Shown: positions 1 to 64,000, counted from the first letter of the stretch. The stretch: DNA of 64,000 nucleotides from Eubacteriales bacterium (GCA_045123255.1 JBGVIN010000010.1:3044-67043), one strand, 5' to 3'. Numbers and translations are program-made. The notes: generated from the letters alone by a model not told the origin.

Positions 1-266
1 CTTTTTCCTTTGAGATATCCCATAAACCCCGAAACGCTCATTTTGGGCGGGATGCTCACTAGCATATGTATATGGTCGGGACACACTTCTCCCTCTACTA
101 TATCCACACCTTTCCATTGGCATAATTTTCGCATTATCTCTCTTATTTCTAACCGTTTTTCTGCGAAAAACACTTTCCTCCTGTATTTTGGAGCGAACAC
201 GATATGATACTTGCAATTCCATTTCGTATGTGCTAAACTATTTGTGTCTATGGCGTCTTTTTTCAT
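1..266 (-). CDS. tnpA: IS200/IS605-family Y1 (HUH) transposase TnpA, N-terminal 88 codons; remainder lies beyond the window edge
   Basis: Absent from the ORF track because it runs off the window. Manual minus-strand translation from the ATG at 264-266: MKKDAIDTNSLAHTKWNCKYHIVFAPKYRRKVFFAEKRLEIREIMRKLCQWKGVDIVEGEVCPDHIHMLVSIPPKMSVSGFMGYLKGK. The KYHIVFAPKYRR block and the HUH motif (DHIHML) are diagnostic of IS200-type TnpA. GGAGG lies 8 nt upstream of the ATG. Confidence 0.9.
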   Translation of the reverse strand, partial: MKKDAIDTNSLAHTKWNCKYHIVFAPKYRRKVFFAEKRLEIREIMRKLCQWKGVDIVEGEVCPDHIHMLVSIPPKMSVSGFMGYLKGK

Positions 267-395
267 AGATAAATCCTCCGTATGTTTTTTAGATTTGACT
301 GGCAGGTCGCTCTAATTATATCACATACGGAGGATTTTTCCTCACCGGTTAACCTTTTTGGAACCACGCGACTATCGCGTGGTTTTCGTTATACA
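1..395 (-). mobile_element. IS200/IS605-family insertion sequence, left-end portion (partial; continues leftwards out of window)
   Basis: tnpA 5' part plus upstream structured end. A perfect 15-bp inverted repeat (271-285 / 323-337, 37-nt loop) has an arm containing the tnpA Shine-Dalgarno. A 10-bp perfect hairpin sits at 362-384. The outer boundary near 395 is inferred only from the adjacent terminator of the neighbouring gene. Confidence 0.65.
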
Positions 396-398
396 AAA

Positions 399-426
399 AA
401 GAACCCTCATTAAAGAAGGTTCTTTA
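399..426 (-). terminator. rho-independent terminator of the 999-aa surface-protein gene
   Basis: Minus strand reads AAAGAACCTTC-TTTAAT-GAGGGTTC followed by TTTTTTG (A-run 393-400 on plus), directly after the stop at 433. Confidence 0.6.
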
Positions 427-432
427 TTTTTG

Positions 433-3432
433 TTATTCGTCGTCGCCTACGCTAACAGGAAGCGCAATCAAAAGTGATTCGTAGTAATCAGCAAGCTCCT
501 TTACTTCCTTATAAGAAACGCCGCTTGGATTTTCAACGGTTTCTGTATCTTGAACGTAGAAAACCTCACCGCCGTCTATAATATAGAAGCTCATAACAAA
601 GTTAAGCGATTTTTGTGCTTCTCCCAAGCCTGTAAGCTTGATTAAATTAGTGCTGAATTCGTCGATTGCACCGTTGAGCTTAGCTACGCCGCCTCTTGGA
701 TTTCCGCTTTCGTCAAGCGGAGTGTTTTCGCCAAGTGATTTTCTGAGTGCGATAACAGAGCCGTATTCCAAGGTCAATGAATTAGACTCCTCGTAAGCTC
801 TGAGTGCTTCAACGTTTATGCAATACTTAACACTGAGCGCACCCTTGCCGTTTGATTCATTAACGGAATAACCGTAGCAAACAACGAGCGGTGGGAACGT
901 TGCGTTGCCCTCCTTAATACCGTTTCTGCACATTGTGCATCTGTAGGTAAAGTAGCCGGGTCTTGTATATCCGTCGCAGTATTCAATAGTTCCAAAGCTT
1001 TGAAGCGTGTGCGGAAGCAATTCCTTTTCCTTATCTGTGCAATCTATTTCCGTATAGGATGAGCTATTCGTCAGATTAGACACAAACATTTTATATGAGG
1101 TACCCTTTGTTTGACCGCAAGGACAGTCGGTAACGTATCTTATGCTACCTGCCTCGGTACAGGTCGAATCCGTATCTATTCTTTCGTACGCGTGTGTAAT
1201 TCCGTAGTGAATTGTATACGATGGGTATGTAACTCCGTTTTTAGCGGTTGATGAACAGGAATTGAAGCCTTGTGTTATTGACGCGTTTGTATATAACGTA
1301 ACACCGTGGCTCTGATAGAACGTATTAGCTCCGAGTGAAAGTGTGTCCGCGTGGTGATATACAACGCATGGCTTTGCACCCTTATTCATACAGCAGAAGG
1401 TGTAGTCCGTTGATAAATTGGTTACGTCCATCAAAATGATTTTTTGGAGGTAGTAAGCACAGTCAAACGGCTTATTTGCGATAGTTGAAATGCCCTTACC
1501 TACATAGAGGTATTCTACCTTTGAAGCATAGAATGCCTGCTCGCCTGAGAAATTAACGCTGCATCCGTCAACGAAATCAAGCGATTTAACTCCCGACTCC
1601 TTGAACGACTGCTTTCCAAATATATAAACCGAGCCCTTAGAGAAGGTCATTACCTCAAGCGTTGATTGACCGATAAACGCCGCTTCCTTATATTCAACCT
1701 TAGCACCCGTAACGTCGGATCTTATCGACTTAATTGTTTTGGGCGCACATTCCTTTTCAAATACAAGATTTGACGTGTTCTCAATTACTATATTTTCGAG
1801 ATTTGTAAGTCCCTTCAAGCTTGTAACCGTTACGTCAGCTCCCTCACCGAATGTGATGGTTTTAACGCTTGCGTTAGGATTGAGTACCGTAATTTTAACC
1901 TCTGAAATGCCCGCAGGGATATATATTCCGACAATTTGGTCTGCCGTATATGAGCCAAATGCCTTTACTGCCTTTACGGTATATTTTTGAGTTGCCTCAT
2001 CCTGCAAAACGTCAAACACCTCGTTAACCTTTGCGCTAACGCTTTGCTCCGTGCCGCCAACGTTTACAATAATTGTGATTTCATCATTTACCGGATTATA
2101 GTAAATATATTCGTATTTAACACAGGAGCAATCTTCACAGAAATATTTGTCCCAGCCAGGTACAGTTTTCGTAGGGTCCTTGTGTTGGGAAGGAGTGCTT
2201 GGGAAGCTATGCTCGCCTACTGTGCCGTACGAAATGCGAATGTGAGATTCACAGCTTACCTTTGTGCAATAGAAATTATCGTACGTTGCGTGGTTACAGT
2301 TAGCCGCTTGGGTGTTGTTAAGCTCATATTCGTGCTCGCACGGTGTAAATGAAACAACCGTCTTGTACGTAACGCCGTTTGAGCCTGTAAGCTCGATTAC
2401 TTCATAGATAGCTTCATCTATCGTTTGATTAAGCATATCGTAATCCGCCGCGTTTGCAAAGGTAAACGAGCCGCCTGAAATTGTAAAAACCGCGCCGTTT
2501 CTTTCGATATCGTCGAAAAAGCTTTCGGTGGTTGACGTGGTTGTTATGTTACCGCCGTAGATATTTACGTTAATGTTATTACCTGTTACGGTGTGACGAA
2601 GGAACGGACCGCTTATGTTAAGCTGTGCGCCGTCGTAAATTTCAACACGTGGATATCTGTTTGTCGAGTGCGACATTTGAAGCACTGTTTTACAGTTAAC
2701 AATACCGTAAATTTGAATACGTGGGAAGCCTGAAATATTCCAGTCGTTACCGTCCCTACTAAGAACGGAGTTCGGCGCATTTATCGTAACGCCGCTACCT
2801 ACAAACAAACGGCAATGGTCACCGCCCCACGCATGGTTGTAAAGATCTATAAACGTACCCGAGCCAAGATATTCAATTGTACCCGTGCCGTAGAAATGCG
2901 AGCCGTGACGCGAGCCGCCCCAAGCTGTACTAACGCTTGATGCAACGGTTATCTTATGACCGTTAAGAAGGAAGAACGACTCGTATCCCGTTCCGCCACC
3001 GGCAAAGCCAAGCTTCTTCGGTAGCTCCAAATCGTTCATAATTCTTACCTTACATCCGTCCGCACTTACAAGCTTATCTAATTCCTCGTAGGTATAAACG
3101 TCGATGGTGGTGATAGGGAAAAGCTTCGCGCTCTCGTAAAACGTAACGGTAGTGCCGCCCTCCCAAGCGCGTCCGTCCTCGGTGTACCAGTTAAAGGAGC
3201 TACCTGCGGAAACCGCCTTTGACGGAAGCATAACCGTTTCTCCGCGATGGATATCGGCAACGCCCTCGATTATTACGTTGGTATTGATGCTTTTGTCAAT
3301 AGCATTACCCGTAGTATAGAATTCAATAGAAATAATATCACTCGGTGCTGCATAAACCATAGTGGCAAACAAAACGCCCACTATAAGGGTAAGAAGCAAG
3401 GTGAGTATAATTTTCCCTTTCGTTTTCATCAT
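433..3432 (-). CDS. secreted cell-surface protein with BspA-type leucine-rich repeats, Cys-rich modules and a C-terminal domain shared with the 570-aa protein
   Basis: 999-aa ORF. Signal peptide MMKTKGKIILTLLLTLIVGVLFATMVYA. AAGGAG RBS upstream. LRR_5-like stretch (FGKQSFKESGVKSLDFVDGCSVNFSGEQAFYASKVEYLYVGKGISTIANKPFDCAYYLQKIILMD). Cys clusters (TCTEAGSIRYVTDCPCG, YRCTMCRNG). Confidence 0.75.
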   Translation of the reverse strand: MMKTKGKIILTLLLTLIVGVLFATMVYAAPSDIISIEFYTTGNAIDKSINTNVIIEGVADIHRGETVMLPSKAVSAGSSFNWYTEDGRAWEGGTTVTFYESAKLFPITTIDVYTYEELDKLVSADGCKVRIMNDLELPKKLGFAGGGTGYESFFLLNGHKITVASSVSTAWGGSRHGSHFYGTGTIEYLGSGTFIDLYNHAWGGDHCRLFVGSGVTINAPNSVLSRDGNDWNISGFPRIQIYGIVNCKTVLQMSHSTNRYPRVEIYDGAQLNISGPFLRHTVTGNNINVNIYGGNITTTSTTESFFDDIERNGAVFTISGGSFTFANAADYDMLNQTIDEAIYEVIELTGSNGVTYKTVVSFTPCEHEYELNNTQAANCNHATYDNFYCTKVSCESHIRISYGTVGEHSFPSTPSQHKDPTKTVPGWDKYFCEDCSCVKYEYIYYNPVNDEITIIVNVGGTEQSVSAKVNEVFDVLQDEATQKYTVKAVKAFGSYTADQIVGIYIPAGISEVKITVLNPNASVKTITFGEGADVTVTSLKGLTNLENIVIENTSNLVFEKECAPKTIKSIRSDVTGAKVEYKEAAFIGQSTLEVMTFSKGSVYIFGKQSFKESGVKSLDFVDGCSVNFSGEQAFYASKVEYLYVGKGISTIANKPFDCAYYLQKIILMDVTNLSTDYTFCCMNKGAKPCVVYHHADTLSLGANTFYQSHGVTLYTNASITQGFNSCSSTAKNGVTYPSYTIHYGITHAYERIDTDSTCTEAGSIRYVTDCPCGQTKGTSYKMFVSNLTNSSSYTEIDCTDKEKELLPHTLQSFGTIEYCDGYTRPGYFTYRCTMCRNGIKEGNATFPPLVVCYGYSVNESNGKGALSVKYCINVEALRAYEESNSLTLEYGSVIALRKSLGENTPLDESGNPRGGVAKLNGAIDEFSTNLIKLTGLGEAQKSLNFVMSFYIIDGGEVFYVQDTETVENPSGVSYKEVKELADYYESLLIALPVSVGDDE

Positions 3433-3633
3433 TTATAAACTCCTTAAAGCAAAGCCAATCAGGCAAATTACGTATAATAATATACTCATACAGGTTAATT
3501 ATAACATTATAATATAGCTTTGTCAACTTTTTTTGTTTATATTATACAACTTTTTTGCGCGTTTCGGCTTTTTATTGCAATAATGCACAACGATGGTAGA
3601 AATATCAAAGAGCGTTCGACAAAACATGCCTTC

Positions 3634-3666
3634 ATAAAGAAAACGGCTCCCGAAAGGAAGCCGTTT
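3634..3666 (-). terminator. rho-independent terminator after tpiA
   Basis: Minus strand AAACGGCTTCC-TTTC-GGGAGCCGTTT followed by TCTTTAT, about 20 nt after the tpiA stop (3684-3686). Confidence 0.75.
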
Positions 3667-3683
3667 AATGTAAACCATAATGA

Positions 3684-4439
3684 TTATTGAGCTGCGTCAA
3701 CGATTATTGAGAAGTCCTTAGCCTTCAAGGAAGCGCCACCGATAAGACCGCCGTCAACGTTTTCCTTTGCAAGAAGCTCCTTAGCATTAGAAGCGTTCAT
3801 TGATCCGCCGTATTGAATAATAATCTTTTCAGCAGCATCGCTACCGTAAAGTGATTTTACGGTTTCACGGATAACTCCGCAGGTTTCGTCTGCTTGCTCG
3901 GGAGTTGCTGTAAGACCTGTGCCTATCGCCCAAACAGGCTCGTATGCGATGATAACCTGTGCAAGCTCTGCCTCTGTAATATCCTTAAGAGCGAGCTTTG
4001 TTTGCATAGAAACAACCTCGTTTGTAATGCCGTTTAATCTTTCGTCCTTAACCTCGCCAAGGCAAAGAAGAACCTTCATGCCTGCTTTGATTGCAGCTTT
4101 AGTGCGAAGATTTACGGTTGTATCTGTTTCGCCAAAGTATTGACGTCTTTCGCTGTGACCAACTATAACGTACTCAACGCCGCACTCCTTGAGCATGCTT
4201 GCAGAGATTTCGCCTGTGAAAGCACCCTTTTCCTCAAAGTGAACGTTTTCAGCACCGATTTTGATGTTTGAGCCTGCAGCTGCCTCTTGTGCTGCATAGA
4301 TATCTACGAACGGTACGCAGAAAATAATATCGCAATTGTCCTTACCTGCAACGAGTGGCTTTGTTTCCTCAATAAGAGCCTTTGCCTGTGAAGGTGTCAT
4401 ATTCATTTTCCAGTTACCTGCAATTACTTTTCTTCTCAT
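3684..4439 (-). CDS. tpiA: triosephosphate isomerase
   Basis: MRRKVIAGNWKMN..., IVGHSERR, AYEPVWAIGTG and GGASLK motifs. The start is moved from the track ATG (4457) to the ATG at 4439, which has AGGAGA 8 nt upstream. Confidence 0.95.
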   Translation of the reverse strand: MRRKVIAGNWKMNMTPSQAKALIEETKPLVAGKDNCDIIFCVPFVDIYAAQEAAAGSNIKIGAENVHFEEKGAFTGEISASMLKECGVEYVIVGHSERRQYFGETDTTVNLRTKAAIKAGMKVLLCLGEVKDERLNGITNEVVSMQTKLALKDITEAELAQVIIAYEPVWAIGTGLTATPEQADETCGVIRETVKSLYGSDAAEKIIIQYGGSMNASNAKELLAKENVDGGLIGGASLKAKDFSIIVDAAQ

Positions 4440-4467
4440 TGTTTTTTCTCCTATCATATTATATTTC

Positions 4468-4488
4468 GTTCATATGAACATATGTTCA
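4468..4488. promoter_or_regulatory. overlapping palindromes GTTCATATGAAC / GAACATATGTTC; the second matches the Firmicute LexA (Cheo) box core
   Basis: The sequence cGTTCATATGAACATATGTTCa lies 30-50 nt upstream of the tpiA start, next to a TATAAT hexamer (minus strand ...gaacgaaaTATAATatgataggag). TGAACATATGTTCA equals the consensus CGAACATATGTTCG except for the two flanking bases. Confidence 0.3.
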
Positions 4489-4571
4489 AATAAGCATTTA
4501 GAACGCAAAATTCAATTGTAAAAGTGGCGCAAAACCTTGTATTTATTGGGTTTGTCCGCATTTACAGTGGA

Positions 4572-4822
4572 AAGGGGATGTTGCAATAAGCACAGAACAA
4601 AAACAGACGCATTCCTAAATCAAATCAAGTTTATTCGTTAATTTTAGGACGATTTAAGGTTGAGAGCTTGCAATTTGTTGCAAGTTCTCTTCTTTTTTAT
4701 GTCTATTTTTTAGACGCGACCTCGCACTCTACCGTACTAAGTACGCCGACGTGTACGAGTTCACGCCTTCTGCACTCATTTCACTATCCCCTGAAAACGG
4801 GCGTCGCTAACGCGACAGCACC
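4572..4822 (+). repeat. interspersed ~250-bp element, copy 1 (inverted relative to copy 2 at 52108-52442)
   Basis: By-eye alignment of the reverse complement of 4572-4822 with 52108-52442 is collinear end to end. Shared segments include GGGGATAGTGAAATGAGTG, GGTCGCGTCTAAAAAA, GAGAACTTGCAACAAATTGCAAG, TTAGGAATGCGTCTGTTTTTG and CTGTGCTTATTGCAACAT. It carries a 12-bp-stem hairpin plus T-run at 4662-4698 (plus strand) and a hairpin at 4800-4822. Confidence 0.85.
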
Positions 4823-4840
4823 TTATATGCAAAATATTAA

Positions 4841-6142
4841 TTATTCCTTGTCCATAAGGCATGCAATGCCTGGAAGCTCAAGACCCTCAAGGAATTCAAG
4901 TGAAGCGCCGCCACCTGTTGAGATGTGTGTCATCTTATCAGCAAAGCCGAGCTTTTCAACAGCTGCAGCTGAGTCGCCGCCGCCGATGATTGAAATTGCG
5001 CCGCTTTCTGCAACCGCATTAGCAACACACTCAGTACCTGCTGCAAAGTTCTTCCATTCGCTAACACCCATAGGGCCGTTCCAAACAACAGTGCCTGCGC
5101 CCTTAATTGCGTCTGCAAAGAGTGCTTGTGTCTTAGGACCGATGTCAAGACCCATCATATCGTCAGGAATTTCGTTTGAGTTGCAGAACCAAGCCTCTGT
5201 GTTCTCGTCATATTCCTTACCAACCTTGTTGTCAACAGGAATTAAGAACTTAACACCCTTAGCCTCTGCCTTAGCCATCATTTCCTTTGCAAGCTCAACC
5301 TTGTCGTCCTCGCAAAGTGACGTACCAACAGTGTAGCCGAGTGCCTTAAAGAATGTGTAAGCCATACCGCCGCCGATGATAAGTGTGTCAACCTTTTCAA
5401 TGAGGTTGTTAATAACGCCGATCTTGTCAGAAACCTTAGCGCCGCCAAGGATAGCAACGAATGGACGCGCAGGATCAGCAAGAGCCTTACCCATAACGCC
5501 GATTTCCTTTTGAATGAGGTAACCGCAAACTGCAGGGAGGTAGTCAGCAACGCCTGCTGTTGTAGCGTGTGCGCGGTGAGCTGTACCGAATGCATCGTTT
5601 ACGTAAATTTCTGCATATGCAGCGAGTTCCTTTGCAAATTCAGGATTGTTCTTTGTTTCTCTTGCATCGAAACGAACGTTTTCAAGAAGAACTGCCTTGC
5701 CATTTTCAAGAGCTTGAACCTTAGCCTTAGCATCAGCGCCAACGATATCGTTTGCAAATGCAACTGTGCCCTCGCCAAGAAGCTCGTTCAATCTTGCAGC
5801 AACAGGAGCGAGTGTGAACTTTTCCTTGTCGCCAAGAGCCTTCTTAAGAAGCTCAGCTGTTGCAGCTGCTCTTTCGTTTTCAGGAAGCTCCTCAACCTTT
5901 TTCTTTTCCTTCTTGTTAAGACCGAAGCCCTCTGTAAGAATGCTGTGTGGCTTGCCCATGTGTGAGCAAAGGATAACCTTTGCGCCGTTGTCAAGCAAAT
6001 ACTTGATTGTAGGAAGTGCGCCGATAATTCTCTTGTCGCTTGTGATTTTGCCGTCCTTCATAGGAACGTTGAAGTCACATCTAACAAGCACGGTTTTGCC
6101 GCTAACGTTAACGTCTTCAATTGTTTTCTTGTTGTAGGTCAT
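4841..6142 (-). CDS. pgk: phosphoglycerate kinase (with an about 40-aa charged insertion after the N-terminal GKP motif)
   Basis: 433-aa [47 protein letters not shown] and [13 protein letters not shown] motifs. AGGAGA RBS upstream. Confidence 0.95.
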
Positions 6143-6214
6143 TTTTTTATTCTCCTATCTAAATTATTAACTAAATCAGTGGAAAAATTTGGTTTCCCAA
6201 AATTTTTCGCAAAT

Positions 6215-6243
6215 ATTATAACATAAAGTAATTAAATATGCAA
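6215..6243 (-). promoter_or_regulatory. sigma-A-type promoter of pgk
   Basis: Minus strand TTGCAT-17 nt-TATAAT with TGn extended -10 (-10 = 6215-6220, -35 = 6238-6243), about 70 nt upstream of the pgk start. Confidence 0.55.
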
Positions 6244-6266
6244 TAGTTTTTTATTTAATTATAGAT

Positions 6267-7106
6267 TTATCTAAATATGAAATAATATACCAAAAGTATT
6301 ATACCGAGTATTATTCTGTACCAGCCAAAAAGTGCAAAGGTATGCTTTTTGACAAATCGCATAAGTGCCTTTATAGTTGCGAACGAAACAATAAACGAAA
6401 CGAGCGTGCCAACGTAAATAATAAGAAGCTCAAGGGGTGAAATTGTAACGCCGTCAAGTAGGATAACCTTCACGAGCTTAAGCAGCGTCGCGCCCGCCAT
6501 AACGGGTATAGCAAGGAAAAAGGAAAACTCAGCTGCACTAACGCGATTAACCCCAAGCAACGATGCGCCGAGAATTGTCGAGCCTGAGCGCGACGTACCC
6601 GGGATTAAGGCAAGCACCTGAAATACACCCACCTTGAGCGAGGTTTTGTAGTTTAAGGAGTCAACCGTTAGATATTTATATTTTCTTTTTTTGTTTATAG
6701 CTTCTATTACGATAAACAAAACGCCGTAAAACACAAGTGCCACGGAAACGGTAATAAAATTATAAAAATGCTCGTCAAGGAAGTCGTCAAGCAAAACGCC
6801 GATTATTGCCGCAGGCAAAACCGCAACTATTACCTTTTTCCAAAGTGAAACCGTCTCTTTTTTCAAAATGAAGCGACCCTGTGTCTTTTTTACGGGGTTT
6901 AGCTTGTCAAAAAACAGGATTAAAACCGCAAGAATAGAGCCAAGCTGACAAACAACCTCGAAAATCTCCCAAGCTCCGTCACTAATATTCAATTTTACAA
7001 ACTCATTTGCAATAATCATATGCCCCGTGCTTGATACGGGCAACCATTCGGTAACACCTTGAATTATGCCTATAAATATCGCCTTTAGAATTTCAACAAA
7101 AACCAT
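6267..7106 (-). CDS. uppP: undecaprenyl-diphosphate phosphatase
   Basis: GVTEWLPVSSTGHMII and PGTSRSGSTI motifs; polytopic membrane protein. Start chosen at the ATG at 7106 (MVFVEILKA...) with AGGAGA upstream; the track start at 7148 is less likely. Confidence 0.9.
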   Translation of the reverse strand: MVFVEILKAIFIGIIQGVTEWLPVSSTGHMIIANEFVKLNISDGAWEIFEVVCQLGSILAVLILFFDKLNPVKKTQGRFILKKETVSLWKKVIVAVLPAAIIGVLLDDFLDEHFYNFITVSVALVFYGVLFIVIEAINKKRKYKYLTVDSLNYKTSLKVGVFQVLALIPGTSRSGSTILGASLLGVNRVSAAEFSFFLAIPVMAGATLLKLVKVILLDGVTISPLELLIIYVGTLVSFIVSFATIKALMRFVKKHTFALFGWYRIILGIILLVYYFIFR

Positions 7107-7206
7107 AAAATCTCCTATTTTGTGTTGATTTTGCAGGGGAAGTGTCAATTTTTCAGAGCAAAGAAGCAGAGGTCATTCTCCCGTGTGGGTTATTCTCTTA
7201 AGCTGG

Positions 7207-8439
7207 TCATTCTCCCGAGCGGATAATATCTCCTGCCTTAACCTCGTACGGAACCTTCATTCTAAATTCCATATATGGATGAGGTGCGGACTCGATTTTT
7301 TCGCCGTTTGGTAAGGTTAGCTCGCTTGCAATAAAGCGTCTGCCAATTTGACCCGGGGTGATAATTTCGCACACGTCCCCCTCTTTAATTTTGTTTCTTT
7401 GAGTAAAAGTGGCGTACCCTGTGTCGCTATTTTCGGTTGCAACGCACAAATACGCTTTTTCACGCAGGTATCCGTTTTGGGTAACAACCTGTGGATTTTT
7501 CATTGGACTGTCGTAGTAAAAGCCCGTTGCATATTCTCTGTGTGAAACGCTTTCAAGCTCGCGCAGCCAAAGCGGATTGTACTTATAATTTTCAGGCGAG
7601 CTTAGGTATTCATTCATCGCCATTTTATAAGTATTAGCGCAGATAGCGGTGTAGTATGCACTCTTCATTCTTCCCTCGATTTTGAAGCTGTCTATGCCGC
7701 TTCGCATCAAGTCGTCAATATGCTCAATCATACACATATCCTTAGAGGACATAACGAACGAGCCTTCCTTGTATTCCTCAACGTTGAGTGCGTCGTCAAG
7801 GCGTTTTTCCTCGGCAAAAGCAAGAGGGAGTGAGTTTGTGTAGTTCCAACGGCAGGGCTGAGCGCACGCGCCACGATTGGCGTCTCTGCCTGTGTAGAAA
7901 TTAGAAAGAAGGCATCTGCCGCTATAAGAAATGCACATTGAGCCGTGAATAAAGCATTCAAGCTCTAAGTCCTTCGGCGTATTTCTTCTAATCTCGTTAA
8001 TCTCGTCAAGTGAAAGCTCGCGTGCAAGCACAACGCGCTTTGCACCCAACCTATAATAAGCATTCGCCGCATCAGCTGACACAACGCTTGCCTGTGTTGA
8101 GATGTGAATTTCCATATTTGGGATTAGCTCGCGTGCAAGCATAATAACGCCAAGATCGGAGATTATAAGCGCATCGACACCTATTCTATCATATTCAAGT
8201 AAATATTTTTTTAGTCGCGGGTATTCATTTGTATGAGGCATAGTGTTTACGGTAACGTAAATTTTCACACCGCGTGCATGGGCGTATTCGGTTGCCTCTT
8301 TTAGCTCCTCGAGTGAGAAATTATCGGCAGCTGCGCGCATACCGAACATATCGGAGGCGAGATAAACCGCATCAGCGCCATACAAAATAGCCGCCTTCAT
8401 TTTTTCAAAATTTCCCGCAGGACAAAGTAGTTCCTTCAT
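7207..8439 (-). CDS. peptidase U32 family protein (collagenase-like / PrtC-type)
   Basis: 410 aa. N-terminus MKELLCPAGNFEKMKAAILYGADAVYL. The SYSGRCLLSNFYTGRDANRGACAQPCRW block is typical of U32 proteins. Confidence 0.85.
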   Translation of the reverse strand: MKELLCPAGNFEKMKAAILYGADAVYLASDMFGMRAAADNFSLEELKEATEYAHARGVKIYVTVNTMPHTNEYPRLKKYLLEYDRIGVDALIISDLGVIMLARELIPNMEIHISTQASVVSADAANAYYRLGAKRVVLARELSLDEINEIRRNTPKDLELECFIHGSMCISYSGRCLLSNFYTGRDANRGACAQPCRWNYTNSLPLAFAEEKRLDDALNVEEYKEGSFVMSSKDMCMIEHIDDLMRSGIDSFKIEGRMKSAYYTAICANTYKMAMNEYLSSPENYKYNPLWLRELESVSHREYATGFYYDSPMKNPQVVTQNGYLREKAYLCVATENSDTGYATFTQRNKIKEGDVCEIITPGQIGRRFIASELTLPNGEKIESAPHPYMEFRMKVPYEVKAGDIIRSGE

Positions 8440-8582
8440 TTATATCCACCGTTTCATTTTTCTTTATCCTTTTTATTTTATCATATATTATTTTGCGTGT
8501 CAATATTATAATGAAGCGACCTTGACAAGTAGCAAAGCGGAATGATATAATAATTGTAGATTAGAAACCGACGGAGCATAAA

Positions 8583-9353
8583 ATGAACGAACAAAACAAA
8601 AATAACATACCCGAGCGCGAGTCTAACGCCGCGAGGCGAATTCGATTGCTCGGCATAGAAAACGACGATAAAATTCATGATACCTCGCGAGAAATAACCA
8701 AGGGCAATTTTTTCGCCAACCTTTGGTATAAGCACAAGTGGCCGCTTATTATAGGAGCATTTTTCTTGGTTGTAATTATCGCGCTTAGCACAACTATAAT
8801 TTATCAAAGGCTTACAGCGGCAGATATGTCTATTGCCTACAACGGGCCAAAGGAAATTACAAAGGCGGAGCTTGACAAGGCAAATTCAATCTTTTTAGAG
8901 CTTGTCCCGGATTACACGAAAAACGGCAAGGTTGAGATTGATTGGACAAAAAACAGATACTTAACTGACGAGCAGTTTAGATTGGAAAACGGTGGCAAGG
9001 ATATGACACAGCCACAAAAGCAAGCAATGGGTCAGGCATATGACCAAATCAGCAATATGATAGCATATAGCGACTATGACTTTTTGCTCCTCGATACCGC
9101 GATTTATGACGAATTTGCATCAAGCTTTTTCGCACTTACCGACCTATTTCCCGATAAGGATTATAGTGAAATTTCGTACAAGGGGTGCGGCGTTTACCTT
9201 TGGAAAACGGAATTTGCAAAGCAAAATCCCGAGCTGCTTTCAATTTTCCCCAAGGACACCGTCATTTGCATACCAAAGCTGATGAGCAAAAGCCACGATA
9301 AGGAAGCCGCGCTCTTAAAAGCGATTTTAGAGTACGAAAAGGCGTCGGAATAA
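8583..9353 (+). CDS. hypothetical membrane-anchored protein (single N-proximal TM)
   Basis: 256-aa ORF with a GGAG RBS. TM segment WPLIIGAFFLVVIIALSTTIIY. Followed by a terminator at 9372-9396. Confidence 0.6.
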   Translation: MNEQNKNNIPERESNAARRIRLLGIENDDKIHDTSREITKGNFFANLWYKHKWPLIIGAFFLVVIIALSTTIIYQRLTAADMSIAYNGPKEITKAELDKANSIFLELVPDYTKNGKVEIDWTKNRYLTDEQFRLENGGKDMTQPQKQAMGQAYDQISNMIAYSDYDFLLLDTAIYDEFASSFFALTDLFPDKDYSEISYKGCGVYLWKTEFAKQNPELLSIFPKDTVICIPKLMSKSHDKEAALLKAILEYEKASE

Positions 9354-9371
9354 TTCATATTTAACATAAAA

Positions 9372-9396
9372 AGCAGACACAGGGTCTGCTTTTTGT
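9372..9396 (+). terminator. rho-independent terminator
   Basis: AGCAGAC-ACAGG-GTCTGCT followed by TTTTTG. Confidence 0.75.
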
Positions 9397-9404
9397 GTTG
9401 TCAC

Positions 9405-9620
9405 AGATGCATTCGGGGAGAAAATGCACGCAAGCGCGAGGTTATACAATCCTGCGGATTGGTGATATACACACATTCGTGTGATGATATGCAACTCCGT
9501 TGGAATTGATGATATACACCTGCGGTGATGATATGCAACGCCAAGGCGTTGATTGAACCGTAGGTGCAATTCACGAATCTCCCGCGAAAATAGACTCCTC
9601 GACAGGCTCGGAATGACAGG
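9405..9620 (-). repeat. composite hairpin-array element, copy E1 (CATTCCGAGC module + GTAG hairpin + CATATCAT/palindrome array)
   Basis: The reverse complement reads CATTCCGAGCCTGTCGAGGAG...GGGAGATTCGTGAATTGCACCTACGGTTCAAT. This is followed by caacgccttggcgttg CATATCAT caccgcaggtg TATATCAT caattccaacggagttg CATATCAT cacacgaatgtgtg TATATCAC caatccgcaggattg. Collinear with 14108-14262 and 36536-36736. Confidence 0.8.
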
Positions 9621-9638
9621 AAAAACAATGGGCGCATT

Positions 9639-9710
9639 GTAGGGGAGGCAATCTGCCTCCCGCACAAACGGTACGCACCGACAAAACAGGAGGATAATAT
9701 CCTCCCCTAC
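9639..9710. repeat. inverted doublet of GTAG-headed hairpins (REP/REPIN-like)
   Basis: GTAGGGGAGGCAATCTGCCTCCCGC (9639-9663, plus) faces GTAGGGGAGGATATTATCCTCC (9689-9710, minus). The same doublet with the same 28-nt spacer recurs, inverted, at 14310-14382. Confidence 0.8.
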
Positions 9711-9730
9711 AGTTCTGAATGAGGTGTTAA

Positions 9731-9820
9731 GCAGAACACGGCTTAAAACCGCAAAAGAAAACGCCCTGCTTTAGGCAGAGCGTTTCCATATATATTGAAC
9801 TAAGTCTATAAGCTGATGAC
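9731..9820 (-). repeat. degenerate second copy of the rnpB 3' end plus its terminator
   Basis: 9731-9820 aligns with 9935-10027. Shared blocks: GCAGAACACGGC..AAAAGAAAA..GCTTTAGGC..TTTCCATAT..TGAACTAA.TCTATAAGC. About three quarters of positions are identical by eye. Confidence 0.7.
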
Positions 9821-9959
9821 AAGGTGAAAACAATTGAGTATTGTTTTCACCGCAGGAATTCAAACAAAGCAAGAAGTATAAGAAGTCTTTCGCTTGGAAA
9901 GACGACTTAGACGACTATGCGGCTTTGCGTGCTTGCAGAACACGGCAAAGGCATTACAA

Positions 9960-9987
9960 AAGAAAAAACCAAGCTTTAGGCTCGGTT
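9960..9987 (-). terminator. rho-independent terminator of rnpB
   Basis: Minus strand AACCGAGCC-TAAA-GCTTGGTT followed by TTTTTCT, about 13 nt after the predicted rnpB 3' end. Confidence 0.7.
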
Positions 9988-9999
9988 TTTCCATATTAA

Positions 10000-10361
10000 G
10001 TGAACTAAATCTATAAGCCGTGTTCTGTATTCGACGGTCATCTATCTTTGCCTTACGTCACCGTAAGGCTCCGCAAAATTGCGTGCCACCCATGGGAACG
10101 GCTTACGCCTTATCGAGCAAATAAAATTCCCATATGCGGTGTTGCTTCGGATAGGGTTTACACCTACTCTACGTTACCGTAGAATATCGTGAGCTCTTAC
10201 CTCGCGTTTTCATCCTTACCCTTTCGGGCGGTAGTTTTCTGTTGCACTTTCCCGGGAGTCGCCTCCGACTGACGTTATCAGTTACCCTGCTCTGTGAAGC
10301 ACGGACTTTCCTCACGCTAATACCTTTCGGCTCCATAGCGCGCAACCGTCCAACTTAGTTC
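10000..10361 (-). ncRNA. rnpB: RNase P RNA, bacterial class A
   Basis: Minus strand contains the universal blocks GAGGAAAGUCCGUGC (P4 5' strand), CAGGGUAACUGAUAACGUCAG, AGUGCAACAGAAA, GGGUAAGGAUGAAA..GGUAAGAGCUCACG and AGAUAGAUGACCGUCGAAUACAGAACACGGCUUAUAG. P1 pairs GAACUAAGU with AUUUAGUUC. A consensus promoter places the 5' end near 10361. Confidence 0.93.
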
Positions 10362-10367
10362 CCTTGT

Positions 10368-10396
10368 ATTATAATTGATTTTTACCGTTTTGTCAA
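10368..10396 (-). promoter_or_regulatory. consensus sigma-A promoter of rnpB
   Basis: Minus strand TTGACA (10391-10396) - exactly 17 nt - TATAAT (10368-10373). The predicted TSS coincides with the start of helix P1. Confidence 0.75.
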
Positions 10397-10485
10397 GTGT
10401 GAGAAAAAATTGGCACAAATATTTTTCTTATCATAAGATAAAAATAAAGATAAAATCACGAAATTCATACACAGGTGGGGGTAAA

Positions 10486-10668
10486 ATGGAAAACAACGTC
10501 GAATTGCCTATCAAACTCCAAATGGCACTTGCTCACAACGAAAAAGCCTTTTCTACGTTTTTAAGAATGGACGAGGCACATCAAAACGAGGTCGTAAAAA
10601 ACGCAAGCAAGCTCGAAAGCGTGCGCGAAATTAACAATTTTGTCAATTCAATATCACGTATGCATTGA
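10486..10668 (+). CDS. small hypothetical protein (60 aa)
   Basis: Internal ATG of track ORF 10375-10668, preceded by GGTGGGGG RBS-like sequence. Sequence MENNVELPIKLQMALAHNEKAFSTFLRMDEAHQNEVVKNASKLESVREINNFVNSISRMH. No family recognised. Confidence 0.45.
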   Translation: MENNVELPIKLQMALAHNEKAFSTFLRMDEAHQNEVVKNASKLESVREINNFVNSISRMH

Positions 10669-10745
10669 AAACACTCACGTTAGATAAAAAATTGCTCCTA
10701 AGCACGGCAAATTCTCACCGTCATCTTAGGAGCATTCGTTTTAGC

Positions 10746-11438
10746 TTATTTTGTAAGAAGCTCGCGCTCCTTTTCAGCTTCGCTTTTTGTTTCGTCGCTT
10801 TGCTTTGGAATTGGCAAATTCCATTTGAACTTAAAGGCAAGCATTCTTATTGCAATTACTATCGTCATCGTTATTACGGTTGCCCAAACCTCGCCGATAA
10901 ATTTATAGGTTAAAACGAAGAAGCAGGACGCTATTATAACGGGGATTAGATAAATGTGCTTTCTGAATACCGCAGGAATGGTGGCTGAGCAAATATCGCG
11001 CAAAATACCGCCGCCAACGCCTGTAATGCAGCCACAGAACACGAGAATAACAAAGCCTGTTTTGCCGCTTTCAATGGCTATTTCAAGTCCGCTAACAACG
11101 AACGAGGCAAGACCCAACGCGTCGGTAAATTCGATAATAAAGCTATGCTGATGCCTGTCTGCGTAGCGTGCAACGCGCTTTATAAATCCAAGGTGGTAGC
11201 ATATAATGCACACAACCGAGGAAATAACCGCTATTGCGATAAGCGTTTTATCGGCCAAAATACTCGGTGGCACATTGCCTATCGCCAAATCTCTTATAAA
11301 TCCACCGCCAAAGCAGGTGAGTAGCGAAAATATGAGTGCGCCAATAACGTCAGCACGCTTGTGTATAGCGTAGATGGTTGCGGAAACGGTAAACGAAACC
11401 GCGCCGACCGCTTGAATAATAATCAAAAAGATTTCCAA
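10746..11438 (-). CDS. UPF0126 / TRIC-like (YadS/YicG family) membrane channel protein
   Basis: 230 aa, 7 TM. Duplicated UPF0126 signature GGGFIRDLAIG and GVGGGILRDI. Confidence 0.8.
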   Translation of the reverse strand: MEIFLIIIQAVGAVSFTVSATIYAIHKRADVIGALIFSLLTCFGGGFIRDLAIGNVPPSILADKTLIAIAVISSVVCIICYHLGFIKRVARYADRHQHSFIIEFTDALGLASFVVSGLEIAIESGKTGFVILVFCGCITGVGGGILRDICSATIPAVFRKHIYLIPVIIASCFFVLTYKFIGEVWATVITMTIVIAIRMLAFKFKWNLPIPKQSDETKSEAEKERELLTK

Positions 11439-11453
11439 ATCAAATTACCACTC

Positions 11454-12698
11454 TTAAAATTTATGAATTAAAATTCCGCTGCGGAGCTTTGGCTCGAACC
11501 AGGTTGACTTCGGTGGCATAACGTCGCCGCTATCGGCAACCGCCATTAAATCATCAAGGGAGGTTGGATACATTGAAATTGCCATAACCATATCCTCGTC
11601 GCACCTTTTTACAAGGTAGTCAAGACCGCGAATACCGCCTGCAAAGTCAATGCGCTTGCTTGTACGCGGATCATCTATATCAAGAATAGCGGACAAAAGA
11701 TTTTTTTGCAAAATCGCACAGTCAAGGCGTTCGCTTGGTCTTTCGCTTGCGCAAAGCTCGGGGTAAAATTCGAGCTTATACCACTCCTTACCAACGTAGA
11801 TGCCAACCTCGTGCTTCTTCTTCGGGCGGTATGGCTCGCTTCCCTCGCACTTTGTGAGCTTGCCAACCTTTTCCTCTACGATTTTGAGGAAATCATCGAC
11901 CCCGTGTCCGTTCAAGTCCTTCAAAAGGCGGTTGTAGTCAAGAATTTTGAGCGTTTTTGACGGGAAGATAACGGAGAGGAAGTAGTTAAATTCCTCGTCG
12001 CCTGTATAGCATTTATTCTCCTCTCTGCGTTTAAGACCAACCTTGACGGCAGAAGCGCAGCGGTGATGTCCGTCTGCTATATATAATGCGTCAAGTAACG
12101 TAAATGACTCCTCAATTTTTGCATCAATCTCGCGCGAGGAGGTTTGCCAAACGGTATGGCGCACGCCATCCTCACCGACAAAATCGTAGATAGGCGCTTG
12201 CTTCGTTTCGCGCTCGATAATTTCATCTAAGGTGTCGCTGTCCTTATAGCAAAGGAAGATAGGACCTGTGTGAGCTGAGCAGGTGTCAACGTGGTTGATA
12301 CGGTCGATTTCCTTGTCGGCACGTGTAAACTCGTGCTTCTTTATTCTATTTTCTAAATAGTCATCAACAGAGGCACAGCCAACGATACCCGTTTGGCTCT
12401 GTTCTCCCATAATTTGACGGTAGAAATAGAATTTTCTTTCATTATCGTTTATATAAACGCCGTCCCTTTCGTAGCCGTCAAGGGTGTCCTTCGCGGTTTT
12501 ATAAACTATCTCACTGTAAATATCAACACCTTTTTCAAGGTTTATTTCTGCTCTGTCAACGCGCAAAAACGAATACGGGTTGCCCTTTACCATTTCTCTT
12601 GCCTCGCTTGACGACATAACGTCATACGGAAGCGCCGCGCATTTATCAACAAGCGCCTCAGTTGGACGGAGCGCACAGAAGGGTTTTACTTTTATCAT
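11454..12698 (-). CDS. DUF1015 family protein
   Basis: 414 aa. N-terminus MIKVKPFCALRP...LPYDVMSSSEAREMVKGNPYSFLRV and the internal IADGHHR motif are typical of DUF1015. Only 15 nt upstream of the TRIC-like gene, so probably one operon. Confidence 0.8.
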   Translation of the reverse strand: MIKVKPFCALRPTEALVDKCAALPYDVMSSSEAREMVKGNPYSFLRVDRAEINLEKGVDIYSEIVYKTAKDTLDGYERDGVYINDNERKFYFYRQIMGEQSQTGIVGCASVDDYLENRIKKHEFTRADKEIDRINHVDTCSAHTGPIFLCYKDSDTLDEIIERETKQAPIYDFVGEDGVRHTVWQTSSREIDAKIEESFTLLDALYIADGHHRCASAVKVGLKRREENKCYTGDEEFNYFLSVIFPSKTLKILDYNRLLKDLNGHGVDDFLKIVEEKVGKLTKCEGSEPYRPKKKHEVGIYVGKEWYKLEFYPELCASERPSERLDCAILQKNLLSAILDIDDPRTSKRIDFAGGIRGLDYLVKRCDEDMVMAISMYPTSLDDLMAVADSGDVMPPKSTWFEPKLRSGILIHKF

Positions 12699-12747
12699 TT
12701 TATTTCTCCTAATCTATAAAGCAATTGATAATATTTCTATCTATATA

Positions 12748-12776
12748 AGTATATCACGATATTTTTTACTTGTCAA
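12748..12776 (-). promoter_or_regulatory. sigma-A-type promoter of the DUF1015/TRIC operon
   Basis: Minus strand TTGACA (12771-12776) - 17 nt - TATACT (12748-12753). Confidence 0.55.
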
Positions 12777-12835
12777 CAATTCGCGCAAGGACGGATGAAA
12801 AATTTGCTCTTTATTTAAGAATTTTGTATTTTCTA

Positions 12836-12863
12836 TTGAATTATTGAATAAATATGATATAAT
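12836..12863 (+). promoter_or_regulatory. sigma-A-type promoter (extended -10) of the 12910 gene
   Basis: TTGAAT (12836-12841) - 16 nt - TGaTATAAT (-10 = 12858-12863). Implies that the track start at 12844 is not used. Confidence 0.55.
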
Positions 12864-12909
12864 GAATTCGTTAGAAAATCTAACAAATTTAGTTAAAAAG
12901 GAGTTTACT

Positions 12910-13392
12910 ATGGGATTTTTAAGAAAAATTTACCCGGGCGCTTTCAAGGTTGAAAAGAAGGTTACAAAGCCTTTTGTTATTAAGCTTGTTGTTTTTGCAA
13001 TCATCTATTTTGTTGCCTCGGTAATTATTGGAGCTCTTATGGCAACATTCGGACTTATAGGCGCAGCTTCCTCTAAAGCAGTAGTTGGCATTATTTGCTA
13101 CCTCGTTATACTTCTCCTCGGTCTTGTTGACTTAGTGCTATGTGCTTACACAGCTGGCGGAGTTGTAATTTCAATCCTCAAGTTCGTTGGCGTTATCAAG
13201 GACCAAACCTCAGAGGTTGAGAACACAAATCTCAACAATGCTGCAGGCAAGGTTGGCGGCGTATTCGAAAAGGTTGTTGGCGCTACCGAAAACGTAGTTA
13301 ACAAGGTTGTTGACAAGGCAACTGAAAAGAAGGAAGACAAGGCTGAAAATGCTGAGGAAACCGAAAACGCTGAAGAAAACGCAGCTGAATAA
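12910..13392 (+). CDS. hypothetical membrane protein with acidic C-terminal tail
   Basis: The start at 12910 (MGFLRKIYPG...) has AAGGAG 7 nt upstream. Three TM segments. C-terminal KKEDKAENAEETENAEENAAE. Confidence 0.6.
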   Translation: MGFLRKIYPGAFKVEKKVTKPFVIKLVVFAIIYFVASVIIGALMATFGLIGAASSKAVVGIICYLVILLLGLVDLVLCAYTAGGVVISILKFVGVIKDQTSEVENTNLNNAAGKVGGVFEKVVGATENVVNKVVDKATEKKEDKAENAEETENAEENAAE

Positions 13393-13403
13393 TTGACTAC
13401 ATA

Positions 13404-13435
13404 TAGCGTGATACTCCGTTAAGAGTATCACGCTA
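13404..13435 (+). other. 13-bp perfect hairpin directly after the stop codon (no T-run)
   Basis: TAGCGTGATACTC-CGTTAA-GAGTATCACGCTA. Confidence 0.5.
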
Positions 13436-13437
13436 AA

Positions 13438-13590
13438 CTATGATTGCCCTTGCGGGCAAGTTATGAGTTATGATATGCTTCGCATAGTTATGATTGGGCA
13501 ACGCCCAAGTTACAGATTAGATAGGCAATCATATCATAACATTTGCGCAGCAAATTCATAACGGCGAGCATAGCGAGCCTCATAACTCTA
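13438..13590. repeat. hairpin array built on the word GTTATGA (left half) and its complement TCATAAC (right half)
   Basis: GTTATGA at 13460, 13467 and 13487. TCATAAC at 13534, 13556 and 13580. Interleaved with palindromes ttgcccttgcgggcaa, tatgcttcgcata, ttgggcaacgcccaa and atttgcgcagcaaat. Confidence 0.75.
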
Positions 13591-13609
13591 AACTAAAACC
13601 GACAGAAAA

Positions 13610-13660
13610 AGAGCAGACACATAAGGTCTTATACCTTGAGTGTTTGCTCTTGTTTTTCTT
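13610..13660 (+). terminator. rho-independent terminator about 220 nt downstream of the 12910-13392 gene
   Basis: Long hairpin AGAGCAGACAC...GTGTTTGCTCT followed by TGTTTTTCTTT. Places the GTTATGA array inside a probable 3' UTR. Confidence 0.55.
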
Positions 13661-13664
13661 TATG

Positions 13665-13745
13665 TCGATATGTGGGCTTTGCCCACTCGATATGTTATCG
13701 CTTTGCTCGAACTCGATATATTGTCGCTACGCGCTAATTCGATAT
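13665..13745 (+). repeat. hairpin array built on the word TCGATAT
   Basis: TCGATAT at 13665, 13687, 13713 and 13739 (periods 22, 26, 26), separated by GC-rich quasi-palindromes. The first, gtgggctttgcccac, is perfect. Confidence 0.65.
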
Positions 13746-13808
13746 GAGATAAATCCCGCATTGGCGGTGGATAAGGTGTAGTCGTCCGTTGTAAAATAAC
13801 ATTATCTT

Positions 13809-14016
13809 GTAGGGGCGACCATTGGTCGTCCGCATTGTTGGGTGCGTTCCAATTGAAACGGGGCGTTGAGGACGTCGCTATTCGAGACAGAGACGCCGTC
13901 CCCTAAGAATAATCAACGCGCAGCGTTGTATATCATCAATGCAACGCGTTGTATATCATCACGGCGTGCCGTGTATATCACCACGCATTTGCGTGCATAT
14001 CATCAACCGTAGGTTG
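13809..14016 (+). repeat. GTAG hairpin plus CATATCAT/palindrome array (partial composite copy)
   Basis: GTAGGGGCGACCATTGGTCGTCCGC (13809-13833). Then caacgcgcagcgttg TATATCAT caatgcaacgcgttg TATATCAT cacggcgtgccgtg TATATCAC cacgcatttgcgtg CATATCAT caaccgtaggttg (13914-14016). Confidence 0.8.
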
Positions 14017-14107
14017 CATTGGTCTTTTCCAGCGTTGCTGGGTGCGTGCCTGTTCCCCTCATCCACCATAAATGGTTCCCCTCCCATCATAGGGGATGGC
14101 TCATTTC

Positions 14108-14262
14108 CCGTCATTCCGAGCGTAGCCGAGGAATCCCCGCAGACGGGCGATTCGTGAATCGCCCCTACGGTATAATCAACGCCTCGGCGTTGTATATCAT
14201 CACGGTTTACCGTGTATATCATCAACCCGCAGGATTGTATATCACCACGCTTTCGTGCATTT
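14108..14262 (+). repeat. composite hairpin-array element, copy E2
   Basis: CATTCCGAGCGTAGCCGAGGAATCCCCGCAGACGGGCGATTCGTGAATCGCCCCTACGGTATAAT. Then caacgcctcggcgttg TATATCAT cacggtttaccgtg TATATCAT caacccgcaggattg TATATCAC cacgctttcgtg. Confidence 0.8.
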
Positions 14263-14265
14263 TTT

Positions 14266-14440
14266 GCGGACAACCAATGGTTGCCCCTACGGTGAATTTT
14301 GTTTTGTTTGTAGGGGAGGATATTATCCTCCCATTTCGTTCGGTGCGTACCGTTTGTGCGGGAGGCAGATTGCCTCCCCTACAATGCACCCATCGTTTTC
14401 TCTGTCATTCCGAGCGTAGCCGAGGAATCCCCGCGGATTG
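14266..14440. repeat. GTAG hairpins: single unit (14266-14290, minus), inverted doublet (14310-14382) and a CATTCCGAGC module (14405-14435)
   Basis: GCGGACAACCAATGGTTGCCCCTAC. GTAGGGGAGGATATTATCCTCCC ... GGAGGCAGATTGCCTCCCCTAC. TCATTCCGAGCGTAGCCGAGGAATCCCC. Confidence 0.8.
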
Positions 14441-14460
14441 TTCACACTTTCCATTTTTAG

Positions 14461-14517
14461 AAAAAAGAAGGCTACCGCCTCCTCTGCCCGAGGGCAGAGA
14501 GCGGTAGCTTCTTTTTA
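14461..14517. terminator. strong bidirectional rho-independent terminator ending the giant-gene transcription unit
   Basis: AAAAAA-GAAGGCTACCGCCTCCTCTGCCC-GAG-GGCAGAGAGCGGTAGCTTC-TTTTT. On the minus strand it begins right after the stop codon of the 66-aa ORF (14515-14517). Confidence 0.85.
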
Positions 14518-14715
14518 TTTGTTGAAATATGGGTTTAGTGATGTTGGCATCGTTGGGAAAGTAACGTTTCCGCTACCAGGGTTTGACGGTGTTACAGAAG
14601 GAAATCCTCCACCTCCCGTACCTCCAGCGGTTTCGTTTTCTCCAAGAGAAACATCCATAATATCCTCTACTTCAACGTTATCTATTTCTATAATAGGTGA
14701 AACATACTTGTTCAT
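14515..14715 (-). CDS. small hypothetical protein (66 aa), acidic N-half and Gly/Pro/Thr-rich C-half, co-oriented 44 nt downstream of the giant gene
   Basis: MNKYVSPIIEIDNVEVEDIMDVSLGENETAGGTGGGGFPSVTPSNPGSGNVTFPTMPTSLNPYFNK. AAGGAG lies 10 nt upstream of the ATG. The stop abuts the terminator. No signal peptide or TM. Confidence 0.5.
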   Translation of the reverse strand: MNKYVSPIIEIDNVEVEDIMDVSLGENETAGGTGGGGFPSVTPSNPGSGNVTFPTMPTSLNPYFNK

Positions 14716-14759
14716 CGGGTATTAACTCCTTTCGTCTCAGGTATTATTTGAAATAGTTT

Positions 14760-17700
14760 TTACTTAGAGAAATAGTTGTATGCTGATTGACCGTACTTCA
14801 TAATCTTTTCAGCAAGAGCAATTTCAGCCGGTTTCTCGTAATAATAAGCAAGGAAACACCAATAAGCAATATTGGAGTGTACAGTTGAAATTACTTCACC
14901 GTTGTACATAAGCTCGCAAGTAACAACCGTGTTCATGTCAGCTGCTGACAATGTGTTAGCCTTAACCTTTGCAATTCCGGTTTCTGCATTATAACTAATA
15001 TCTTCGCTAGCTACGTCGTATGAAATTTTGTATCCAGCAAAGTCAGTATAGGTTATTTTTGCAGTGAGGTTATCCTTGTTAAAGCCCTCTATTTTATCAA
15101 AGTAGCTGAACCAGAATACCAATTCTACCTTATCAGCAAGTACAAGAGAGATGTCATATGCATGCTCATTTCCTTCTTGAGCAAACCATGCTTTACTTAG
15201 GTCAACGCCTTCTGTTGCATATGATTGATATTCGTCAGTATTTCTGTTTGCAGGCTCGTTTGCGTCGTGCTTAAGGTAAACTTGTGCTGCTGCACCATAG
15301 TTAAGCATATCGATCAAAGTTGTCTTAAGCTTTGCATCGTCTGAGTTTTCAAGCCAGTACAATGCATAGTTGCGAATGCTCATCTCGTTTACGTTGCTTA
15401 TTGCTTCGCCTGTGCCGATTCCGTCTTCATCAATTGTGCCTTCAAAGATTTGAACTTGAATATCACAGTTCATTTCCTTAGCTGCAATTGCTTCAACAAC
15501 AATCTTCATTACGCTTCCTTCTTTAATCCATGCGCTTTGTGGAATGTAGATTTCCACAGAATCAGTGCCGCATGCTTCAGTGTGAACCTTAATTGCCTTA
15601 GCGTAGTAAGACTTGTTTGCATCAAGCTTAGACATATCAACGTAGAAGTTCATATCGAGTGAAGCACCTGCTGTTACGGAGATACCCTTCCAGATAGATT
15701 CTTCAGCCGTTTTCTTAACAAGCTCAACAAGTCCGTCACCTGCATCTATTGCTGAATACTCTGCGCTAAGCTTATCTGCTACGTTTGCAGGAATCTTAAC
15801 TGTGTTATTTGTTACGTCAGATGATGTGATTACGTTACCGTAAATTGCGCCTACAACTGTTACGCTTACGCCTGTAGTTGTCTCTTCGCCTGATACTGCA
15901 CCGCCAAGTGTGATTGCATAGCAGTAATCACCGTTTGCGATAACCGCACTGTCCTTATCAACGTTAACAATTGTGCCGTTTGCACGAACTGCGATTACTG
16001 AGAAGCTGTTGCCCTCAACGTCGTTATCGCCTGTTGTACCTGTAAGAACAGACTTTGTGAAGGTGAATGATGAGCCCTCAGAGCCCGGTTTTACGTAAAG
16101 TGCGCTGTAGCCGCTGATTTCAGAATCGTTAGCGTTAAGCTCTGTCTTTACGAATGTGATAATACCGTAGCCTGTAGTGCCTGCATCGATTGATACGTTG
16201 TTCATATTAACAACAGTACCGTTTTCGCTACCGCCAATGGTGAGTGGTTGTGGGTTGCCGTATGCTGTAGTATACTTGTTAGCAATAAGTTTTACACCGT
16301 CAAGTGTAAGCTCTACTGCTTCTCTTGTATCAACACAACGGTTAGCCGCAACTATTGTACCGTTTTCGATTGTAGCGTCTGCGTAAACCTCAAATGCCTT
16401 CTTAGATGTTGAAGTTACTGTATGACCGCCAAGGTCAAGAGTTACGTTCTTTTCAATCTTGATAAGCTCGTCAATTGTTACGTCACCAAGGAGAAGGATT
16501 GTATCGCCGTCCTTAGCGTATGCAAATGCACCTGCAAGTGTCTCGAATGAATATCCTGTGCCGTTAGCATACTTGATGAAAGCAACTGCCTTATCAGCCT
16601 CAACACCGTCGATTATAATCTTACCGCCGTTTGATGAGTTAGATGCGTTATTTGAGTCGTCCTCGATTGTAAAGTTAACGTTTGTTGCTGTGATAACCGC
16701 GTCTGTAGCGCCATTGTCGAGTGCCAATGCTGCGTATTTTTCAGAACCGCTCTTATCATTACATACAAGCTTACCGCCGTTAACTGTTACGTTTGCATTA
16801 GCTGCTGAAACGTTAACTACGTTAAGACCTGTAAGAGTTGAGTTTTCGATTGTAACAATTGCACCCTTTGCTGAGCTTGCAACGTTAACTGTATAGTTAG
16901 CTGCTGTTGCATCTACGTTGTAGATTACTACGTTTGTAGCACCTTGAATAACGTTGATTGCGCGCTCGCCTGAAGCTTCGATTGTTACGTTCTTAATTGT
17001 TACACCGTTTGCACCGCTTACATTAATTGCTCTGCCTGCTGTTGATGTAATTGTTTTGCCGTTACCGTTCAAGGTAATTGCTTTGTTAATTGTAATAATG
17101 CTAGATGTGTTAACGTCTGCAAGAAGCTCTACCGTGTCACCTACACCTGCTGCTGCGATTGCTGCTTCGAGTGTTGCGTAATAGTTGTTGCCAACCTTAG
17201 CTACTGCCTTGAGTGCAGGGATTTCTACAGGAGCTTTGATGATTGTGCCACATACTGAGCACTTAATTCCAGCTTCATAGCCTACGTTTTCATACGTTGG
17301 AGCTACTGGAGGAATTTCAACCTCAGTGTGAGCTACCTTATCAGTTACTGTAGGAACAACAGTGATTGTCATACATACTTTGCAGTACTTACCTTCTGTA
17401 AGACCTGTAGCTGTGCAAGTTGCGTTAACTGCAGGAATTGTTTTTAAGGTGTGAGGAACCATATCAACGTAGTTGTCTACATATGTGTCGCCACATACTG
17501 AGCATGTGTAAGTTGTATAACCCTTTGCTGTGCAAGTTGGATCTGTTACTTCCGCGTTGTAGCTGTGATCAATTACAGGAACTGTTACGGTTTCGCGTGA
17601 GAGTTCCTCGCCGCAAACTGTACACTTAGTTACGTTGTCGTATGAACCTGTAGCTGTGCATGTAGGAGCATTTTCGTTTTCCTTAACTGCTGTGCCGGCT

Positions 17701-20700
17701 GTGTGTCCTGTTGCAGGAACTACTGTTTGTGCTTCGAGAACTTCGCCACAAACTGAGCAGTGTGAGCCTGCTGTCAAGCCTGTTTCTGTGCATGTTGCGT
17801 CCTTAGCTGCGTCAATTACCGGTGTGCAAGCTTCAACAACTACTGTGCCGCTCTTATCAGTTACGTGGTAACCGCTTGGAACGTTTTCTGTTGTTACTGT
17901 GCTACCGTTCTTGAGCGCGGCTGTTGCTACGCTTACTGTAACAGGCCACTCAGTTGAGCCTTCTGTTACGTCGAGGTAAACAGTGCCGTTAATTGAAGCA
18001 TTTTCACCGATTGTCAATGTACCGGAGTTTGCATTCTTGCTTGGGTCTTGGAAGTAGATTGCTCTCTTTGTACCCTTAACTGTGCCGCCGTTAATTGTCA
18101 AGATGTTTTGTGCTTCTGTTCCGTTCAAGAATTGACGGATTGCGCTGTATGTTGAAATGATTTCACCGCCGTTGATTACTGTTTCAGCATATGTACCCTT
18201 ACCGTTTGTGAGGTTGTCGATAGCGTATGCCATATCAGTACCGCCGAGGTGCTTAATTGTACCGCCGTTAACTACAAGCTTACCGCCTACAGTGTTGGAG
18301 ATTACTGTTGAGTAGCCGTTCCAACCACGGTTGTTGTTAGCAACGAGTGTGATTGCGCCGTCACCTGTAACAGTGAATTCACCGTTGTTTGTGAACAAGC
18401 TGAAGCTACCTGTTGAGTTATCAGTACCTGTAATTGTCTTGCCGTTTAGGTCAAGAGTTACTTTGCCTGTAACCTTAATTGTAGAATTGAGTGTGATGTT
18501 TTCAAGGAGAACTACTGTTCCGCCGTTTGCGTTTGCCGCTGCGATAGCTTCCTCGAATGATTCATACTTGTTGTCGCCAACCTGTGCAACGTATTCGCAA
18601 GGAACTACTACGTAGTAGCCGTCAACATTTGCGAACTTATAATCAGCAGGAGCTGTTCCGTAAACCTCGCCTACACATGTAGCAAGTGCCTTAAGTGTTG
18701 CATTAGCATTTGCTCCTGAGAGACAGATACCGTCAACTGAACCACCTGTTACTGTTGTGTTAGCAACGTTTGCGTTAGCATTCGGGCTTTGCATCCATAC
18801 GTAACCGATATCGCCACCGTTAATTGTGAGGTTATTAGTTCCGCCGTTTGCAAATTGACGAATTGCAAAGTATGTTGAATCGATTGTGCCACCGTTTACT
18901 ACCATTGTAGCAATTGTGTTTTTACCGTTGGTGAGGTTATCAAGAGCATATGCCATTGACGTACCGCCAAGGTGCTTGATTGTACCGCCGTTTACTGTTA
19001 CTGTACCTTGGTTGTTAGCAATAACAACTGATGATGCGTTCCAGTTACGTTCGGTTGTTGCTGTAAGTGTAATTTCACCCTCGCCGCCAACTGTGAAGCT
19101 TGCGCCCTTTGTTACGTTGAAGAGGTAGAAGTTACCCTTTACGTTATTATCAGTACCTGTAATTGTCTTACCGTTGAGGTTAAGAGCAACTGTACCGCTT
19201 ACTGTTACTGATGAATCAAGTGCAATATTCTTAAGAAGAACTACTGTTCCGCCTGCGTTTACTGCGTCTTGAAGTGTTTCGTAGTATTCGTTGCCATTCT
19301 TTGCAACTACTGATTTTGTTTCAGTATGAGCTGCATCGTTTGCACAAGTTCTTACTACTGTGCAGTTTTCTGCATCGAAGATCCATTCGCCAAACGCGTG
19401 ACCTGTTGCAGGAATTGTAATTGTGCCTGTTGAAAGTTTTGTGTCACATGCTGAACAGTAAACTACGAGATCGTACTTACCGTCTTCTGTGCATGTTGCA
19501 TCAGTCTTGTTTGCGATTTCTACATCGCCCGGATTGTGAGCAAGCTTATCAACTGTTACTGTTTCGCTTGAAAGCTTAGCGTCACATTCTGTACAGTAAA
19601 CTACTAAGTCGTATGAACCTGTAGCTGTACATGTAGGAGCATTTTCGTTTTCCTTAACTGCTTCGCCAGCTGTGTGAGCAATTACAGGAATTGTTTCTCG
19701 CTCAACTACTGTTGCATCACAGTGTGCACACTTAGAACCGTCTGTAAGACCTGTCTCTGTGCATGTTGCTTCCTTGCCAAGTACTGTATCTGTTGTGTTG
19801 TGTACACAGTTACCGTCTTTGTCAAAGCGAGCGGATTTTGTAAAGCCGTATCTGATTACGCCAACCTTATCACCTGAAACGAATGTATTTCCGTTGAAGA
19901 TGCTAAAGTTAAGAAGTGCTTCTTGTGCATCAGCCTTTTCTTGTGAACCAAAGTCAGCTACTGTGTAATTGTGTACCCAGAATGCTGCACTGTCACCACT
20001 AAGTGTTGAGTTCTCAATTGTTACGTTATTCTTATCGTAACCGCTATTGAATACGCGAACTGCAACGTATGTTGATTCAAGTGTTGAATCCTTAACGTTA
20101 AGTGTTACCTCACCCCAGTTGTTGAGGTGTGCAACGAATGCCATATCAGAACCGCCAAGGTTCTTAACTGTTGCATTTGCGATGTTAAGAATACCGCCTG
20201 CTGTTACGTTGAATACGTTTGTTGAGCTACCCCAACCCATATTCGTGCCTACATGCTCGAGTGTGATTGTACCGCCCATAACTGTGAGAGTACCTCTTAC
20301 GTCAAATACGTTTCTGTTGCCACTGATTTCATCAGTTACAGCAGAGATTGTACAGCCGTTTAAGTCCAGTGTTACTGACTTCTTAACTACGATAGTGTTG
20401 TCACCGTCAATTGTGATACTACCAAGAAGAACGATTGTGTCACCTGATTCTGCTGCTGCAAATGCTTCAGCAAGAGTATAGAAGTACTCGCTATCAATCT
20501 TAGCCAAGTATCTCTTTGTGTTGTTTACGTTATTGAATTGTGCAACATCGTTGCTATCCTTTGTTGCCTCGCCGATTGCTATTGCATGATCGCCATTGAA
20601 GGTTGTGTTAGAAATTACTACTTCATTTCCTGTTCCCTCGAGGCGTACGCACTGACCATAGTAACCGTTTTGAGGAGCATTGTAAAGTGATGTAAGAGTT

Positions 20701-23700
20701 GCGCCATTAATAACGATTTCGTGGTCGTCGCCCCAAACGTTAATTACGTTAGCACCTTCGTATGTACCGCCGTTAATTGTAAGAATATTAGCGCTACCAC
20801 CTGTAACGTTAACTGCATATGCCCAGTCTGAACCACTTGTTGGATCAAACTCAACTGAGCAGTCATTGAGTGTAAGGTTAACACCTGTAAGATTTGAATC
20901 AATGCTGATGCCGCGAACGTCAGATGTGTATGTGCTGAACGCTGTGCTTACCATATTAACGTCATTGAGTGTAACCTCAACGTCGCCCGTTGTAATACGG
21001 AATACACGATTTGCGCTTGAAGTAACATTATAACCGTTACCGTTGATTGTAATTGACTTATCAATCATAATAACGCTGTTAGCTTCAATGTTGCCAAGAA
21101 TTTCAATTGTATCGCCTGCATTAGCTGCTGCGATTGCTGCTGCGAGTGTTTCGAACTTAGTGTTGCCAATTTGTGCCACCGCTACAAGTGCTGGAATTGT
21201 TTCAGGAGCAACGATGATTTCGCCGCAAACTGAGCACTTAACGCCTGCCTTTGAGCCTGCTGCATCAACTGTTGGAGCAACTGCAGGAATTTCTTCCTCA
21301 GTGTGAGCAACCATATCAACGTAGCTGTCTACGTATGTATCACCGCAAACAGTACATGTATGAGTTGTATAGCCCTTTGCTGTGCAAGTTGGATCTGTTA
21401 CTTCCGCGTTGTAGCTGTGACCCTTAACAGCAATCGGTTCAGGAAGAGTAATGATCACCATACAGTCTTCGCAGTATGTGCCCGGCTTAACGCCTGCTGT
21501 TGTGCAGGTTGCATCTACGCCAGCAGTATATTTGAGATTAATCTCTTCAACTGCGAACGTGCCGTTAGCCTTTGCGTGTGAGTGGTAGCCCTCTTGGCAG
21601 AACTTGTCTGCAACAGGAACTGAGAACGTACCGCCGTTAACTGCAAACGCAAATGCGCTTGAGTCGTCTGCAAGCAATCTACCGTTGATAGTGCCGTTTG
21701 AGATATTCAACTCTGCGTTGTTGTTGTAGCTATTTGGATTTTGTACCCAAACAGATGTGTTGCCACCTGTTACAGTGCCGCCTGTGATATTAACAATGTT
21801 TTTAGCTGTTGTGTTGTTTGCAAATTGACGAATACCGATATATGCAGGGCAGCTTACAACGCCACCGCTGATATTGAGTACTGTATCGCCAAGTGTTGAG
21901 TTGTTATCGATTGCATCGTACATTGAGCCGCTTACGTTTGTAAGGTTTTCAATTGTACCGCCTTCGATATTGAGTGTGCCGCCTTGGTTAACAATTGTGT
22001 AAACACCTACACCGTAACCAAATGATGCACCTGTGTATTTAATTGAAAGCTTACCGTCGCCTACACTGTCCTTAATTGTAAGTGTGCCGTTGTTTCTGAT
22101 CATTGCTACGTTTGCTACACTTGTTTCGTAAACAACTGTTGCACCCTTAAGATCAATAACCGCTTCTTCACCCTTACCAATAACAACTGTGTTGAGAAGG
22201 ACAACTGTTTCACCGTTAGCTGCCTCGATTGCTGCTTCGAGTGTTGTGTAGTACTTGTTGCCAACCTTAGCTTGAACAGGCTTACCTGTTGAGTAAGCAC
22301 CGCCAACCTGTGGCTCGCTTGCATTGTTGCTTGAAACAACGATGCCCTCAGATGCTACTTCACCAATTACGTAACCCCAGTTTGTAGGAGCTGTAACCAC
22401 GGTGTTAGCAACTGTGTTGTTGCTGATTTCGCTACCGCCAAGAGCAAGACCTGCAATACCGCCTGCGCCCTTAGAGGTTGCCTTAATTGTTGCATTATTT
22501 ACTGAGCATCCTGTGATAACTGCATTTGAATAGCTGTAACCTGTGATACCACCAACGAAGCTATAGCCTGTGATGTTTGCACCGTCAACTACGCAGTTTT
22601 CAATTGTGCCCATATCGCGATAGCTGTAACCAACGATAGCACCAACGCCGTATGCGTCTGGAGCATCGATTGTTACGTTCTTAACCGTTACGTTAGAAAC
22701 GTTGAGCTTACCGCCCTTATTGTTTGCAAAGCCAACGAGTGCGCCAACGTTATGGCCTTCGCCCTCAGCTTTTACTGTGATGTTTTCAAGAACGAGGTTC
22801 TTAATTGTAACCGCACCGTATGTGTAGCCAAAGAGACCGCCACAGAGGTAGCCGTCGCTATCTGCCTTAGGAGCGAGATTGAGGTTCTTGATAGCAAAGC
22901 CTTGACCGTTAAACTTACCGTCAAATGTTGCATTGATACCGTCGCCGATACCTCTTTCCCATGTTGCGCCGTTCATATCAATGTCAGCTGTGAGAACGAA
23001 ATATTCAGTTGTGTATGAACCGTCGTTTACACGCTTAGCAAAGATATTCAATTCTTCAACTGAACCAATCTTATATGGATCAGCTTCTGTACCTGAACCG
23101 CTAAGACCCTTAACTTCATCATAAGCAGCTTGTGCAGCTTCGCTAAAGGTGTTGTTTGTAAATACAGACTTAGTTATTGTGCCATCGTTAAATACAAGGT
23201 TGTTGATTGTATTTTCTGCGATAGTTGCTGTTGCGCCGTTATAAACCTTGAATCTGTTGTCGCCAAAGCTGTTGCCTGTAACTGTGCTTGAAGCGCTTGA
23301 TGCTACGTTAACCTTACCTGATACGATAGTGTTGTTTGCGAACACTTCCTTACCACGGAGGATGATTGCATAGCCGTCAACGTCAAATGTGTTACCTGTA
23401 ACAACAAGGTTGTCTCTTGCTGATTCATAGTAAATAGCGTCGCCTGTTGTATCAAACGTACAGCCTGTGATTGTAATTGTGTTTGCGCTTGCTTGTGGGA
23501 ATACACCTATTCCACCAACAAACGTTACATTTTCAATTGAACCGGAGTAAAGACCGATACCACCGTTCTTACCTGACTCGTTTACGATTGTAAGATCCTT
23601 AACTGTGAGGTTTCTTGCATCGTCGAACAAGTGGTCGCCGTTTCCTGCGGACTCGATGCTCTTAACAGTTAATGTATGACCGTTACCGTCAATTGTCAAG

Positions 23701-26700
23701 TCGTCAATTACGAGAGTGATAAGCTGGTTGCTACCGATTGGTTTTTCGGTAATCATTGTCCACTTGTCAACTACTACGTCTGAAAGAAGCTCAACTGTTC
23801 CGTTAGGAGCCGCTGAAATAATAGCCTCTTGGAGTGAGAAGTAGTAATTACCGTTTGCAGTTGCAACAGGAAGTGCGAATCCGCCTTGTGCTGTTACGTT
23901 TGCAGGATTTGCTGTGATGAAGTTCTTGCCGGCTTCAAGTGTGTTGCCTGTTGCTTCAACAACTACGTTAGCAATGTTAGAGTAAGACTTAATGTCTACT
24001 TGACCGTTTACTACTGTGTTGTTTGTGAAGGTTACAGACTCGCTTGCGCCGAGAAGTACCTTTGAATTTTCAAATTCACAGTTATCTACTACAATCGCCT
24101 TAGCATCTTGGTCATTTCTGTTGTCAGAAACGCCACGGCCGAAGTTCTTGAATGTAGAATTTGTAATTGTTACTGTTACGTTAGAAAGTGCTGTGCCTGC
24201 ACCCTCACCGAAGATAATGCCGTAGCCGTCACCCTTGCCGATGAATGTACAGTTATCAAACGTGCCGCCAAGCTTTGCAGAAATAATGCGTTGTACGCCT
24301 GTTGCTTCGCTTACGTCGATTGTAAGATCCTTAACAGTTGCAACCTCTTCAAATCTGAATACTGTGTTCCAGTTGTTGTCGATAATTGCGCCTGTGAACT
24401 TAATTGTCTTACCGTTACCGTCGATTGTTACAGGAACTGTGAACTTAGCACCTGTGGATCTGCAATCCCACTTGTCGTCGATTGTTACATCGTTAAGGAT
24501 TTCAATTACTGCGCCGTTTGTTGCTGCTTGGAATGCTTCTTGGAGTGAAGCAAACTTCTTGTCGCCAACTTGTGCAACGAAGGTTACAGGAGCGAGAACT
24601 GTTTCGCCGTCAACAACAACTGTGATGTCGTTGTTAGCGTCTGTGTAGTTGCCCTTCTTGTTGTTCCAGAGTGAGTTGCCTGAAACGTTACCTGCACCAA
24701 AGCCTGTTGCAGTTGTGTTGTTAACTGTTACGTTAGCACCTGCGCAGTAGCTTGTATCGATTTCGATAGCCGCCTTGCCGTCAACTGCCTTTGATGAAAC
24801 GAATGTAGTATCTGTAAACGTTACGTCAACAGCGTATGTTGAACCTTCGTTATAAACGAGAACAGATCTACCTGCCGCATTGAACGTACAACCGTTGAAC
24901 GCAACTTCCTTAGCTGCGTATGTCCAAACGTTGTAGTTGTTTTCGTCGGTTTGGATAAACGTACAGTTATTAAATGTTTCGCTTGTGCCATAGAGGAATA
25001 CTTGACCGTTGAACGTACAGTTGTTATAAACCATATCGCCTGCATCTTGTAATCCCTTATAGCCGGAAGCCATATCATATGTAAATGTGATATTGTTAAA
25101 TGTTACACTCGATTTAATGCTGTATGCTGTAATTCCCACAAATTCAACGCCGTCAACCGCGCCTGTGATTGTGATGTCCTTACCGCTTACAGTAAGCTTG
25201 TATTCGCCAGCAACAAGAATCTTAACCTCGTCGCCGTTTTGAGCTGCCTTGAATGCATCTTCAAGTGAGAAGTATGACTTGCTGCCTATGGTTGCAACCG
25301 GCTTATTAACTGTAGCATTTACAGTTGCTGTATCTGCCTTAGTATATGTTGCTGTTGCATCTGTCAAGTGGATACCGCCGTCGCGGAGGTCACCTGTGAT
25401 TGTAACTACTGAAGTATCTTCAATAGACAATGTTTGACCTGCTTCAATACGGATACCCGCCTTGGTAATACCTGAAAGTGTGATTTCGGACGCGCCACTA
25501 ATTGTATAGTTACCGCGGAACAATACACGACCGTCAAGGTTTGTTACGTTAATCTTTGAATTGTCGATTACGATATCGTTGCCTGTTGATGCATTTACGC
25601 AAATGATATCAAGATCAAGTGCGGTTTCATTGTTAACAACGATTTCTGAACCGTTTACAAGATTGAGGTCAGAGTTGTTACCGTCAAGACCGATTAAGTA
25701 TGTACCTGATACGCCTGTAGCAACCAACTTAACGCCGTCAAATGTAAGTGTTTGGTCAGCAAACATCCAGAACACTGCTGTGCTTGGTTTTACACTTGGG
25801 TCAACTACGATTGTACCGTTTTGGAATGTTGTTGTGCCAAAGTAGAGGTCGTCCTCTGTGAGTGTAAGTGTATTGCCGTTTAAGTCAATTACACTTGCCT
25901 TTGTAATAGCTCTTTGGCTCTTAAGAGCAGGAGTTGCGTCTGCAAGGAGAACGATTGTGTCGCCCTCATTAGCTGCCGCGAATGCTGCTTCAAGTGAAAT
26001 GTAGTATGTGTTGCCAACCTTAGCAACAACATCATATGGAGCTTCAACTACAACACCGCCAACTATAAGAGTTGAGTTAACAGCGTATGAGTTGCCTGTA
26101 ATAGTACCTGAGCTGATAAGTGCGTTGTAGTCCTCGCCGTATGCGCCCTTAACTATTACGTTTTCAGCTACTACATTTGAAATAATGTCGTTTTCGTTTG
26201 TGTTACCTACGATAGCAGCTGCGCCGTAGTGATTTTCTGCTATGATAGTAACGTTCTTTACAGAACAGTTTGTAACGGTAGCAGAGCTATCGCTTGTGCC
26301 AAGGAAGCCACCGATACCACCAACTGCCCAATAAAGTGCCTTAATTGAGCTTTCTGCATTATTGATGCCATCTACGTGACAGTTATTGATTACTGCGCCA
26401 TTGTATGCATAACCCATGATAGCGCCTGCACGTGCACCTATAACGATAATTTCACCAGTTACGTTTACACTATCAATTGTAGTGTGCATATTGCCACAAC
26501 CAACAACTGCAGCCGCACCAGCGTGCTTTTGTGCATAGTCAGCTACAACCGCACCGTCGATTGTGAAGTTCTTGATTGTTGTATGATAGCCGGTGTTATC
26601 GCCACGGTTTCCTGTGCTTGTGTAACCGAAGAGACCGTTTTGATCATCTGCACACCAGAGGTTAGAAATAGTATGTTTTTGACCGTCGAATGTACCTGTG

Positions 26701-29700
26701 AACGGATGAGCTGAAGTACCGATTGATGTCCAGTCTTCCTGTTCAAGGTCGATGTCAGCTGTAAGAACAACGTAAACGTTTACATATGTGCCATCGTTTA
26801 CACGCTTAGCAAAGAAGAACAAGTCTTCTGCTGTGCTAATCTCGTAAGGATTTGTAGCTGTGCCTTCGCCGCTAAGTGTCTTCGTAACAACGAGACCGTT
26901 TTTGTCCATTGTAATCTTAGCGTTACCACCCTTAATTTCAACTGTACCTGTAAAGCCGCTCATATCAGCGCCGATTACAGTTACAGGCTCAAAGCCAAGA
27001 CCTGTTACGTCAATAACGATCTTACCGTTACCAATGATTGAAGGAGCTGTAAGTGAGCTGTTGATATCAAGCTCGATTGTGCCGTTGTTCTTGAGTTGTG
27101 CACTATATGTCAAGCTTGATCCCTTAAGAATCAATGTGCCTGCGTTATAGTTGCCCTCGTCATTACCGTTTGTTAATGTTGTAGAAAGAAGCTTTGTATT
27201 GATAAGAGTGAATACAGAGTCAGCGTCGTTGGTCATAAATGTGCCAACCTTAACGTCACTGTTCTCGAATGTAAATTCAGTCTTAGAAAGAGCCTCGTAG
27301 AATGTGATTCTTGAAGCATCAACAACAGAGTTAACAAAATAGAATGTGTATTCTCCGCCGTAGTTGCCTGGCTTGTTGCCAAATGAATTGTTAGAACCGA
27401 TTACAACGTATGCATTTTCAACTGTGAAATATGAATCGCAGTTCCAGCCCTTGCTCTCCTGAGCAACAAGACCGTGTGTAAAGAATGCAACGTCGCCGTC
27501 TGTCAAGTTTTCACGCGCTTCAAGAGCGTCAGAAATGCTACCGTAGATAGTTACCTTATCACCGTAGCCAAGACCGTAACGCGCCTTGTCAGTGATTGTG
27601 AGTGAAGCGCCCTCTTCAACTGACCATTCCATATTAGCAGTTGTGCCATAGTAATCAGTAAGAGTACCGTAGTCGTAAATCATACCAACGGTATTGTCAC
27701 CGCGGAAGATAACCTTACCCGCAACGAATACATGACCGTTGATTATTGAATTCTTAACGATAGCACCGTCAAGAAGGTCGATGCTTTCGCCCTCGAATGA
27801 AGCAAGCTTCAATGTGCTTTCGCCTGAAACTTTGATTATGCCGTTGTTTGTAAGCTTAAAGCTACCTGCATCGAGGTTAAAGCCATTGATTGCAATAGTT
27901 TCGCCCTCTGCTACAGTTACGTCAGCAAGAAGAACAACTGTGTCTTTCGCCTTTGCAGCTGCAATAGCTTCAGCAAGTGTAAGGTACTTAACGCCATTGA
28001 TTGAAGCAACACCGTAGTTGCCGTAAATACCCTTAGCGTCTAAGCCTGTATCGTTAAGAGCTACAACAACCTTGCCTGTTGGGGCTGTTGGCATTGTGCC
28101 GTTTGTATCGTACTCGCTAGTTCCGATTGCCATCCACAAGCCGTCTGTGTTTGCAGGAGTCATTGTGTTTGTGCCTTTGAAAATAACGTTGTAATTTTCA
28201 ACCTGTGCCTTACGAACAACTACAGGAATGAATGCGCTAATTTCGCAATCCTTAATTGTGATTGTGTTGTTAGCAATTTCACCGTTCAAGCGGATACCGT
28301 ATTTGTCGTTAGCTGCTGTAATTTTTACGTTTTCAACAGTTGCACCAACAACGGTACCAAGTGAAATACCGCGCTTACCTTCAATCACAGTGTTTGTAAC
28401 TGTGATATTGTAGCCACCTTGGTTTTGCAAGAGTGAAGCTACACCTGTAGCAATACAGTCGCCAATTACAACCTTTGTAGGTTGATGTGTACCAATCGCT
28501 GTAGTGCTATAATCTGTATCTTTAAATGAACAACTAATAATAGTAAGAATACAGTTACTATTCTTATCCATTGAATCGATAAAGTATTCCGGAGAGATTT
28601 CGCTTGTTGCAACGAAGTTAACGTTCTTAATTGTAATGCTCTCGCCGATACCGATTTCGAATTCACCTGTGAAGTTGTTGTTCTTACCGTCGATAGTGAA
28701 TGCTACACCAGATGCCTTTTCGATAGTTACAAGCTCTTCTGTAACGTCATCGAGAAGTACGATGGTTTCACCATTCTCAACTGCGTCGATTGCAGCTTGG
28801 AGAGTGTCATACTTCACGCCGTTAATTGCTGCTGCATAGAATGGAGCAGGAATTTCGGAGAGGTCAGCCGCGATATCGTATACGTCGATTTCAACAGTAT
28901 TTTCCGCGGTTGAGCCAAATGTGTTATTGCCTGCTGCTTGAATAGCTACAACGAGTTCTCTCAACGCGTTGGTTGTTTGATTTACGTTGCTGCCTGAAGC
29001 AGGAGCATACTTTGTATCTGCCCAAATCTTGATAGCCGCACGGTTAGATTTTCCACCAAGACCCCAAGATTTGAAGTTGTTTTCAGTTACAGTAATGCTG
29101 TTTGCAGCTGTAACCGCCTTTCCGTCACCACAACCTTGGATTACAAAAGCGTGGCTGGAAACGTCAACAAATGTATTGTCATTAAGAGTTAAATTATAAG
29201 CTGTTGCGTTAGGAACGATAAACATACCGTAGCCATTTGTTGCTGTACCGATTGAACCGTCAGCAGTGTTGCCGTCGATAGTGATATTCATTCCCTCACG
29301 ATATGTCTTAACAGTAAGTTGAGCAACTGTGTTGTCTGCAATAACAACTTTCGCGTCGTTAGAGCATACAGTAAGTGTACCGTTTACTGTCAAACCTGAA
29401 ACTGTGAATGTGCTTTCGCTTCTGTCAGCTTGGTCAATGTGGCTTGCATGATAACCGATTGAAAGGCTACCGTTAATTACCACACCGTCAGCTGCTGTAA
29501 TTGTGATGTTCTTTTTGCCGTTAAGCTCAATGAACATATTAGCTTCAGCTGTGAAGCCGTCTGTGATAACGAGTGTTTCGCCATCCTTGAGCGCAACAAG
29601 TGCTTCGCTAAGTGTAGCGTACTTAACGTCGCCGATTTGAGCAGCAGGAATTGCTACTGTTACACCGTTAGCTTTAAAGCCGTTCTTGTCAAGGTTAACA

Positions 29701-32700
29701 CCGATACCAAATTCAACTGTTTCAGCTGAATTAAAGAGGAGTGTAACGTTTGAACCGCTTACTGCTACCTCAGCAGCTTGTGCTACTGTTGTGTAAATCT
29801 TACCGTCAACAAGAACGCCGCATGCACCGTTGTCATTTACACATGTCGGTGGAACATCGCTTGTTACAGCTGTTCCGTTTGGAACACCGTCAAGATCAAG
29901 CTCGAATACGCCCTTGGATGAATATGTGTTGTTTTCTAATGTAACACTCTTACCCGATGTAAGAACGATAGCTGGCTTATTATCAGCCGCGCTAAAGTTT
30001 GTGTTCTTTACAATGAGGTCGCCAATTTGGAGCTTGCCCTCTGAGAAGAACTTAATACCGCGGATATCTGCAAATGTACAACCGTCAACAGTTGTCTCCT
30101 CTGCACCGTATACCCACAAGCCATATCTGTCGTGTGAACGATAGAATGTACAGCCTGTGAATGTAACTTCACCGCTTGACGCACATGCACCGTTAAGGAA
30201 TGTGCAGTTAGTGTAATTAACGCTTACAACGTCGTAAACGCCGAATGCAAGGTTCATAAAGCCGGCATTTGTTACGTAGCCGCCCTCTGACTTGCTAAGC
30301 TTCAAGTCCTCGAAAGCAACATTTTTGCCTGTTGCTGTAATATAGCCTTGAACGTCAAGGTAAATTTCAGCGTCTGTGTCCTTACCAACAAAGGTAATGG
30401 AATCAAAGCTGCCTGAAATAGCGCTGTTAAGAGTTGCCTTATCGAAAATCTCGATGGTAACGTCACCAGTCATAACCTTTGCAGCTTCAAGAGCTTCGCT
30501 AAGTGTTGCGTACTTAACGCCGCCGATTTGAGCCACCGCTTGAGTAAGAACGATCTTACCGCCAACGATGTTAACGATAAATGAACCGTTTTTCGCTTCA
30601 ATTGTACCGTTTACGCTGTTTGTAACAGTGCCTGTAATGCCTGCATATTCGCCAGCTTGGGCACCTGTTGCATCAATAACAAGCTTTGCACCAGCGTTTG
30701 TAATGTTGAGATTGCTGTCAACCTTTGCGCCTGGCTTGATAGTCAATACAGCGTTAGCATTGTTCAAGAATACGCTATTGTCGCTATCGAGAACCGCACC
30801 GTCATTCAAGGTTACGTTACCATTGATGTAAAGAACCTCGCCGTTTGCGCCTGTTGTATGAATTGTAGAGTTAACCTCAAATGTACCTTCAAATGAGAGA
30901 TAACCATAAACTGCATCAATGTCAGCATCAATTGTATATGTACCACGTTGGAACATAAAGTAGCTTGCTGTGAGCTTGTCACCTGCAAGAGTTGCAGTGA
31001 GAGTTTCTCCACTCTTACCAACCCAAAGTCCGCCTGTGATTGTAAGAGGACCGTCGAGTGTAAGGTCGCCAAGCATTCTAATAGAACCGTTGATTGTCTT
31101 ACCGTTGCTCTTAATTGTAACGCCTGCAGGAATTTGAGCTGTTCCGTCTACAGTTACGTCAGCAAGGAGAACGATTGTGTCGCCTGCTTGTGCTGCTGCG
31201 AAAGCGTCTGCAAGTGAAGTATATTTAACGTCACCGATTTGAGCAACAGGGCTCTTTACAACTGAGTATGTATTGTCATCATTTTCAGCAACCTCATAGC
31301 CAGCTGCAAGAGTGATAAGATTTCCGAACCAACCGTTATCAGTAGGGTCAGCGCTATACGTACCGCCAGCGAGCTTGAACGTTGGGTTCTTGCTTGCATC
31401 TCCAAGGTTGTTTTGAACGTCTATCACGCCCTTGAGTGCGTTAAACGTACCGCCGTTAATTTCGATAACAGCACCTGTGTCGCCCATCACCAAGCCACGT
31501 GCATACGTAGCGAGGCTATCATCACCAAAGTTGCCGTTAGCAAATGTACCGCCGTTGATAATGAGTGTACCGCCGGAGTTGAGAACACCAACGCACCATG
31601 AACCATGGCTTGTACCTTGGTTATTTGCTTCCTCAGCAGTTAAGCACTCTGTTGTGTATGTACCGCTATTAACAGTAACCTTACCGCCGCCGTTTACAGA
31701 AACAGCCATTGAGTTGTAAGGAGCTGTGTACATACCCTTTTGTTCTACGGTTACGTTTGTAAGCTCGATTGTACCGCCCGCAGCTTCAATACCGCCACCG
31801 TATTGTGAATAAATTTCAGTATTTGAAATTGTTACTGTTGTGCCTGTGCATGCCTTAATGTTAAGACCGTTACCTCTATAGTTATAGAGCTTAAGATCTG
31901 TAAGAGTTACATTTGCTGTACCCTCTGTACGAACTGTACCGTATGCACCCGAGCTATAATCACCCTTAGCAACCATAGTACCGTTCTTGATTGTAACAAC
32001 AGATGAACCGTTAATCTTAATGTTACGGTTATTTGTTGAAGCACCTACAGTTACAGTAAATGTCTTATCATTTAAGTCAATAGTAATGTTCTTATCTGTG
32101 ATAATAACACCGTCTTCTTGCTCAATATCAGCAACGAGAGTGATTACATCACCATTAACTGCTGCGTTGATTGCAGCTTGGAGTGAAGCATAATATGTGC
32201 CGTTTACAGAAGCAACTGCCTTTGTAATTTCGAGACCTGTATCTGTAATTGTATATACAGCTTCGCCTTTTATAACCTCGATTGTACCTGTAAATCCACT
32301 CATATCGCCATTGATTACAGTAACCGCCTCTGTAAAGCCGGTTGCATCAATAACAATCTTACCGCTACCAAGAATTGAAGGAGCAGTAATTGAGCTGTTA
32401 AGATCGAGAGTGATTGTACCTATATTAGTGAATGCTGCATTGTATGTGAGATCTGTACCAACGAGAACCATTGTGCCTGCGTTTTGGTTCTTATCATCAC
32501 TGCCATTTGATGCAGCTTTTGACACGATTACGCAATTTGTGAATTTAAATTCAGAGCTTGCGTCATTTGTCATAAATACGCCATTAACAAGGAGGTCTGT
32601 ATCCTCAAGCACTACAATAGATGTACCTTTATCCTCATAGAACTTGAAGGCATTTGCGGTTACTACGCAGTTATCAAATGTAAATTTATAGTTACCGTAA

Positions 32701-35700
32701 TAGCTACCTGCTTTGTTACCGAATGACTTGTCGCCCTCAATACCAAAGATGAGATATGCATTCTCAGCTGTGAAGGAGTTTTGTGCATTCGAAGCAGCGG
32801 AGTTGGTCATACCAACAAGACCGCCATACATATTTACTGCAATGTCACTGTCTGTAAGAGTTTCACGAGCGTTAAGAGCATCCTCAATATTACCGAATAC
32901 AGTTACCTTATCGCCGTAGCCAAGGCCGTAACGGTCATATTTTGTGAGAGTGAGTGATGCGCCGCTCTCTACAGTCCACTTACTTGGAGTTACTTGTGAA
33001 TAGTAATCACCGTAGTCAGTAAGCATATCGAATGTGTTTTTGCCGCGGAATGTTACATTACCTGCAATATATGCCGCGCCGCCAACTGTAGAATTCTTAA
33101 CAATTGCACCTTCACAAAGGTCAATGCTTGATCCGCTGAGTGTTTCAATGTTAAGTGTGCTTTCGCCGGAAACGTTGATTGTACCATTGTTTGTAAGTGT
33201 GCCTGCAACGTTTACAGAACCACCGTTAACGTTCAATGTACCCTTTGCAGTTACAAGGAATGATTGTGTGGTTTCAAACGTTGAACCGCTGTTAACGGTC
33301 ATAACGCCGATAGCTTCGTAGCCAAGTCCCATACCGTTATGGTTGTTCACTACGAGCTTAGAGCCGTTGTCAAGTGTCATGGTTGCTGTTGCATCCACGC
33401 CACTTTCGGTTTCGGAAGCAGGACGACCGCCTACTGCAAAACCATTCTTAACGGTAAGAGTAGAATTATCAAGAGTAATAGTTCCCTTGTTAATAAGGTA
33501 ATCAAGTTCAATAGTAGAATTCTTGATGGTTAAAGTACCATCATATTTATTAGTAGTATCCTTTTCACGTCCTGAAACGTGGATACCTGTAGAAGCTTGG
33601 TTAGAAGCAGATGTAAGGTTAGCACCGTCAAAGATAACTTCGCCATCACCTTCGCCGCCACGACCAACGAACAAGAAGCCCTCGCCCCAATCAACAGTAG
33701 CTGTGCCTGTGATTGTAACAGTCTTGCCGTAAACCGCACCATTCATAGCAATAGGAGCATCGCCCTTTGCCCAGTTAAGCTTTATTGTCGCACCGTCAGC
33801 TGCAGCTGCAAGAGCGTCAGAGAGTGTTGCATAACCAACTTCGCCAATCTTAGCAACAGGCTTGAATACATTACCTTCAGCATCAAGTTCAAGCTTGTCG
33901 CCCGCTTCGTTTTCAACCTTCAAGCCAGCCGGAGCGTTAGTGATTTTCAATCTGCCGTCTTTAGGAACAACGATTGTGCCCTTGTAGGAAATACCTGACA
34001 TATCGAGCTCGTCAACATAAACAGTTACTTCACCGCTTGCTTTGTTGTTATCAGCAAATGCTTCTTCAACGCTTGTATAGTAAAGACCATTTGTTTTAGC
34101 GCTTGAATATTGGAGAAGTGAGTTTGCTCCACTATAGTTAGCAGAGGAAGCCTCGAATTTTTCACCCGCTTCAGTGATTACAGTGCCGCCAACTACGATA
34201 TAGCCGTTATCGTCAACGTATACGCCAACGTTGCTATTAGCCATAGAGGTACCAAACCAGAACTTGGTGTTGTTGGAGTCAGCTGTCATAAAGCCAAACG
34301 TCTTGAACGTGCCGCCTGAAATTAATCTAAGCGCAGTGCTATCGCCTTGTGAGCCAACACTGTAGTTAAATGTACCGCCTGAAATTATGAGCTTAGATTT
34401 GCCGGAGCCGTTAATTGAGCAGTTAAATGTGCCGCCAGCAATATCAACCGTTGCGCACTTTCTCGCCGCAGTACCTATTGTATAAATACCTGCAGTTCCC
34501 CAGGTTGACGTGGTACCGTTAAATACGCCGCCGTTAATTTTAATAATTGGACGGTCCTCTGTTGAGATGCCGCCATCAGCGTACTTGTAGTAAACCACGC
34601 ACTTTGAGCCGGCGTTAATGCCACCCGGATTTTTAGCATCTGCATTGATAGTAATTGCGGTTCTTTCCGCACTACCGTTGCCGCATGCTTGAATCACAAA
34701 AGCATTCTTGCCGCTTGCCGCAGTCATTGTGTATGTACCGAGATTCAAAATGTGATGCTCGGTTGACTTGAGCGTAACAACGTCAGACAAGGTTACGTCA
34801 GCTAACAAAGTTAGTGTCGCATTGTTTGTCCACGCAGCTATCGCTTCGTCAATTGTTGCGTAGCCTGTACCGTTGATTTCCGCAACATAGCTTACCGCTT
34901 TTTCAACGCCGTATGTACCGTCAGCGTTTTCAACGAGTTCAAAGCCGTCTGCGCAGTATTTCTCGGGAATTGCTGAGCTAAACGTACCGCCGGAAACAGC
35001 AACCTCTGCACCGCCGGTGGTGTCAATGTTAAAAATCTCAAAGCCCTCGCCACACTTAAATGTACCGTTGGTAACAGTAACATCACCGTGATCCGAAATC
35101 TTTACATTTTGAAGCACACAGCTACCTGTACTCTTAACAGTAGCGTCCTCGCTGAAATTCATATCCGAACCTCTACCGTTAGTGCCGCTGGCAAATATAG
35201 CGGTTGCAAAGCTTGCTAAATCGCCCAATTCATCAAGATCGCCTGTAAATTCAATTGTACCTCCCGTAACATTTAATTCCGGGTAGTTCGCGTATGAATC
35301 AGGTTGAAGCACCACTGTTGCGGGAATGCCGCTTACTCCATAACCTGCAGACGTGATTGTACCGCTTTCAAGATTGAGCGTACCGTTTACACAGATTACA
35401 CCAACTATTCTACCGTCAGCATTTTCGCTTGTATCCTTAACCGTCAACATGCCTACACTGCTTGGTCCGTTGCTCTTAACAAAGATATATGCTTCGCCTT
35501 CCAAAACAGCATCATAGCCGTTCAAATCAAGCGTCGCGCTTGTACCCTCAACAACCGTGAGTACTTCCGTAACTTTTATATCGTTAAGGAGTGTCACCGT
35601 GTTGCCGTTTGCATTAGCAAACGCATTAGCAAGTGTTGCATATTCGGTATTACCGACCTTTGCAACGTTACCTGTGGATTTTTCGCCAGCATCCGTAGTT

Positions 35701-35822
35701 TCGACTACAGAGTCGGCAGGAGCAATTTCGTCAGTTGTGTTTGCAAGTGCTTGCAATGGTACAAATGCGAGCAACATGAACACAATGAGAAATAGACCTA
35801 AGAAACGTTTTGTCTTGTTCAT
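14760..35822 (-). CDS. giant secreted modular surface protein (7,020 aa): about 20 beta-helix-type cassettes, 2 GLUG-like modules, 3 Cys-repeat clusters
   Basis: Uninterrupted 21,063-nt ORF with an AAAGGA RBS. Signal peptide MNKTKRFLGLFLIVFMLLAFVPLQALA. At least 20 recurrences of the cassette-start motif VA.(I/V)G...Y.(T/S)L..A(I/F).AA..GDT(I/V).LL.D(V/I). Dozens of GGT(F/I/Y) turn motifs. Two modules G.GT...PY.I....(D/E)L..FAKRVNDG.Y...(V/F)VLTADID are followed by GLFGY/GALVGFA/VGAIVGYS/VGGITGYS/AGGIAGLA repeats. Three clusters of 4-Cys units (TC(T/E)..G......C..C(G/D)). Confidence 0.9.
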   Translation of the reverse strand: MNKTKRFLGLFLIVFMLLAFVPLQALANTTDEIAPADSVVETTDAGEKSTGNVAKVGNTEYATLANAFANANGNTVTLLNDIKVTEVLTVVEGTSATLDLNGYDAVLEGEAYIFVKSNGPSSVGMLTVKDTSENADGRIVGVICVNGTLNLESGTITSAGYGVSGIPATVVLQPDSYANYPELNVTGGTIEFTGDLDELGDLASFATAIFASGTNGRGSDMNFSEDATVKSTGSCVLQNVKISDHGDVTVTNGTFKCGEGFEIFNIDTTGGAEVAVSGGTFSSAIPEKYCADGFELVENADGTYGVEKAVSYVAEINGTGYATIDEAIAAWTNNATLTLLADVTLSDVVTLKSTEHHILNLGTYTMTAASGKNAFVIQACGNGSAERTAITINADAKNPGGINAGSKCVVYYKYADGGISTEDRPIIKINGGVFNGTTSTWGTAGIYTIGTAARKCATVDIAGGTFNCSINGSGKSKLIISGGTFNYSVGSQGDSTALRLISGGTFKTFGFMTADSNNTKFWFGTSMANSNVGVYVDDNGYIVVGGTVITEAGEKFEASSANYSGANSLLQYSSAKTNGLYYTSVEEAFADNNKASGEVTVYVDELDMSGISYKGTIVVPKDGRLKITNAPAGLKVENEAGDKLELDAEGNVFKPVAKIGEVGYATLSDALAAAADGATIKLNWAKGDAPIAMNGAVYGKTVTITGTATVDWGEGFLFVGRGGEGDGEVIFDGANLTSASNQASTGIHVSGREKDTTNKYDGTLTIKNSTIELDYLINKGTITLDNSTLTVKNGFAVGGRPASETESGVDATATMTLDNGSKLVVNNHNGMGLGYEAIGVMTVNSGSTFETTQSFLVTAKGTLNVNGGSVNVAGTLTNNGTINVSGESTLNIETLSGSSIDLCEGAIVKNSTVGGAAYIAGNVTFRGKNTFDMLTDYGDYYSQVTPSKWTVESGASLTLTKYDRYGLGYGDKVTVFGNIEDALNARETLTDSDIAVNMYGGLVGMTNSAASNAQNSFTAENAYLIFGIEGDKSFGNKAGSYYGNYKFTFDNCVVTANAFKFYEDKGTSIVVLEDTDLLVNGVFMTNDASSEFKFTNCVIVSKAASNGSDDKNQNAGTMVLVGTDLTYNAAFTNIGTITLDLNSSITAPSILGSGKIVIDATGFTEAVTVINGDMSGFTGTIEVIKGEAVYTITDTGLEITKAVASVNGTYYASLQAAINAAVNGDVITLVADIEQEDGVIITDKNITIDLNDKTFTVTVGASTNNRNIKINGSSVVTIKNGTMVAKGDYSSGAYGTVRTEGTANVTLTDLKLYNYRGNGLNIKACTGTTVTISNTEIYSQYGGGIEAAGGTIELTNVTVEQKGMYTAPYNSMAVSVNGGGKVTVNSGTYTTECLTAEEANNQGTSHGSWCVGVLNSGGTLIINGGTFANGNFGDDSLATYARGLVMGDTGAVIEINGGTFNALKGVIDVQNNLGDASKNPTFKLAGGTYSADPTDNGWFGNLITLAAGYEVAENDDNTYSVVKSPVAQIGDVKYTSLADAFAAAQAGDTIVLLADVTVDGTAQIPAGVTIKSNGKTINGSIRMLGDLTLDGPLTITGGLWVGKSGETLTATLAGDKLTASYFMFQRGTYTIDADIDAVYGYLSFEGTFEVNSTIHTTGANGEVLYINGNVTLNDGAVLDSDNSVFLNNANAVLTIKPGAKVDSNLNITNAGAKLVIDATGAQAGEYAGITGTVTNSVNGTIEAKNGSFIVNIVGGKIVLTQAVAQIGGVKYATLSEALEAAKVMTGDVTIEIFDKATLNSAISGSFDSITFVGKDTDAEIYLDVQGYITATGKNVAFEDLKLSKSEGGYVTNAGFMNLAFGVYDVVSVNYTNCTFLNGACASSGEVTFTGCTFYRSHDRYGLWVYGAEETTVDGCTFADIRGIKFFSEGKLQIGDLIVKNTNFSAADNKPAIVLTSGKSVTLENNTYSSKGVFELDLDGVPNGTAVTSDVPPTCVNDNGACGVLVDGKIYTTVAQAAEVAVSGSNVTLLFNSAETVEFGIGVNLDKNGFKANGVTVAIPAAQIGDVKYATLSEALVALKDGETLVITDGFTAEANMFIELNGKKNITITAADGVVINGSLSIGYHASHIDQADRSESTFTVSGLTVNGTLTVCSNDAKVVIADNTVAQLTVKTYREGMNITIDGNTADGSIGTATNGYGMFIVPNATAYNLTLNDNTFVDVSSHAFVIQGCGDGKAVTAANSITVTENNFKSWGLGGKSNRAAIKIWADTKYAPASGSNVNQTTNALRELVVAIQAAGNNTFGSTAENTVEIDVYDIAADLSEIPAPFYAAAINGVKYDTLQAAIDAVENGETIVLLDDVTEELVTIEKASGVAFTIDGKNNNFTGEFEIGIGESITIKNVNFVATSEISPEYFIDSMDKNSNCILTIISCSFKDTDYSTTAIGTHQPTKVVIGDCIATGVASLLQNQGGYNITVTNTVIEGKRGISLGTVVGATVENVKITAANDKYGIRLNGEIANNTITIKDCEISAFIPVVVRKAQVENYNVIFKGTNTMTPANTDGLWMAIGTSEYDTNGTMPTAPTGKVVVALNDTGLDAKGIYGNYGVASINGVKYLTLAEAIAAAKAKDTVVLLADVTVAEGETIAINGFNLDAGSFKLTNNGIIKVSGESTLKLASFEGESIDLLDGAIVKNSIINGHVFVAGKVIFRGDNTVGMIYDYGTLTDYYGTTANMEWSVEEGASLTITDKARYGLGYGDKVTIYGSISDALEARENLTDGDVAFFTHGLVAQESKGWNCDSYFTVENAYVVIGSNNSFGNKPGNYGGEYTFYFVNSVVDASRITFYEALSKTEFTFENSDVKVGTFMTNDADSVFTLINTKLLSTTLTNGNDEGNYNAGTLILKGSSLTYSAQLKNNGTIELDINSSLTAPSIIGNGKIVIDVTGLGFEPVTVIGADMSGFTGTVEIKGGNAKITMDKNGLVVTKTLSGEGTATNPYEISTAEDLFFFAKRVNDGTYVNVYVVLTADIDLEQEDWTSIGTSAHPFTGTFDGQKHTISNLWCADDQNGLFGYTSTGNRGDNTGYHTTIKNFTIDGAVVADYAQKHAGAAAVVGCGNMHTTIDSVNVTGEIIVIGARAGAIMGYAYNGAVINNCHVDGINNAESSIKALYWAVGGIGGFLGTSDSSATVTNCSVKNVTIIAENHYGAAAIVGNTNENDIISNVVAENVIVKGAYGEDYNALISSGTITGNSYAVNSTLIVGGVVVEAPYDVVAKVGNTYYISLEAAFAAANEGDTIVLLADATPALKSQRAITKASVIDLNGNTLTLTEDDLYFGTTTFQNGTIVVDPSVKPSTAVFWMFADQTLTFDGVKLVATGVSGTYLIGLDGNNSDLNLVNGSEIVVNNETALDLDIICVNASTGNDIVIDNSKINVTNLDGRVLFRGNYTISGASEITLSGITKAGIRIEAGQTLSIEDTSVVTITGDLRDGGIHLTDATATYTKADTATVNATVNKPVATIGSKSYFSLEDAFKAAQNGDEVKILVAGEYKLTVSGKDITITGAVDGVEFVGITAYSIKSSVTFNNITFTYDMASGYKGLQDAGDMVYNNCTFNGQVFLYGTSETFNNCTFIQTDENNYNVWTYAAKEVAFNGCTFNAAGRSVLVYNEGSTYAVDVTFTDTTFVSSKAVDGKAAIEIDTSYCAGANVTVNNTTATGFGAGNVSGNSLWNNKKGNYTDANNDITVVVDGETVLAPVTFVAQVGDKKFASLQEAFQAATNGAVIEILNDVTIDDKWDCRSTGAKFTVPVTIDGNGKTIKFTGAIIDNNWNTVFRFEEVATVKDLTIDVSEATGVQRIISAKLGGTFDNCTFIGKGDGYGIIFGEGAGTALSNVTVTITNSTFKNFGRGVSDNRNDQDAKAIVVDNCEFENSKVLLGASESVTFTNNTVVNGQVDIKSYSNIANVVVEATGNTLEAGKNFITANPANVTAQGGFALPVATANGNYYFSLQEAIISAAPNGTVELLSDVVVDKWTMITEKPIGSNQLITLVIDDLTIDGNGHTLTVKSIESAGNGDHLFDDARNLTVKDLTIVNESGKNGGIGLYSGSIENVTFVGGIGVFPQASANTITITGCTFDTTGDAIYYESARDNLVVTGNTFDVDGYAIILRGKEVFANNTIVSGKVNVASSASSTVTGNSFGDNRFKVYNGATATIAENTINNLVFNDGTITKSVFTNNTFSEAAQAAYDEVKGLSGSGTEADPYKIGSVEELNIFAKRVNDGSYTTEYFVLTADIDMNGATWERGIGDGINATFDGKFNGQGFAIKNLNLAPKADSDGYLCGGLFGYTYGAVTIKNLVLENITVKAEGEGHNVGALVGFANNKGGKLNVSNVTVKNVTIDAPDAYGVGAIVGYSYRDMGTIENCVVDGANITGYSFVGGITGYSYSNAVITGCSVNNATIKATSKGAGGIAGLALGGSEISNNTVANTVVTAPTNWGYVIGEVASEGIVVSSNNASEPQVGGAYSTGKPVQAKVGNKYYTTLEAAIEAANGETVVLLNTVVIGKGEEAVIDLKGATVVYETSVANVAMIRNNGTLTIKDSVGDGKLSIKYTGASFGYGVGVYTIVNQGGTLNIEGGTIENLTNVSGSMYDAIDNNSTLGDTVLNISGGVVSCPAYIGIRQFANNTTAKNIVNITGGTVTGGNTSVWVQNPNSYNNNAELNISNGTINGRLLADDSSAFAFAVNGGTFSVPVADKFCQEGYHSHAKANGTFAVEEINLKYTAGVDATCTTAGVKPGTYCEDCMVIITLPEPIAVKGHSYNAEVTDPTCTAKGYTTHTCTVCGDTYVDSYVDMVAHTEEEIPAVAPTVDAAGSKAGVKCSVCGEIIVAPETIPALVAVAQIGNTKFETLAAAIAAANAGDTIEILGNIEANSVIMIDKSITINGNGYNVTSSANRVFRITTGDVEVTLNDVNMVSTAFSTYTSDVRGISIDSNLTGVNLTLNDCSVEFDPTSGSDWAYAVNVTGGSANILTINGGTYEGANVINVWGDDHEIVINGATLTSLYNAPQNGYYGQCVRLEGTGNEVVISNTTFNGDHAIAIGEATKDSNDVAQFNNVNNTKRYLAKIDSEYFYTLAEAFAAAESGDTIVLLGSITIDGDNTIVVKKSVTLDLNGCTISAVTDEISGNRNVFDVRGTLTVMGGTITLEHVGTNMGWGSSTNVFNVTAGGILNIANATVKNLGGSDMAFVAHLNNWGEVTLNVKDSTLESTYVAVRVFNSGYDKNNVTIENSTLSGDSAAFWVHNYTVADFGSQEKADAQEALLNFSIFNGNTFVSGDKVGVIRYGFTKSARFDKDGNCVHNTTDTVLGKEATCTETGLTDGSKCAHCDATVVERETIPVIAHTAGEAVKENENAPTCTATGSYDLVVYCTECDAKLSSETVTVDKLAHNPGDVEIANKTDATCTEDGKYDLVVYCSACDTKLSTGTITIPATGHAFGEWIFDAENCTVVRTCANDAAHTETKSVVAKNGNEYYETLQDAVNAGGTVVLLKNIALDSSVTVSGTVALNLNGKTITGTDNNVKGNFYLFNVTKGASFTVGGEGEITLTATTERNWNASSVVIANNQGTVTVNGGTIKHLGGTSMAYALDNLTNGKNTIATMVVNGGTIDSTYFAIRQFANGGTNNLTINGGDIGYVWMQSPNANANVANTTVTGGSVDGICLSGANANATLKALATCVGEVYGTAPADYKFANVDGYYVVVPCEYVAQVGDNKYESFEEAIAAANANGGTVVLLENITLNSTIKVTGKVTLDLNGKTITGTDNSTGSFSLFTNNGEFTVTGDGAITLVANNNRGWNGYSTVISNTVGGKLVVNGGTIKHLGGTDMAYAIDNLTNGKGTYAETVINGGEIISTYSAIRQFLNGTEAQNILTINGGTVKGTKRAIYFQDPSKNANSGTLTIGENASINGTVYLDVTEGSTEWPVTVSVATAALKNGSTVTTENVPSGYHVTDKSGTVVVEACTPVIDAAKDATCTETGLTAGSHCSVCGEVLEAQTVVPATGHTAGTAVKENENAPTCTATGSYDNVTKCTVCGEELSRETVTVPVIDHSYNAEVTDPTCTAKGYTTYTCSVCGDTYVDNYVDMVPHTLKTIPAVNATCTATGLTEGKYCKVCMTITVVPTVTDKVAHTEVEIPPVAPTYENVGYEAGIKCSVCGTIIKAPVEIPALKAVAKVGNNYYATLEAAIAAAGVGDTVELLADVNTSSIITINKAITLNGNGKTITSTAGRAINVSGANGVTIKNVTIEASGERAINVIQGATNVVIYNVDATAANYTVNVASSAKGAIVTIENSTLTGLNVVNVSAANANVTVNGGKLVCNDKSGSEKYAALALDNGATDAVITATNVNFTIEDDSNNASNSSNGGKIIIDGVEADKAVAFIKYANGTGYSFETLAGAFAYAKDGDTILLLGDVTIDELIKIEKNVTLDLGGHTVTSTSKKAFEVYADATIENGTIVAANRCVDTREAVELTLDGVKLIANKYTTAYGNPQPLTIGGSENGTVVNMNNVSIDAGTTGYGIITFVKTELNANDSEISGYSALYVKPGSEGSSFTFTKSVLTGTTGDNDVEGNSFSVIAVRANGTIVNVDKDSAVIANGDYCYAITLGGAVSGEETTTGVSVTVVGAIYGNVITSSDVTNNTVKIPANVADKLSAEYSAIDAGDGLVELVKKTAEESIWKGISVTAGASLDMNFYVDMSKLDANKSYYAKAIKVHTEACGTDSVEIYIPQSAWIKEGSVMKIVVEAIAAKEMNCDIQVQIFEGTIDEDGIGTGEAISNVNEMSIRNYALYWLENSDDAKLKTTLIDMLNYGAAAQVYLKHDANEPANRNTDEYQSYATEGVDLSKAWFAQEGNEHAYDISLVLADKVELVFWFSYFDKIEGFNKDNLTAKITYTDFAGYKISYDVASEDISYNAETGIAKVKANTLSAADMNTVVTCELMYNGEVISTVHSNIAYWCFLAYYYEKPAEIALAEKIMKYGQSAYNYFSK
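17521..17568 (-). repeat. 48-nt exact intragenic direct repeat, copy 2
   Basis: Identical to 21373-21420. The spacing of 3,852 nt equals 1,284 codons, so it is in frame. Confidence 0.95.
21373..21420 (-). repeat. 48-nt exact intragenic direct repeat, copy 1
   Basis: ccctttgctgtgcaagttggatctgttacttccgcgttgtagctgtga is identical to 17521-17568. Encodes HSYNAEVTDPTCTAKG. Flanking about 118 nt are also similar. Confidence 0.95.
26871..27854 (-). repeat. intragenic ~1-kb duplication, copy 2
   Basis: See copy 1. The offset was measured from the shared antisense peptide EFLTIAPS in track ORFs 33034-33321 and 27739-28017 (33091 versus 27748). Confidence 0.8.
32214..33197 (-). repeat. intragenic ~1-kb duplication, copy 1 (aa 876-1203 of the giant protein)
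   Basis: LTNNGTINVSGESTLNIETLSGSSIDLCEGAIVKNSTVGG...GFTGTIEVIKGEAVYTITDTGLEITKAV aligns collinearly with LTNNGIIKVSGESTLKLASFEGESIDLLDGAIVKNSIING...GFTGTVEIKGGNAKITMDKNGLVVTKTL, encoded 5,343 nt downstream. Confidence 0.85.
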
Positions 35823-35896
35823 TTTTACTGTCCTTTCAAAACAAAAATTAGCGTGATGAAATAATTTTCCTTAAAGGAATACCACACACTGACCAA

Positions 35897-35925
35897 ATTA
35901 TACACCAAAATTCGCCAAAAGTCAA
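35897..35925 (-). promoter_or_regulatory. near-consensus sigma-A promoter of the giant gene
   Basis: Minus strand TTGACT (35920-35925) - 17 nt - TATAAT (35897-35902), about 75 nt upstream of the start codon. Confidence 0.6.
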
Positions 35926-36339
35926 GGTTACGGGTACTAATATATAAATAAATTTATAATTTTGTGAATGTGCACAAAAAATTTACCCCGCCCTGCAAAA
36001 ATTTTGTCAAAATTCACATAAAAATTTTTGCAATAAAATGCGTTTTTTCTGTATTATACTGCAAAATTCTCAGCCGTGCTAAACCCATAAAAAGGCGCAA
36101 AACGCCCCGAAAATGCTCGTATTTTTGTTTGATAAGTCAACAATTTAGATGTTTTTGTTAATAGCGGCAAAATAAAAATTCACAAAAAATTCACAAATAA
36201 AAATGCATTTTTTCAATTTCGATGCAATTTTTTGCCCAAAATCGTGATTTCGTACATACGCGCCGCGCGGTATTGATAAATGAAGATTTGCAAAAATACG
36301 CCATTTGCCGCACAAAACGCCACCGCATCCGTTGTTAGA

Positions 36340-36535
36340 TCCTTCGGCAAGCTCAGGATGACGGAAGCCGAGCACCCATAACGTCATTCCAAGCGTGCCA
36401 CCCCCCACATTGGCAACATCTCATCCGCAACCGTAGGGGCGACCATTGGTCGGCTGTTTATTCTCCGTTCATTCGCACACCATTATTCACGGACAGTCGG
36501 GGACGCCTGTCCCTACGGGGGTCACACCATTTTCG
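36340..36535. repeat. cluster of REP-like units upstream of the giant gene
   Basis: CATTCCAAGCGTGCC module near 36385. GTAGGGGCGACCATTGGTCGGCTG (36433-36453, plus). GTCGGGGACGCCTGTCCCTAC (36496-36517, minus orientation). Confidence 0.7.
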
Positions 36536-36736
36536 CCTATCATTCCGAGCGTAGCCGAGAAATCTACGTTTACGGGCGATTCGTGAATCGCCCCTACGGT
36601 ACAATCAACGCCTTGGCGTTGCATATCATCAACCGTAGGTTGCATATCATCAATTCCAACGGAATTGCATATCATCACCACAGGTGTATATCATCAATCC
36701 ACAGGATTGCATATAATCACCGCAGGTGCATATCAG
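36536..36736 (+). repeat. composite hairpin-array element, copy E3
   Basis: CATTCCGAGCGTAGCCGAGAAATC...ACGGGCGATTCGTGAATCGCCCCTACGGTACAAT, followed by six hairpins. They are caacgccttggcgttg (36606-36621), caaccgtaggttg (36630-36642), caattccaacggaattg (36651-36667), caccacaggtg (36676-36686), caatccacaggattg (36695-36709) and caccgcaggtg (36718-36728). Each is separated by CATATCAT, TATATCAT or CATATAAT. Confidence 0.85.
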
Positions 36737-37034
36737 GGGTGGCGGATTGTCTGAATTTTATCAATCGTATTGTTTTGATTAAAAATCATACCAATTTATC
36801 GAATAAATAGTCAAAAAACATTCATTTTAGACACAGGGTCGGGCATTTTTTTGCCCAACGCCACAAGATTTTGTGAATTTATACATGTGCCTACACAACA
36901 TTTTGTGTATTATTCGCGCCAAGAATAGATTATGATATGTGCGCATATCATTGTTTCGTCATTTTTTGACCATTTTTGATACATTTCTTCATTATCAATA
37001 CGCGCAGGTACATACGCGCGAGTTAATTCGCACG

Positions 37035-37222
37035 TGTGACATTCCGAGCGCGTCGAAAGCCCTTGCCTTCCCCGGTGGGGAAGGTGGATGCCATCGGCAG
37101 ACGGATGAGGGGAACCGAAACGTACGGACAATAATCTCCTCATCCACCACTTCGTGGTCCCCCTTCCCCGCTGGGGAAGGCTCACTCTCTTTCATTCCGA
37201 GCCTGTCGAGGAATCTTTTTTG
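37035..37222. repeat. REP-like cluster (CATTCCGAGC modules, CCTTCCCC-n4-GGGGAAGG hairpins, GGTGGATG...GACGGATGAGG / CCTCATCCACC inverted segments)
   Basis: gacattccgagcgcgtcgaaag; gccttccccggtggggaaggtggatgccatcggcagacggatgagg; cctcatccaccacttcgtgg; cccttccccgctggggaagg; ttcattccgagcctgtcgaggaatc. Related module at 63117-63150. Confidence 0.7.
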
Positions 37223-37223
37223 C

Positions 37224-37255
37224 GTAAAAAAAGCCGCCAAACGGCGGCTTTTTGG
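37224..37255 (-). terminator. rho-independent (bidirectional) terminator after the ABC-transporter operon
   Basis: AAAAAAAGCCGCC-AAAC-GGCGGCTTTTT, 10 nt after the ATPase stop. Confidence 0.85.
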
Positions 37256-37264
37256 TGTTTTTCA

Positions 37265-38146
37265 TTATAAAACAGCGTTTAGGAACTGCTTTGTTCTTGG
37301 ATTTTGCGGATTGTCAAAGATTTGGGACGGTGTGCCCTGTTCGGCAATAACGCCCTCATCCATAAAGATAACGCGTGTGCCAACCTCACGGGCAAAGCCC
37401 ATTTCGTGAGTAACAATAACCATCGTCATTCCCTCGTTTGCAACCTCTTTTATAAGGTTCAAAACCTCACCAACCATCTCAGGGTCAAGTGCCGAGGTCG
37501 GCTCGTCAAAGAGCATAACCTTTGGGTTCATAGCAAGGGCGCGAACTATCGCAACTCTCTGCTTTTGTCCGCCCGAAAGCGTTGACGGATATACGTTTGC
37601 CTTGTCCTCAAGTCCGATACGGCGAAGGAGCATAAGTGCCTTTTGTCTGCACTCGGCTTTATAGTCGAATTTAGGTCTTTTTGCTATTTTTTCGGTAATT
37701 TCGGCGATTTTTTCATTATTTCCTGCCAAAACAGCTTCCTTAAGCGCCGCCTTGTCAGCCTTTATCTCAGCTTTATATGCTTTTTTCACCCTTCTTTTAT
37801 ATATCATATAAGGCGCAAGCATAATGTTTTTAAGCACGGTTTTGTTGTTAAACAGATTGAATTGCTGGAACACCATACCCATATTTTGGCGGTGAATATT
37901 GATATTAACCTTACGGTCTGCAATATCAACGTCGTCAAAGATAATTTGACCGCCGTCGGGGTCCTCAAGACAGTTTAAGCATCTTAAAAACGTGCTTTTT
38001 CCGCTACCCGATGCGCCAACCACAACAACCTTTTCGCCCTTATATATATCGGTGGAAATATCCTTCAAAACAACGTTTTCACCGAAAACCTTTTTAAGAT
38101 TTCTCACGGAAAGAATAGGCTTTTCGTTCATATTCATTTCAGCCAT
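37265..38146 (-). CDS. polar amino-acid ABC transporter ATP-binding protein (GlnQ/HisP-like) with an about 45-aa Lys/Ala/Glu-rich insertion
   Basis: Walker [11 protein letters not shown]-loop MVFQQFNLF, signature [11 protein letters not shown], Walker [12 protein letters not shown] and H-loop VTHEMGFA. 293 aa, longer than the shorter size I recall for this family. Confidence 0.9.
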
Positions 38147-38949
38147 TATTTCTTACCTCCGTTTCTGTCGCTCTTTGCAAGCTTTTTTTCGATAAGGCGC
38201 AAAATGAGCGTAAGTATCATTACGACAATAAGATATAGCATTGCGGCTATGATAAGCGGCGGCAAATATTCAAACGTTCTTGACTGAATAAGACCGGGGA
38301 TTTTACCAAGGTCCATAATGCCAACGTAACCAACAATTGCCGTTTCCTTAACAAGCGTGATAAACTCGTTAAATAGCGGTGGGAGTGAGTTTTTAAGCGC
38401 CTGCGGAATTATAATATGGAACATTGTTTGCCAGGTGTTAAGACCAAGGCTTCTGCCTGCTTCTCTTTGACCGTCGTCAACGCTTTCAAAGCCTGCTCTT
38501 ATAATTTCGGCTACGTATGCGCTTGAGTTGATACCGAAGGTAATTGCGCCAATTAAAATTCCGTTATCCCACGTTGCAAACACAACGAAGTATAAAATCA
38601 TAAGCTGCAAAACAACAGGTGTGCCGCGGATTATCGTGATATACGTATTTGCAATCCACGCAAACGGCTTTAATTTGCCTGTTTTCTTGTTAAGAAAGAC
38701 AATCATTGAAAGCGTAACGCCGACAACAACACCGATAAGTGCCGCAACAATTGCAATCATAAGGGTATTTATAATGCCCTCGATATATAAAAACCATCTG
38801 TTTTGCTCGATAGTTGCTTTATATATGCTCTTTAAGACGCCCCAACCGAAAAATGAATCGATTTTCGTCACGATATTCAAAATAAACGCCTTTATTCCCA
38901 AAATTGCATCTATCTCGTTAACGGCATCTAAAATAAAAGTTTTTATCAT
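38146..38949 (-). CDS. polar amino-acid ABC transporter permease (His/Glu/Gln/Arg/opine family)
   Basis: [16 protein letters not shown], the EAA-loop-like [23 protein letters not shown] and [25 protein letters not shown]. 1-nt stop/start overlap with the ATPase gene. Start moved to the ATG at 38949 (RBS AAGGAA). Confidence 0.88.
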
Positions 38950-39052
38950 AGTATTTCCTTTAATTAAAGAATTAGTAACCAATTAAGAAATTAAGAGATT
39001 TTTGGCAAAACAACTGAGGAGCAAAAAGCTCCTCAGTCTATGCCTATTAAAA

Positions 39053-39934
39053 TTAGCCAACGAGGTTGAGCATTGTAAGTGCAGGAAGCTTATCCATTAC
39101 GATAGCATCAATTCTGCCGTTTTTGAGGTCTTGGAATGCAAGTGAATATTGCTTGTATCTCTTAACCTCTGAAATAGCTGACTTTACAGTAACTGTTTCT
39201 CCATCCTCATTTTCGTAGGTGTGGCCGTCGCCCATAGCTGCTGAAACGATAAGGTCACCGCTTGTGCCCTCTTGTACACCAACCTTCAAGCCTGCAAGGT
39301 CAGAAATTGAGTCAAAGCTGTTGTCCTTTGCAGAAACAACAACGAGAGTTGAGCTGAAATATACAGCTGAGAAATCAACTGCTTCTTTTCTCTCATCGTT
39401 GATTGTAAGACCTGCAGCACCAACTGCATCGCCCTCTGCTGTCTTAACGCAGGTAGGAATTGTGTCAAATGCAACGTCTTGAACGTCGATTGACTTGCCA
39501 AGACGCTCAGCAACCTCGCTCATAATAGCGATGTCAACGCCGATAACCTTGTCACCGCTCATAAATTCGAATGGAGCAAAGCCTGATTCTGTGTAAACTG
39601 TGATAACACCCTTGTCACCGAACTGCCAGCTTGTTTGAAGGTCGCCAGCTTCAGGAGCTGTATCCTTCGCACCTGCCTCGTAGTCAGAGAGGTCTGTGTA
39701 GTAGTTTACGTACTTTTCCATTGTGCCGTTTGAAACCCACTCGTTAACAACTGCGTCAACGGCTTCCTTCATTGCTGTATCGCCCTTCTTTACTGCGATA
39801 CCGAAGTCCTCTTGTAAGAGGTCAACCGCGTCAACCGCAACGTACTCTGTCCCAGTCTTGCCGCATGAAGCGAAGCAGAAAACGAGAGAAACGAGCATAA
39901 TTGCAGCTACGCTTAAAGAAATAATCTTTTTCAT
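39053..39934 (-). CDS. amino-acid ABC transporter substrate-binding lipoprotein
   Basis: Lipobox MKKIISLSVAAIMLVSLVFCFASC|G. Family-3 SBP-like blocks (GFAPFEF, GVDIAIMSEVAERLG, DAIVMDKLPA). AAGGAGA RBS. Confidence 0.85.
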   Translation of the reverse strand: MKKIISLSVAAIMLVSLVFCFASCGKTGTEYVAVDAVDLLQEDFGIAVKKGDTAMKEAVDAVVNEWVSNGTMEKYVNYYTDLSDYEAGAKDTAPEAGDLQTSWQFGDKGVITVYTESGFAPFEFMSGDKVIGVDIAIMSEVAERLGKSIDVQDVAFDTIPTCVKTAEGDAVGAAGLTINDERKEAVDFSAVYFSSTLVVVSAKDNSFDSISDLAGLKVGVQEGTSGDLIVSAAMGDGHTYENEDGETVTVKSAISEVKRYKQYSLAFQDLKNGRIDAIVMDKLPALTMLNLVG

Positions 39935-39973
39935 TTTAGTTTTCTCCTTAATTTTTCTAAAATTGGTTTTATA

Positions 39974-40002
39974 ATTATATACTTGTATTAGACAATTGTC
40001 AA
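39974..40002 (-). promoter_or_regulatory. perfect-consensus sigma-A promoter of the ABC-transporter operon
   Basis: Minus strand TTGACA (39997-40002) - exactly 17 nt - TATAAT (39974-39979). Confidence 0.7.
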
Positions 40003-40026
40003 TAGCAAATTTGATTTTTCAATAAA

Positions 40027-40064
40027 ATATTCACAAATATTCACAATTTTATGAATATATTCAC
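40027..40064 (-). promoter_or_regulatory. three helically phased GTGAATAT repeats upstream of the -35 (candidate activator site)
   Basis: atattcac at 40027-40034, 40037-40044 and 40057-40064 (plus strand), spacing 10 and 20 nt. Two copies extend to TTGTGAATAT on the minus strand. The TTGTGAAT 8-mer also recurs upstream of the giant gene. Confidence 0.35.
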
Positions 40065-40093
40065 GCTTTTATGCGATTATTCATCTTTAATGC

Positions 40094-40121
40094 ACAAAAA
40101 AGAGGCGCAAGCTGCGCCCCT
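40094..40121 (-). terminator. rho-independent terminator after the 570-aa gene
   Basis: Minus strand AGGGGCGCA-GCT-TGCGCCTCT followed by TTTTTG. Confidence 0.75.
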
Positions 40122-40136
40122 TAAATTTGTAAATTA

Positions 40137-41849
40137 TTATTCGTCCTCTTTATAAAGACCGTTATAGCTTACGAAAACGTATTTTTCGCCGTCTAATTTT
40201 TCGCCGTCTTGAATAAATTCAACTGCTTTGTTTTCGCCGTCAACTGTGTTTACGTAAACGCCGAGTGCAAGCATAAAGTCCTTTTGTTCGCCCGTCAAGC
40301 CAACTATTTTGAGCTGTAATGAAACGAATTTATCGTTTCCGATTTCGGCGGTAAATGCACCGTCGTTCGTTTTGCCGTTTTCGTCAAAAATATCGTTTGT
40401 ACCAAGCTTTGATTTATAAGCCGCAAACATACCGTAGGTAATTTGCTTACCCGTTGCGTTTTCATATGCGTGAACCGCATTGTAATTCACACCGAAGTCA
40501 GCAACTATTCCGCCGCGCTCGCCCTCCTCGTAGGAGTAGCCGCGGTTTACAAAGAGCGCTTCAAGCGCCTCGTGGGTTTCGTAGTCACAGCCGCTATTTA
40601 AGCAATCCGTATATTTGTCGCCCTCTTTAAGGTAGCTTTCATAAAGGTATTCAACGGAAATATTGTCATTAACGTGTGAAATATCAACGTTTTCACAGAT
40701 TGAGCATGTTGTTACACAAGCGTTCGAGCGTGCAGGGTCGGCTGTGTGAACGCCGTTTTTATACGCCACGCAGTAGCTGAAATCATAAACCACGTACGGT
40801 CCGCTCTTGTCCTCAAGCGCATTATAATCAGCATATGAAATAAGGTTTGCGCGGTTTTCGCCAACAACCGCCCAGAAGGGCGCGTTGCTACCTGTGCCTG
40901 TATTATCAAGAAGCGCGTTAAGCTGTTCAGCTGTGCCGACAAAGAAAATCTTTTCAAGCACGGTATTGTTAAACGCTCTGTCAACTATCGAGGTTGTTGT
41001 GCTATTGATGTAAATAGTTTTAAGTGATTTGCAATCGTTGAACTGTGAGCCTGATATTGATGAAACGTTTTCGGGAAAAGCATAATCAACAAGCTTAGTG
41101 CCCTGAAGCGACCAATTGTTAATGTACGTAAGAGAGGTTGGGAATTTAACGTCAGCAAGGGGAACACCGTTAAACGTACCCTCACCTGAAAGAGTAATGA
41201 GCTTTGTAGCGCTTAAATCAACAGCTTGATTTTCAAAAAGCTTTGATGAGCCGCCAAACGACTGAGAGCCGCCGATTTGTCTTAATTCGGTCAAGCTTTC
41301 AAGGTTTACGTATTTAAGCTTTGTGCAGCCGTTGAATGCCTGCTGCTGAATTGCCGCGGTATCAAGACGAAGATACGCGTATTCAAGCACCTTATTTGCC
41401 CATTGAATAGTTTTTACACAGTTAACGGGCTTATTAAGATATGCATTGTTTGATGCTTCGTTTGTCATAACGTCGTCGTCCATAAGATTGAGAACAACGA
41501 TGCTCGTTTTGCTTATCTTTACGCTTTCGCTGAGTTGAATCCACATATCGGAAACCTCGTAAACGTAAACCGTTCCGACAGAGCTGTTACCAACGTTAAA
41601 GCCGTAGGTTGCCTTATACTTTACTCGTTCGTCATCTGCGCGGATTGACTGAAGCTCGCTACCGTTTTGGAACCAAATGAGCGCGTTGCCGTCATCATCA
41701 AAGAGGTTTACAGTAGTGCCGTTATCAAGAGTAACGGTTGCGTCAAGGTCAACCCTGCCCTCGTGTACGCTATCTGCAAATACAGAAATTGCAAGCGCAA
41801 GCATAATTGCAAGCGCCATAGTAAGCGTTATTAAAATTTTCTTTTTCAT
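40137..41849 (-). CDS. secreted BspA-type leucine-rich-repeat protein, paralogous C-terminal domain with the 999-aa protein
   Basis: Signal peptide MKKKILITLTMALAIMLALAISVFA. LRR_5-like QQAFNGCTKLKYVNLESLTELRQIG and SQFNDCKSLKTIYINSTTTSIVDRAFNNTVLEKIFF. Cys pairs CVTTCSIC and DCLNSGCD. C-terminal GYSYEE...YGMFAAYKSKLG...LKIVGLTGEQK...VEFIQD. Confidence 0.75.
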   Translation of the reverse strand: MKKKILITLTMALAIMLALAISVFADSVHEGRVDLDATVTLDNGTTVNLFDDDGNALIWFQNGSELQSIRADDERVKYKATYGFNVGNSSVGTVYVYEVSDMWIQLSESVKISKTSIVVLNLMDDDVMTNEASNNAYLNKPVNCVKTIQWANKVLEYAYLRLDTAAIQQQAFNGCTKLKYVNLESLTELRQIGGSQSFGGSSKLFENQAVDLSATKLITLSGEGTFNGVPLADVKFPTSLTYINNWSLQGTKLVDYAFPENVSSISGSQFNDCKSLKTIYINSTTTSIVDRAFNNTVLEKIFFVGTAEQLNALLDNTGTGSNAPFWAVVGENRANLISYADYNALEDKSGPYVVYDFSYCVAYKNGVHTADPARSNACVTTCSICENVDISHVNDNISVEYLYESYLKEGDKYTDCLNSGCDYETHEALEALFVNRGYSYEEGERGGIVADFGVNYNAVHAYENATGKQITYGMFAAYKSKLGTNDIFDENGKTNDGAFTAEIGNDKFVSLQLKIVGLTGEQKDFMLALGVYVNTVDGENKAVEFIQDGEKLDGEKYVFVSYNGLYKEDE

Positions 41850-41948
41850 AATTATCTCCTAAATAGAAGTTTGTAAAATAATGATATCATTATCTAAACT
41901 ATTTGTCAAGGAATATATTCATATTAAGAATAAACCAACCATACCTTA

Positions 41949-44537
41949 TCATTCGTACCTACAAAGTGAAATATCGCCCAAAATTCCACTCGGCGGAATT
42001 TGAATGAAGGTGGAAAAGAGGTCGCGCCGCTTGTGTGCAAGATTGCTACGCACGATAACTCTAAGCTCGTTTTCACCGTTTTTGAGTGCACTCTTCATGC
42101 TGAATTTGTACGGCGCACAAATACGCGCACCGAGATACTCGCCGTTTAACCATGCCTCTGCCACCTCGCCAACCTGACCGAGGTCGATTACCGTAAAGCT
42201 GTCAACGCCTGCAAATTTGGCTTCGTAAAGAATTTCGCCGCTGAAATCTGAATAACACTCAGGAGCGGAAATATCGAAAAGAGGTGAATTTTCCGCAATT
42301 TTACGGTAATTTTTCTCACACTCTCCCTTGATTGATATATCAAATGCTAAGGGAAGTGTAATTTTTTCGCGCTCAAAGGTGAATTTTGGCGTGCCGTTTG
42401 GTATTTCAGCACCAAAGATAGCAAAAATCATATTTCCCTTTTCAAGGAGGATTTCAAGCGTGCCGTTTTCTGTGTCTTGGCGGTAAATTTTGTTATCCCA
42501 AGGCTCGTAAATCAGACACTCCCCCTGGTGTTTTAGCTTTATTTGTGCATTTACGTCGTTATAAACGTCCTCATTTGAGAAAAGGTAAATTTCCTTGCCG
42601 TCCCTCGTTGCGTGGTAGAAGCGCAGCCCTTTTAGGTTCTCTCCCTCACCGCTCACGTCCAAATCGATTGTATTCCTTAAAAGGTCGGGCAAGGTGTCAA
42701 TATTTTCAACCTTGAAATGTGAATTTAATTCGCTTATATCTATATTTTCCGCCGCGCGCCTCGGTAGCTCGTCAGTGAAAATAACGGGCAAGCCCGATTT
42801 TGCAAGTGAAGCAAAAAGCTCAAGGCATTTAAGCGGCAACGCCTCGCTTTTGGAAATTACAAGCGCGCCAAAGCTCTCGCCGTTTATGTAGAGTTTGCCG
42901 TCCTTTACCGTCGCGTCCTTTAATATATCGTATGGCACGATATCAAAATCGATTAAATTTTGTGTCAATTTGCGACACAGGGTCGGCAAAAGCTGCTCTC
43001 CCTGCGTTGTCCATTCACACTCGGCGTTATAAAAAACCGCAACGTCCGCGCGGTGAATAGCGCCGTTTAGCGCGTGTGAAACGCGACCCATATATTCCAT
43101 TAAATTCTTAAAAAGTGGGTACTGAATATTCTTTCCGCCGTTATAAAAATGCGGTGGGCAATCCGTGTCCTCCTCCTTTGGGGAGAATGCGTGTGGAACG
43201 AAGTGGTTTATTCCGCTTGCGAGCATAATGTCGCTAAGCCCCTTCATAAAGGGCAAGCCCTCTGCCCAGCCGAACGCACCGAAAATCTCACACATAGCCC
43301 TGCCTTTTTTAAGCGGCTGTAAATGTGAATGAGATGCGGCAAGCTTGGGGAGAGTGTAGCGGAAGAATGCAGGGTCGGCTTTTCCGCCGTCTGCAAGAGG
43401 TGAACGGTGTATTCCGTCACTTATTCCGACGACGTCCTGATGCAAAACTATATCAACGCCTGCCATATCCTGTCCGTCAAGTGCGCGGAAATAGTGTCCG
43501 CTACCGTAGCCAAGATGGGTATGCGCGCCCATATCCTCAATAACGTGTCCGATATACATAGCTCCGCGCTCACGGCACCAATCGCCAAGAAGGCAGGAGA
43601 AATTTTCCCTGTAAAGCTTAGTCACAACATCCATATAATTTGCGCGAATTTGCGCGGTAATTTCGCCAAGGTTTTCCCAAAGTGCAGGCAAGCAAAGACG
43701 CACGTCTTTTACCGTCAAGCCTGCATTTTCGGCGATAAGCTCGCATAAATCGTCGCGCCACGGATATGGTGAGAGCGCGTCACCGAGTTGGTTGTTATAG
43801 GTATAGCAAACGTTCAAAAATCCCGGCTCGTCGGAGAAAAATCCGCGGAAGGTGTTGCCAAAATACTCCTTGAAGTGCTTATAATGCGGCTCGTAGATAG
43901 CATCTATCATCGCGTGGCACGAGTCGCGGTTTAACATATCAATGTAGTAAAACAGACGGTCGTTTTTATATTCGTACATTTCGGTTTTCACCGTCACACA
44001 AACGCGCCAGTTACCCGCGGGCACGTCCCAATATACCATTCCGTCGCTTAATTTATCGGTTAAGTCAATAGCGCTTTTCGGGTCAAGCTCCTCGCCTGTG
44101 CCAATATGCTTATACGCTATTACGCTAAGTATTTTTTCTCCCTCGCAAATCCTTGCACCAACAAAGATTTTTGTAAATTTCGACGGACCGAGCGCCTCAA
44201 CCTGAAATTCGCGTATCAGCTTTTTCCTTAAATGCGCGTTTTCCTCTTTTTCAAGATAGCCGTTTGCGTAGCCTGTCGGAAATTTTTGGTCGTCAAGCAG
44301 CCAAACGCCCATATTAAGCTCGCGTGCGGTGTCTAAAATGAACTTAAAGTCATCCCACCACTCGTCCTGACAGAATTTTTCATACGGGCGGCTCTCGGCG
44401 CAAAGCTCGTTAATTCCGCTATTTTTAATAGCCAAAATTTCCTCTTTTATGCGTTCCTTGTCCTCGCCGTGTAGCCAAAGAAACGGCAGTATATAGCTTC
44501 CGTGCTTGTTTTGTAAGCACTCCTTAATTTTTTTCAT
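41949..44537 (-). CDS. putative cytoplasmic glycoside hydrolase with C-terminal galactose-binding-like jelly-roll domain (family uncertain, possibly GH106-like)
   Basis: 862 aa, no signal peptide. N-terminal ILPFLWLHGED block, FRGFFSDEPGF block and a C-terminal AWLNGEYLGARICAPYKF...NELRVIVRSNL block of the GH2-type sugar-binding fold. Family assignment is from memory only. Confidence 0.5.
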   Translation of the reverse strand: MKKIKECLQNKHGSYILPFLWLHGEDKERIKEEILAIKNSGINELCAESRPYEKFCQDEWWDDFKFILDTARELNMGVWLLDDQKFPTGYANGYLEKEENAHLRKKLIREFQVEALGPSKFTKIFVGARICEGEKILSVIAYKHIGTGEELDPKSAIDLTDKLSDGMVYWDVPAGNWRVCVTVKTEMYEYKNDRLFYYIDMLNRDSCHAMIDAIYEPHYKHFKEYFGNTFRGFFSDEPGFLNVCYTYNNQLGDALSPYPWRDDLCELIAENAGLTVKDVRLCLPALWENLGEITAQIRANYMDVVTKLYRENFSCLLGDWCRERGAMYIGHVIEDMGAHTHLGYGSGHYFRALDGQDMAGVDIVLHQDVVGISDGIHRSPLADGGKADPAFFRYTLPKLAASHSHLQPLKKGRAMCEIFGAFGWAEGLPFMKGLSDIMLASGINHFVPHAFSPKEEDTDCPPHFYNGGKNIQYPLFKNLMEYMGRVSHALNGAIHRADVAVFYNAECEWTTQGEQLLPTLCRKLTQNLIDFDIVPYDILKDATVKDGKLYINGESFGALVISKSEALPLKCLELFASLAKSGLPVIFTDELPRRAAENIDISELNSHFKVENIDTLPDLLRNTIDLDVSGEGENLKGLRFYHATRDGKEIYLFSNEDVYNDVNAQIKLKHQGECLIYEPWDNKIYRQDTENGTLEILLEKGNMIFAIFGAEIPNGTPKFTFEREKITLPLAFDISIKGECEKNYRKIAENSPLFDISAPECYSDFSGEILYEAKFAGVDSFTVIDLGQVGEVAEAWLNGEYLGARICAPYKFSMKSALKNGENELRVIVRSNLAHKRRDLFSTFIQIPPSGILGDISLCRYE

Positions 44538-44686
44538 TGTTATCTCCTAATGGGTATTTATACCACTAATATATCATATTTGCGCGCGCTTAACAATACA
44601 AAAAATCAAAATTTTGCATGTTTAACAGAAAAGGGACACTATTTTTTAGTATCCCTCATTTTTAGTTGTAGTTATGCCTTAACGTG

Positions 44687-46579
44687 TTAGCCTCTATTTA
44701 CAGCAGGGTGCTTCATCTTATGCCTACCCACATATACGGACATAAGGAAATAATAGTTGTCGGCAAGGTAATTATAGCCGCAACGCACGCCCTCCTTTGT
44801 GCGCCAGTCAATGCTTTGGCAATAGCCGGGCATAAGTCCTGAGTGGGTCATATCCTTTTCGTAGGTATTTAGGATTGCAAATAGAATTTCGTCCGCCTCG
44901 CGCCTCATTCCCACGTTATACATAGCGGTTAGGAAGTGGAAGCCTGGCATACCGCAAAGACCGCCGTTTTCGTATCTGCCCCAGTCGGTCATACAAGGCC
45001 AACAAATTGTATCACGCTCGCCAACGGGAATAACGTTACCCGGAATTCCGAAGCGAAGGTCGCCATATCCCTCCTTTTTCATAATAGAAAGGAGCTTCTT
45101 TATCATTTTCTTGCCCTCTGCCTTGGGGATAAGTCCCTCATTTATACCCATTGAAACGGCGAAGGTAAAGCCGTAGTCGTGTACGTTTCCGTCACGGCTA
45201 ATCCATCCTGCCATAAGTCCTGTTTCGGGGTTATAGAAGGTGTCAAAGAAATTAGCATCGAATTTTTTAAGCTGGTCGAGATATTTTTGTGCCTCGCTTT
45301 CCATTCCCGCCTTGATAAGAAGCGCGGAAAGCTCGCGCAAGGCGCGGTGGCAAAGGTAGTTAAAATAAATATCCTTGTGACCGAAGGCGAAGTTGTCCCA
45401 CCAGTTGCCCTGCCAGCCGTATTCACTTGACTGACCGATATAGTCACCTGCAAATTTAACCTCGAAAATTCCGTCGCCGTCGGTATCCTGTGCCAAAATG
45501 AAGTCTGCCGCCTTTATCGCGTACGGAATAAGCTTTTTTGCAAATTTAAGGTTCCAGGTCGAAATACCCGTTAGTGAAATTATCGCACCGGGGGTTGAGT
45601 CAACCGAGCAACCGTAATTTTTCGTTTTTTCTCTGTTATAGAAGCTAACGCTAACCTCGCCGTCGTGCGCTTGACACTCCTTGAAGGTTCTTTCCACCTG
45701 TCTTTCAAACACCCTTCGGATTATTGAAAACTGCTCGTCGTTTTTGTCAACTATTTGAAGCATATCGGATTTCATATGAATTGCCAAGTGTCCCGTGCCG
45801 TGGAAATAAATGTTATCTCCCATATCGAAAAGCTCACGGTTCATAGCAAACGCATTTAACCAGTTTCGTTTAAGCCCGTTAAATCTTTCGTCGTTTTCGG
45901 GAAGCGGCGGATACGCCTCATCCATTACCCTAAAGGTGAGCGTTACCTTTTCGTCATTCTTTCTTGACTTAAAGGTAAGATAGGAGCTGCCGAAGTGAAG
46001 TCCGTGCATTCTGTTATGGCTATATCCGTAGTTTAAGTAGCCGAGGTCAATTCCAATAAAATCCTTCGACTGTTGAAGCTCCTCAACGCAAAATACGTCG
46101 GGTGAGGACGCGGAAATTTCAACTCTGCCAAAGTCGGGAAAATGGACAAAAAGCGGAAGCTTGAATTCCGTTTTATACATAGTCAGGTAGTTTTTGCTCT
46201 TTAATTTCTTCGGTTGCTTTTTCGTCCAAATCGTTGGCGGCGCGGTCTTAATAGCCCATCTGAGTGAGAAAATATCGTTTGGTAATGCGCCGTTCATTTC
46301 AACGCTCATTACTCTCTCGCCGTCAAAGGTATATTTTACGCTTGCACCGTTTTTGTTTTCGTAATAAGCCGAGTTCTCGTTTGCTTCCAGCTTGGTCGGT
46401 AGCGCTTTTTTGAATGCACCGAAAACGCCACCGTAGCCCGGAAGCATAAGATTGTAGCTTGCGTGCTTATCTCTGTCGCGTCCACCCGATTCTATACCGA
46501 AAAACGCCACTCTGCCCTTTTCGTTTTCGAGCGTATATGAAATATAGTCGCTATTAAAAGCTGCGTATTTTGTAGCCAT
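44687..46579 (-). CDS. putative six-hairpin (alpha/alpha)6 glycosidase-like protein
   Basis: 630 aa, no signal peptide. The C-terminal half has the WQGNWWDNFAFGHKDIYFNYLCHRALRELS and GLMAGWISRDG pattern typical of (alpha/alpha)6-barrel glycosidases. Confidence 0.45.
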   Translation of the reverse strand: MATKYAAFNSDYISYTLENEKGRVAFFGIESGGRDRDKHASYNLMLPGYGGVFGAFKKALPTKLEANENSAYYENKNGASVKYTFDGERVMSVEMNGALPNDIFSLRWAIKTAPPTIWTKKQPKKLKSKNYLTMYKTEFKLPLFVHFPDFGRVEISASSPDVFCVEELQQSKDFIGIDLGYLNYGYSHNRMHGLHFGSSYLTFKSRKNDEKVTLTFRVMDEAYPPLPENDERFNGLKRNWLNAFAMNRELFDMGDNIYFHGTGHLAIHMKSDMLQIVDKNDEQFSIIRRVFERQVERTFKECQAHDGEVSVSFYNREKTKNYGCSVDSTPGAIISLTGISTWNLKFAKKLIPYAIKAADFILAQDTDGDGIFEVKFAGDYIGQSSEYGWQGNWWDNFAFGHKDIYFNYLCHRALRELSALLIKAGMESEAQKYLDQLKKFDANFFDTFYNPETGLMAGWISRDGNVHDYGFTFAVSMGINEGLIPKAEGKKMIKKLLSIMKKEGYGDLRFGIPGNVIPVGERDTICWPCMTDWGRYENGGLCGMPGFHFLTAMYNVGMRREADEILFAILNTYEKDMTHSGLMPGYCQSIDWRTKEGVRCGYNYLADNYYFLMSVYVGRHKMKHPAVNRG

Positions 46580-46588
46580 TTTATCTCC

Positions 46589-48220
46589 TTAAAGCACTTG
46601 ATATGCGTTTGCCGCCCAAGAATAGCACTTGCAGCGCAAGCCCTTGCCCGTTATAGCACTTGTGTTTTCGTTAAAGCCGTATTTACAAACCGAGCTCTTG
46701 TAGTTTTCGGCAATTTCATCGGCAAGCTCGGTATAGCCGAGGTTTCTCAGTGCATAAACGAACATAATTACGTCGGGTGCCCAAACCGCACCGCGCCAAT
46801 AGCCGTCCTCAACGAACCATGGGCTATCAATTGCCTCACTTGCAATACCGCCGCGGCAAAGGTGATGCTCCTTTATCGTTTTTACGATATATTCCTGCAT
46901 TTCTTTTGGAAGTGCATCCTCAAGCACTATTACGCGAAGGGGCATAAGTGCCTGACAATAGTATTTCTCGCCTGTTTCGGCTAAGCGCACGAAGATTTTT
47001 TCGCCGTCCCAATAGTCCTTAATTGCCTTTTCAGCAAGCTCAGCTGCAAGCTGCTTGTAAATACGCTTGTCGGTTGGGAAATTAAGAATTTCTGCCGCCT
47101 CGGCAAGGAATGAGCATTGAGCGGAAAGGAAAGCAATAAGCTCACCCGTTTCAATATGCTCGCTCTTATCGTAGCAGGTGGAGTTGTCCTGTCCTGAGTC
47201 GTTACCGTGATAATATGAGGGAACGTCACCGCGAAGGTTAAGCCACCAGTCGGTGTTGCGCTTCATATCGAAATAAACCTCTTCAAGCGCGTGTGGGGTT
47301 GCAAATTCGGGATTTCTCTTAATCATTTGCTTGTACATCCAACCCTGCACGGGTGGCTTAACGAAGTTCCAAACCTTATATTTCTCCGAAATAGCGTCGG
47401 GCACTCTGCCAACGCGGTTGATATGCTTATACATAATGGTAAATTGGTCCATAGCAATACGGTAATCAATATCTGCAAGCCCGAGAGCGTTAAATGCGTT
47501 GTCCCAGCTCCAAACGTTGCTCATGCCCGCCTTGCCCATTACAATTGCCTCAGTTGAGAAGTTGCCAAGCGGAGCAATGGTGTTTGACCACATTATGTAG
47601 GCGCATTCCTTTTCGTATTTGTTCTTTGGATTATATTTCTTTTCCCAAGCCTTGTAGTCGGCCTCCGCAATATCTGCATAATGGTCGTAATTCATTCCCT
47701 TAGCTTGAACCGCGCCCGTGTCAAGGAAGCTTTCCTCAATTGAAAATTCATATTCGCCGTTTTCATTTGGCAAAACGCGAATATTTGCAAACTCCGATGT
47801 AATTTCGCCCGGCTTGCGAAGCTTTTCAAGCTTCAATTCACCCTTTAACGGAACGAACATAAGACTGCAGTTATTCTTAAAATCGCAAAGCTCGATAACT
47901 CCGTTTTGGATAACCTGATAATCGAATTTTGCGTGTGTCTTTGCAATTTCAACAAGGAAGTCCTTGCCCTTGCCCTTAATGTAAGTGCCGTCTGTGCCGA
48001 ACATAGTTATGTTTTGCTCACCGCCGCTATATTTTATTGTTATCTCGCGTGGCACGAAGGACATTTTTGCATCCTTGCCGTAGTCAATTGACAAAATGCC
48101 GTTAAAGATATCCTGTCCGTGACTGTGAATCATATCGAGCTTCAAAACGCCCTTTTTGCGGCTGTCCCATACAAGATACGAGCCTCTTATACTGTAATGT
48201 AATCTTTCAAAGCTATACAT
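46589..48220 (-). CDS. putative GH63 / mannosylglycerate-hydrolase-like (alpha/alpha)6 glycoside hydrolase
   Basis: The WSWDNAFNALGLA motif and C-terminal GYWRGAVWAP motif resemble GH63/GH37-type enzymes. Start moved to the ATG at 48220 (MYSFERL...) with AGGAGA 4 nt upstream. Confidence 0.55.
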   Translation of the reverse strand: MYSFERLHYSIRGSYLVWDSRKKGVLKLDMIHSHGQDIFNGILSIDYGKDAKMSFVPREITIKYSGGEQNITMFGTDGTYIKGKGKDFLVEIAKTHAKFDYQVIQNGVIELCDFKNNCSLMFVPLKGELKLEKLRKPGEITSEFANIRVLPNENGEYEFSIEESFLDTGAVQAKGMNYDHYADIAEADYKAWEKKYNPKNKYEKECAYIMWSNTIAPLGNFSTEAIVMGKAGMSNVWSWDNAFNALGLADIDYRIAMDQFTIMYKHINRVGRVPDAISEKYKVWNFVKPPVQGWMYKQMIKRNPEFATPHALEEVYFDMKRNTDWWLNLRGDVPSYYHGNDSGQDNSTCYDKSEHIETGELIAFLSAQCSFLAEAAEILNFPTDKRIYKQLAAELAEKAIKDYWDGEKIFVRLAETGEKYYCQALMPLRVIVLEDALPKEMQEYIVKTIKEHHLCRGGIASEAIDSPWFVEDGYWRGAVWAPDVIMFVYALRNLGYTELADEIAENYKSSVCKYGFNENTSAITGKGLRCKCYSWAANAYQVL

Positions 48221-48584
48221 ATTTTCTCCTAACTCAGCCACACGGGTACGCCCGTGATGTCAGCTGCTTTTTTCGTTAATTACATTTTAATATACTAAAG
48301 CGAAAAAGTCAACACAAATAACCGTCTAAGGCATAAAATTTTGTTTTTGCCCATCAAAAGACGATAAAAGCTTAAAAACCGCAAATTATATTACGCCGCG
48401 GTGTGAAAAAATTCGTAATTTTCAGTTCTTTTCAAAGCAAAATCAGACACTCCCCGAGGTATTTTCACATTTTTTGCACGTTTTATCTGTTTTTTTGCTC
48501 GATAAAATTTTCTTTGACAGCGCATTTTGACAAAAAACGCACGCGCACTCGGTGTAGAATAAAGCAAAAACGAAAGGATTTTTT

Positions 48585-50876
48585 ATGGTAAAGCAAATTT
48601 TCAAAAGAAAAATTACGCTCTCAAGCGAAGCTAAAAAGGTAATTTCAGAATGTGTCCTTTTCTTCCTTGCACTGCTTTTAACGCCCGTTAAATTCATTTT
48701 CGGAACGCTCCCCTTCGGCTTTGTGCTTTGCGCGAGTGCGAAAAAGGACGCTCCCTTTGCATTTGTCGGCGCAATTTTTTCCTGTATTTTCTTTCTTGAC
48801 GACAAGGGTGTTTACATAATAGCCTTTATTTCTCTCTTTATTCTTCGCGTTCTCGTTTCCTTCCTTAAAAAGCCCGAGGGCGAAGCAAAGGAGCGCTTCG
48901 GCGTGCGCCTGCCTCATATTTTGAGGGAGCTTTTTTGTGAAAACATCTTTTTAAGAGTTTTAATTTCCCTTGCGTGCGCGTTTGGCGTGGGAATTTACTA
49001 CACCGTGCTTGGCGGCTATATGCTATACGATATTTTCGCGCTTGTGTTTTTCGTTTGCATCTGTCCGCTTCTTACCTATCTTGCAAGCGGACTTTGGGAG
49101 GGCGGGAATTCAAAGAGCTTTTTTATCGGACTTGCTATTATTACCTTTATGGTAGTCTTCTTTTTGCGTGGGCGAGCGGTTGGTGGCTTTGACTTTTCCG
49201 TTTTCCTTTCGTTTTCCCTCGTCTTTTTCGTTTCAAAATCGTCAGGCGTATGGGGTTTGGTTTTCAGTGCACTTATGTCGCTATGCTTTGAGCCACGCTT
49301 TGCCCTTACACTTATAATTTGCGCCCTTGTTTTCAGTATTCTTTCACACCTATCAACGCTCCTTGCAATTTTAGGCGCGGCTATTTTGGGAGTAAGCTAT
49401 TCCATTTGGGCAGGCGGCTACGACGCGTTTTCCTACGTTGTGCCTGAGCTTATCGGCGCCTGTGTGCTTATTTTCCCAATTTTGCAGCTAAATCTTATGC
49501 CTAATATAAAGCTTCGCGAGGGTGCGCACAAGCACGCGCTGAGTTACAGCACCTCATCCGAGCTTAGCGAGATAAAACGCGCCTCAAGCGACACCTCGCG
49601 CGCATTCTTAGATGCTTCAAAAACGCTTCATAACGCGCAAGCAGAATCAAAGGACGTCACAATCGAAGCCTTTTGCAGGGACGCAGAAAGATGCATCTTA
49701 AAATCGTGTGCATCGTGCCCAAAGGAGGAAATTTGTTGGTCACGCGATACGGAAACGACGGAGCGCGCACTCCGTTCAATTTCTGAAAGTGCCTACTACC
49801 TCGGCTCGCATGATAAAAGCGCACTTGACGAAAAATTCATACACAGATGCCCAAGCTTAGACAAAATCAGCGACGAGGTCTTGGAGCTTTCTCGCAAAAA
49901 CTTGGAAAACGGTATTAAAAACGATAAGCTTGAAATCAGTGCGTACGCATTTGAGCTTGCCGCTAAAATCGTTGGTGAGCTAAGGACGAAAAGCACAACG
50001 TATGAAAAGAACGAGCCGCTTTCCAAAAGGGCGGAAAATGCGCTCGCAAAAAGCGGACTGTGCTTTGAAAGTGCCGAGATTTTAGGCACGAAATCAATTC
50101 GCGCTTGCATACTTGATATAGATACGGTGAGGAGCAAAATTCCGATTTCAAAAATCCCCTTCGTGCTGAGCGACGCACTCGCAGTTCAATTTGACGAGCC
50201 AACCGTTATATCAAGCGGTGAGCTTTCAAGCGCAGAGCTTTTTTCTCTCCCACCTCACAAAACCTCATATTCAAAAAGAAGCGTGTCGCTCGGGGACGGA
50301 CCTTGTGGAGATACGCTCTGTGCATTCGGCGGTGGTGGGCGCTCGTTTTACTTAATTTGCGACGGAATGGGCACAGGCCACGGCGCACACCTAACCTCAA
50401 ATATGTGCGCTTCTTTTCTTTCCTCGATGCTCCCTATCACGAGCGAAACGGAAGCGTGCCTTGGCGTAATAAACTCATTTGTACGTGCAAAAAACGGCGA
50501 GCATTCATCAACCGTTGACCTTTTGGAAATCGATAACGTAACGAGGGAGGCGTCGTTTTACAAAAGCGGTGCTTGCGTTTCGCTTATCAAGCGAGGCGAG
50601 CGCGTATTTTCGCTTGCTTCTAAAACCGCGCCGATAGGTATTATGAAAAGGCTCGACTGTGAGCGTCTTTCCTTCACCTTTGAAAGCGGCGACGTTTGCG
50701 TTATGGTGAGTGACGGTGCTCTTTCAAAAAAGGGCGATTACTCGTACATTCAAAATCTGCTCGAAAATACAAAAGCAACCGAACCAAGCGATTTGAGCGA
50801 GGAAATCATAAACGAATTTTTAGCAAATAACGAGCAAACGGACGATTTAAGCGTTTTGGTTATTTATTTTGAATAA
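48585..50876 (+). CDS. spoIIE: stage II sporulation protein E (membrane-bound PP2C phosphatase)
   Basis: 763 aa. About 10 N-terminal TM helices, a central regulatory region and a C-terminal PP2C-like domain (CGDTLCAF, FYLICDGMGTGHGAHLTS, DDLSVLVIYFE). Confidence 0.85.
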   Translation: MVKQIFKRKITLSSEAKKVISECVLFFLALLLTPVKFIFGTLPFGFVLCASAKKDAPFAFVGAIFSCIFFLDDKGVYIIAFISLFILRVLVSFLKKPEGEAKERFGVRLPHILRELFCENIFLRVLISLACAFGVGIYYTVLGGYMLYDIFALVFFVCICPLLTYLASGLWEGGNSKSFFIGLAIITFMVVFFLRGRAVGGFDFSVFLSFSLVFFVSKSSGVWGLVFSALMSLCFEPRFALTLIICALVFSILSHLSTLLAILGAAILGVSYSIWAGGYDAFSYVVPELIGACVLIFPILQLNLMPNIKLREGAHKHALSYSTSSELSEIKRASSDTSRAFLDASKTLHNAQAESKDVTIEAFCRDAERCILKSCASCPKEEICWSRDTETTERALRSISESAYYLGSHDKSALDEKFIHRCPSLDKISDEVLELSRKNLENGIKNDKLEISAYAFELAAKIVGELRTKSTTYEKNEPLSKRAENALAKSGLCFESAEILGTKSIRACILDIDTVRSKIPISKIPFVLSDALAVQFDEPTVISSGELSSAELFSLPPHKTSYSKRSVSLGDGPCGDTLCAFGGGGRSFYLICDGMGTGHGAHLTSNMCASFLSSMLPITSETEACLGVINSFVRAKNGEHSSTVDLLEIDNVTREASFYKSGACVSLIKRGERVFSLASKTAPIGIMKRLDCERLSFTFESGDVCVMVSDGALSKKGDYSYIQNLLENTKATEPSDLSEEIINEFLANNEQTDDLSVLVIYFE

Positions 50877-50952
50877 AACGCCAGAAAGCTTCATATATTT
50901 AACTAAATTCACCACCCTGTGTCTGTTTTCGGTGGAAATTTAGAGGTGATTT

Positions 50953-51447
50953 ATGAAAAAGCTGCTCTTATCCTTTATAGCTTGCCTTACAATTTTTTTG
51001 CTTTGCTCGTGCCAAAGCCAAGGCTACGGCATACTGAAATATCAGGACAAAAAAATAAGTGCCGAATGCACTCTGAACGGCGAATATAAAATTCTAATAG
51101 AAAAAAGCGGGGAGAAAAGAAAAATCTCCTTTCTTTCCCCACCTGCCCTTACGCATATTTCATTTGAAATTGACAAAGAAGGCGTGGTTGGGCAAGCAGG
51201 TGAGCTTGAAATCCCACTTGAAAACGAAAGCGTGCGCGGAATTTTCGCTCTTAGCAATATTTTTTCGCTCAGCGAGGAGTGTCTAACCACCGTAGCGAGC
51301 AAGGGCGGCGGTGCTTATATGGAGTTTTCAACCGACTACGGCACGTATCGGCTAACTCTTGGCAAAAACGAGCTACCGAGTGCGGTACAAATTTACAGCA
51401 CCGAATACCGCTACGATATCACCGTTGATGCCATAACGCTTAATTAA
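50953..51447 (+). CDS. hypothetical lipoprotein
   Basis: MKKLLLSFIACLTIFLLCSC|Q lipobox; GAGGTG RBS. Confidence 0.65.
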   Translation: MKKLLLSFIACLTIFLLCSCQSQGYGILKYQDKKISAECTLNGEYKILIEKSGEKRKISFLSPPALTHISFEIDKEGVVGQAGELEIPLENESVRGIFALSNIFSLSEECLTTVASKGGGAYMEFSTDYGTYRLTLGKNELPSAVQIYSTEYRYDITVDAITLN

Positions 51448-51561
51448 ACAGGATTTCGTTTTAATCTAACTTTTTCCCTATATTTTGCGGTTCGGCTTGA
51501 CTTTTTGCTTAGAATGTGGTATAACGATATTGCAAATATTTATATTTTAAGGAGAGATTTT

Positions 51562-52071
51562 ATGAAAAAATTTGCAAAAATCGCTATTCTTGCAGTTTTA
51601 CTTGTAGGAATTGTTCTTTCATTCGCTTCATGCTCGTTCTTCACTCCTTCATTTGAGGAAATGTGCGAGAACCTTGCAGACGAAAACTACCTTTGCGTAT
51701 ATTCAATGGGTAAGGATGAAACAAAGGACTACGACGAAACACTTGAAGAAAAGTACGACTTAAGCCTCAAGGGTGAGGTTACAGCACGCGCTGAGTACAC
51801 AAGCGGCACAAGCTTCATTCGTCTTTACGAGTTCCAAAAGAAAAACGATGCTATGACCGTTCAACAAGCACTTTACGATGAATTTATGAACGGCACACAC
51901 TACGGTAGCGGCTACGTATATAGATACTACTACATAGTTGATAGCATCTTGATCGAAACAAGCGCACAAAGCGCGGCTAAGGCAGCACTTGACGAGGCTT
52001 ACGTTCTTGTTGACCTTCCAAACGCAAAGACCGAGGACGTAATGGATTATTTTACAAGTCTTTTCGACTAA
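51562..52071 (+). CDS. hypothetical lipoprotein
   Basis: The internal start MKKFAKIAILAVLLVGIVLSFASC|S has AAGGAGAG upstream. The track start at 51505 lacks an RBS. Confidence 0.65.
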   Translation: MKKFAKIAILAVLLVGIVLSFASCSFFTPSFEEMCENLADENYLCVYSMGKDETKDYDETLEEKYDLSLKGEVTARAEYTSGTSFIRLYEFQKKNDAMTVQQALYDEFMNGTHYGSGYVYRYYYIVDSILIETSAQSAAKAALDEAYVLVDLPNAKTEDVMDYFTSLFD

Positions 52072-52105
52072 TACAGAGCGGTCACATTAAGGCACAAAAC
52101 ATAAA

Positions 52106-52137
52106 AGAGGCTGTCGCATTAGCGACGCCTCTTTTTA
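52106..52137 (+). terminator. rho-independent terminator (also the first module of repeat copy 2)
   Basis: AGAGGCTGTCGC-ATTA-GCGACGCCTCT followed by TTTTT. Confidence 0.75.
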
Positions 52138-52442
52138 GTAGGGGATAGTGAAATGAGTGTTGACCCACTCCTTGAAATTGCACTCAATTTCAAGGAACCC
52201 TCGGGGAGGCGTGAACACGGGAACGTCGGCGTACTGGCGTACGGTAGAGCCCGTGGTCGCGTCTAAAAAACAGACATAAAAAGAAGAGAACTTGCAACAA
52301 ATTGCAAGTTCTCAACATTAAATCGTTCTAAAATAAACAAATAAACTTGATTTTATTTAGGAATGCGTCTGTTTTTGATCTGTGCTTATTACGCGAGTAA
52401 CAAGGTTCTGCGTAGCAGGTTCTTATTGCAACATTCCCTTTG
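52108..52442 (-). repeat. interspersed element, copy 2 (~330 bp; two extra segments relative to copy 1)
   Basis: Collinear with the reverse complement of 4572-4822. One extra segment of about 45 nt lies near 52161-52207. A 31-nt segment at 52392-52422 is flanked by the direct repeat CTTATT (52386-52391 / 52423-52428). Confidence 0.85.
52275..52313 (-). terminator. rho-independent terminator of the tkt operon, carried inside the repeat element
   Basis: Perfect 12-bp stem GAGAACTTGCAA-TTTG-TTGCAAGTTCTC followed by TTCTTTTTAT on the minus strand, 133 nt after the tkt stop. Confidence 0.8.
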
Positions 52443-52445
52443 TTT

Positions 52446-53387
52446 TTATTTTTTAAGCGAAATTGCCATCTTTACCTTTTCAACTATGCCCTTAGCGTTA
52501 AGTGAATAGTATTCGATAAGCTCCTTTGCAGGGCCGCTCTTGCCGTAAACGTCGTTTACACCGTGGCGAACAACGGGAACGGGGTAATTCTCGCCGATAG
52601 CCTCAGCAACCGCCGAGCCAAGACCGCCTATTATATTATGCTCCTCGCTTACAACTATTGCGCCTGTGATTTTTGCATCATTAACAATTGTATCTACGTC
52701 AAGCGGCTTAATTGTATGAACGTTGATAACGGATGCCGAAATGCCCTCGGTGGCTAAGATTTCTCTTGCCTCAAGCGCCTCTGCAACCATCATACCGCTT
52801 GCAACTATCGTTACGTCGAAGCCGTCCTTTAATTTAACCGCCTTGCCGATTTCAAGCTTATAGCTTTCGTCGTTGATGATAGGAAGTGCCAAGCGTCCGA
52901 AGCGGATATATACAGGTCCCTCGTAGTTAATTGCTGCCTCAACCGCTGCTCTTGCCTCAACTCCGTCACTCGGGTTCATAACAACCATACCGGGGATTGT
53001 ACGCATAAGCGCGAGGTCCTCGTTACATTGGTGCGTTGCGCCGTCCTCACCAACACTGATGCCTGCGTGAGTTGCGCAAATTTTTACGTTTAAGTGTGGG
53101 TAGCCTATTGAGTTTCTAATCTGCTCAAAGCTTCTGCCTGCCGCAAACATAGCGAAGGTAGAAACGAACGGAATTTTGCCCGTTGTGGAAATACCCGCCG
53201 CAACTGAAAGCATATTGTTTTCAGCAATACCGCAGTCAAAAAATCTTTCGGGAAATTCCTTCTTAAAAAGACAGGTCTTTGTCGCTTCGGCAAGGTCGGC
53301 ATCGAAAACAACGATATTTTCGTTCTTTGCGCCGAATTCAAGAAGTGCCTTACCGTATGCTTCTCTTGTTGCAATCTTATCTGCCAT
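52446..53387 (-). CDS. tktB: transketolase, C-terminal (pyrimidine-binding) subunit
   Basis: 313 aa. MADKIATREAYGKALLEFG..., FDCGIAENNM, HAGISVGEDGATHQ. Confidence 0.92.
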   Translation of the reverse strand: MADKIATREAYGKALLEFGAKNENIVVFDADLAEATKTCLFKKEFPERFFDCGIAENNMLSVAAGISTTGKIPFVSTFAMFAAGRSFEQIRNSIGYPHLNVKICATHAGISVGEDGATHQCNEDLALMRTIPGMVVMNPSDGVEARAAVEAAINYEGPVYIRFGRLALPIINDESYKLEIGKAVKLKDGFDVTIVASGMMVAEALEAREILATEGISASVINVHTIKPLDVDTIVNDAKITGAIVVSEEHNIIGGLGSAVAEAIGENYPVPVVRHGVNDVYGKSGPAKELIEYYSLNAKGIVEKVKMAISLKK

Positions 53388-54235
53388 TAGTTGTTACCTC
53401 CCAAAGAGTTTCTAAATTCCGTAAGCTCGCTCACAGCCGTGTTATATTGCTCCTCATTAGGTGCTTTGCCGTGCCATGACGCTTGATTTTCCATAAAGGA
53501 AACGCCCTTACCCTTAACTGTTTTTGCAATAATTGCGGTTGGCTTACCCTTAACCGCCTTAGCCGCCTCAAATGCGCCTAAGATTTCTTCGATATTATGA
53601 CCGTCAACGGTTATAACGTTCCAGCCAAACGCCTCAAGCTTTGGCTCGTATGGCATAACGTTCATAACGTCCTCAACACGTCCGTCAATTTGCAAGCCGT
53701 TTGAGTCGATAATCATACAAAGATTATCAAGCTTGTAGTGTGCGGCAAACATAATTGCCTCCCAAACCTGACCCTCTTGGCTTTCGCCGTCACCAACGAG
53801 TGCGTATGTGCGGTAGCTCTTTTGGCTAATCTTTGCGCCAAGCGCCATACCGCAAGCGCAGGAAAATCCCTGACCGAGTGAGCCTGCCGACATATCAACG
53901 CCGTTTATCGCCTTCATGTCGGGGTGACCCTGCAAAAGCGCGCCTGTGTGTCTGAATGAATCAAGCTCGCTCTTATCAAAGAAGCCCTTTTCCGCAAGCG
54001 CGGCGTAAAGACCTGGGCATGAGTGTCCCTTTGAAAGAACAAAGCGGTCGCGCTCGTCCCATTTCGGATTATTTACGTCAATATTAAGCTCCGAAAAATA
54101 GAGGCAAGCCAAAATATCAGCACTTGAAAGTGCGCCTCCGGGATGTCCGCTTTTTGCGTTGAACACCGCGCGAAGTGCTCCAAGACGAATATCGGTTGCA
54201 ATTTTTTGAAGCTCTAAAATTCTTTCCTTTTCCAT
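53387..54235 (-). CDS. tktA: transketolase, N-terminal (thiamine-diphosphate-binding) subunit
   Basis: 282 aa. SGHPGGALSSADIL, FVLSKGHSCPGLYA, GSLGQG and GDGESQEGQVWEA motifs. 1-nt overlap with the C-terminal subunit gene. Confidence 0.92.
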   Translation of the reverse strand: MEKERILELQKIATDIRLGALRAVFNAKSGHPGGALSSADILACLYFSELNIDVNNPKWDERDRFVLSKGHSCPGLYAALAEKGFFDKSELDSFRHTGALLQGHPDMKAINGVDMSAGSLGQGFSCACGMALGAKISQKSYRTYALVGDGESQEGQVWEAIMFAAHYKLDNLCMIIDSNGLQIDGRVEDVMNVMPYEPKLEAFGWNVITVDGHNIEEILGAFEAAKAVKGKPTAIIAKTVKGKGVSFMENQASWHGKAPNEEQYNTAVSELTEFRNSLGGNN

Positions 54236-54275
54236 TATTAATCTCCTTAAAGCAAAATGAATACTTTTACACCCT

Positions 54276-54304
54276 ATTTTATCATTTATTTGTCAAGATG
54301 TCAA
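54276..54304 (-). promoter_or_regulatory. sigma-A-type promoter (extended -10) of the tkt operon
   Basis: Minus strand TTGACA (54299-54304) - 17 nt - TGaTAAAAT (-10 = 54276-54281). Confidence 0.55.
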
Positions 54305-54377
54305 TATAAGTAAGATATAAATTGCAAGCTAATATTTGGCTAAATCCGTCTTTTTTGATATTTATTCCCGTATAAGC

Positions 54378-55253
54378 CTAACGCGTGGCAAGAGCGTATG
54401 CTTTGAATTTTTGAAGGTAGTCGATTTTTTTAATTATTCCCGCGCGATGCTCGTCAACCACCCAAAAATAGCTTGAATACATTTGAAGCACGCCTGAGGC
54501 AACGTACATTACTATTTGAAGGGTATTCCAAATAAGCACCGCGGGATTCACCTCGCTAACGAGCGTTACGCCGAAGTAGCCGAAGATTATCGCCATAACG
54601 ACGCGCCCGATAGCATCAGTTAGGTTCTTTTGCGAGCTATACTCGCGCTTGCTTTTTCCAAAATCGAAGGGGTTGTTTTCCTTTACCCCCTCGCAGGTTA
54701 AGGTGCTTGGCGTTAGCTGCTTGATTTTAATTTTAAGCGCACGGTTAAACGCCTTTTTTCTTTTATGGTTTGCATATCTCATAGCAAGCCTGCGCCTAAA
54801 TTGTGCGCCCTTAATTTCCTCGTCGGAATAAAGGGAAAAATCGTAGGATGACACAATGCCGTCCTCACCGTAAAGCTCGCTGTATCTCAGCCCCTCTGCG
54901 GCAAGGATTTGCTGACGCACTCTTTTCGTTTCGCGCTTGTTTTCGCTCTCGCAAAACTCCTCTAAGCGGTCAAGGTGCGGCGAAATTTCGTCTATGCTTT
55001 GCGAATAGAGCCTTGCGGTTTGGAGCGTTTTTTCGTCAAGCTCACCGCGGCTCACTCCCATTGAGCGAAAAACACCGTTAATTAAAAGTCCAACGGTCAT
55101 GCTGATTACGCCCGAGGCTATTATTTCAAGTGCGCTCTTGCCCGTTTTTGAAATTATTATAAAGCTACTGCCTATATATGCCAGGGAAACGAGCAAAACC
55201 GCAAAATATCCCGCATTTTTATAAAACGCATCAAAAAGTGTGGTTTTCTTCAT
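54378..55253 (-). CDS. hypothetical membrane protein (2 N-terminal + 2-3 C-terminal TM, basic cytoplasmic middle); last gene of the phage-like operon
   Basis: 291-aa ORF. TM stretches YFAVLLVSLAYIGSSFIII, IIASGVISMTVGLLINGVF, VVMAIIFGYFGVTLV and IVMYVASGVLQMY. Start abuts the upstream gene (1-nt gap). Confidence 0.6.
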   Translation of the reverse strand: MKKTTLFDAFYKNAGYFAVLLVSLAYIGSSFIIISKTGKSALEIIASGVISMTVGLLINGVFRSMGVSRGELDEKTLQTARLYSQSIDEISPHLDRLEEFCESENKRETKRVRQQILAAEGLRYSELYGEDGIVSSYDFSLYSDEEIKGAQFRRRLAMRYANHKRKKAFNRALKIKIKQLTPSTLTCEGVKENNPFDFGKSKREYSSQKNLTDAIGRVVMAIIFGYFGVTLVSEVNPAVLIWNTLQIVMYVASGVLQMYSSYFWVVDEHRAGIIKKIDYLQKFKAYALATR

Positions 55254-55254
55254 A

Positions 55255-55662
55255 TTACACCCGTCCGCTTAAATCAAAAACTGTTTCCTTTATTATCTCT
55301 CTCGTCCTTTGCGCTCCGCTCTTATCCTTTTCGCGCTTTATAAAGAAGCGCACCGCCGTGGCGGCAAGCTCACCAACCAAGGCAAGGAACGAGAAAATAA
55401 GAAGGTCTGAAATTATGCTTTCGAGCAGGAAGGAAAAAAGAAACGCCAGGCTAAAGAAAATAAGCGTTGACTTGATTTTTAAGTAGCCGAGCGCTTTTAT
55501 CACTAAAACGGCAATAAGAAGCACTCCGCCAAATGCAAGGCGCACCGACGCCCCCTTGGTTCCTATATATCTTTCGTGGTTAACGGCAAAATAAATAAGT
55601 GCAGGTGCAACCGAGCAAGCAAACGAAAGGACGTAAAGAAGCGGAAGCTTAATTTTCTTCAT
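55255..55662 (-). CDS. small 4-TM membrane protein
   Basis: 135 aa with four hydrophobic helices. 14-nt overlap with the upstream gene. Confidence 0.6.
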   Translation of the reverse strand: MKKIKLPLLYVLSFACSVAPALIYFAVNHERYIGTKGASVRLAFGGVLLIAVLVIKALGYLKIKSTLIFFSLAFLFSFLLESIISDLLIFSFLALVGELAATAVRFFIKREKDKSGAQRTREIIKETVFDLSGRV

Positions 55663-56515
55663 TTTTCGCCGTCACCTCCGCCGTCTTGCATGTTCTTTTT
55701 TTAGCGCGGATGCTTGATTTTTCACCGTTTCCTGTGCTTGATTTCTCAGCTGACGGTTGCGGTGCGATAAAAGAAATATCCGTCGTATCGGTTAAATCAC
55801 ACTCGCCCTTGTCCTCGCCGTTTTTGCCTGAAAGTGCGCGGCATTCGCTAAGGAGCGCGGAAATTTTTCTGCCGTTTCCGCTTCTTATTACGGTTTGACT
55901 GCCCGAAAATCCGAGAGATATCATTTTTCCGATGTTGTAAGCCTCCGCACTTAGCTTGTCCTGTGCGTTTTTAAGCTCTGTCAGCTCCCTTTCAAGCTGA
56001 GGAATTAAGCTTGCAAGTGTGGAAAGCTCCTGTGCCTTGCTTTCAAGCAGGGCGCTTTGGCGTGCAAACTCGCTTTTTCTTTCACTTGCCTCATTTTTGA
56101 AGTCATCCCTTGCGCCCGAGAGGCGAACGAGGGATTTTTTAATTGCACCAAGAGATGCAAGCACGGCGGAAAGTGAGGTTAACACACCAACCACCACGGG
56201 AATTACCCTCTCCTTTATGTACTCCTTTATTTCCTCTGCACGCAAATCAACATCGCTTTGACCGTTTTCCTTGTTGTTCGCTCCATCAAGGTCAGCCTTC
56301 AGGGAATCATTTTCCCCTTGAATATCGTCTACTTCATCGCCCGGGTTAGTGTCCTCTCCTCCTTGCGCGCCCGCCGCCTCGCTCTCTATGCTCCCCGCTA
56401 TATATTCCAATTCGTCTAAGCTCTTTTCCTCGGCACCGCTGATGGCGCGGAAGCAAAAAAGCAAAACCACAGTGGCAATAGCAACGAGTGATACGGTAAT
56501 TAAAGCCTTTTTCAT
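55649..56515 (-). CDS. membrane-anchored coiled-coil protein
   Basis: 288 aa. N-terminal anchor MKKALITVSLVAIATVVLLFCF, an acidic region, a second TM (VIPVVVGVLTSLSAVLASLGAI), then a heptad-rich segment (SALLESKAQELSTLASLIPQLERELTELKNAQDKLSAEA). Confidence 0.6.
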   Translation of the reverse strand: MKKALITVSLVAIATVVLLFCFRAISGAEEKSLDELEYIAGSIESEAAGAQGGEDTNPGDEVDDIQGENDSLKADLDGANNKENGQSDVDLRAEEIKEYIKERVIPVVVGVLTSLSAVLASLGAIKKSLVRLSGARDDFKNEASERKSEFARQSALLESKAQELSTLASLIPQLERELTELKNAQDKLSAEAYNIGKMISLGFSGSQTVIRSGNGRKISALLSECRALSGKNGEDKGECDLTDTTDISFIAPQPSAEKSSTGNGEKSSIRAKKRTCKTAEVTAKNEEN

Positions 56516-56763
56516 TTTGTCACCTCACAGTCAATTGGATAAATTTCGTCGTTTCTGACGATGAATTTTACGTCTCTTCCGCTCTCGATGGCTTCCTTTG
56601 CCTCATTTGACAGCGGAAATTTGCCGACCGCCTTAAAGTCGCTTAATTTCGGGTTGGTCTTAATACGGCGCTTACCGTTTTTATCCGTATATTCAATTTT
56701 ATTTTCCGTGTTTTCTATAAGCGAGCCGTTTTCTACTTTATATACGCTTTCGTATGCTTTCAT
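56512..56763 (-). CDS. small hypothetical protein (83 aa)
   Basis: ATGA-type 4-nt overlaps at both ends indicate translational coupling. No family recognised. Confidence 0.55.
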   Translation of the reverse strand: MKAYESVYKVENGSLIENTENKIEYTDKNGKRRIKTNPKLSDFKAVGKFPLSNEAKEAIESGRDVKFIVRNDEIYPIDCEVTK

Positions 56764-58169
56764 TTTATCTCCTCATATTCAATTATTACCGTTTTGTTTT
56801 CCTTTGCCGCACCCCAAAGCTCGGATGATTTTGGCGTATAGCCGTCAATTTCGGGCGCGTTTATCTTATAAGCACTTCCCATTCTAAGCTCATAGCAAGA
56901 CGCGGTGGCTATTTCCGTTCCGCTTTCATTTTGATACTTAACGGTAAGGTATACTTTTGCACCCTCGTTTGATGAATAATATCTCGCCTCAACATGCGGT
57001 AAAAGCTTAGCTCCCCTGACGACAATTTTTCCGTCGCCCTTTGTTTTCAGGTGCGACAATAGTGCGCCTGCAAGGGTAGTGGATGTAATATCGTGCTCTA
57101 TTGTCTCTGCTCGCTTTGCAATTATTTGAACGGTCGCGGCGTTTTGGTGCTTTTCCTTTAGAAAATTAGTAATTTCGCTAAGCGCAACCTTATAATAAGC
57201 CATTCCCGTTTCGTTTCTTTCAAACTTTATGGCAAGACCCTTTGCGGACATCATAGTGAAAATGTTTTTCTGTGACGGCAAAATCGGCCAAGGTGTGAAG
57301 GTTAGATACGGACAGTAGCCGCGTAAAACCGAAACAGGCGCGTAATAATACGCCATAAGTCCTCTTCCCGTCGGCGCAACAGAGGTGTTTATCTGCCAAG
57401 GCTCATCACCTGTCAAGCTCAGACGCACCGAGCCCTCTCGATAAATAACACGATTTTCAAGAACCCTTATTTCAAGCTCGTCGTATTCCGACATAAGAAG
57501 CGGCACCTTAGAATCTTGATGCTGTATTTCCTTTGGAAGATTTAGCCTTTTGATTTTGGAATTAAACTCAATCGTTAAAAGCACACCGGTATCTCCCACA
57601 CAAATGACAGGAGTTTCGTAACCGGGAGATATTTCACCCTCTACTATCAAGTCGCACACGCTCCAAAAATCGATAAGCCCATCACGCGAAATTGATACCG
57701 AGCCGTCGTCCTCCTCTCTTTCACTTGTATATACGTTAGTAAAAATAAGATGTGTAAAGCCGTCACCGCTCACCCTAAAGGTCTGTCCATTTGAATTACA
57801 AAGAGGTGTTAAATTTGAAAAAAGAGGATTGTCGCCATCCGACAAATAAAGCAAAACTCCGCCGAGCGAGCCACTACTCTTCAACTCGTACGTCAGCTTT
57901 TTTCCAACAAATTCAGTCGGCAGAGCCAAAGTATACGTCCCCACTATTCCTGCATCAACGTAGCTGCCTGCATCCTTGATTTGCGAGAAATATTCCTCGG
58001 TGCGGTTTGGGAGCGGTTGTTTTGTCACGCCCTTTATTTTCAGATATTCAAACGGAACTCCTGCGTTTGCATCAAACGTAACCTCACCATCGCCACTTAC
58101 CGTTCTTAATTCTCCAACCTTGAAATACCGAGAGGTAATTCTGCGCTCGAATCGTTTAGTCCCTCTCAC
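56760..58169 (-). CDS. phage-like receptor-binding / adhesin protein with C-terminal MucBP-like domain
   Basis: 469 aa, no signal peptide. The C-terminal KVYLTVKYQNESGTEIATASCYELRMGSAYKINAPEIDGYTPKSSELWGAAKENKTVIIEYEE fits the MucBP pattern (V.Y.d..G..i......G..G..Y......I.GY.......G......v.Y). Confidence 0.55.
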   Translation of the reverse strand: MRGTKRFERRITSRYFKVGELRTVSGDGEVTFDANAGVPFEYLKIKGVTKQPLPNRTEEYFSQIKDAGSYVDAGIVGTYTLALPTEFVGKKLTYELKSSGSLGGVLLYLSDGDNPLFSNLTPLCNSNGQTFRVSGDGFTHLIFTNVYTSEREEDDGSVSISRDGLIDFWSVCDLIVEGEISPGYETPVICVGDTGVLLTIEFNSKIKRLNLPKEIQHQDSKVPLLMSEYDELEIRVLENRVIYREGSVRLSLTGDEPWQINTSVAPTGRGLMAYYYAPVSVLRGYCPYLTFTPWPILPSQKNIFTMMSAKGLAIKFERNETGMAYYKVALSEITNFLKEKHQNAATVQIIAKRAETIEHDITSTTLAGALLSHLKTKGDGKIVVRGAKLLPHVEARYYSSNEGAKVYLTVKYQNESGTEIATASCYELRMGSAYKINAPEIDGYTPKSSELWGAAKENKTVIIEYEEIK

Positions 58170-59293
58170 ATAATCACCTCGTAATCGACAGAGCCGACAC
58201 GCGCAAGCATAACGCCCGATACGCGCTTAACGCTTATCTCGTAAAGGCGCTTAGGCATTGGGTAAAAGCGACCCTCAAGCGTGTCATCTCCCGTAAACAA
58301 AAGCTCCTCGGGCGCATCAAGCGTAATTTCCGCGCTCGACGTTTTGAAGCATAAAATCGCCTCAAAAAATTCGTCCTCGGCTATATCCACCGTGAGCGCA
58401 CTTACCGTGCCGAGGTGGTATTCGTTCATGCTTTCAAGCAATACGCTCTCGCCAGTTACCGTATGCTTTGTCAGTGCTTGCTCCTTTCTTGAAAGTGAAT
58501 TCTCGGCAGATGCAAGGCGCTCATCAAGCGCTTCTATAAGAGATAAAAGGTGCGTCCTCTGCTCGTTAAGCTCCTCTTTTTTGGCAAGCATTGAGGTTTC
58601 AAAGCGACCCTCGCTTGAAACGAGACGAACGCCGCCTACAAAATATTTTTTGTTTGGCAAAAGCTCATAGCCTGCGGCAATATCGCTAATTTCAAGTGCA
58701 ATATCGCCCTCCTTTTCATCCACTTCTACGCCAAAGACCGTAAAATCAGGCTTTTCGGGGTCCTCTAAAAGAAGGATATCACCAACCACTCCCTCTCTCT
58801 GCGCGTATTCAAAAAGCTCTACCTCGTCATCAAAGCTGACTACACTGTTCTTGCCGCTTGCAATTAGAAGCGCCACCTCAGCCTCCTCTCTTAAAACGTC
58901 AAGCTCCTCTCTTATATCCGCGTGTGCGCTTGCACTTTGGTTGTGACGGTTATTCTCGTCGGTAATTTTTGCTCTGATATCACTATGCGATAGCTCGCTT
59001 TCATTATGTTCTATAAGCATAGCGGCGATATTTTCGCCAAGCTCGCTTATTCTTTCGTGCGCCTCGGCAGTATCAATTTCACCCTCACTAACTGCCGTAT
59101 CAATTTCACTAAGATGTAAATTGATTTTTTCGGCAAGGGTATTTATAAACTGATAAAAATATCTCTTTGTTTGAGATGATTTTTGACCGAGCGACGCAGG
59201 GGAATCAGCCAAGGAAAAGGGTGAATTTAATATAACCTCGTTTACCTCGCTGCCCTTTATCTTAAATCTATCACTCAATTGTTTTTCCTCCAT
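58166..59293 (-). CDS. phage tail-fibre-like protein
   Basis: 375 aa. Tandem HNESELSHSDIR / HNQSASAHADIR motifs of the kind seen in Firmicute prophage tail fibres (from memory). Predicted coiled-coil segments. No signal peptide. Confidence 0.5.
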   Translation of the reverse strand: MEEKQLSDRFKIKGSEVNEVILNSPFSLADSPASLGQKSSQTKRYFYQFINTLAEKINLHLSEIDTAVSEGEIDTAEAHERISELGENIAAMLIEHNESELSHSDIRAKITDENNRHNQSASAHADIREELDVLREEAEVALLIASGKNSVVSFDDEVELFEYAQREGVVGDILLLEDPEKPDFTVFGVEVDEKEGDIALEISDIAAGYELLPNKKYFVGGVRLVSSEGRFETSMLAKKEELNEQRTHLLSLIEALDERLASAENSLSRKEQALTKHTVTGESVLLESMNEYHLGTVSALTVDIAEDEFFEAILCFKTSSAEITLDAPEELLFTGDDTLEGRFYPMPKRLYEISVKRVSGVMLARVGSVDYEVIM

Positions 59294-59299
59294 ATATTT

Positions 59300-61780
59300 T
59301 TAACTTACGTAATACTCAATCATCAAAAAGCCGATATAGACAGGCTTTTCGTCGTTTGAAGTAATTTTTACGTCAAGATAGTCAAAGCCGCGCACAAAAA
59401 ACGGTATTGCAATATGCGCGTCCAAGCCGTAGGTCATATCAAGACGGTTGAAGTCAAGTGCTTCAAAATCAAGCGGCTGTGCGGTTGTAATTTTCTTTGA
59501 ATACGAGGACGAGCGCGTTGATATTTCCGCCTCTATTTCGCCCGCGGTTCCGCTGTAAACGTTTAGGTAAAGCCTTGTTACCGTGGCATTTTTTAAGTGC
59601 GTGCCTATCGGTAGCGGCGGAGTTTTGTATTCGCATGAAATCTTCACTCTCGTCTCTAAAATAACGCTTGAAAGCCCGTCGATTTTAACCGCTTCACCGC
59701 ACGATTTTAAGTATATCGCGCCGTTTTCCCACTCTGCCTCGTATACGCCCGAGTCCTTTTTTAAGTAAACCGAATACTCGTCCGCGCTCTCTGTGTCTAC
59801 TCCTTCGTCGACGTCAAGATAAACCGTGTCCTCTCCCTCGAAAAGCACTCTGTTTCCGAGTACACCAAGCACCGTTTTTTCGGTTTTCTCCGTACCGTTT
59901 TCAAGAATTAGCGTGTCGCCGTAAAACAGCTTAACCGAGCCGCCAGGGTACGTTGGTGAGCCATCATAAAATATAGTTGCACCGTTTGATTTCCTTGCCT
60001 TGCCGATATAAAGCCTGTGTGCGCCAACTCTTATAACGGTGTTATCCTCAAGGCTTGTTTTGTCGGTAATTAAGCGCGTTTTCTCACCCTCGTTGTCCAC
60101 AATTAAGCTAAGCGTACTTGTGGAATATTCGCGCAAGGTTATATCGCTATAACCCGAATGCATTTTTCTTATTTCGCCGCTTTGCGTGCCGAAATAAAGC
60201 TCACCGCCAAGCGTGCAAGCCACCCTTGCGCCAAAGCCGTACCACGGATACCAGCTATATTCTTTTTTACTACCCGAACCGGTTACGCCCACGTAGCAAT
60301 TATTTCCTATAAATAGGTAGTATTTACCGTTGTGAACAAGCGAGCAGGCTTCTCTTTTTTCTTCCAGCGTGTAACCTGATAGTGCCTTGTCGATATCAAG
60401 TGAGCGCGGACTCAAAAGGCAGACCTCACGCACGCTCGATTTGTAATCATCTACGCCAAAAACGCCCTGACCGTTCAAAACAAGGCAATCGCTACCGCAA
60501 ATAGAGACGGAATAAGCGCTCAAAGCACCAAGGGAGTCAGCTGAGGAGATCACCTCGCAAAAATCCTTTGCAAAGCTTATTCTGTAAAAGCCGTTTTCCT
60601 TAAATACACCTACTAAATTGTCCCAAAGCTGAAGGACAGCCGTGATTTTGTCCTGTCCGCCGAGCATTATTCTGTTATCCCTCGGCAAATACGCAAAGCC
60701 CTCGGCTGGGTCGCTGTAATAAAGCTCGTTTCCGCCTCTTGTAAAGGCAAGAAGCTCCTCGCCGCCCGCGTGTGTGGCAAGCGCGCCAAGCTCCACGTCG
60801 TAAAGCAAGGAACGGTAATTTTCGCTCGACTCATACTCAATAACGATATTTTCCTCGCTCGGATACGGCGCGCAAATCTCAAAGCCGAAGCAAAGCTCGC
60901 GGTGGTTTTTAAGCCTTACACCAAACGGAAGTGTGTCAAAGGTGTGAATTTTATCACCTATTTTAATTTTGATTTCCTCGCCTCGGTCGTTTCGTATCGG
61001 CTCGGTTAAGAAAAATCTCACCGTATCGTCAACGCTTTCCTTTACGTAACGCAAATTTACAACCGTGCTTACCTCCTCGCCTGCACTGTTTATGCCAATA
61101 TACGAGGTTGTGTAGTCGTTGTCGGGGTCGGTTGAAGCCTTCGTTCTGATTTTAACGTCAATTGTGAGCGGCTTTTTATAAGCTATCTCGCCGTCAAGCA
61201 CGAAAACGTTCTCCTCGCCGTGAACCTTAAACGTGTTACCGCCGAAGAGCTTATTTTTGCGGCGCGGATTTAATATATTCGGGCTTTGGTGCGCTTGGCA
61301 TTTCATTCCGTTTTTGCGGTCGGTTATTCCCGTCGCGGTAGTCGGAACGAACGTGCCGTCTAAAAAATACGCGCTCTTTACCGTTTCACCGTCGAAAATT
61401 AAAATATCTCCCGCACCGATAATATAGAGCTTGCCGTTTCTTAAAAATCCGCGCGAGCGCTTGTCCTTGATTGTAATGCCGCTCTCGGCTTTAACCTCGC
61501 GAACGTAGTTAAATTCTCGGTCAAGCTCGAAAATGTGCGCTCCCGCATGCACTATCTTACACTCAACCGCTTCCCCGTTTTTAAGGTAGGTATATTCAAA
61601 AATACCGTTTATTCTAAGCGGATTTCCGTTTTTGTCCCTTATCTCCGTCACCGTTTTGTGTCCGTTTCTTTTAACAAGACCCTCGCCTGCGAAAACAAGA
61701 TTTTTAAGTGCGCCGTAGCTTCTTGAATCAAAGATTTTTGCTCCCGTATTTACGTTTTCAATATGTAATTTCTTTTTCAT
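59300..61780 (-). CDS. large beta-rich phage-like structural protein (826 aa), function unknown
   Basis: Long ORF with no signal peptide or TM. Gly/Asn/Tyr-rich beta-strand-like composition. Tightly packed between the 202-aa gene and the fibre-like gene. Confidence 0.6.
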   Translation of the reverse strand: MKKKLHIENVNTGAKIFDSRSYGALKNLVFAGEGLVKRNGHKTVTEIRDKNGNPLRINGIFEYTYLKNGEAVECKIVHAGAHIFELDREFNYVREVKAESGITIKDKRSRGFLRNGKLYIIGAGDILIFDGETVKSAYFLDGTFVPTTATGITDRKNGMKCQAHQSPNILNPRRKNKLFGGNTFKVHGEENVFVLDGEIAYKKPLTIDVKIRTKASTDPDNDYTTSYIGINSAGEEVSTVVNLRYVKESVDDTVRFFLTEPIRNDRGEEIKIKIGDKIHTFDTLPFGVRLKNHRELCFGFEICAPYPSEENIVIEYESSENYRSLLYDVELGALATHAGGEELLAFTRGGNELYYSDPAEGFAYLPRDNRIMLGGQDKITAVLQLWDNLVGVFKENGFYRISFAKDFCEVISSADSLGALSAYSVSICGSDCLVLNGQGVFGVDDYKSSVREVCLLSPRSLDIDKALSGYTLEEKREACSLVHNGKYYLFIGNNCYVGVTGSGSKKEYSWYPWYGFGARVACTLGGELYFGTQSGEIRKMHSGYSDITLREYSTSTLSLIVDNEGEKTRLITDKTSLEDNTVIRVGAHRLYIGKARKSNGATIFYDGSPTYPGGSVKLFYGDTLILENGTEKTEKTVLGVLGNRVLFEGEDTVYLDVDEGVDTESADEYSVYLKKDSGVYEAEWENGAIYLKSCGEAVKIDGLSSVILETRVKISCEYKTPPLPIGTHLKNATVTRLYLNVYSGTAGEIEAEISTRSSSYSKKITTAQPLDFEALDFNRLDMTYGLDAHIAIPFFVRGFDYLDVKITSNDEKPVYIGFLMIEYYVS

Positions 61781-61784
61781 CTTT

Positions 61785-62393
61785 TCACCAGCTATATACC
61801 GCTTCTACCTCACCCTGTGTCGCACTTTTGCCACGATACACGCCAAGACCGTCGTAAAATCTTTGGCGAAGCTCGCGCGCTCTTTCGCTGTCCTCGTGCA
61901 TACAAAGCTCGGAGGCGACAAAGTACGGAATTAACGAGGCAACGCCGAAATCAAGCTCAGGCTCATAGCTCTCCTCGGTAACATATCTCACCTTTTCAAC
62001 GCTTGATTTATAAACGACCTCTATCTCGCCGCAGTCAGCTCCCAAAAGAAGAACGTACGAGTCAACCTCGCTATACTTAATCTCCCTGCCGTCTTGGCGT
62101 ATGGAAAGCACGCTTAATAGGTCAGGGATTTTCTCCTTTAGGTTGGTTGCGTTTTTCGTGTTCTTTACCGTCACGGCGGCGCGCTTGGTTTTTGTCGCTC
62201 CTGCGTTTTCAATTTCGCAAAGCGCACGGTTGATAGCGGGCACGGCACTGTCAAGATACGAGCGAATGCTCGGGTCGCACTTTAATGCGTTCATTGCCTC
62301 GTTTATGCTATTGTCGTTTTGTGCGTCGAAGCGCACCTCGATTTCGGGGAAAATTAAAAGAAGCGCTTCCTTTTTGATTTCTCCAATTTTCAT
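61785..62393 (-). CDS. hypothetical protein (202 aa), possibly a virion connector/adaptor-like protein
   Basis: Start set at the ATG at 62393 (MKIGEIKKEALLLIF...) with AAGGAG 6 nt upstream. The longer track ORF would overlap the upstream gene. The function guess rests on position only. Confidence 0.5.
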   Translation of the reverse strand: MKIGEIKKEALLLIFPEIEVRFDAQNDNSINEAMNALKCDPSIRSYLDSAVPAINRALCEIENAGATKTKRAAVTVKNTKNATNLKEKIPDLLSVLSIRQDGREIKYSEVDSYVLLLGADCGEIEVVYKSSVEKVRYVTEESYEPELDFGVASLIPYFVASELCMHEDSERARELRQRFYDGLGVYRGKSATQGEVEAVYSW

Positions 62394-62445
62394 TTTTTCT
62401 CCTTTACAACAAACGGACATCTTAATTTTAAGTGTCCGTTCAATG

Positions 62446-62754
62446 TTAAAAATCCTCAAATTTTAAGTTTTGTGTCTGTTGCTTTTCAGCATCCTTTAAT
62501 TTGTTGCCCGAGGTGTCACGCAGAAACACCGCCGCCTGCGTATCTCCCCCCGATGCCTTCAAAATTTGCATAAGGAGTATAACCTCCCTATAATTCAAGC
62601 GACCGCCAACAGGCGAATTTTGTATCGCCTGCGGCAAAAATTCGCTTGGCAGCTCCAAGGCAAGCAAAGTGTCAAGCGTTTCCTTAAACGAAACCTCGCG
62701 CCTTGCCTGCCTTTTGGTTTTCTTCACGTTTTTTTGTACCTTATCCTTTATCAT
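62446..62754 (-). CDS. small basic protein (102 aa); C-terminal half resembles phage small-terminase/DNA-binding proteins
   Basis: MIKDKVQKNVKKTKRQARRE... then NYREVILLMQILKASGGDTQAAVFLRDTSGNK, which resembles the ...A..G(D/N)..A..F(I/L)RDT.G.K block I recall from small terminase subunits of Firmicute phages. GAGAGGA RBS. Confidence 0.45.
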   Translation of the reverse strand: MIKDKVQKNVKKTKRQARREVSFKETLDTLLALELPSEFLPQAIQNSPVGGRLNYREVILLMQILKASGGDTQAAVFLRDTSGNKLKDAEKQQTQNLKFEDF

Positions 62755-63009
62755 ATTCCTCTCTTTCCTTTAACCGCGACCGCTTAAATTTATTTGCCGC
62801 GGCTTTAACCCTTCGCACCTTCATTATTGCATAAAAAAACCGGTACCAAACGGTACAGTTTCACGAATTTTGATAGACTTTCTTTCCAGTAGTCATACGC
62901 ATTCTCCCTCCGTCGCGCCAAATTCTCATTTTACAAAGCCAACGCCTCATCGGCGCGCCACCTCCCTCCCAGAAGGAGGCTTGATGGGTACCAAACGGTA
63001 CAATTTCAT

Positions 63010-63150
63010 ACAATCTTTGATTGATGCCATTCAAGCCAAGGCTTGATTCCATTCCGCGCAAGCACGGATTCCATACACGCTTCGCGTGATTGCATACAAC
63101 CTGCGGTTGATTTTATGCCTTCCCTAGCAGGGAAGGTGGCACGAAGTGAC
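63010..63150 (+). repeat. hairpin array built on the word ATT(C/G)CAT plus a CCTTCCC-n5-GGGAAGG / GACGGATGAG module
   Basis: tcaagccaaggcttga TTCCATT ccgcgcaagcacgg ATTCCAT a cacgcttcgcgtg ATTGCAT a caacctgcggttg ATTTTAT gccttccctagcagggaaggtggcacgaagtgacggatgag. Confidence 0.7.
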
Positions 63151-63329
63151 GGATGAGTAGTAGAGAAACATATCAGGTGCGAAATGACAGAAAAGATAAG
63201 CATCGGCAATTCGCAATCGTGCGCCATTTGACAAAAAAGAACAGGCTCTTGCCTGTTCCTTGAGTTTTTTTATTTTGTATGCGGTTGACGCCAAAATTGC
63301 AGAGCGGTAAAGCGCTTGTCTTACAAAAG

Positions 63330-64000: not shown

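Follow-up and report, generated by a model that had tools for sequence, protein, structure and literature searches.

Nine closely packed genes on the minus strand of a Eubacteriales genome (GCA_045123255.1, JBGVIN010000010.1:3044-67043) encode phage-like fibre and adhesin proteins followed by membrane proteins, and no phage head accompanies them. This raises the question of whether the locus is a decayed prophage, the tail end of a phage element that continues beyond the window (the whole 64-kb stretch of DNA that was analysed), or a phage-derived apparatus kept by its host. The initial annotation left these three readings side by side. The evidence, drawn throughout from MAGs and metagenomes, favours an anciently domesticated podovirus tail module, and neither a decaying remnant nor a piece of a larger prophage.

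Organization of the operon

All nine minus-strand ORFs of the initial annotation are present and intact at the coordinates it gave, and they are tightly packed. The features of the locus, in the direction of transcription, are:

62987-63111, minus strand: partial duplicate of the promoter repeat (62987-63008) and three degenerate 23-nt direct repeats (63003-63111), repeat families D1 and D2
62811-62857, minus strand: phage-type late promoter, with GTACCG-N4-GTACCG direct repeats, a run of seven T residues, an extended -10 TGCAATAAT (62823-62831) and a conserved GGTGCGAAG
62446-62754, minus strand: g1, basic protein of phage origin, 102 aa (PHROG 2412, function unknown)
61785-62393, minus strand: g2, putative head-to-tail adaptor in T7 gp11-like position, 202 aa (profile match and position)
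59300-61780, minus strand: g3, predicted tail nozzle (tail tubular protein B; T7 gp12-like, P22 gp10-like), 826 aa (AF2 model and Foldseek)
58166-59293, minus strand: g4, acidic coiled-coil protein, putative tail fibre or fibre shaft, 375 aa (position)
56760-58169, minus strand: g5, putative receptor-binding protein (RBP) with C-terminal MucBP, 469 aa (Pfam and swappable cassette)
56512-56763, minus strand: g6, soluble protein travelling with g5, 83 aa (adjoins g5 in phages and headless loci)
55649-56515, minus strand: g7, bitopic membrane protein, 288 aa (hydropathy; N-terminal signal or anchor, second TM segment at 104-122, coiled-coil C-terminal part)
55255-55662, minus strand: g8, membrane protein, 135 aa (hydropathy; 3-4 TM segments, charged C-terminal tail)
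54378-55253, minus strand: g9, membrane protein, 291 aa (2+2 TM segments flanking a basic helical domain of ~150 aa)
54276-54304, minus strand: tktN/tktC promoter, strong sigma-70 type, TTGACA-17-TAAAAT with TG (11/12 matches in promoter scan)

A 52-nt gap separates g1 from g2, gaps of 4 and 6 nt follow at g2/g3 and g3/g4, 4-nt overlaps join g4/g5, g5/g6 and g6/g7, and g8 and g9 lie 1 nt apart. The junctions had been described as 4-nt overlaps or gaps of 6 nt or less, with one 52-nt exception; this description fits all but g7/g8, where the overlap is 14 nt and not 4. GTG is listed as the start codon of g5. Hydropathy bears out the view that the first six products lack signal peptides, as none of g1-g6 has a 19-residue window of 1.6 or more, and that the last three are membrane proteins, with two hydrophobic segments in g7, three to four in g8 and four in g9. 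The tktN/tktC promoter marks the downstream boundary of the block, and tktN-tktC comes after g9 in most of the related loci that lack head genes (headless loci).

Nozzle, adaptor and first gene

The podovirus ancestry of the block is seen in g3. Foldseek on predicted models was a check proposed in the initial annotation. With the AF2 model of the 826-aa protein (pLDDT 87.3, pTM 0.80) as query, the best 28 matches in PDB are podovirus nozzles without exception (E 2e-19 to 1e-8, probability 1.0). The top match in BFVD is a 'Stabilization protein' (E 5e-51, TM 0.73), and many 'Tail tubular protein B' entries come after it. Identity to the solved nozzles is only 9-11%, and tblastn gives a weak match to a virion structural protein of the Bacillus podophage Page. 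The modelled structure identifies g3 as a podovirus tail nozzle with the beta-propeller-based gp12/gp10 fold.

A profile of g2 and its phage homologues matches PDB 9d83_B, 'Head to tail adaptor Gp50' (E 4e-4), and g2 itself matches phrog_13046 (E 2e-6). The nozzle gene is always directly downstream of g2, and in phages the capsid gene is directly upstream. The g2 product is thus a putative head-to-tail adaptor. It is full length and collinear with its phage homologues, both termini being conserved, and in this form it may still need a portal.

The first gene, g1, encodes a small phage-derived protein. All 17 aligned members match phrog_2412 (best E 1e-9), and the 346 clusters of the family come without exception from Clostridia MAGs. 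The gene is confined to headless loci, where it always stands first, and no homologue was found in the related phage contigs. A small-terminase-like block had been noticed in g1, but the protein and phage TerS have only a C-terminal KFEDF in common and the similarity is not significant (hhalign E 0.075). The g1 protein is unrelated to the phage activator.

Fibre, receptor-binding and membrane genes

The g4 gene, earlier described as tail-fibre-like, is homologous to the gene after the nozzle in phages. Its putative assignment as tail fibre or fibre shaft is by position, with no match in PDB or Pfam. The 469-aa g5 does end in a MucBP-like domain, as first described (residues 409-465; Pfam E 5e-7, 30.7 bits against a cut-off of 23). 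Other headless loci have DUF285 or other proteins in place of g5. The g5 protein is 89-94% identical to g5 of prophages in the same MAGs; for g6, a block and the prophage sharing its MAG are 80% identical. A domesticated phage-derived apparatus, one of the initial suggestions, is the reading favoured by the evidence, but an adhesion role towards an animal host is unlikely because the RBP domain is common to the resident phages at this level of identity. Sequence comparison points instead to a bacterial surface receptor as the target of g5.

No relatives of known function were detectable for g7-g9. The position of g7 is held in phages by homologues of 164-237 aa. The g8 protein is conserved in phages (E 1e-22) and is 100% identical between the block L064 and the prophage L074 of one MAG. 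Searches of protein families and PDB gave no match for it, and its likeness to holins is one of size and topology only. The best-conserved gene of the block is g9 (dN/dS 0.06-0.12), with phage homologues at E 1e-68 and a family of more than 203 clusters; its AF2 model is all-helical (pLDDT 68.8) and gave nothing significant in Foldseek.

Complete phage relatives

Complete relatives of the block exist both as metagenomic phages and as prophages within the same MAGs, with homologues of g2-g9 in identical order. These relatives, uncultured gut podophages (IMG/VR contigs L019-L039) and prophages (prophage-type loci L059, L065, L067, L071-L074, L078 and L079) from one bacterial clade with the block, have TerS-TerL-portal-scaffold-capsid upstream of g2. 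Downstream they have a post-g9 protein and an injected polyvalent protein of 2.2-2.5 kaa that ends the late operon, the membrane genes lying between the RBP genes and this cargo. Polyvalent proteins have been described as injected along with DNA (PMC5512222). The relatives also carry a Sigma70_r4-like activator; g1 is a feature of the block and is not shared with them.

From gene order, profiles and the nozzle model, the block is the tail-encoding part of a podovirus late operon, with putative adaptor g2, nozzle g3, putative fibre g4, putative RBP and partner g5/g6, and membrane proteins g7-g9. It has lost the upstream genes for packaging, portal, scaffold and capsid, as well as the downstream genes for the post-g9 protein and the giant polyvalent protein. 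As a statement of ancestry, the podovirus-like tail/RBP module of the initial annotation is supported by the nozzle, the adaptor match and the complete relatives.

Seven block-carrying MAGs also hold related prophages. Where one MAG holds both, block and prophage are 63-100% identical in the RBP and membrane genes and only 26-27% in adaptor and nozzle; such pairs may include binning errors, although the 100% identical g8 argues for at least a shared population. The nozzles of headless loci form one group apart from phage nozzles. The distal half of the block (fibre/RBP and membrane genes, g4-g9) has recombined recently with resident phages, and the late-promoter architecture is another likeness to them.

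The late promoter

The late promoter ends 69 nt upstream of the g1 ATG and occurs once in the window. About 16 of 18 headless loci have it in almost unchanged form, even though their proteins are only 25-60% identical. In related phages the same architecture, GTATCG-N4-GTATCG-T8-ATGCAATAAT, immediately follows the Sigma70_r4-like gene, 1.1-1.4 kb ahead of TerL. This arrangement agrees with that of Gram-positive phage late activators, which are reported to sit upstream of terS (PMC3753634, PMC3152322). The late promoter of the phage family thus seems still to drive the block.

Neither the window nor the flanks of headless loci contain the Sigma70_r4-like activator gene, which adjoins the promoter in phages. 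Many host species keep the GTACCG half-site. The phages available for comparison have GTATCG, GTATAG or other repeats instead, and GTACCG was found in no IMG/VR phage. A promoter-motif scan of metagenome contigs returned phages only and no extra loci. The region at 62835-63150, first read as a REP-like cluster and terminator, is instead made up of the promoter, its partial duplicate and the three degenerate 23-nt repeats. L010 has a comparable repeat array upstream of its promoter.

Genomic setting and selection

The reported absence of a head was confirmed: the nine proteins have no match to capsid, portal, terminase, sheath/tube, lysin or integrase families in Pfam, PHROGs and NCBIfam. The same searches gave no tape measure, baseplate, endolysin, holin or regulator family, and no replication module, repressor or packaging-redirection gene was found in the block with Pfam and PHROGs. 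Outside the block, nothing in the window resembles the related phages. Portal, capsid and terminase are missing from the block, the window and the 10-kb flanks of ~28 loci, and no att-like direct repeats flank the block.

It had been suggested that the other phage genes lie beyond 64 kb. The next conserved gene past the window edge is dxs, with or without variable non-phage cargo in between, and tktAB is on the other side. No head genes are found there, and this setting is kept both in strains 97-99% identical and in lineages with a nozzle identity of only 22-70%. The block, initially judged not obviously part of a larger prophage, is thus not part of one. The cross-genome comparison that the annotation had called for places the headless block at one site next to tktAB in most of 26-28 species-level MAGs.

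Every locus with full coverage has the nine ORFs intact. Against L010, dN/dS is 0.09-0.35 for all nine genes; against L001, which is 98% identical, it is 0.06-0.39 for eight of the nine, with g6 at 0.73 from four substitutions only. The most constrained genes are g7-g9. Identity to the window follows tkt identity (Spearman 0.93 for the nozzle and 0.80 for g9, n=19), and position and promoter are conserved where the tkt proteins are only 71-78% identical. Judged from these comparisons, the headless version was fixed beside tktAB in an ancestor of a clade of uncultured gut Oscillospiraceae/Eubacteriales, and has been inherited vertically under purifying selection since.

Possible functions

The most likely use of the block, with chances about even, is as a tailocin-like weapon, which would represent a third type and one derived from podoviruses. 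A small Sigma70_r4-like late activator acting in trans, whether from the host itself or from a phage that resides in the cell or infects it, would bind the GTACCG repeats and turn the operon on. Adaptor, nozzle and fibres would build headless tail particles in the cytoplasm; these would exit by cell lysis and attach to the surface receptor of related phages on kin or competitor cells. The membrane step would fall to g7-g9, as particle release from the producer or as a channel in the target membrane, although a role for them in release or killing is a guess.

Speaking for the tailocin-like reading are the fixed locus between housekeeping genes, the swappable RBP cassette, the much closer match to same-MAG prophages in the RBP and membrane genes than in adaptor and nozzle, and the loss of cargo that only a DNA-injecting virion needs. 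Podovirus tails, such as those of P22 and T7, are normally built up step by step on the portal once the head is filled, and the absence of a portal from the block speaks against it, as does that of an endolysin, a recognisable holin and a cis regulator.

The main rival is a phage-triggered defence or hijack, which is possible but doubtful. The operon would be silent until a related phage infects or is induced and supplies the late activator. Host-encoded and phage tails might then compete for the filled heads, with packaging possibly disturbed by g1; alternatively, empty decoys freed at lysis would occupy the receptor on neighbouring kin and curb phage spread. The promoter is indeed a phage late promoter with no activator in cis, related prophages are present in the seven MAGs, and recombination keeps the RBP and membrane genes matched to them. 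Lysis genes would be dispensable if the phage lyses the cell, g2 retains both termini, and g1 has the KFEDF C-terminus of phage TerS, a similarity, however, that is not significant. Islands reported to disturb tail assembly or to exploit helper late activators offer precedents (PMC11364771, PMC3753634). Yet the retention of GTACCG across host species and its absence from IMG/VR phages fit better with a dedicated, co-inherited activator. Because adaptor and nozzle are monophyletic and share only 26-27% identity with those of resident phages, compatibility with the portals of these phages is doubtful. A poison or decoy has no obvious need of g7-g9, the most constrained genes, and PADLOC gave one coiled-coil noise match only (LmuB, E 0.007).

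It is improbable that the block belongs to a dispersed domesticated phage resembling a gene transfer agent (GTA), with head and packaging genes elsewhere on the chromosome answering to the same activator and yielding complete particles. The Rhodobacter GTA, which has several loci switched on in trans by a sigma-like factor, provides a parallel to the trans-acting activator implied here, and the full-length adaptor suggests a portal partner. However, no head gene is found in the window or the 10-kb flanks, and the promoter-motif scan disclosed no second locus. The phage head genes sit between promoter and g2, and therefore a simple internal deletion explains the block; the lost injected-cargo genes fit a DNA-less particle.

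Equally hard to sustain is a cell-bound surface structure, with the tail serving as an adhesin or as a device for contact-dependent delivery that g7-g9 would anchor or export in the envelope of the producer. The three membrane proteins, the large basic domain of g9 (predicted to be cytoplasmic by the positive-inside rule) and the MucBP on the distal protein g5 would suit it, and g1-g6, having no signal peptide, would need a dedicated route. But g7-g9 and the MucBP protein belong to the usual gene set of the related phages and were not gained for export; secretion ATPase, sortase signal and cell-wall anchor are all absent by Pfam; and an RBP common to resident phages points to a bacterial receptor.

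A decaying prophage remnant without function, to which the missing head genes, integrase and lysis enzyme and the mostly hypothetical products might have pointed, is very improbable and is contradicted by the intact ORFs, by dN/dS well below 1 in recent and deep comparisons spanning lineages with 22-70% nozzle identity, and by the conserved position and promoter.

Comparison with known systems

Phage satellites (SaPI/PICI and capsid-forming PICIs) resemble the block in being chromosomal, in having a subset of phage morphogenesis genes and in a possible response to helper late activators. The block differs in that it has no integrase, replication module, repressor or packaging function and is fixed, not mobile. 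Capsid-forming PICIs, which are reported to make heads and steal tails (10.1101/2022.09.08.507074), are its mirror image. Gene transfer agents and PBSX-type defective phages likewise consist of domesticated, vertically inherited phage structural genes with a sigma-like activator, but they encode heads and package DNA; the block has no head or packaging gene.

The tails of T7 (gp11 adaptor and gp12 nozzle) and P22 (gp4 and gp10) are matched by the nozzle fold and the adaptor profile, and the capsid-adaptor-nozzle order of these phages is found in the intact relatives of the block. The block lacks portal, capsid and terminase, its nozzle is distant from the solved ones, and its fibres are followed by classical-TM membrane proteins in place of T7 gp14-16 or P22 gp7/16/20. 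It is a chromosomal gene set and not a virus.

R- and F-type tailocins, such as the pyocin locus between trpE and trpG in P. aeruginosa, are also headless tail clusters fixed between housekeeping genes. Like the block they lack integrase and capsid genes, are under purifying selection, swap receptor-binding genes and recombine them with phages, and have a phage-type late promoter that depends on an activator. The block differs in its podovirus ancestry (adaptor and nozzle) and has no sheath, tube, baseplate or tape measure. R/F pyocin loci have a lysis cassette and a cis regulator, both missing from the block, for which killing is putative. R and F are the only two tailocin types recognised in one review (PMC6629978), and a literature search on tailocins and podoviruses found no podovirus-derived example. 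A domesticated podovirus-type tail thus appears to be previously unreported, and its carriers are a whole clade of uncultured gut Clostridia.

Gene organization and products

The block lies on the minus strand at positions 54378–62754. An open reading frame listing recovered all nine genes described in the initial annotation:

62446–62754, minus strand: g1, 102 aa
61785–62393, minus strand: g2, 202 aa, predicted adaptor
59300–61780, minus strand: g3, 826 aa, predicted nozzle
58166–59293, minus strand: g4, 375 aa, putative fibre
56760–58169, minus strand: g5, 469 aa, putative receptor-binding protein (RBP) with MucBP domain
56512–56763, minus strand: g6, 83 aa
55649–56515, minus strand: g7, 288 aa, membrane protein
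55255–55662, minus strand: g8, 135 aa, membrane protein
54378–55253, minus strand: g9, 291 aa, membrane protein

The close spacing is as originally described, with a 52-nt gap between g1 and g2, further gaps of 4, 6 and 1 nt and three 4-nt overlaps, except that the g7/g8 overlap is 14 nt rather than 4. A hydropathy scan found no hydrophobic segments in g1–g6, and 2, 3–4 and 4 segments in g7, g8 and g9, respectively, in agreement with the proposed soluble and membrane products. The C-terminal MucBP domain of g5 exceeds the curated Pfam cut-off (E 5e-7), and Pfam detected no other domain in the nine products. NCBIfam and PADLOC searches of the block products gave no matches. PHROGs gave two weak matches, for g1 and g2, both to families without known function.

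The family of g1 is PHROG 2412 (17 of 17 members tested). It is abundant (346 clusters) and its sole position is at the head of headless loci, i.e., chromosomal blocks without head genes. The g1 protein and the small terminase (TerS) of related phages share the terminal sequence KFEDF. The small-terminase-like segment originally attributed to g1 lacks significance: the hhalign alignment with phage TerS was confined to the 7 final columns (E 0.075), and a TerS origin of g1 is a lead at most. A second candidate role, that of the missing late activator, was rejected (hhalign E 0.37).

The g4, g5 and g8 profiles had no significant match in the PDB, and that of g9 produced noise. The AlphaFold2 model of g9 is mediocre (pLDDT 68.8; best Foldseek E 1.2), and a weak resemblance to alpha-helical pore-forming toxins was not counted as evidence. 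For g7–g9, no relatives of known function were found by sequence profiles (g8, g9) or by fold (g9). Among the block genes, g9 is under the strongest constraint. By the positive-inside rule, its basic domain (∼150 aa) is predicted to face the cytoplasm, given insertion from the cell interior.

A podovirus tail nozzle and a putative adaptor

The g3 family is small. A word-indexed search gave 29 matches, all from Clostridia metagenome-assembled genomes (MAGs), and an alignment of 26 of these was used for an AlphaFold2 model, which is confident (pLDDT 87.3, pTM 0.80). When the model was compared with the PDB by Foldseek, podovirus tail nozzles made up all top 28 matches (E 2e-19 to 1e-8, probability 1.0). 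These include T7 gp12, E1004, A4, P-SCSP1u, HRP29, LME-1, PhiM1, Kp7/Kp9, Carin-1, SU10 and P22/Sf6 gp10. Among predicted viral structures, a gut-virome entry named 'stabilization protein' ranks first (E 5e-51, TM 0.73), ahead of many entries annotated as 'tail tubular protein B'. Only fold comparison succeeded; the g3 profile found nothing among PDB sequences, and tblastn against cultured phages gave one weak match, a virion protein of Bacillus podophage Page. On the modelled fold, g3 is a podovirus tail nozzle.

The g2 profile matches a solved head-to-tail adaptor in the PDB (9d83_B, E 4e-4), and the position of g2 upstream of g3 reproduces the gp11–gp12 arrangement of T7. The g2 adaptor is full length, and therefore a portal may still be needed. 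Neither g1 nor g2 had a tblastn match in cultured phages.

Complete phage relatives

A phage contig with a distant nozzle homologue (23% identity) encodes, in sequence, the large terminase (TerL), portal (phrog_156), a likely scaffold, a small protein, the major capsid protein (phrog_267) and homologues of g2, the nozzle and g4. Searching IMG/VR with the nozzle alignment yielded 21 phage contigs, and the g9 alignment, run against species-representative genomes, yielded 37 loci. Iterated HMM searches across all open reading frames of the IMG/VR and MAG loci resolved two classes. The phage/prophage class has the order (TerS–TerL–)portal–scaffold–capsid–g2–g3–g4–g5–g6–g7–g8–g9, and in all its loci g9 is followed by a 355–735-aa protein. 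In prophage-type loci a 2229–2517-aa protein comes next. The headless class has the order g1–g2–g3–g4–[variable]–g7–g8–g9 and no other phage-type genes.

The giant protein ends the late operons of prophage-type loci L065 (11910–18947), L074 (11913–18602) and L059 (4106–11659). A domain scan of L065 and L074 found ART-PolyVal in L065 (E 1e-18) and a weak LPD3 match in L074 (E 0.004), which mark it as a polyvalent protein. Members of this class are described as virion-packaged and delivered into the cell together with the DNA (PMC5512222). The giant protein is thus presumably injected cargo, and g7–g9 lie in phages between the receptor-binding genes and the presumed cargo genes. Judged by gene order, the headless block is this phage late operon with both the head end and the cargo end missing. 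The earlier suggestion of a tail module from a podovirus-like element is borne out as to origin by the g3 fold, the g2 profile and the complete phage relatives.

In L031, a related IMG/VR podophage, a reverse transcriptase gene (RVT_1, E 5e-14) sits within the fibre-gene region (12384–16709), and one of the fibre genes there has BspA-type LRR_5 repeats. This is probably a diversity-generating retroelement that targets the receptor-binding protein.

Chromosomal location and inheritance

Contigs encoding an identical 102-aa g1 were recovered from eight metagenomes and are 97–99% identical to the window across the block. In one of these, L005, dxs, the conserved gene on the g1 side, ends ∼310 nt before g1, and the slot between dxs and the block (1575–1885) is empty. 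In the window (62755–64000) and in L003 (621–1697) the slot holds one membrane-anchored protein of 327/358 aa, and in L001 (6687–9721) and L002 an HTH gene, a 441-aa lipoprotein, a 40-aa open reading frame and a 404-aa multi-TM protein. The slot is variable, even among strains otherwise 97–99% identical. The head and packaging genes once envisaged past the right edge are absent from these near-identical contigs, which have dxs or the variable slot there instead. Within the 64-kb window there are no other genes resembling those of related phages, and no att-like repeats were found flanking the block. A larger prophage is excluded as an explanation of the block.

The headless block is present in 26–28 species-representative MAGs, of ruminant and human gut origin, that are named Oscillospiraceae, Eubacteriales or Clostridia bacterium. 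Most have the split transketolase genes tktN–tktC (tktAB) after the block, and dxs is often before it. A block version with another fibre cassette also adjoins tktAB. Synteny is kept at 67%, 40% and 35% nozzle identity. Identity to the window of block proteins follows that of the flanking transketolase (Spearman: nozzle 0.93, g9 0.80; n=19). A neighbour-joining tree places the headless-locus nozzles together, separate from all phage nozzles. Between the window and metagenome locus L010, dN/dS (Nei–Gojobori) is 0.09–0.35 for all nine block genes and 0.05–0.07 for tkt. Against the 98%-identical L001 it is 0.06–0.39 in eight of nine, the value for g6 (0.73) coming from only four substitutions. 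These data strongly support an old, vertically inherited and apparently functional host locus. The dN/dS ratios well under 1, conserved synteny and co-divergence with tkt contradict the decayed prophage remnant first considered.

The neighbourhood is conserved, not rigid. Additional genes are inserted between g9 and tktN in L052 (2175–9900) and L049 (3027–3500), and dxs is downstream of tkt, rather than upstream of the block, in L057 and L063. In a deep-branching headless group (L060, L066, L068 and L077, also L056 and L069), a 275–287-aa gene and others follow the block, not tktAB; the block in this group either occupies a second site on the chromosome or preserves an older layout. Just beyond tktAB, the window has a SpoIIE-domain gene (48585–50876, plus strand) with equivalents in L010, L040 and L046, and the hosts are therefore probably spore formers. 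By-eye inspection upstream of g1 revealed no convincing match to mother-cell sigma-type promoters. Elsewhere in the window, a single 7020-aa open reading frame (14760–35822, minus strand) shows no Pfam domain above threshold in any third.

Late promoter and activator

The region upstream of g1, originally read as a REP-like cluster with a terminator, contains instead a phage-type late promoter, its partial duplicate and degenerate repeats:

62811–62857, minus strand: late promoter, GTGTACCG-N4-GTACCG-G-TTTTTTT-A-TGCAATAAT-N3-GGTGCGA, upstream of g1
62987–63008, minus strand: promoter-repeat duplicate, a 95% copy of the GTACC repeats, without the -10
63003–63111, minus strand: three degenerate 23-nt direct repeats, ATTNCATACAA...GAT

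The promoter core in short form is GTACCG-N4-GTACCG-T7-ATGCAATAAT. The element is near invariant in ∼16 of 18 headless loci, although their proteins are just 25–60% identical. Related phages have the same architecture with GTATCG or GTATAG repeats. A promoter/terminator scan had placed a terminator at 62843–62856; this is reread as the GTACCG direct repeats because conservation affects the sequence and not the pairing, and because phage late operons begin with the same element. An RNA element or riboswitch was likewise rejected, as Rfam on 52000–64000 gave no genuine match at E up to 1 and the g1 leader folds no better than shuffles (z -0.56). The duplicate and repeat array (62987–63111) may be extra regulator sites. 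Upstream of its own promoter, L010 has a comparable array with TGTATGGAATCA-like repeats.

In the phages, the promoter directly follows a ∼130–145-aa Sigma70_r4-like gene (E 6e-6 in one member, 0.01–0.02 in others) and heads the late operon, 1.1–1.4 kb upstream of the terminase gene. A matching arrangement is reported for late activators of Gram-positive phages (PMC3753634, PMC3152322). Every phage locus that covers this stretch has a member of the activator family; none is present in the window or in the headless-locus flanks. The block would therefore depend on an activator supplied in trans. Motif scans found no GTACCG-type promoter in IMG/VR phages, which mildly favours a dedicated, co-inherited activator over any passing phage. 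A promoter-motif scan of metagenome contigs for further regulon members gave just five loci, of which two are unassigned and at least three are phages. IMG/VR relatives of the terminase of metagenome locus L014 did not yield the late promoter of prophage-type phages.

Exchange with resident phages

Seven MAGs have both a headless and a prophage-type locus. Three pairs are compared below.

Identity between phage and block proteins in the same MAG
L074 (phage) and L064 (block): g2 26%, g3 27%, g4 63%, g7 89%, g8 100%, g9 82%
L059 (phage) and L049 (block): g5 89%, g6 80%, g7 50%, g8 40%, g9 52%
L073 (phage) and L052 (block): g5 94% (77 aligned residues only), g7 37%, g8 45%, g9 54%

By these comparisons, recombination with phages of the same cells appears to affect the distal half of the block and to spare the proximal half. 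This suggests that the block RBP and resident phages share a target, the cell surface of the same bacteria or of close relatives. Adhesion to animal mucus is unlikely, since the RBP is shared and exchanged with resident phages. What lies between g4 and g7 is a replaceable cassette, with a MucBP protein, a DUF285 protein or others depending on lineage; tailocin and phage fibre loci likewise have a replaceable cassette.

Possible function

A short podovirus tail is not known to assemble without a portal, and it has no tube for puncturing a membrane. Here such a tail module has long been under selection with no head, which implies either that the adaptor–nozzle complex can both assemble and act alone or that it cooperates with infecting phages. 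The favoured reading, by analogy with the R/F pyocin locus, is that headless tail particles would be used against related bacteria, with g7–g9 providing their membrane step. Like that locus, the block is a headless tail cluster at a fixed site flanked by housekeeping genes, its late promoter requires an activator, and its fibres can be swapped and undergo recombination with phages. Of the domesticated phage-derived apparatus proposed at the outset, the vertically inherited tail locus under selection is well supported; its function is inferred.

The main rival is a phage-triggered role, in which the tails act as decoys or interfere with phage assembly. The activator gene missing in cis, the co-resident phages and the receptor-binding genes matched to them all speak for it. 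Less likely, in decreasing order, are a split GTA-like system, a cell-bound structure and a dead remnant.

Only R-type and F-type tailocins are recognized in a review of the subject (PMC6629978). The domesticated phage-tail machines in the literature surveyed (tailocins, eCIS/PVC, T6SS, GTAs with tails) all derive from long-tailed phages, and literature searches found no report of a podovirus-derived one. Tentatively, and at somewhat less than even odds, free headless podovirus tails made from a vertically inherited operon may constitute a third structural class of tail-derived particle next to the R and F types, either killing competitors via g7–g9 or serving as phage-induced decoys, with receptor specificity updated by recombination with the phages countered.

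Either an autonomous adaptor–nozzle or cooperation with phages would be new biology, in abundant but uncultured ruminant and human gut bacteria. The block offers a natural system for host capture of a phage late promoter and its activator, for the flow of receptor-binding modules between phages and host-owned particles, and for the role of the conserved g7–g9 in a large gut podophage family. If the particles kill, they would be a new scaffold on which to build antibacterials of narrow spectrum for use against Gram-positive anaerobes.
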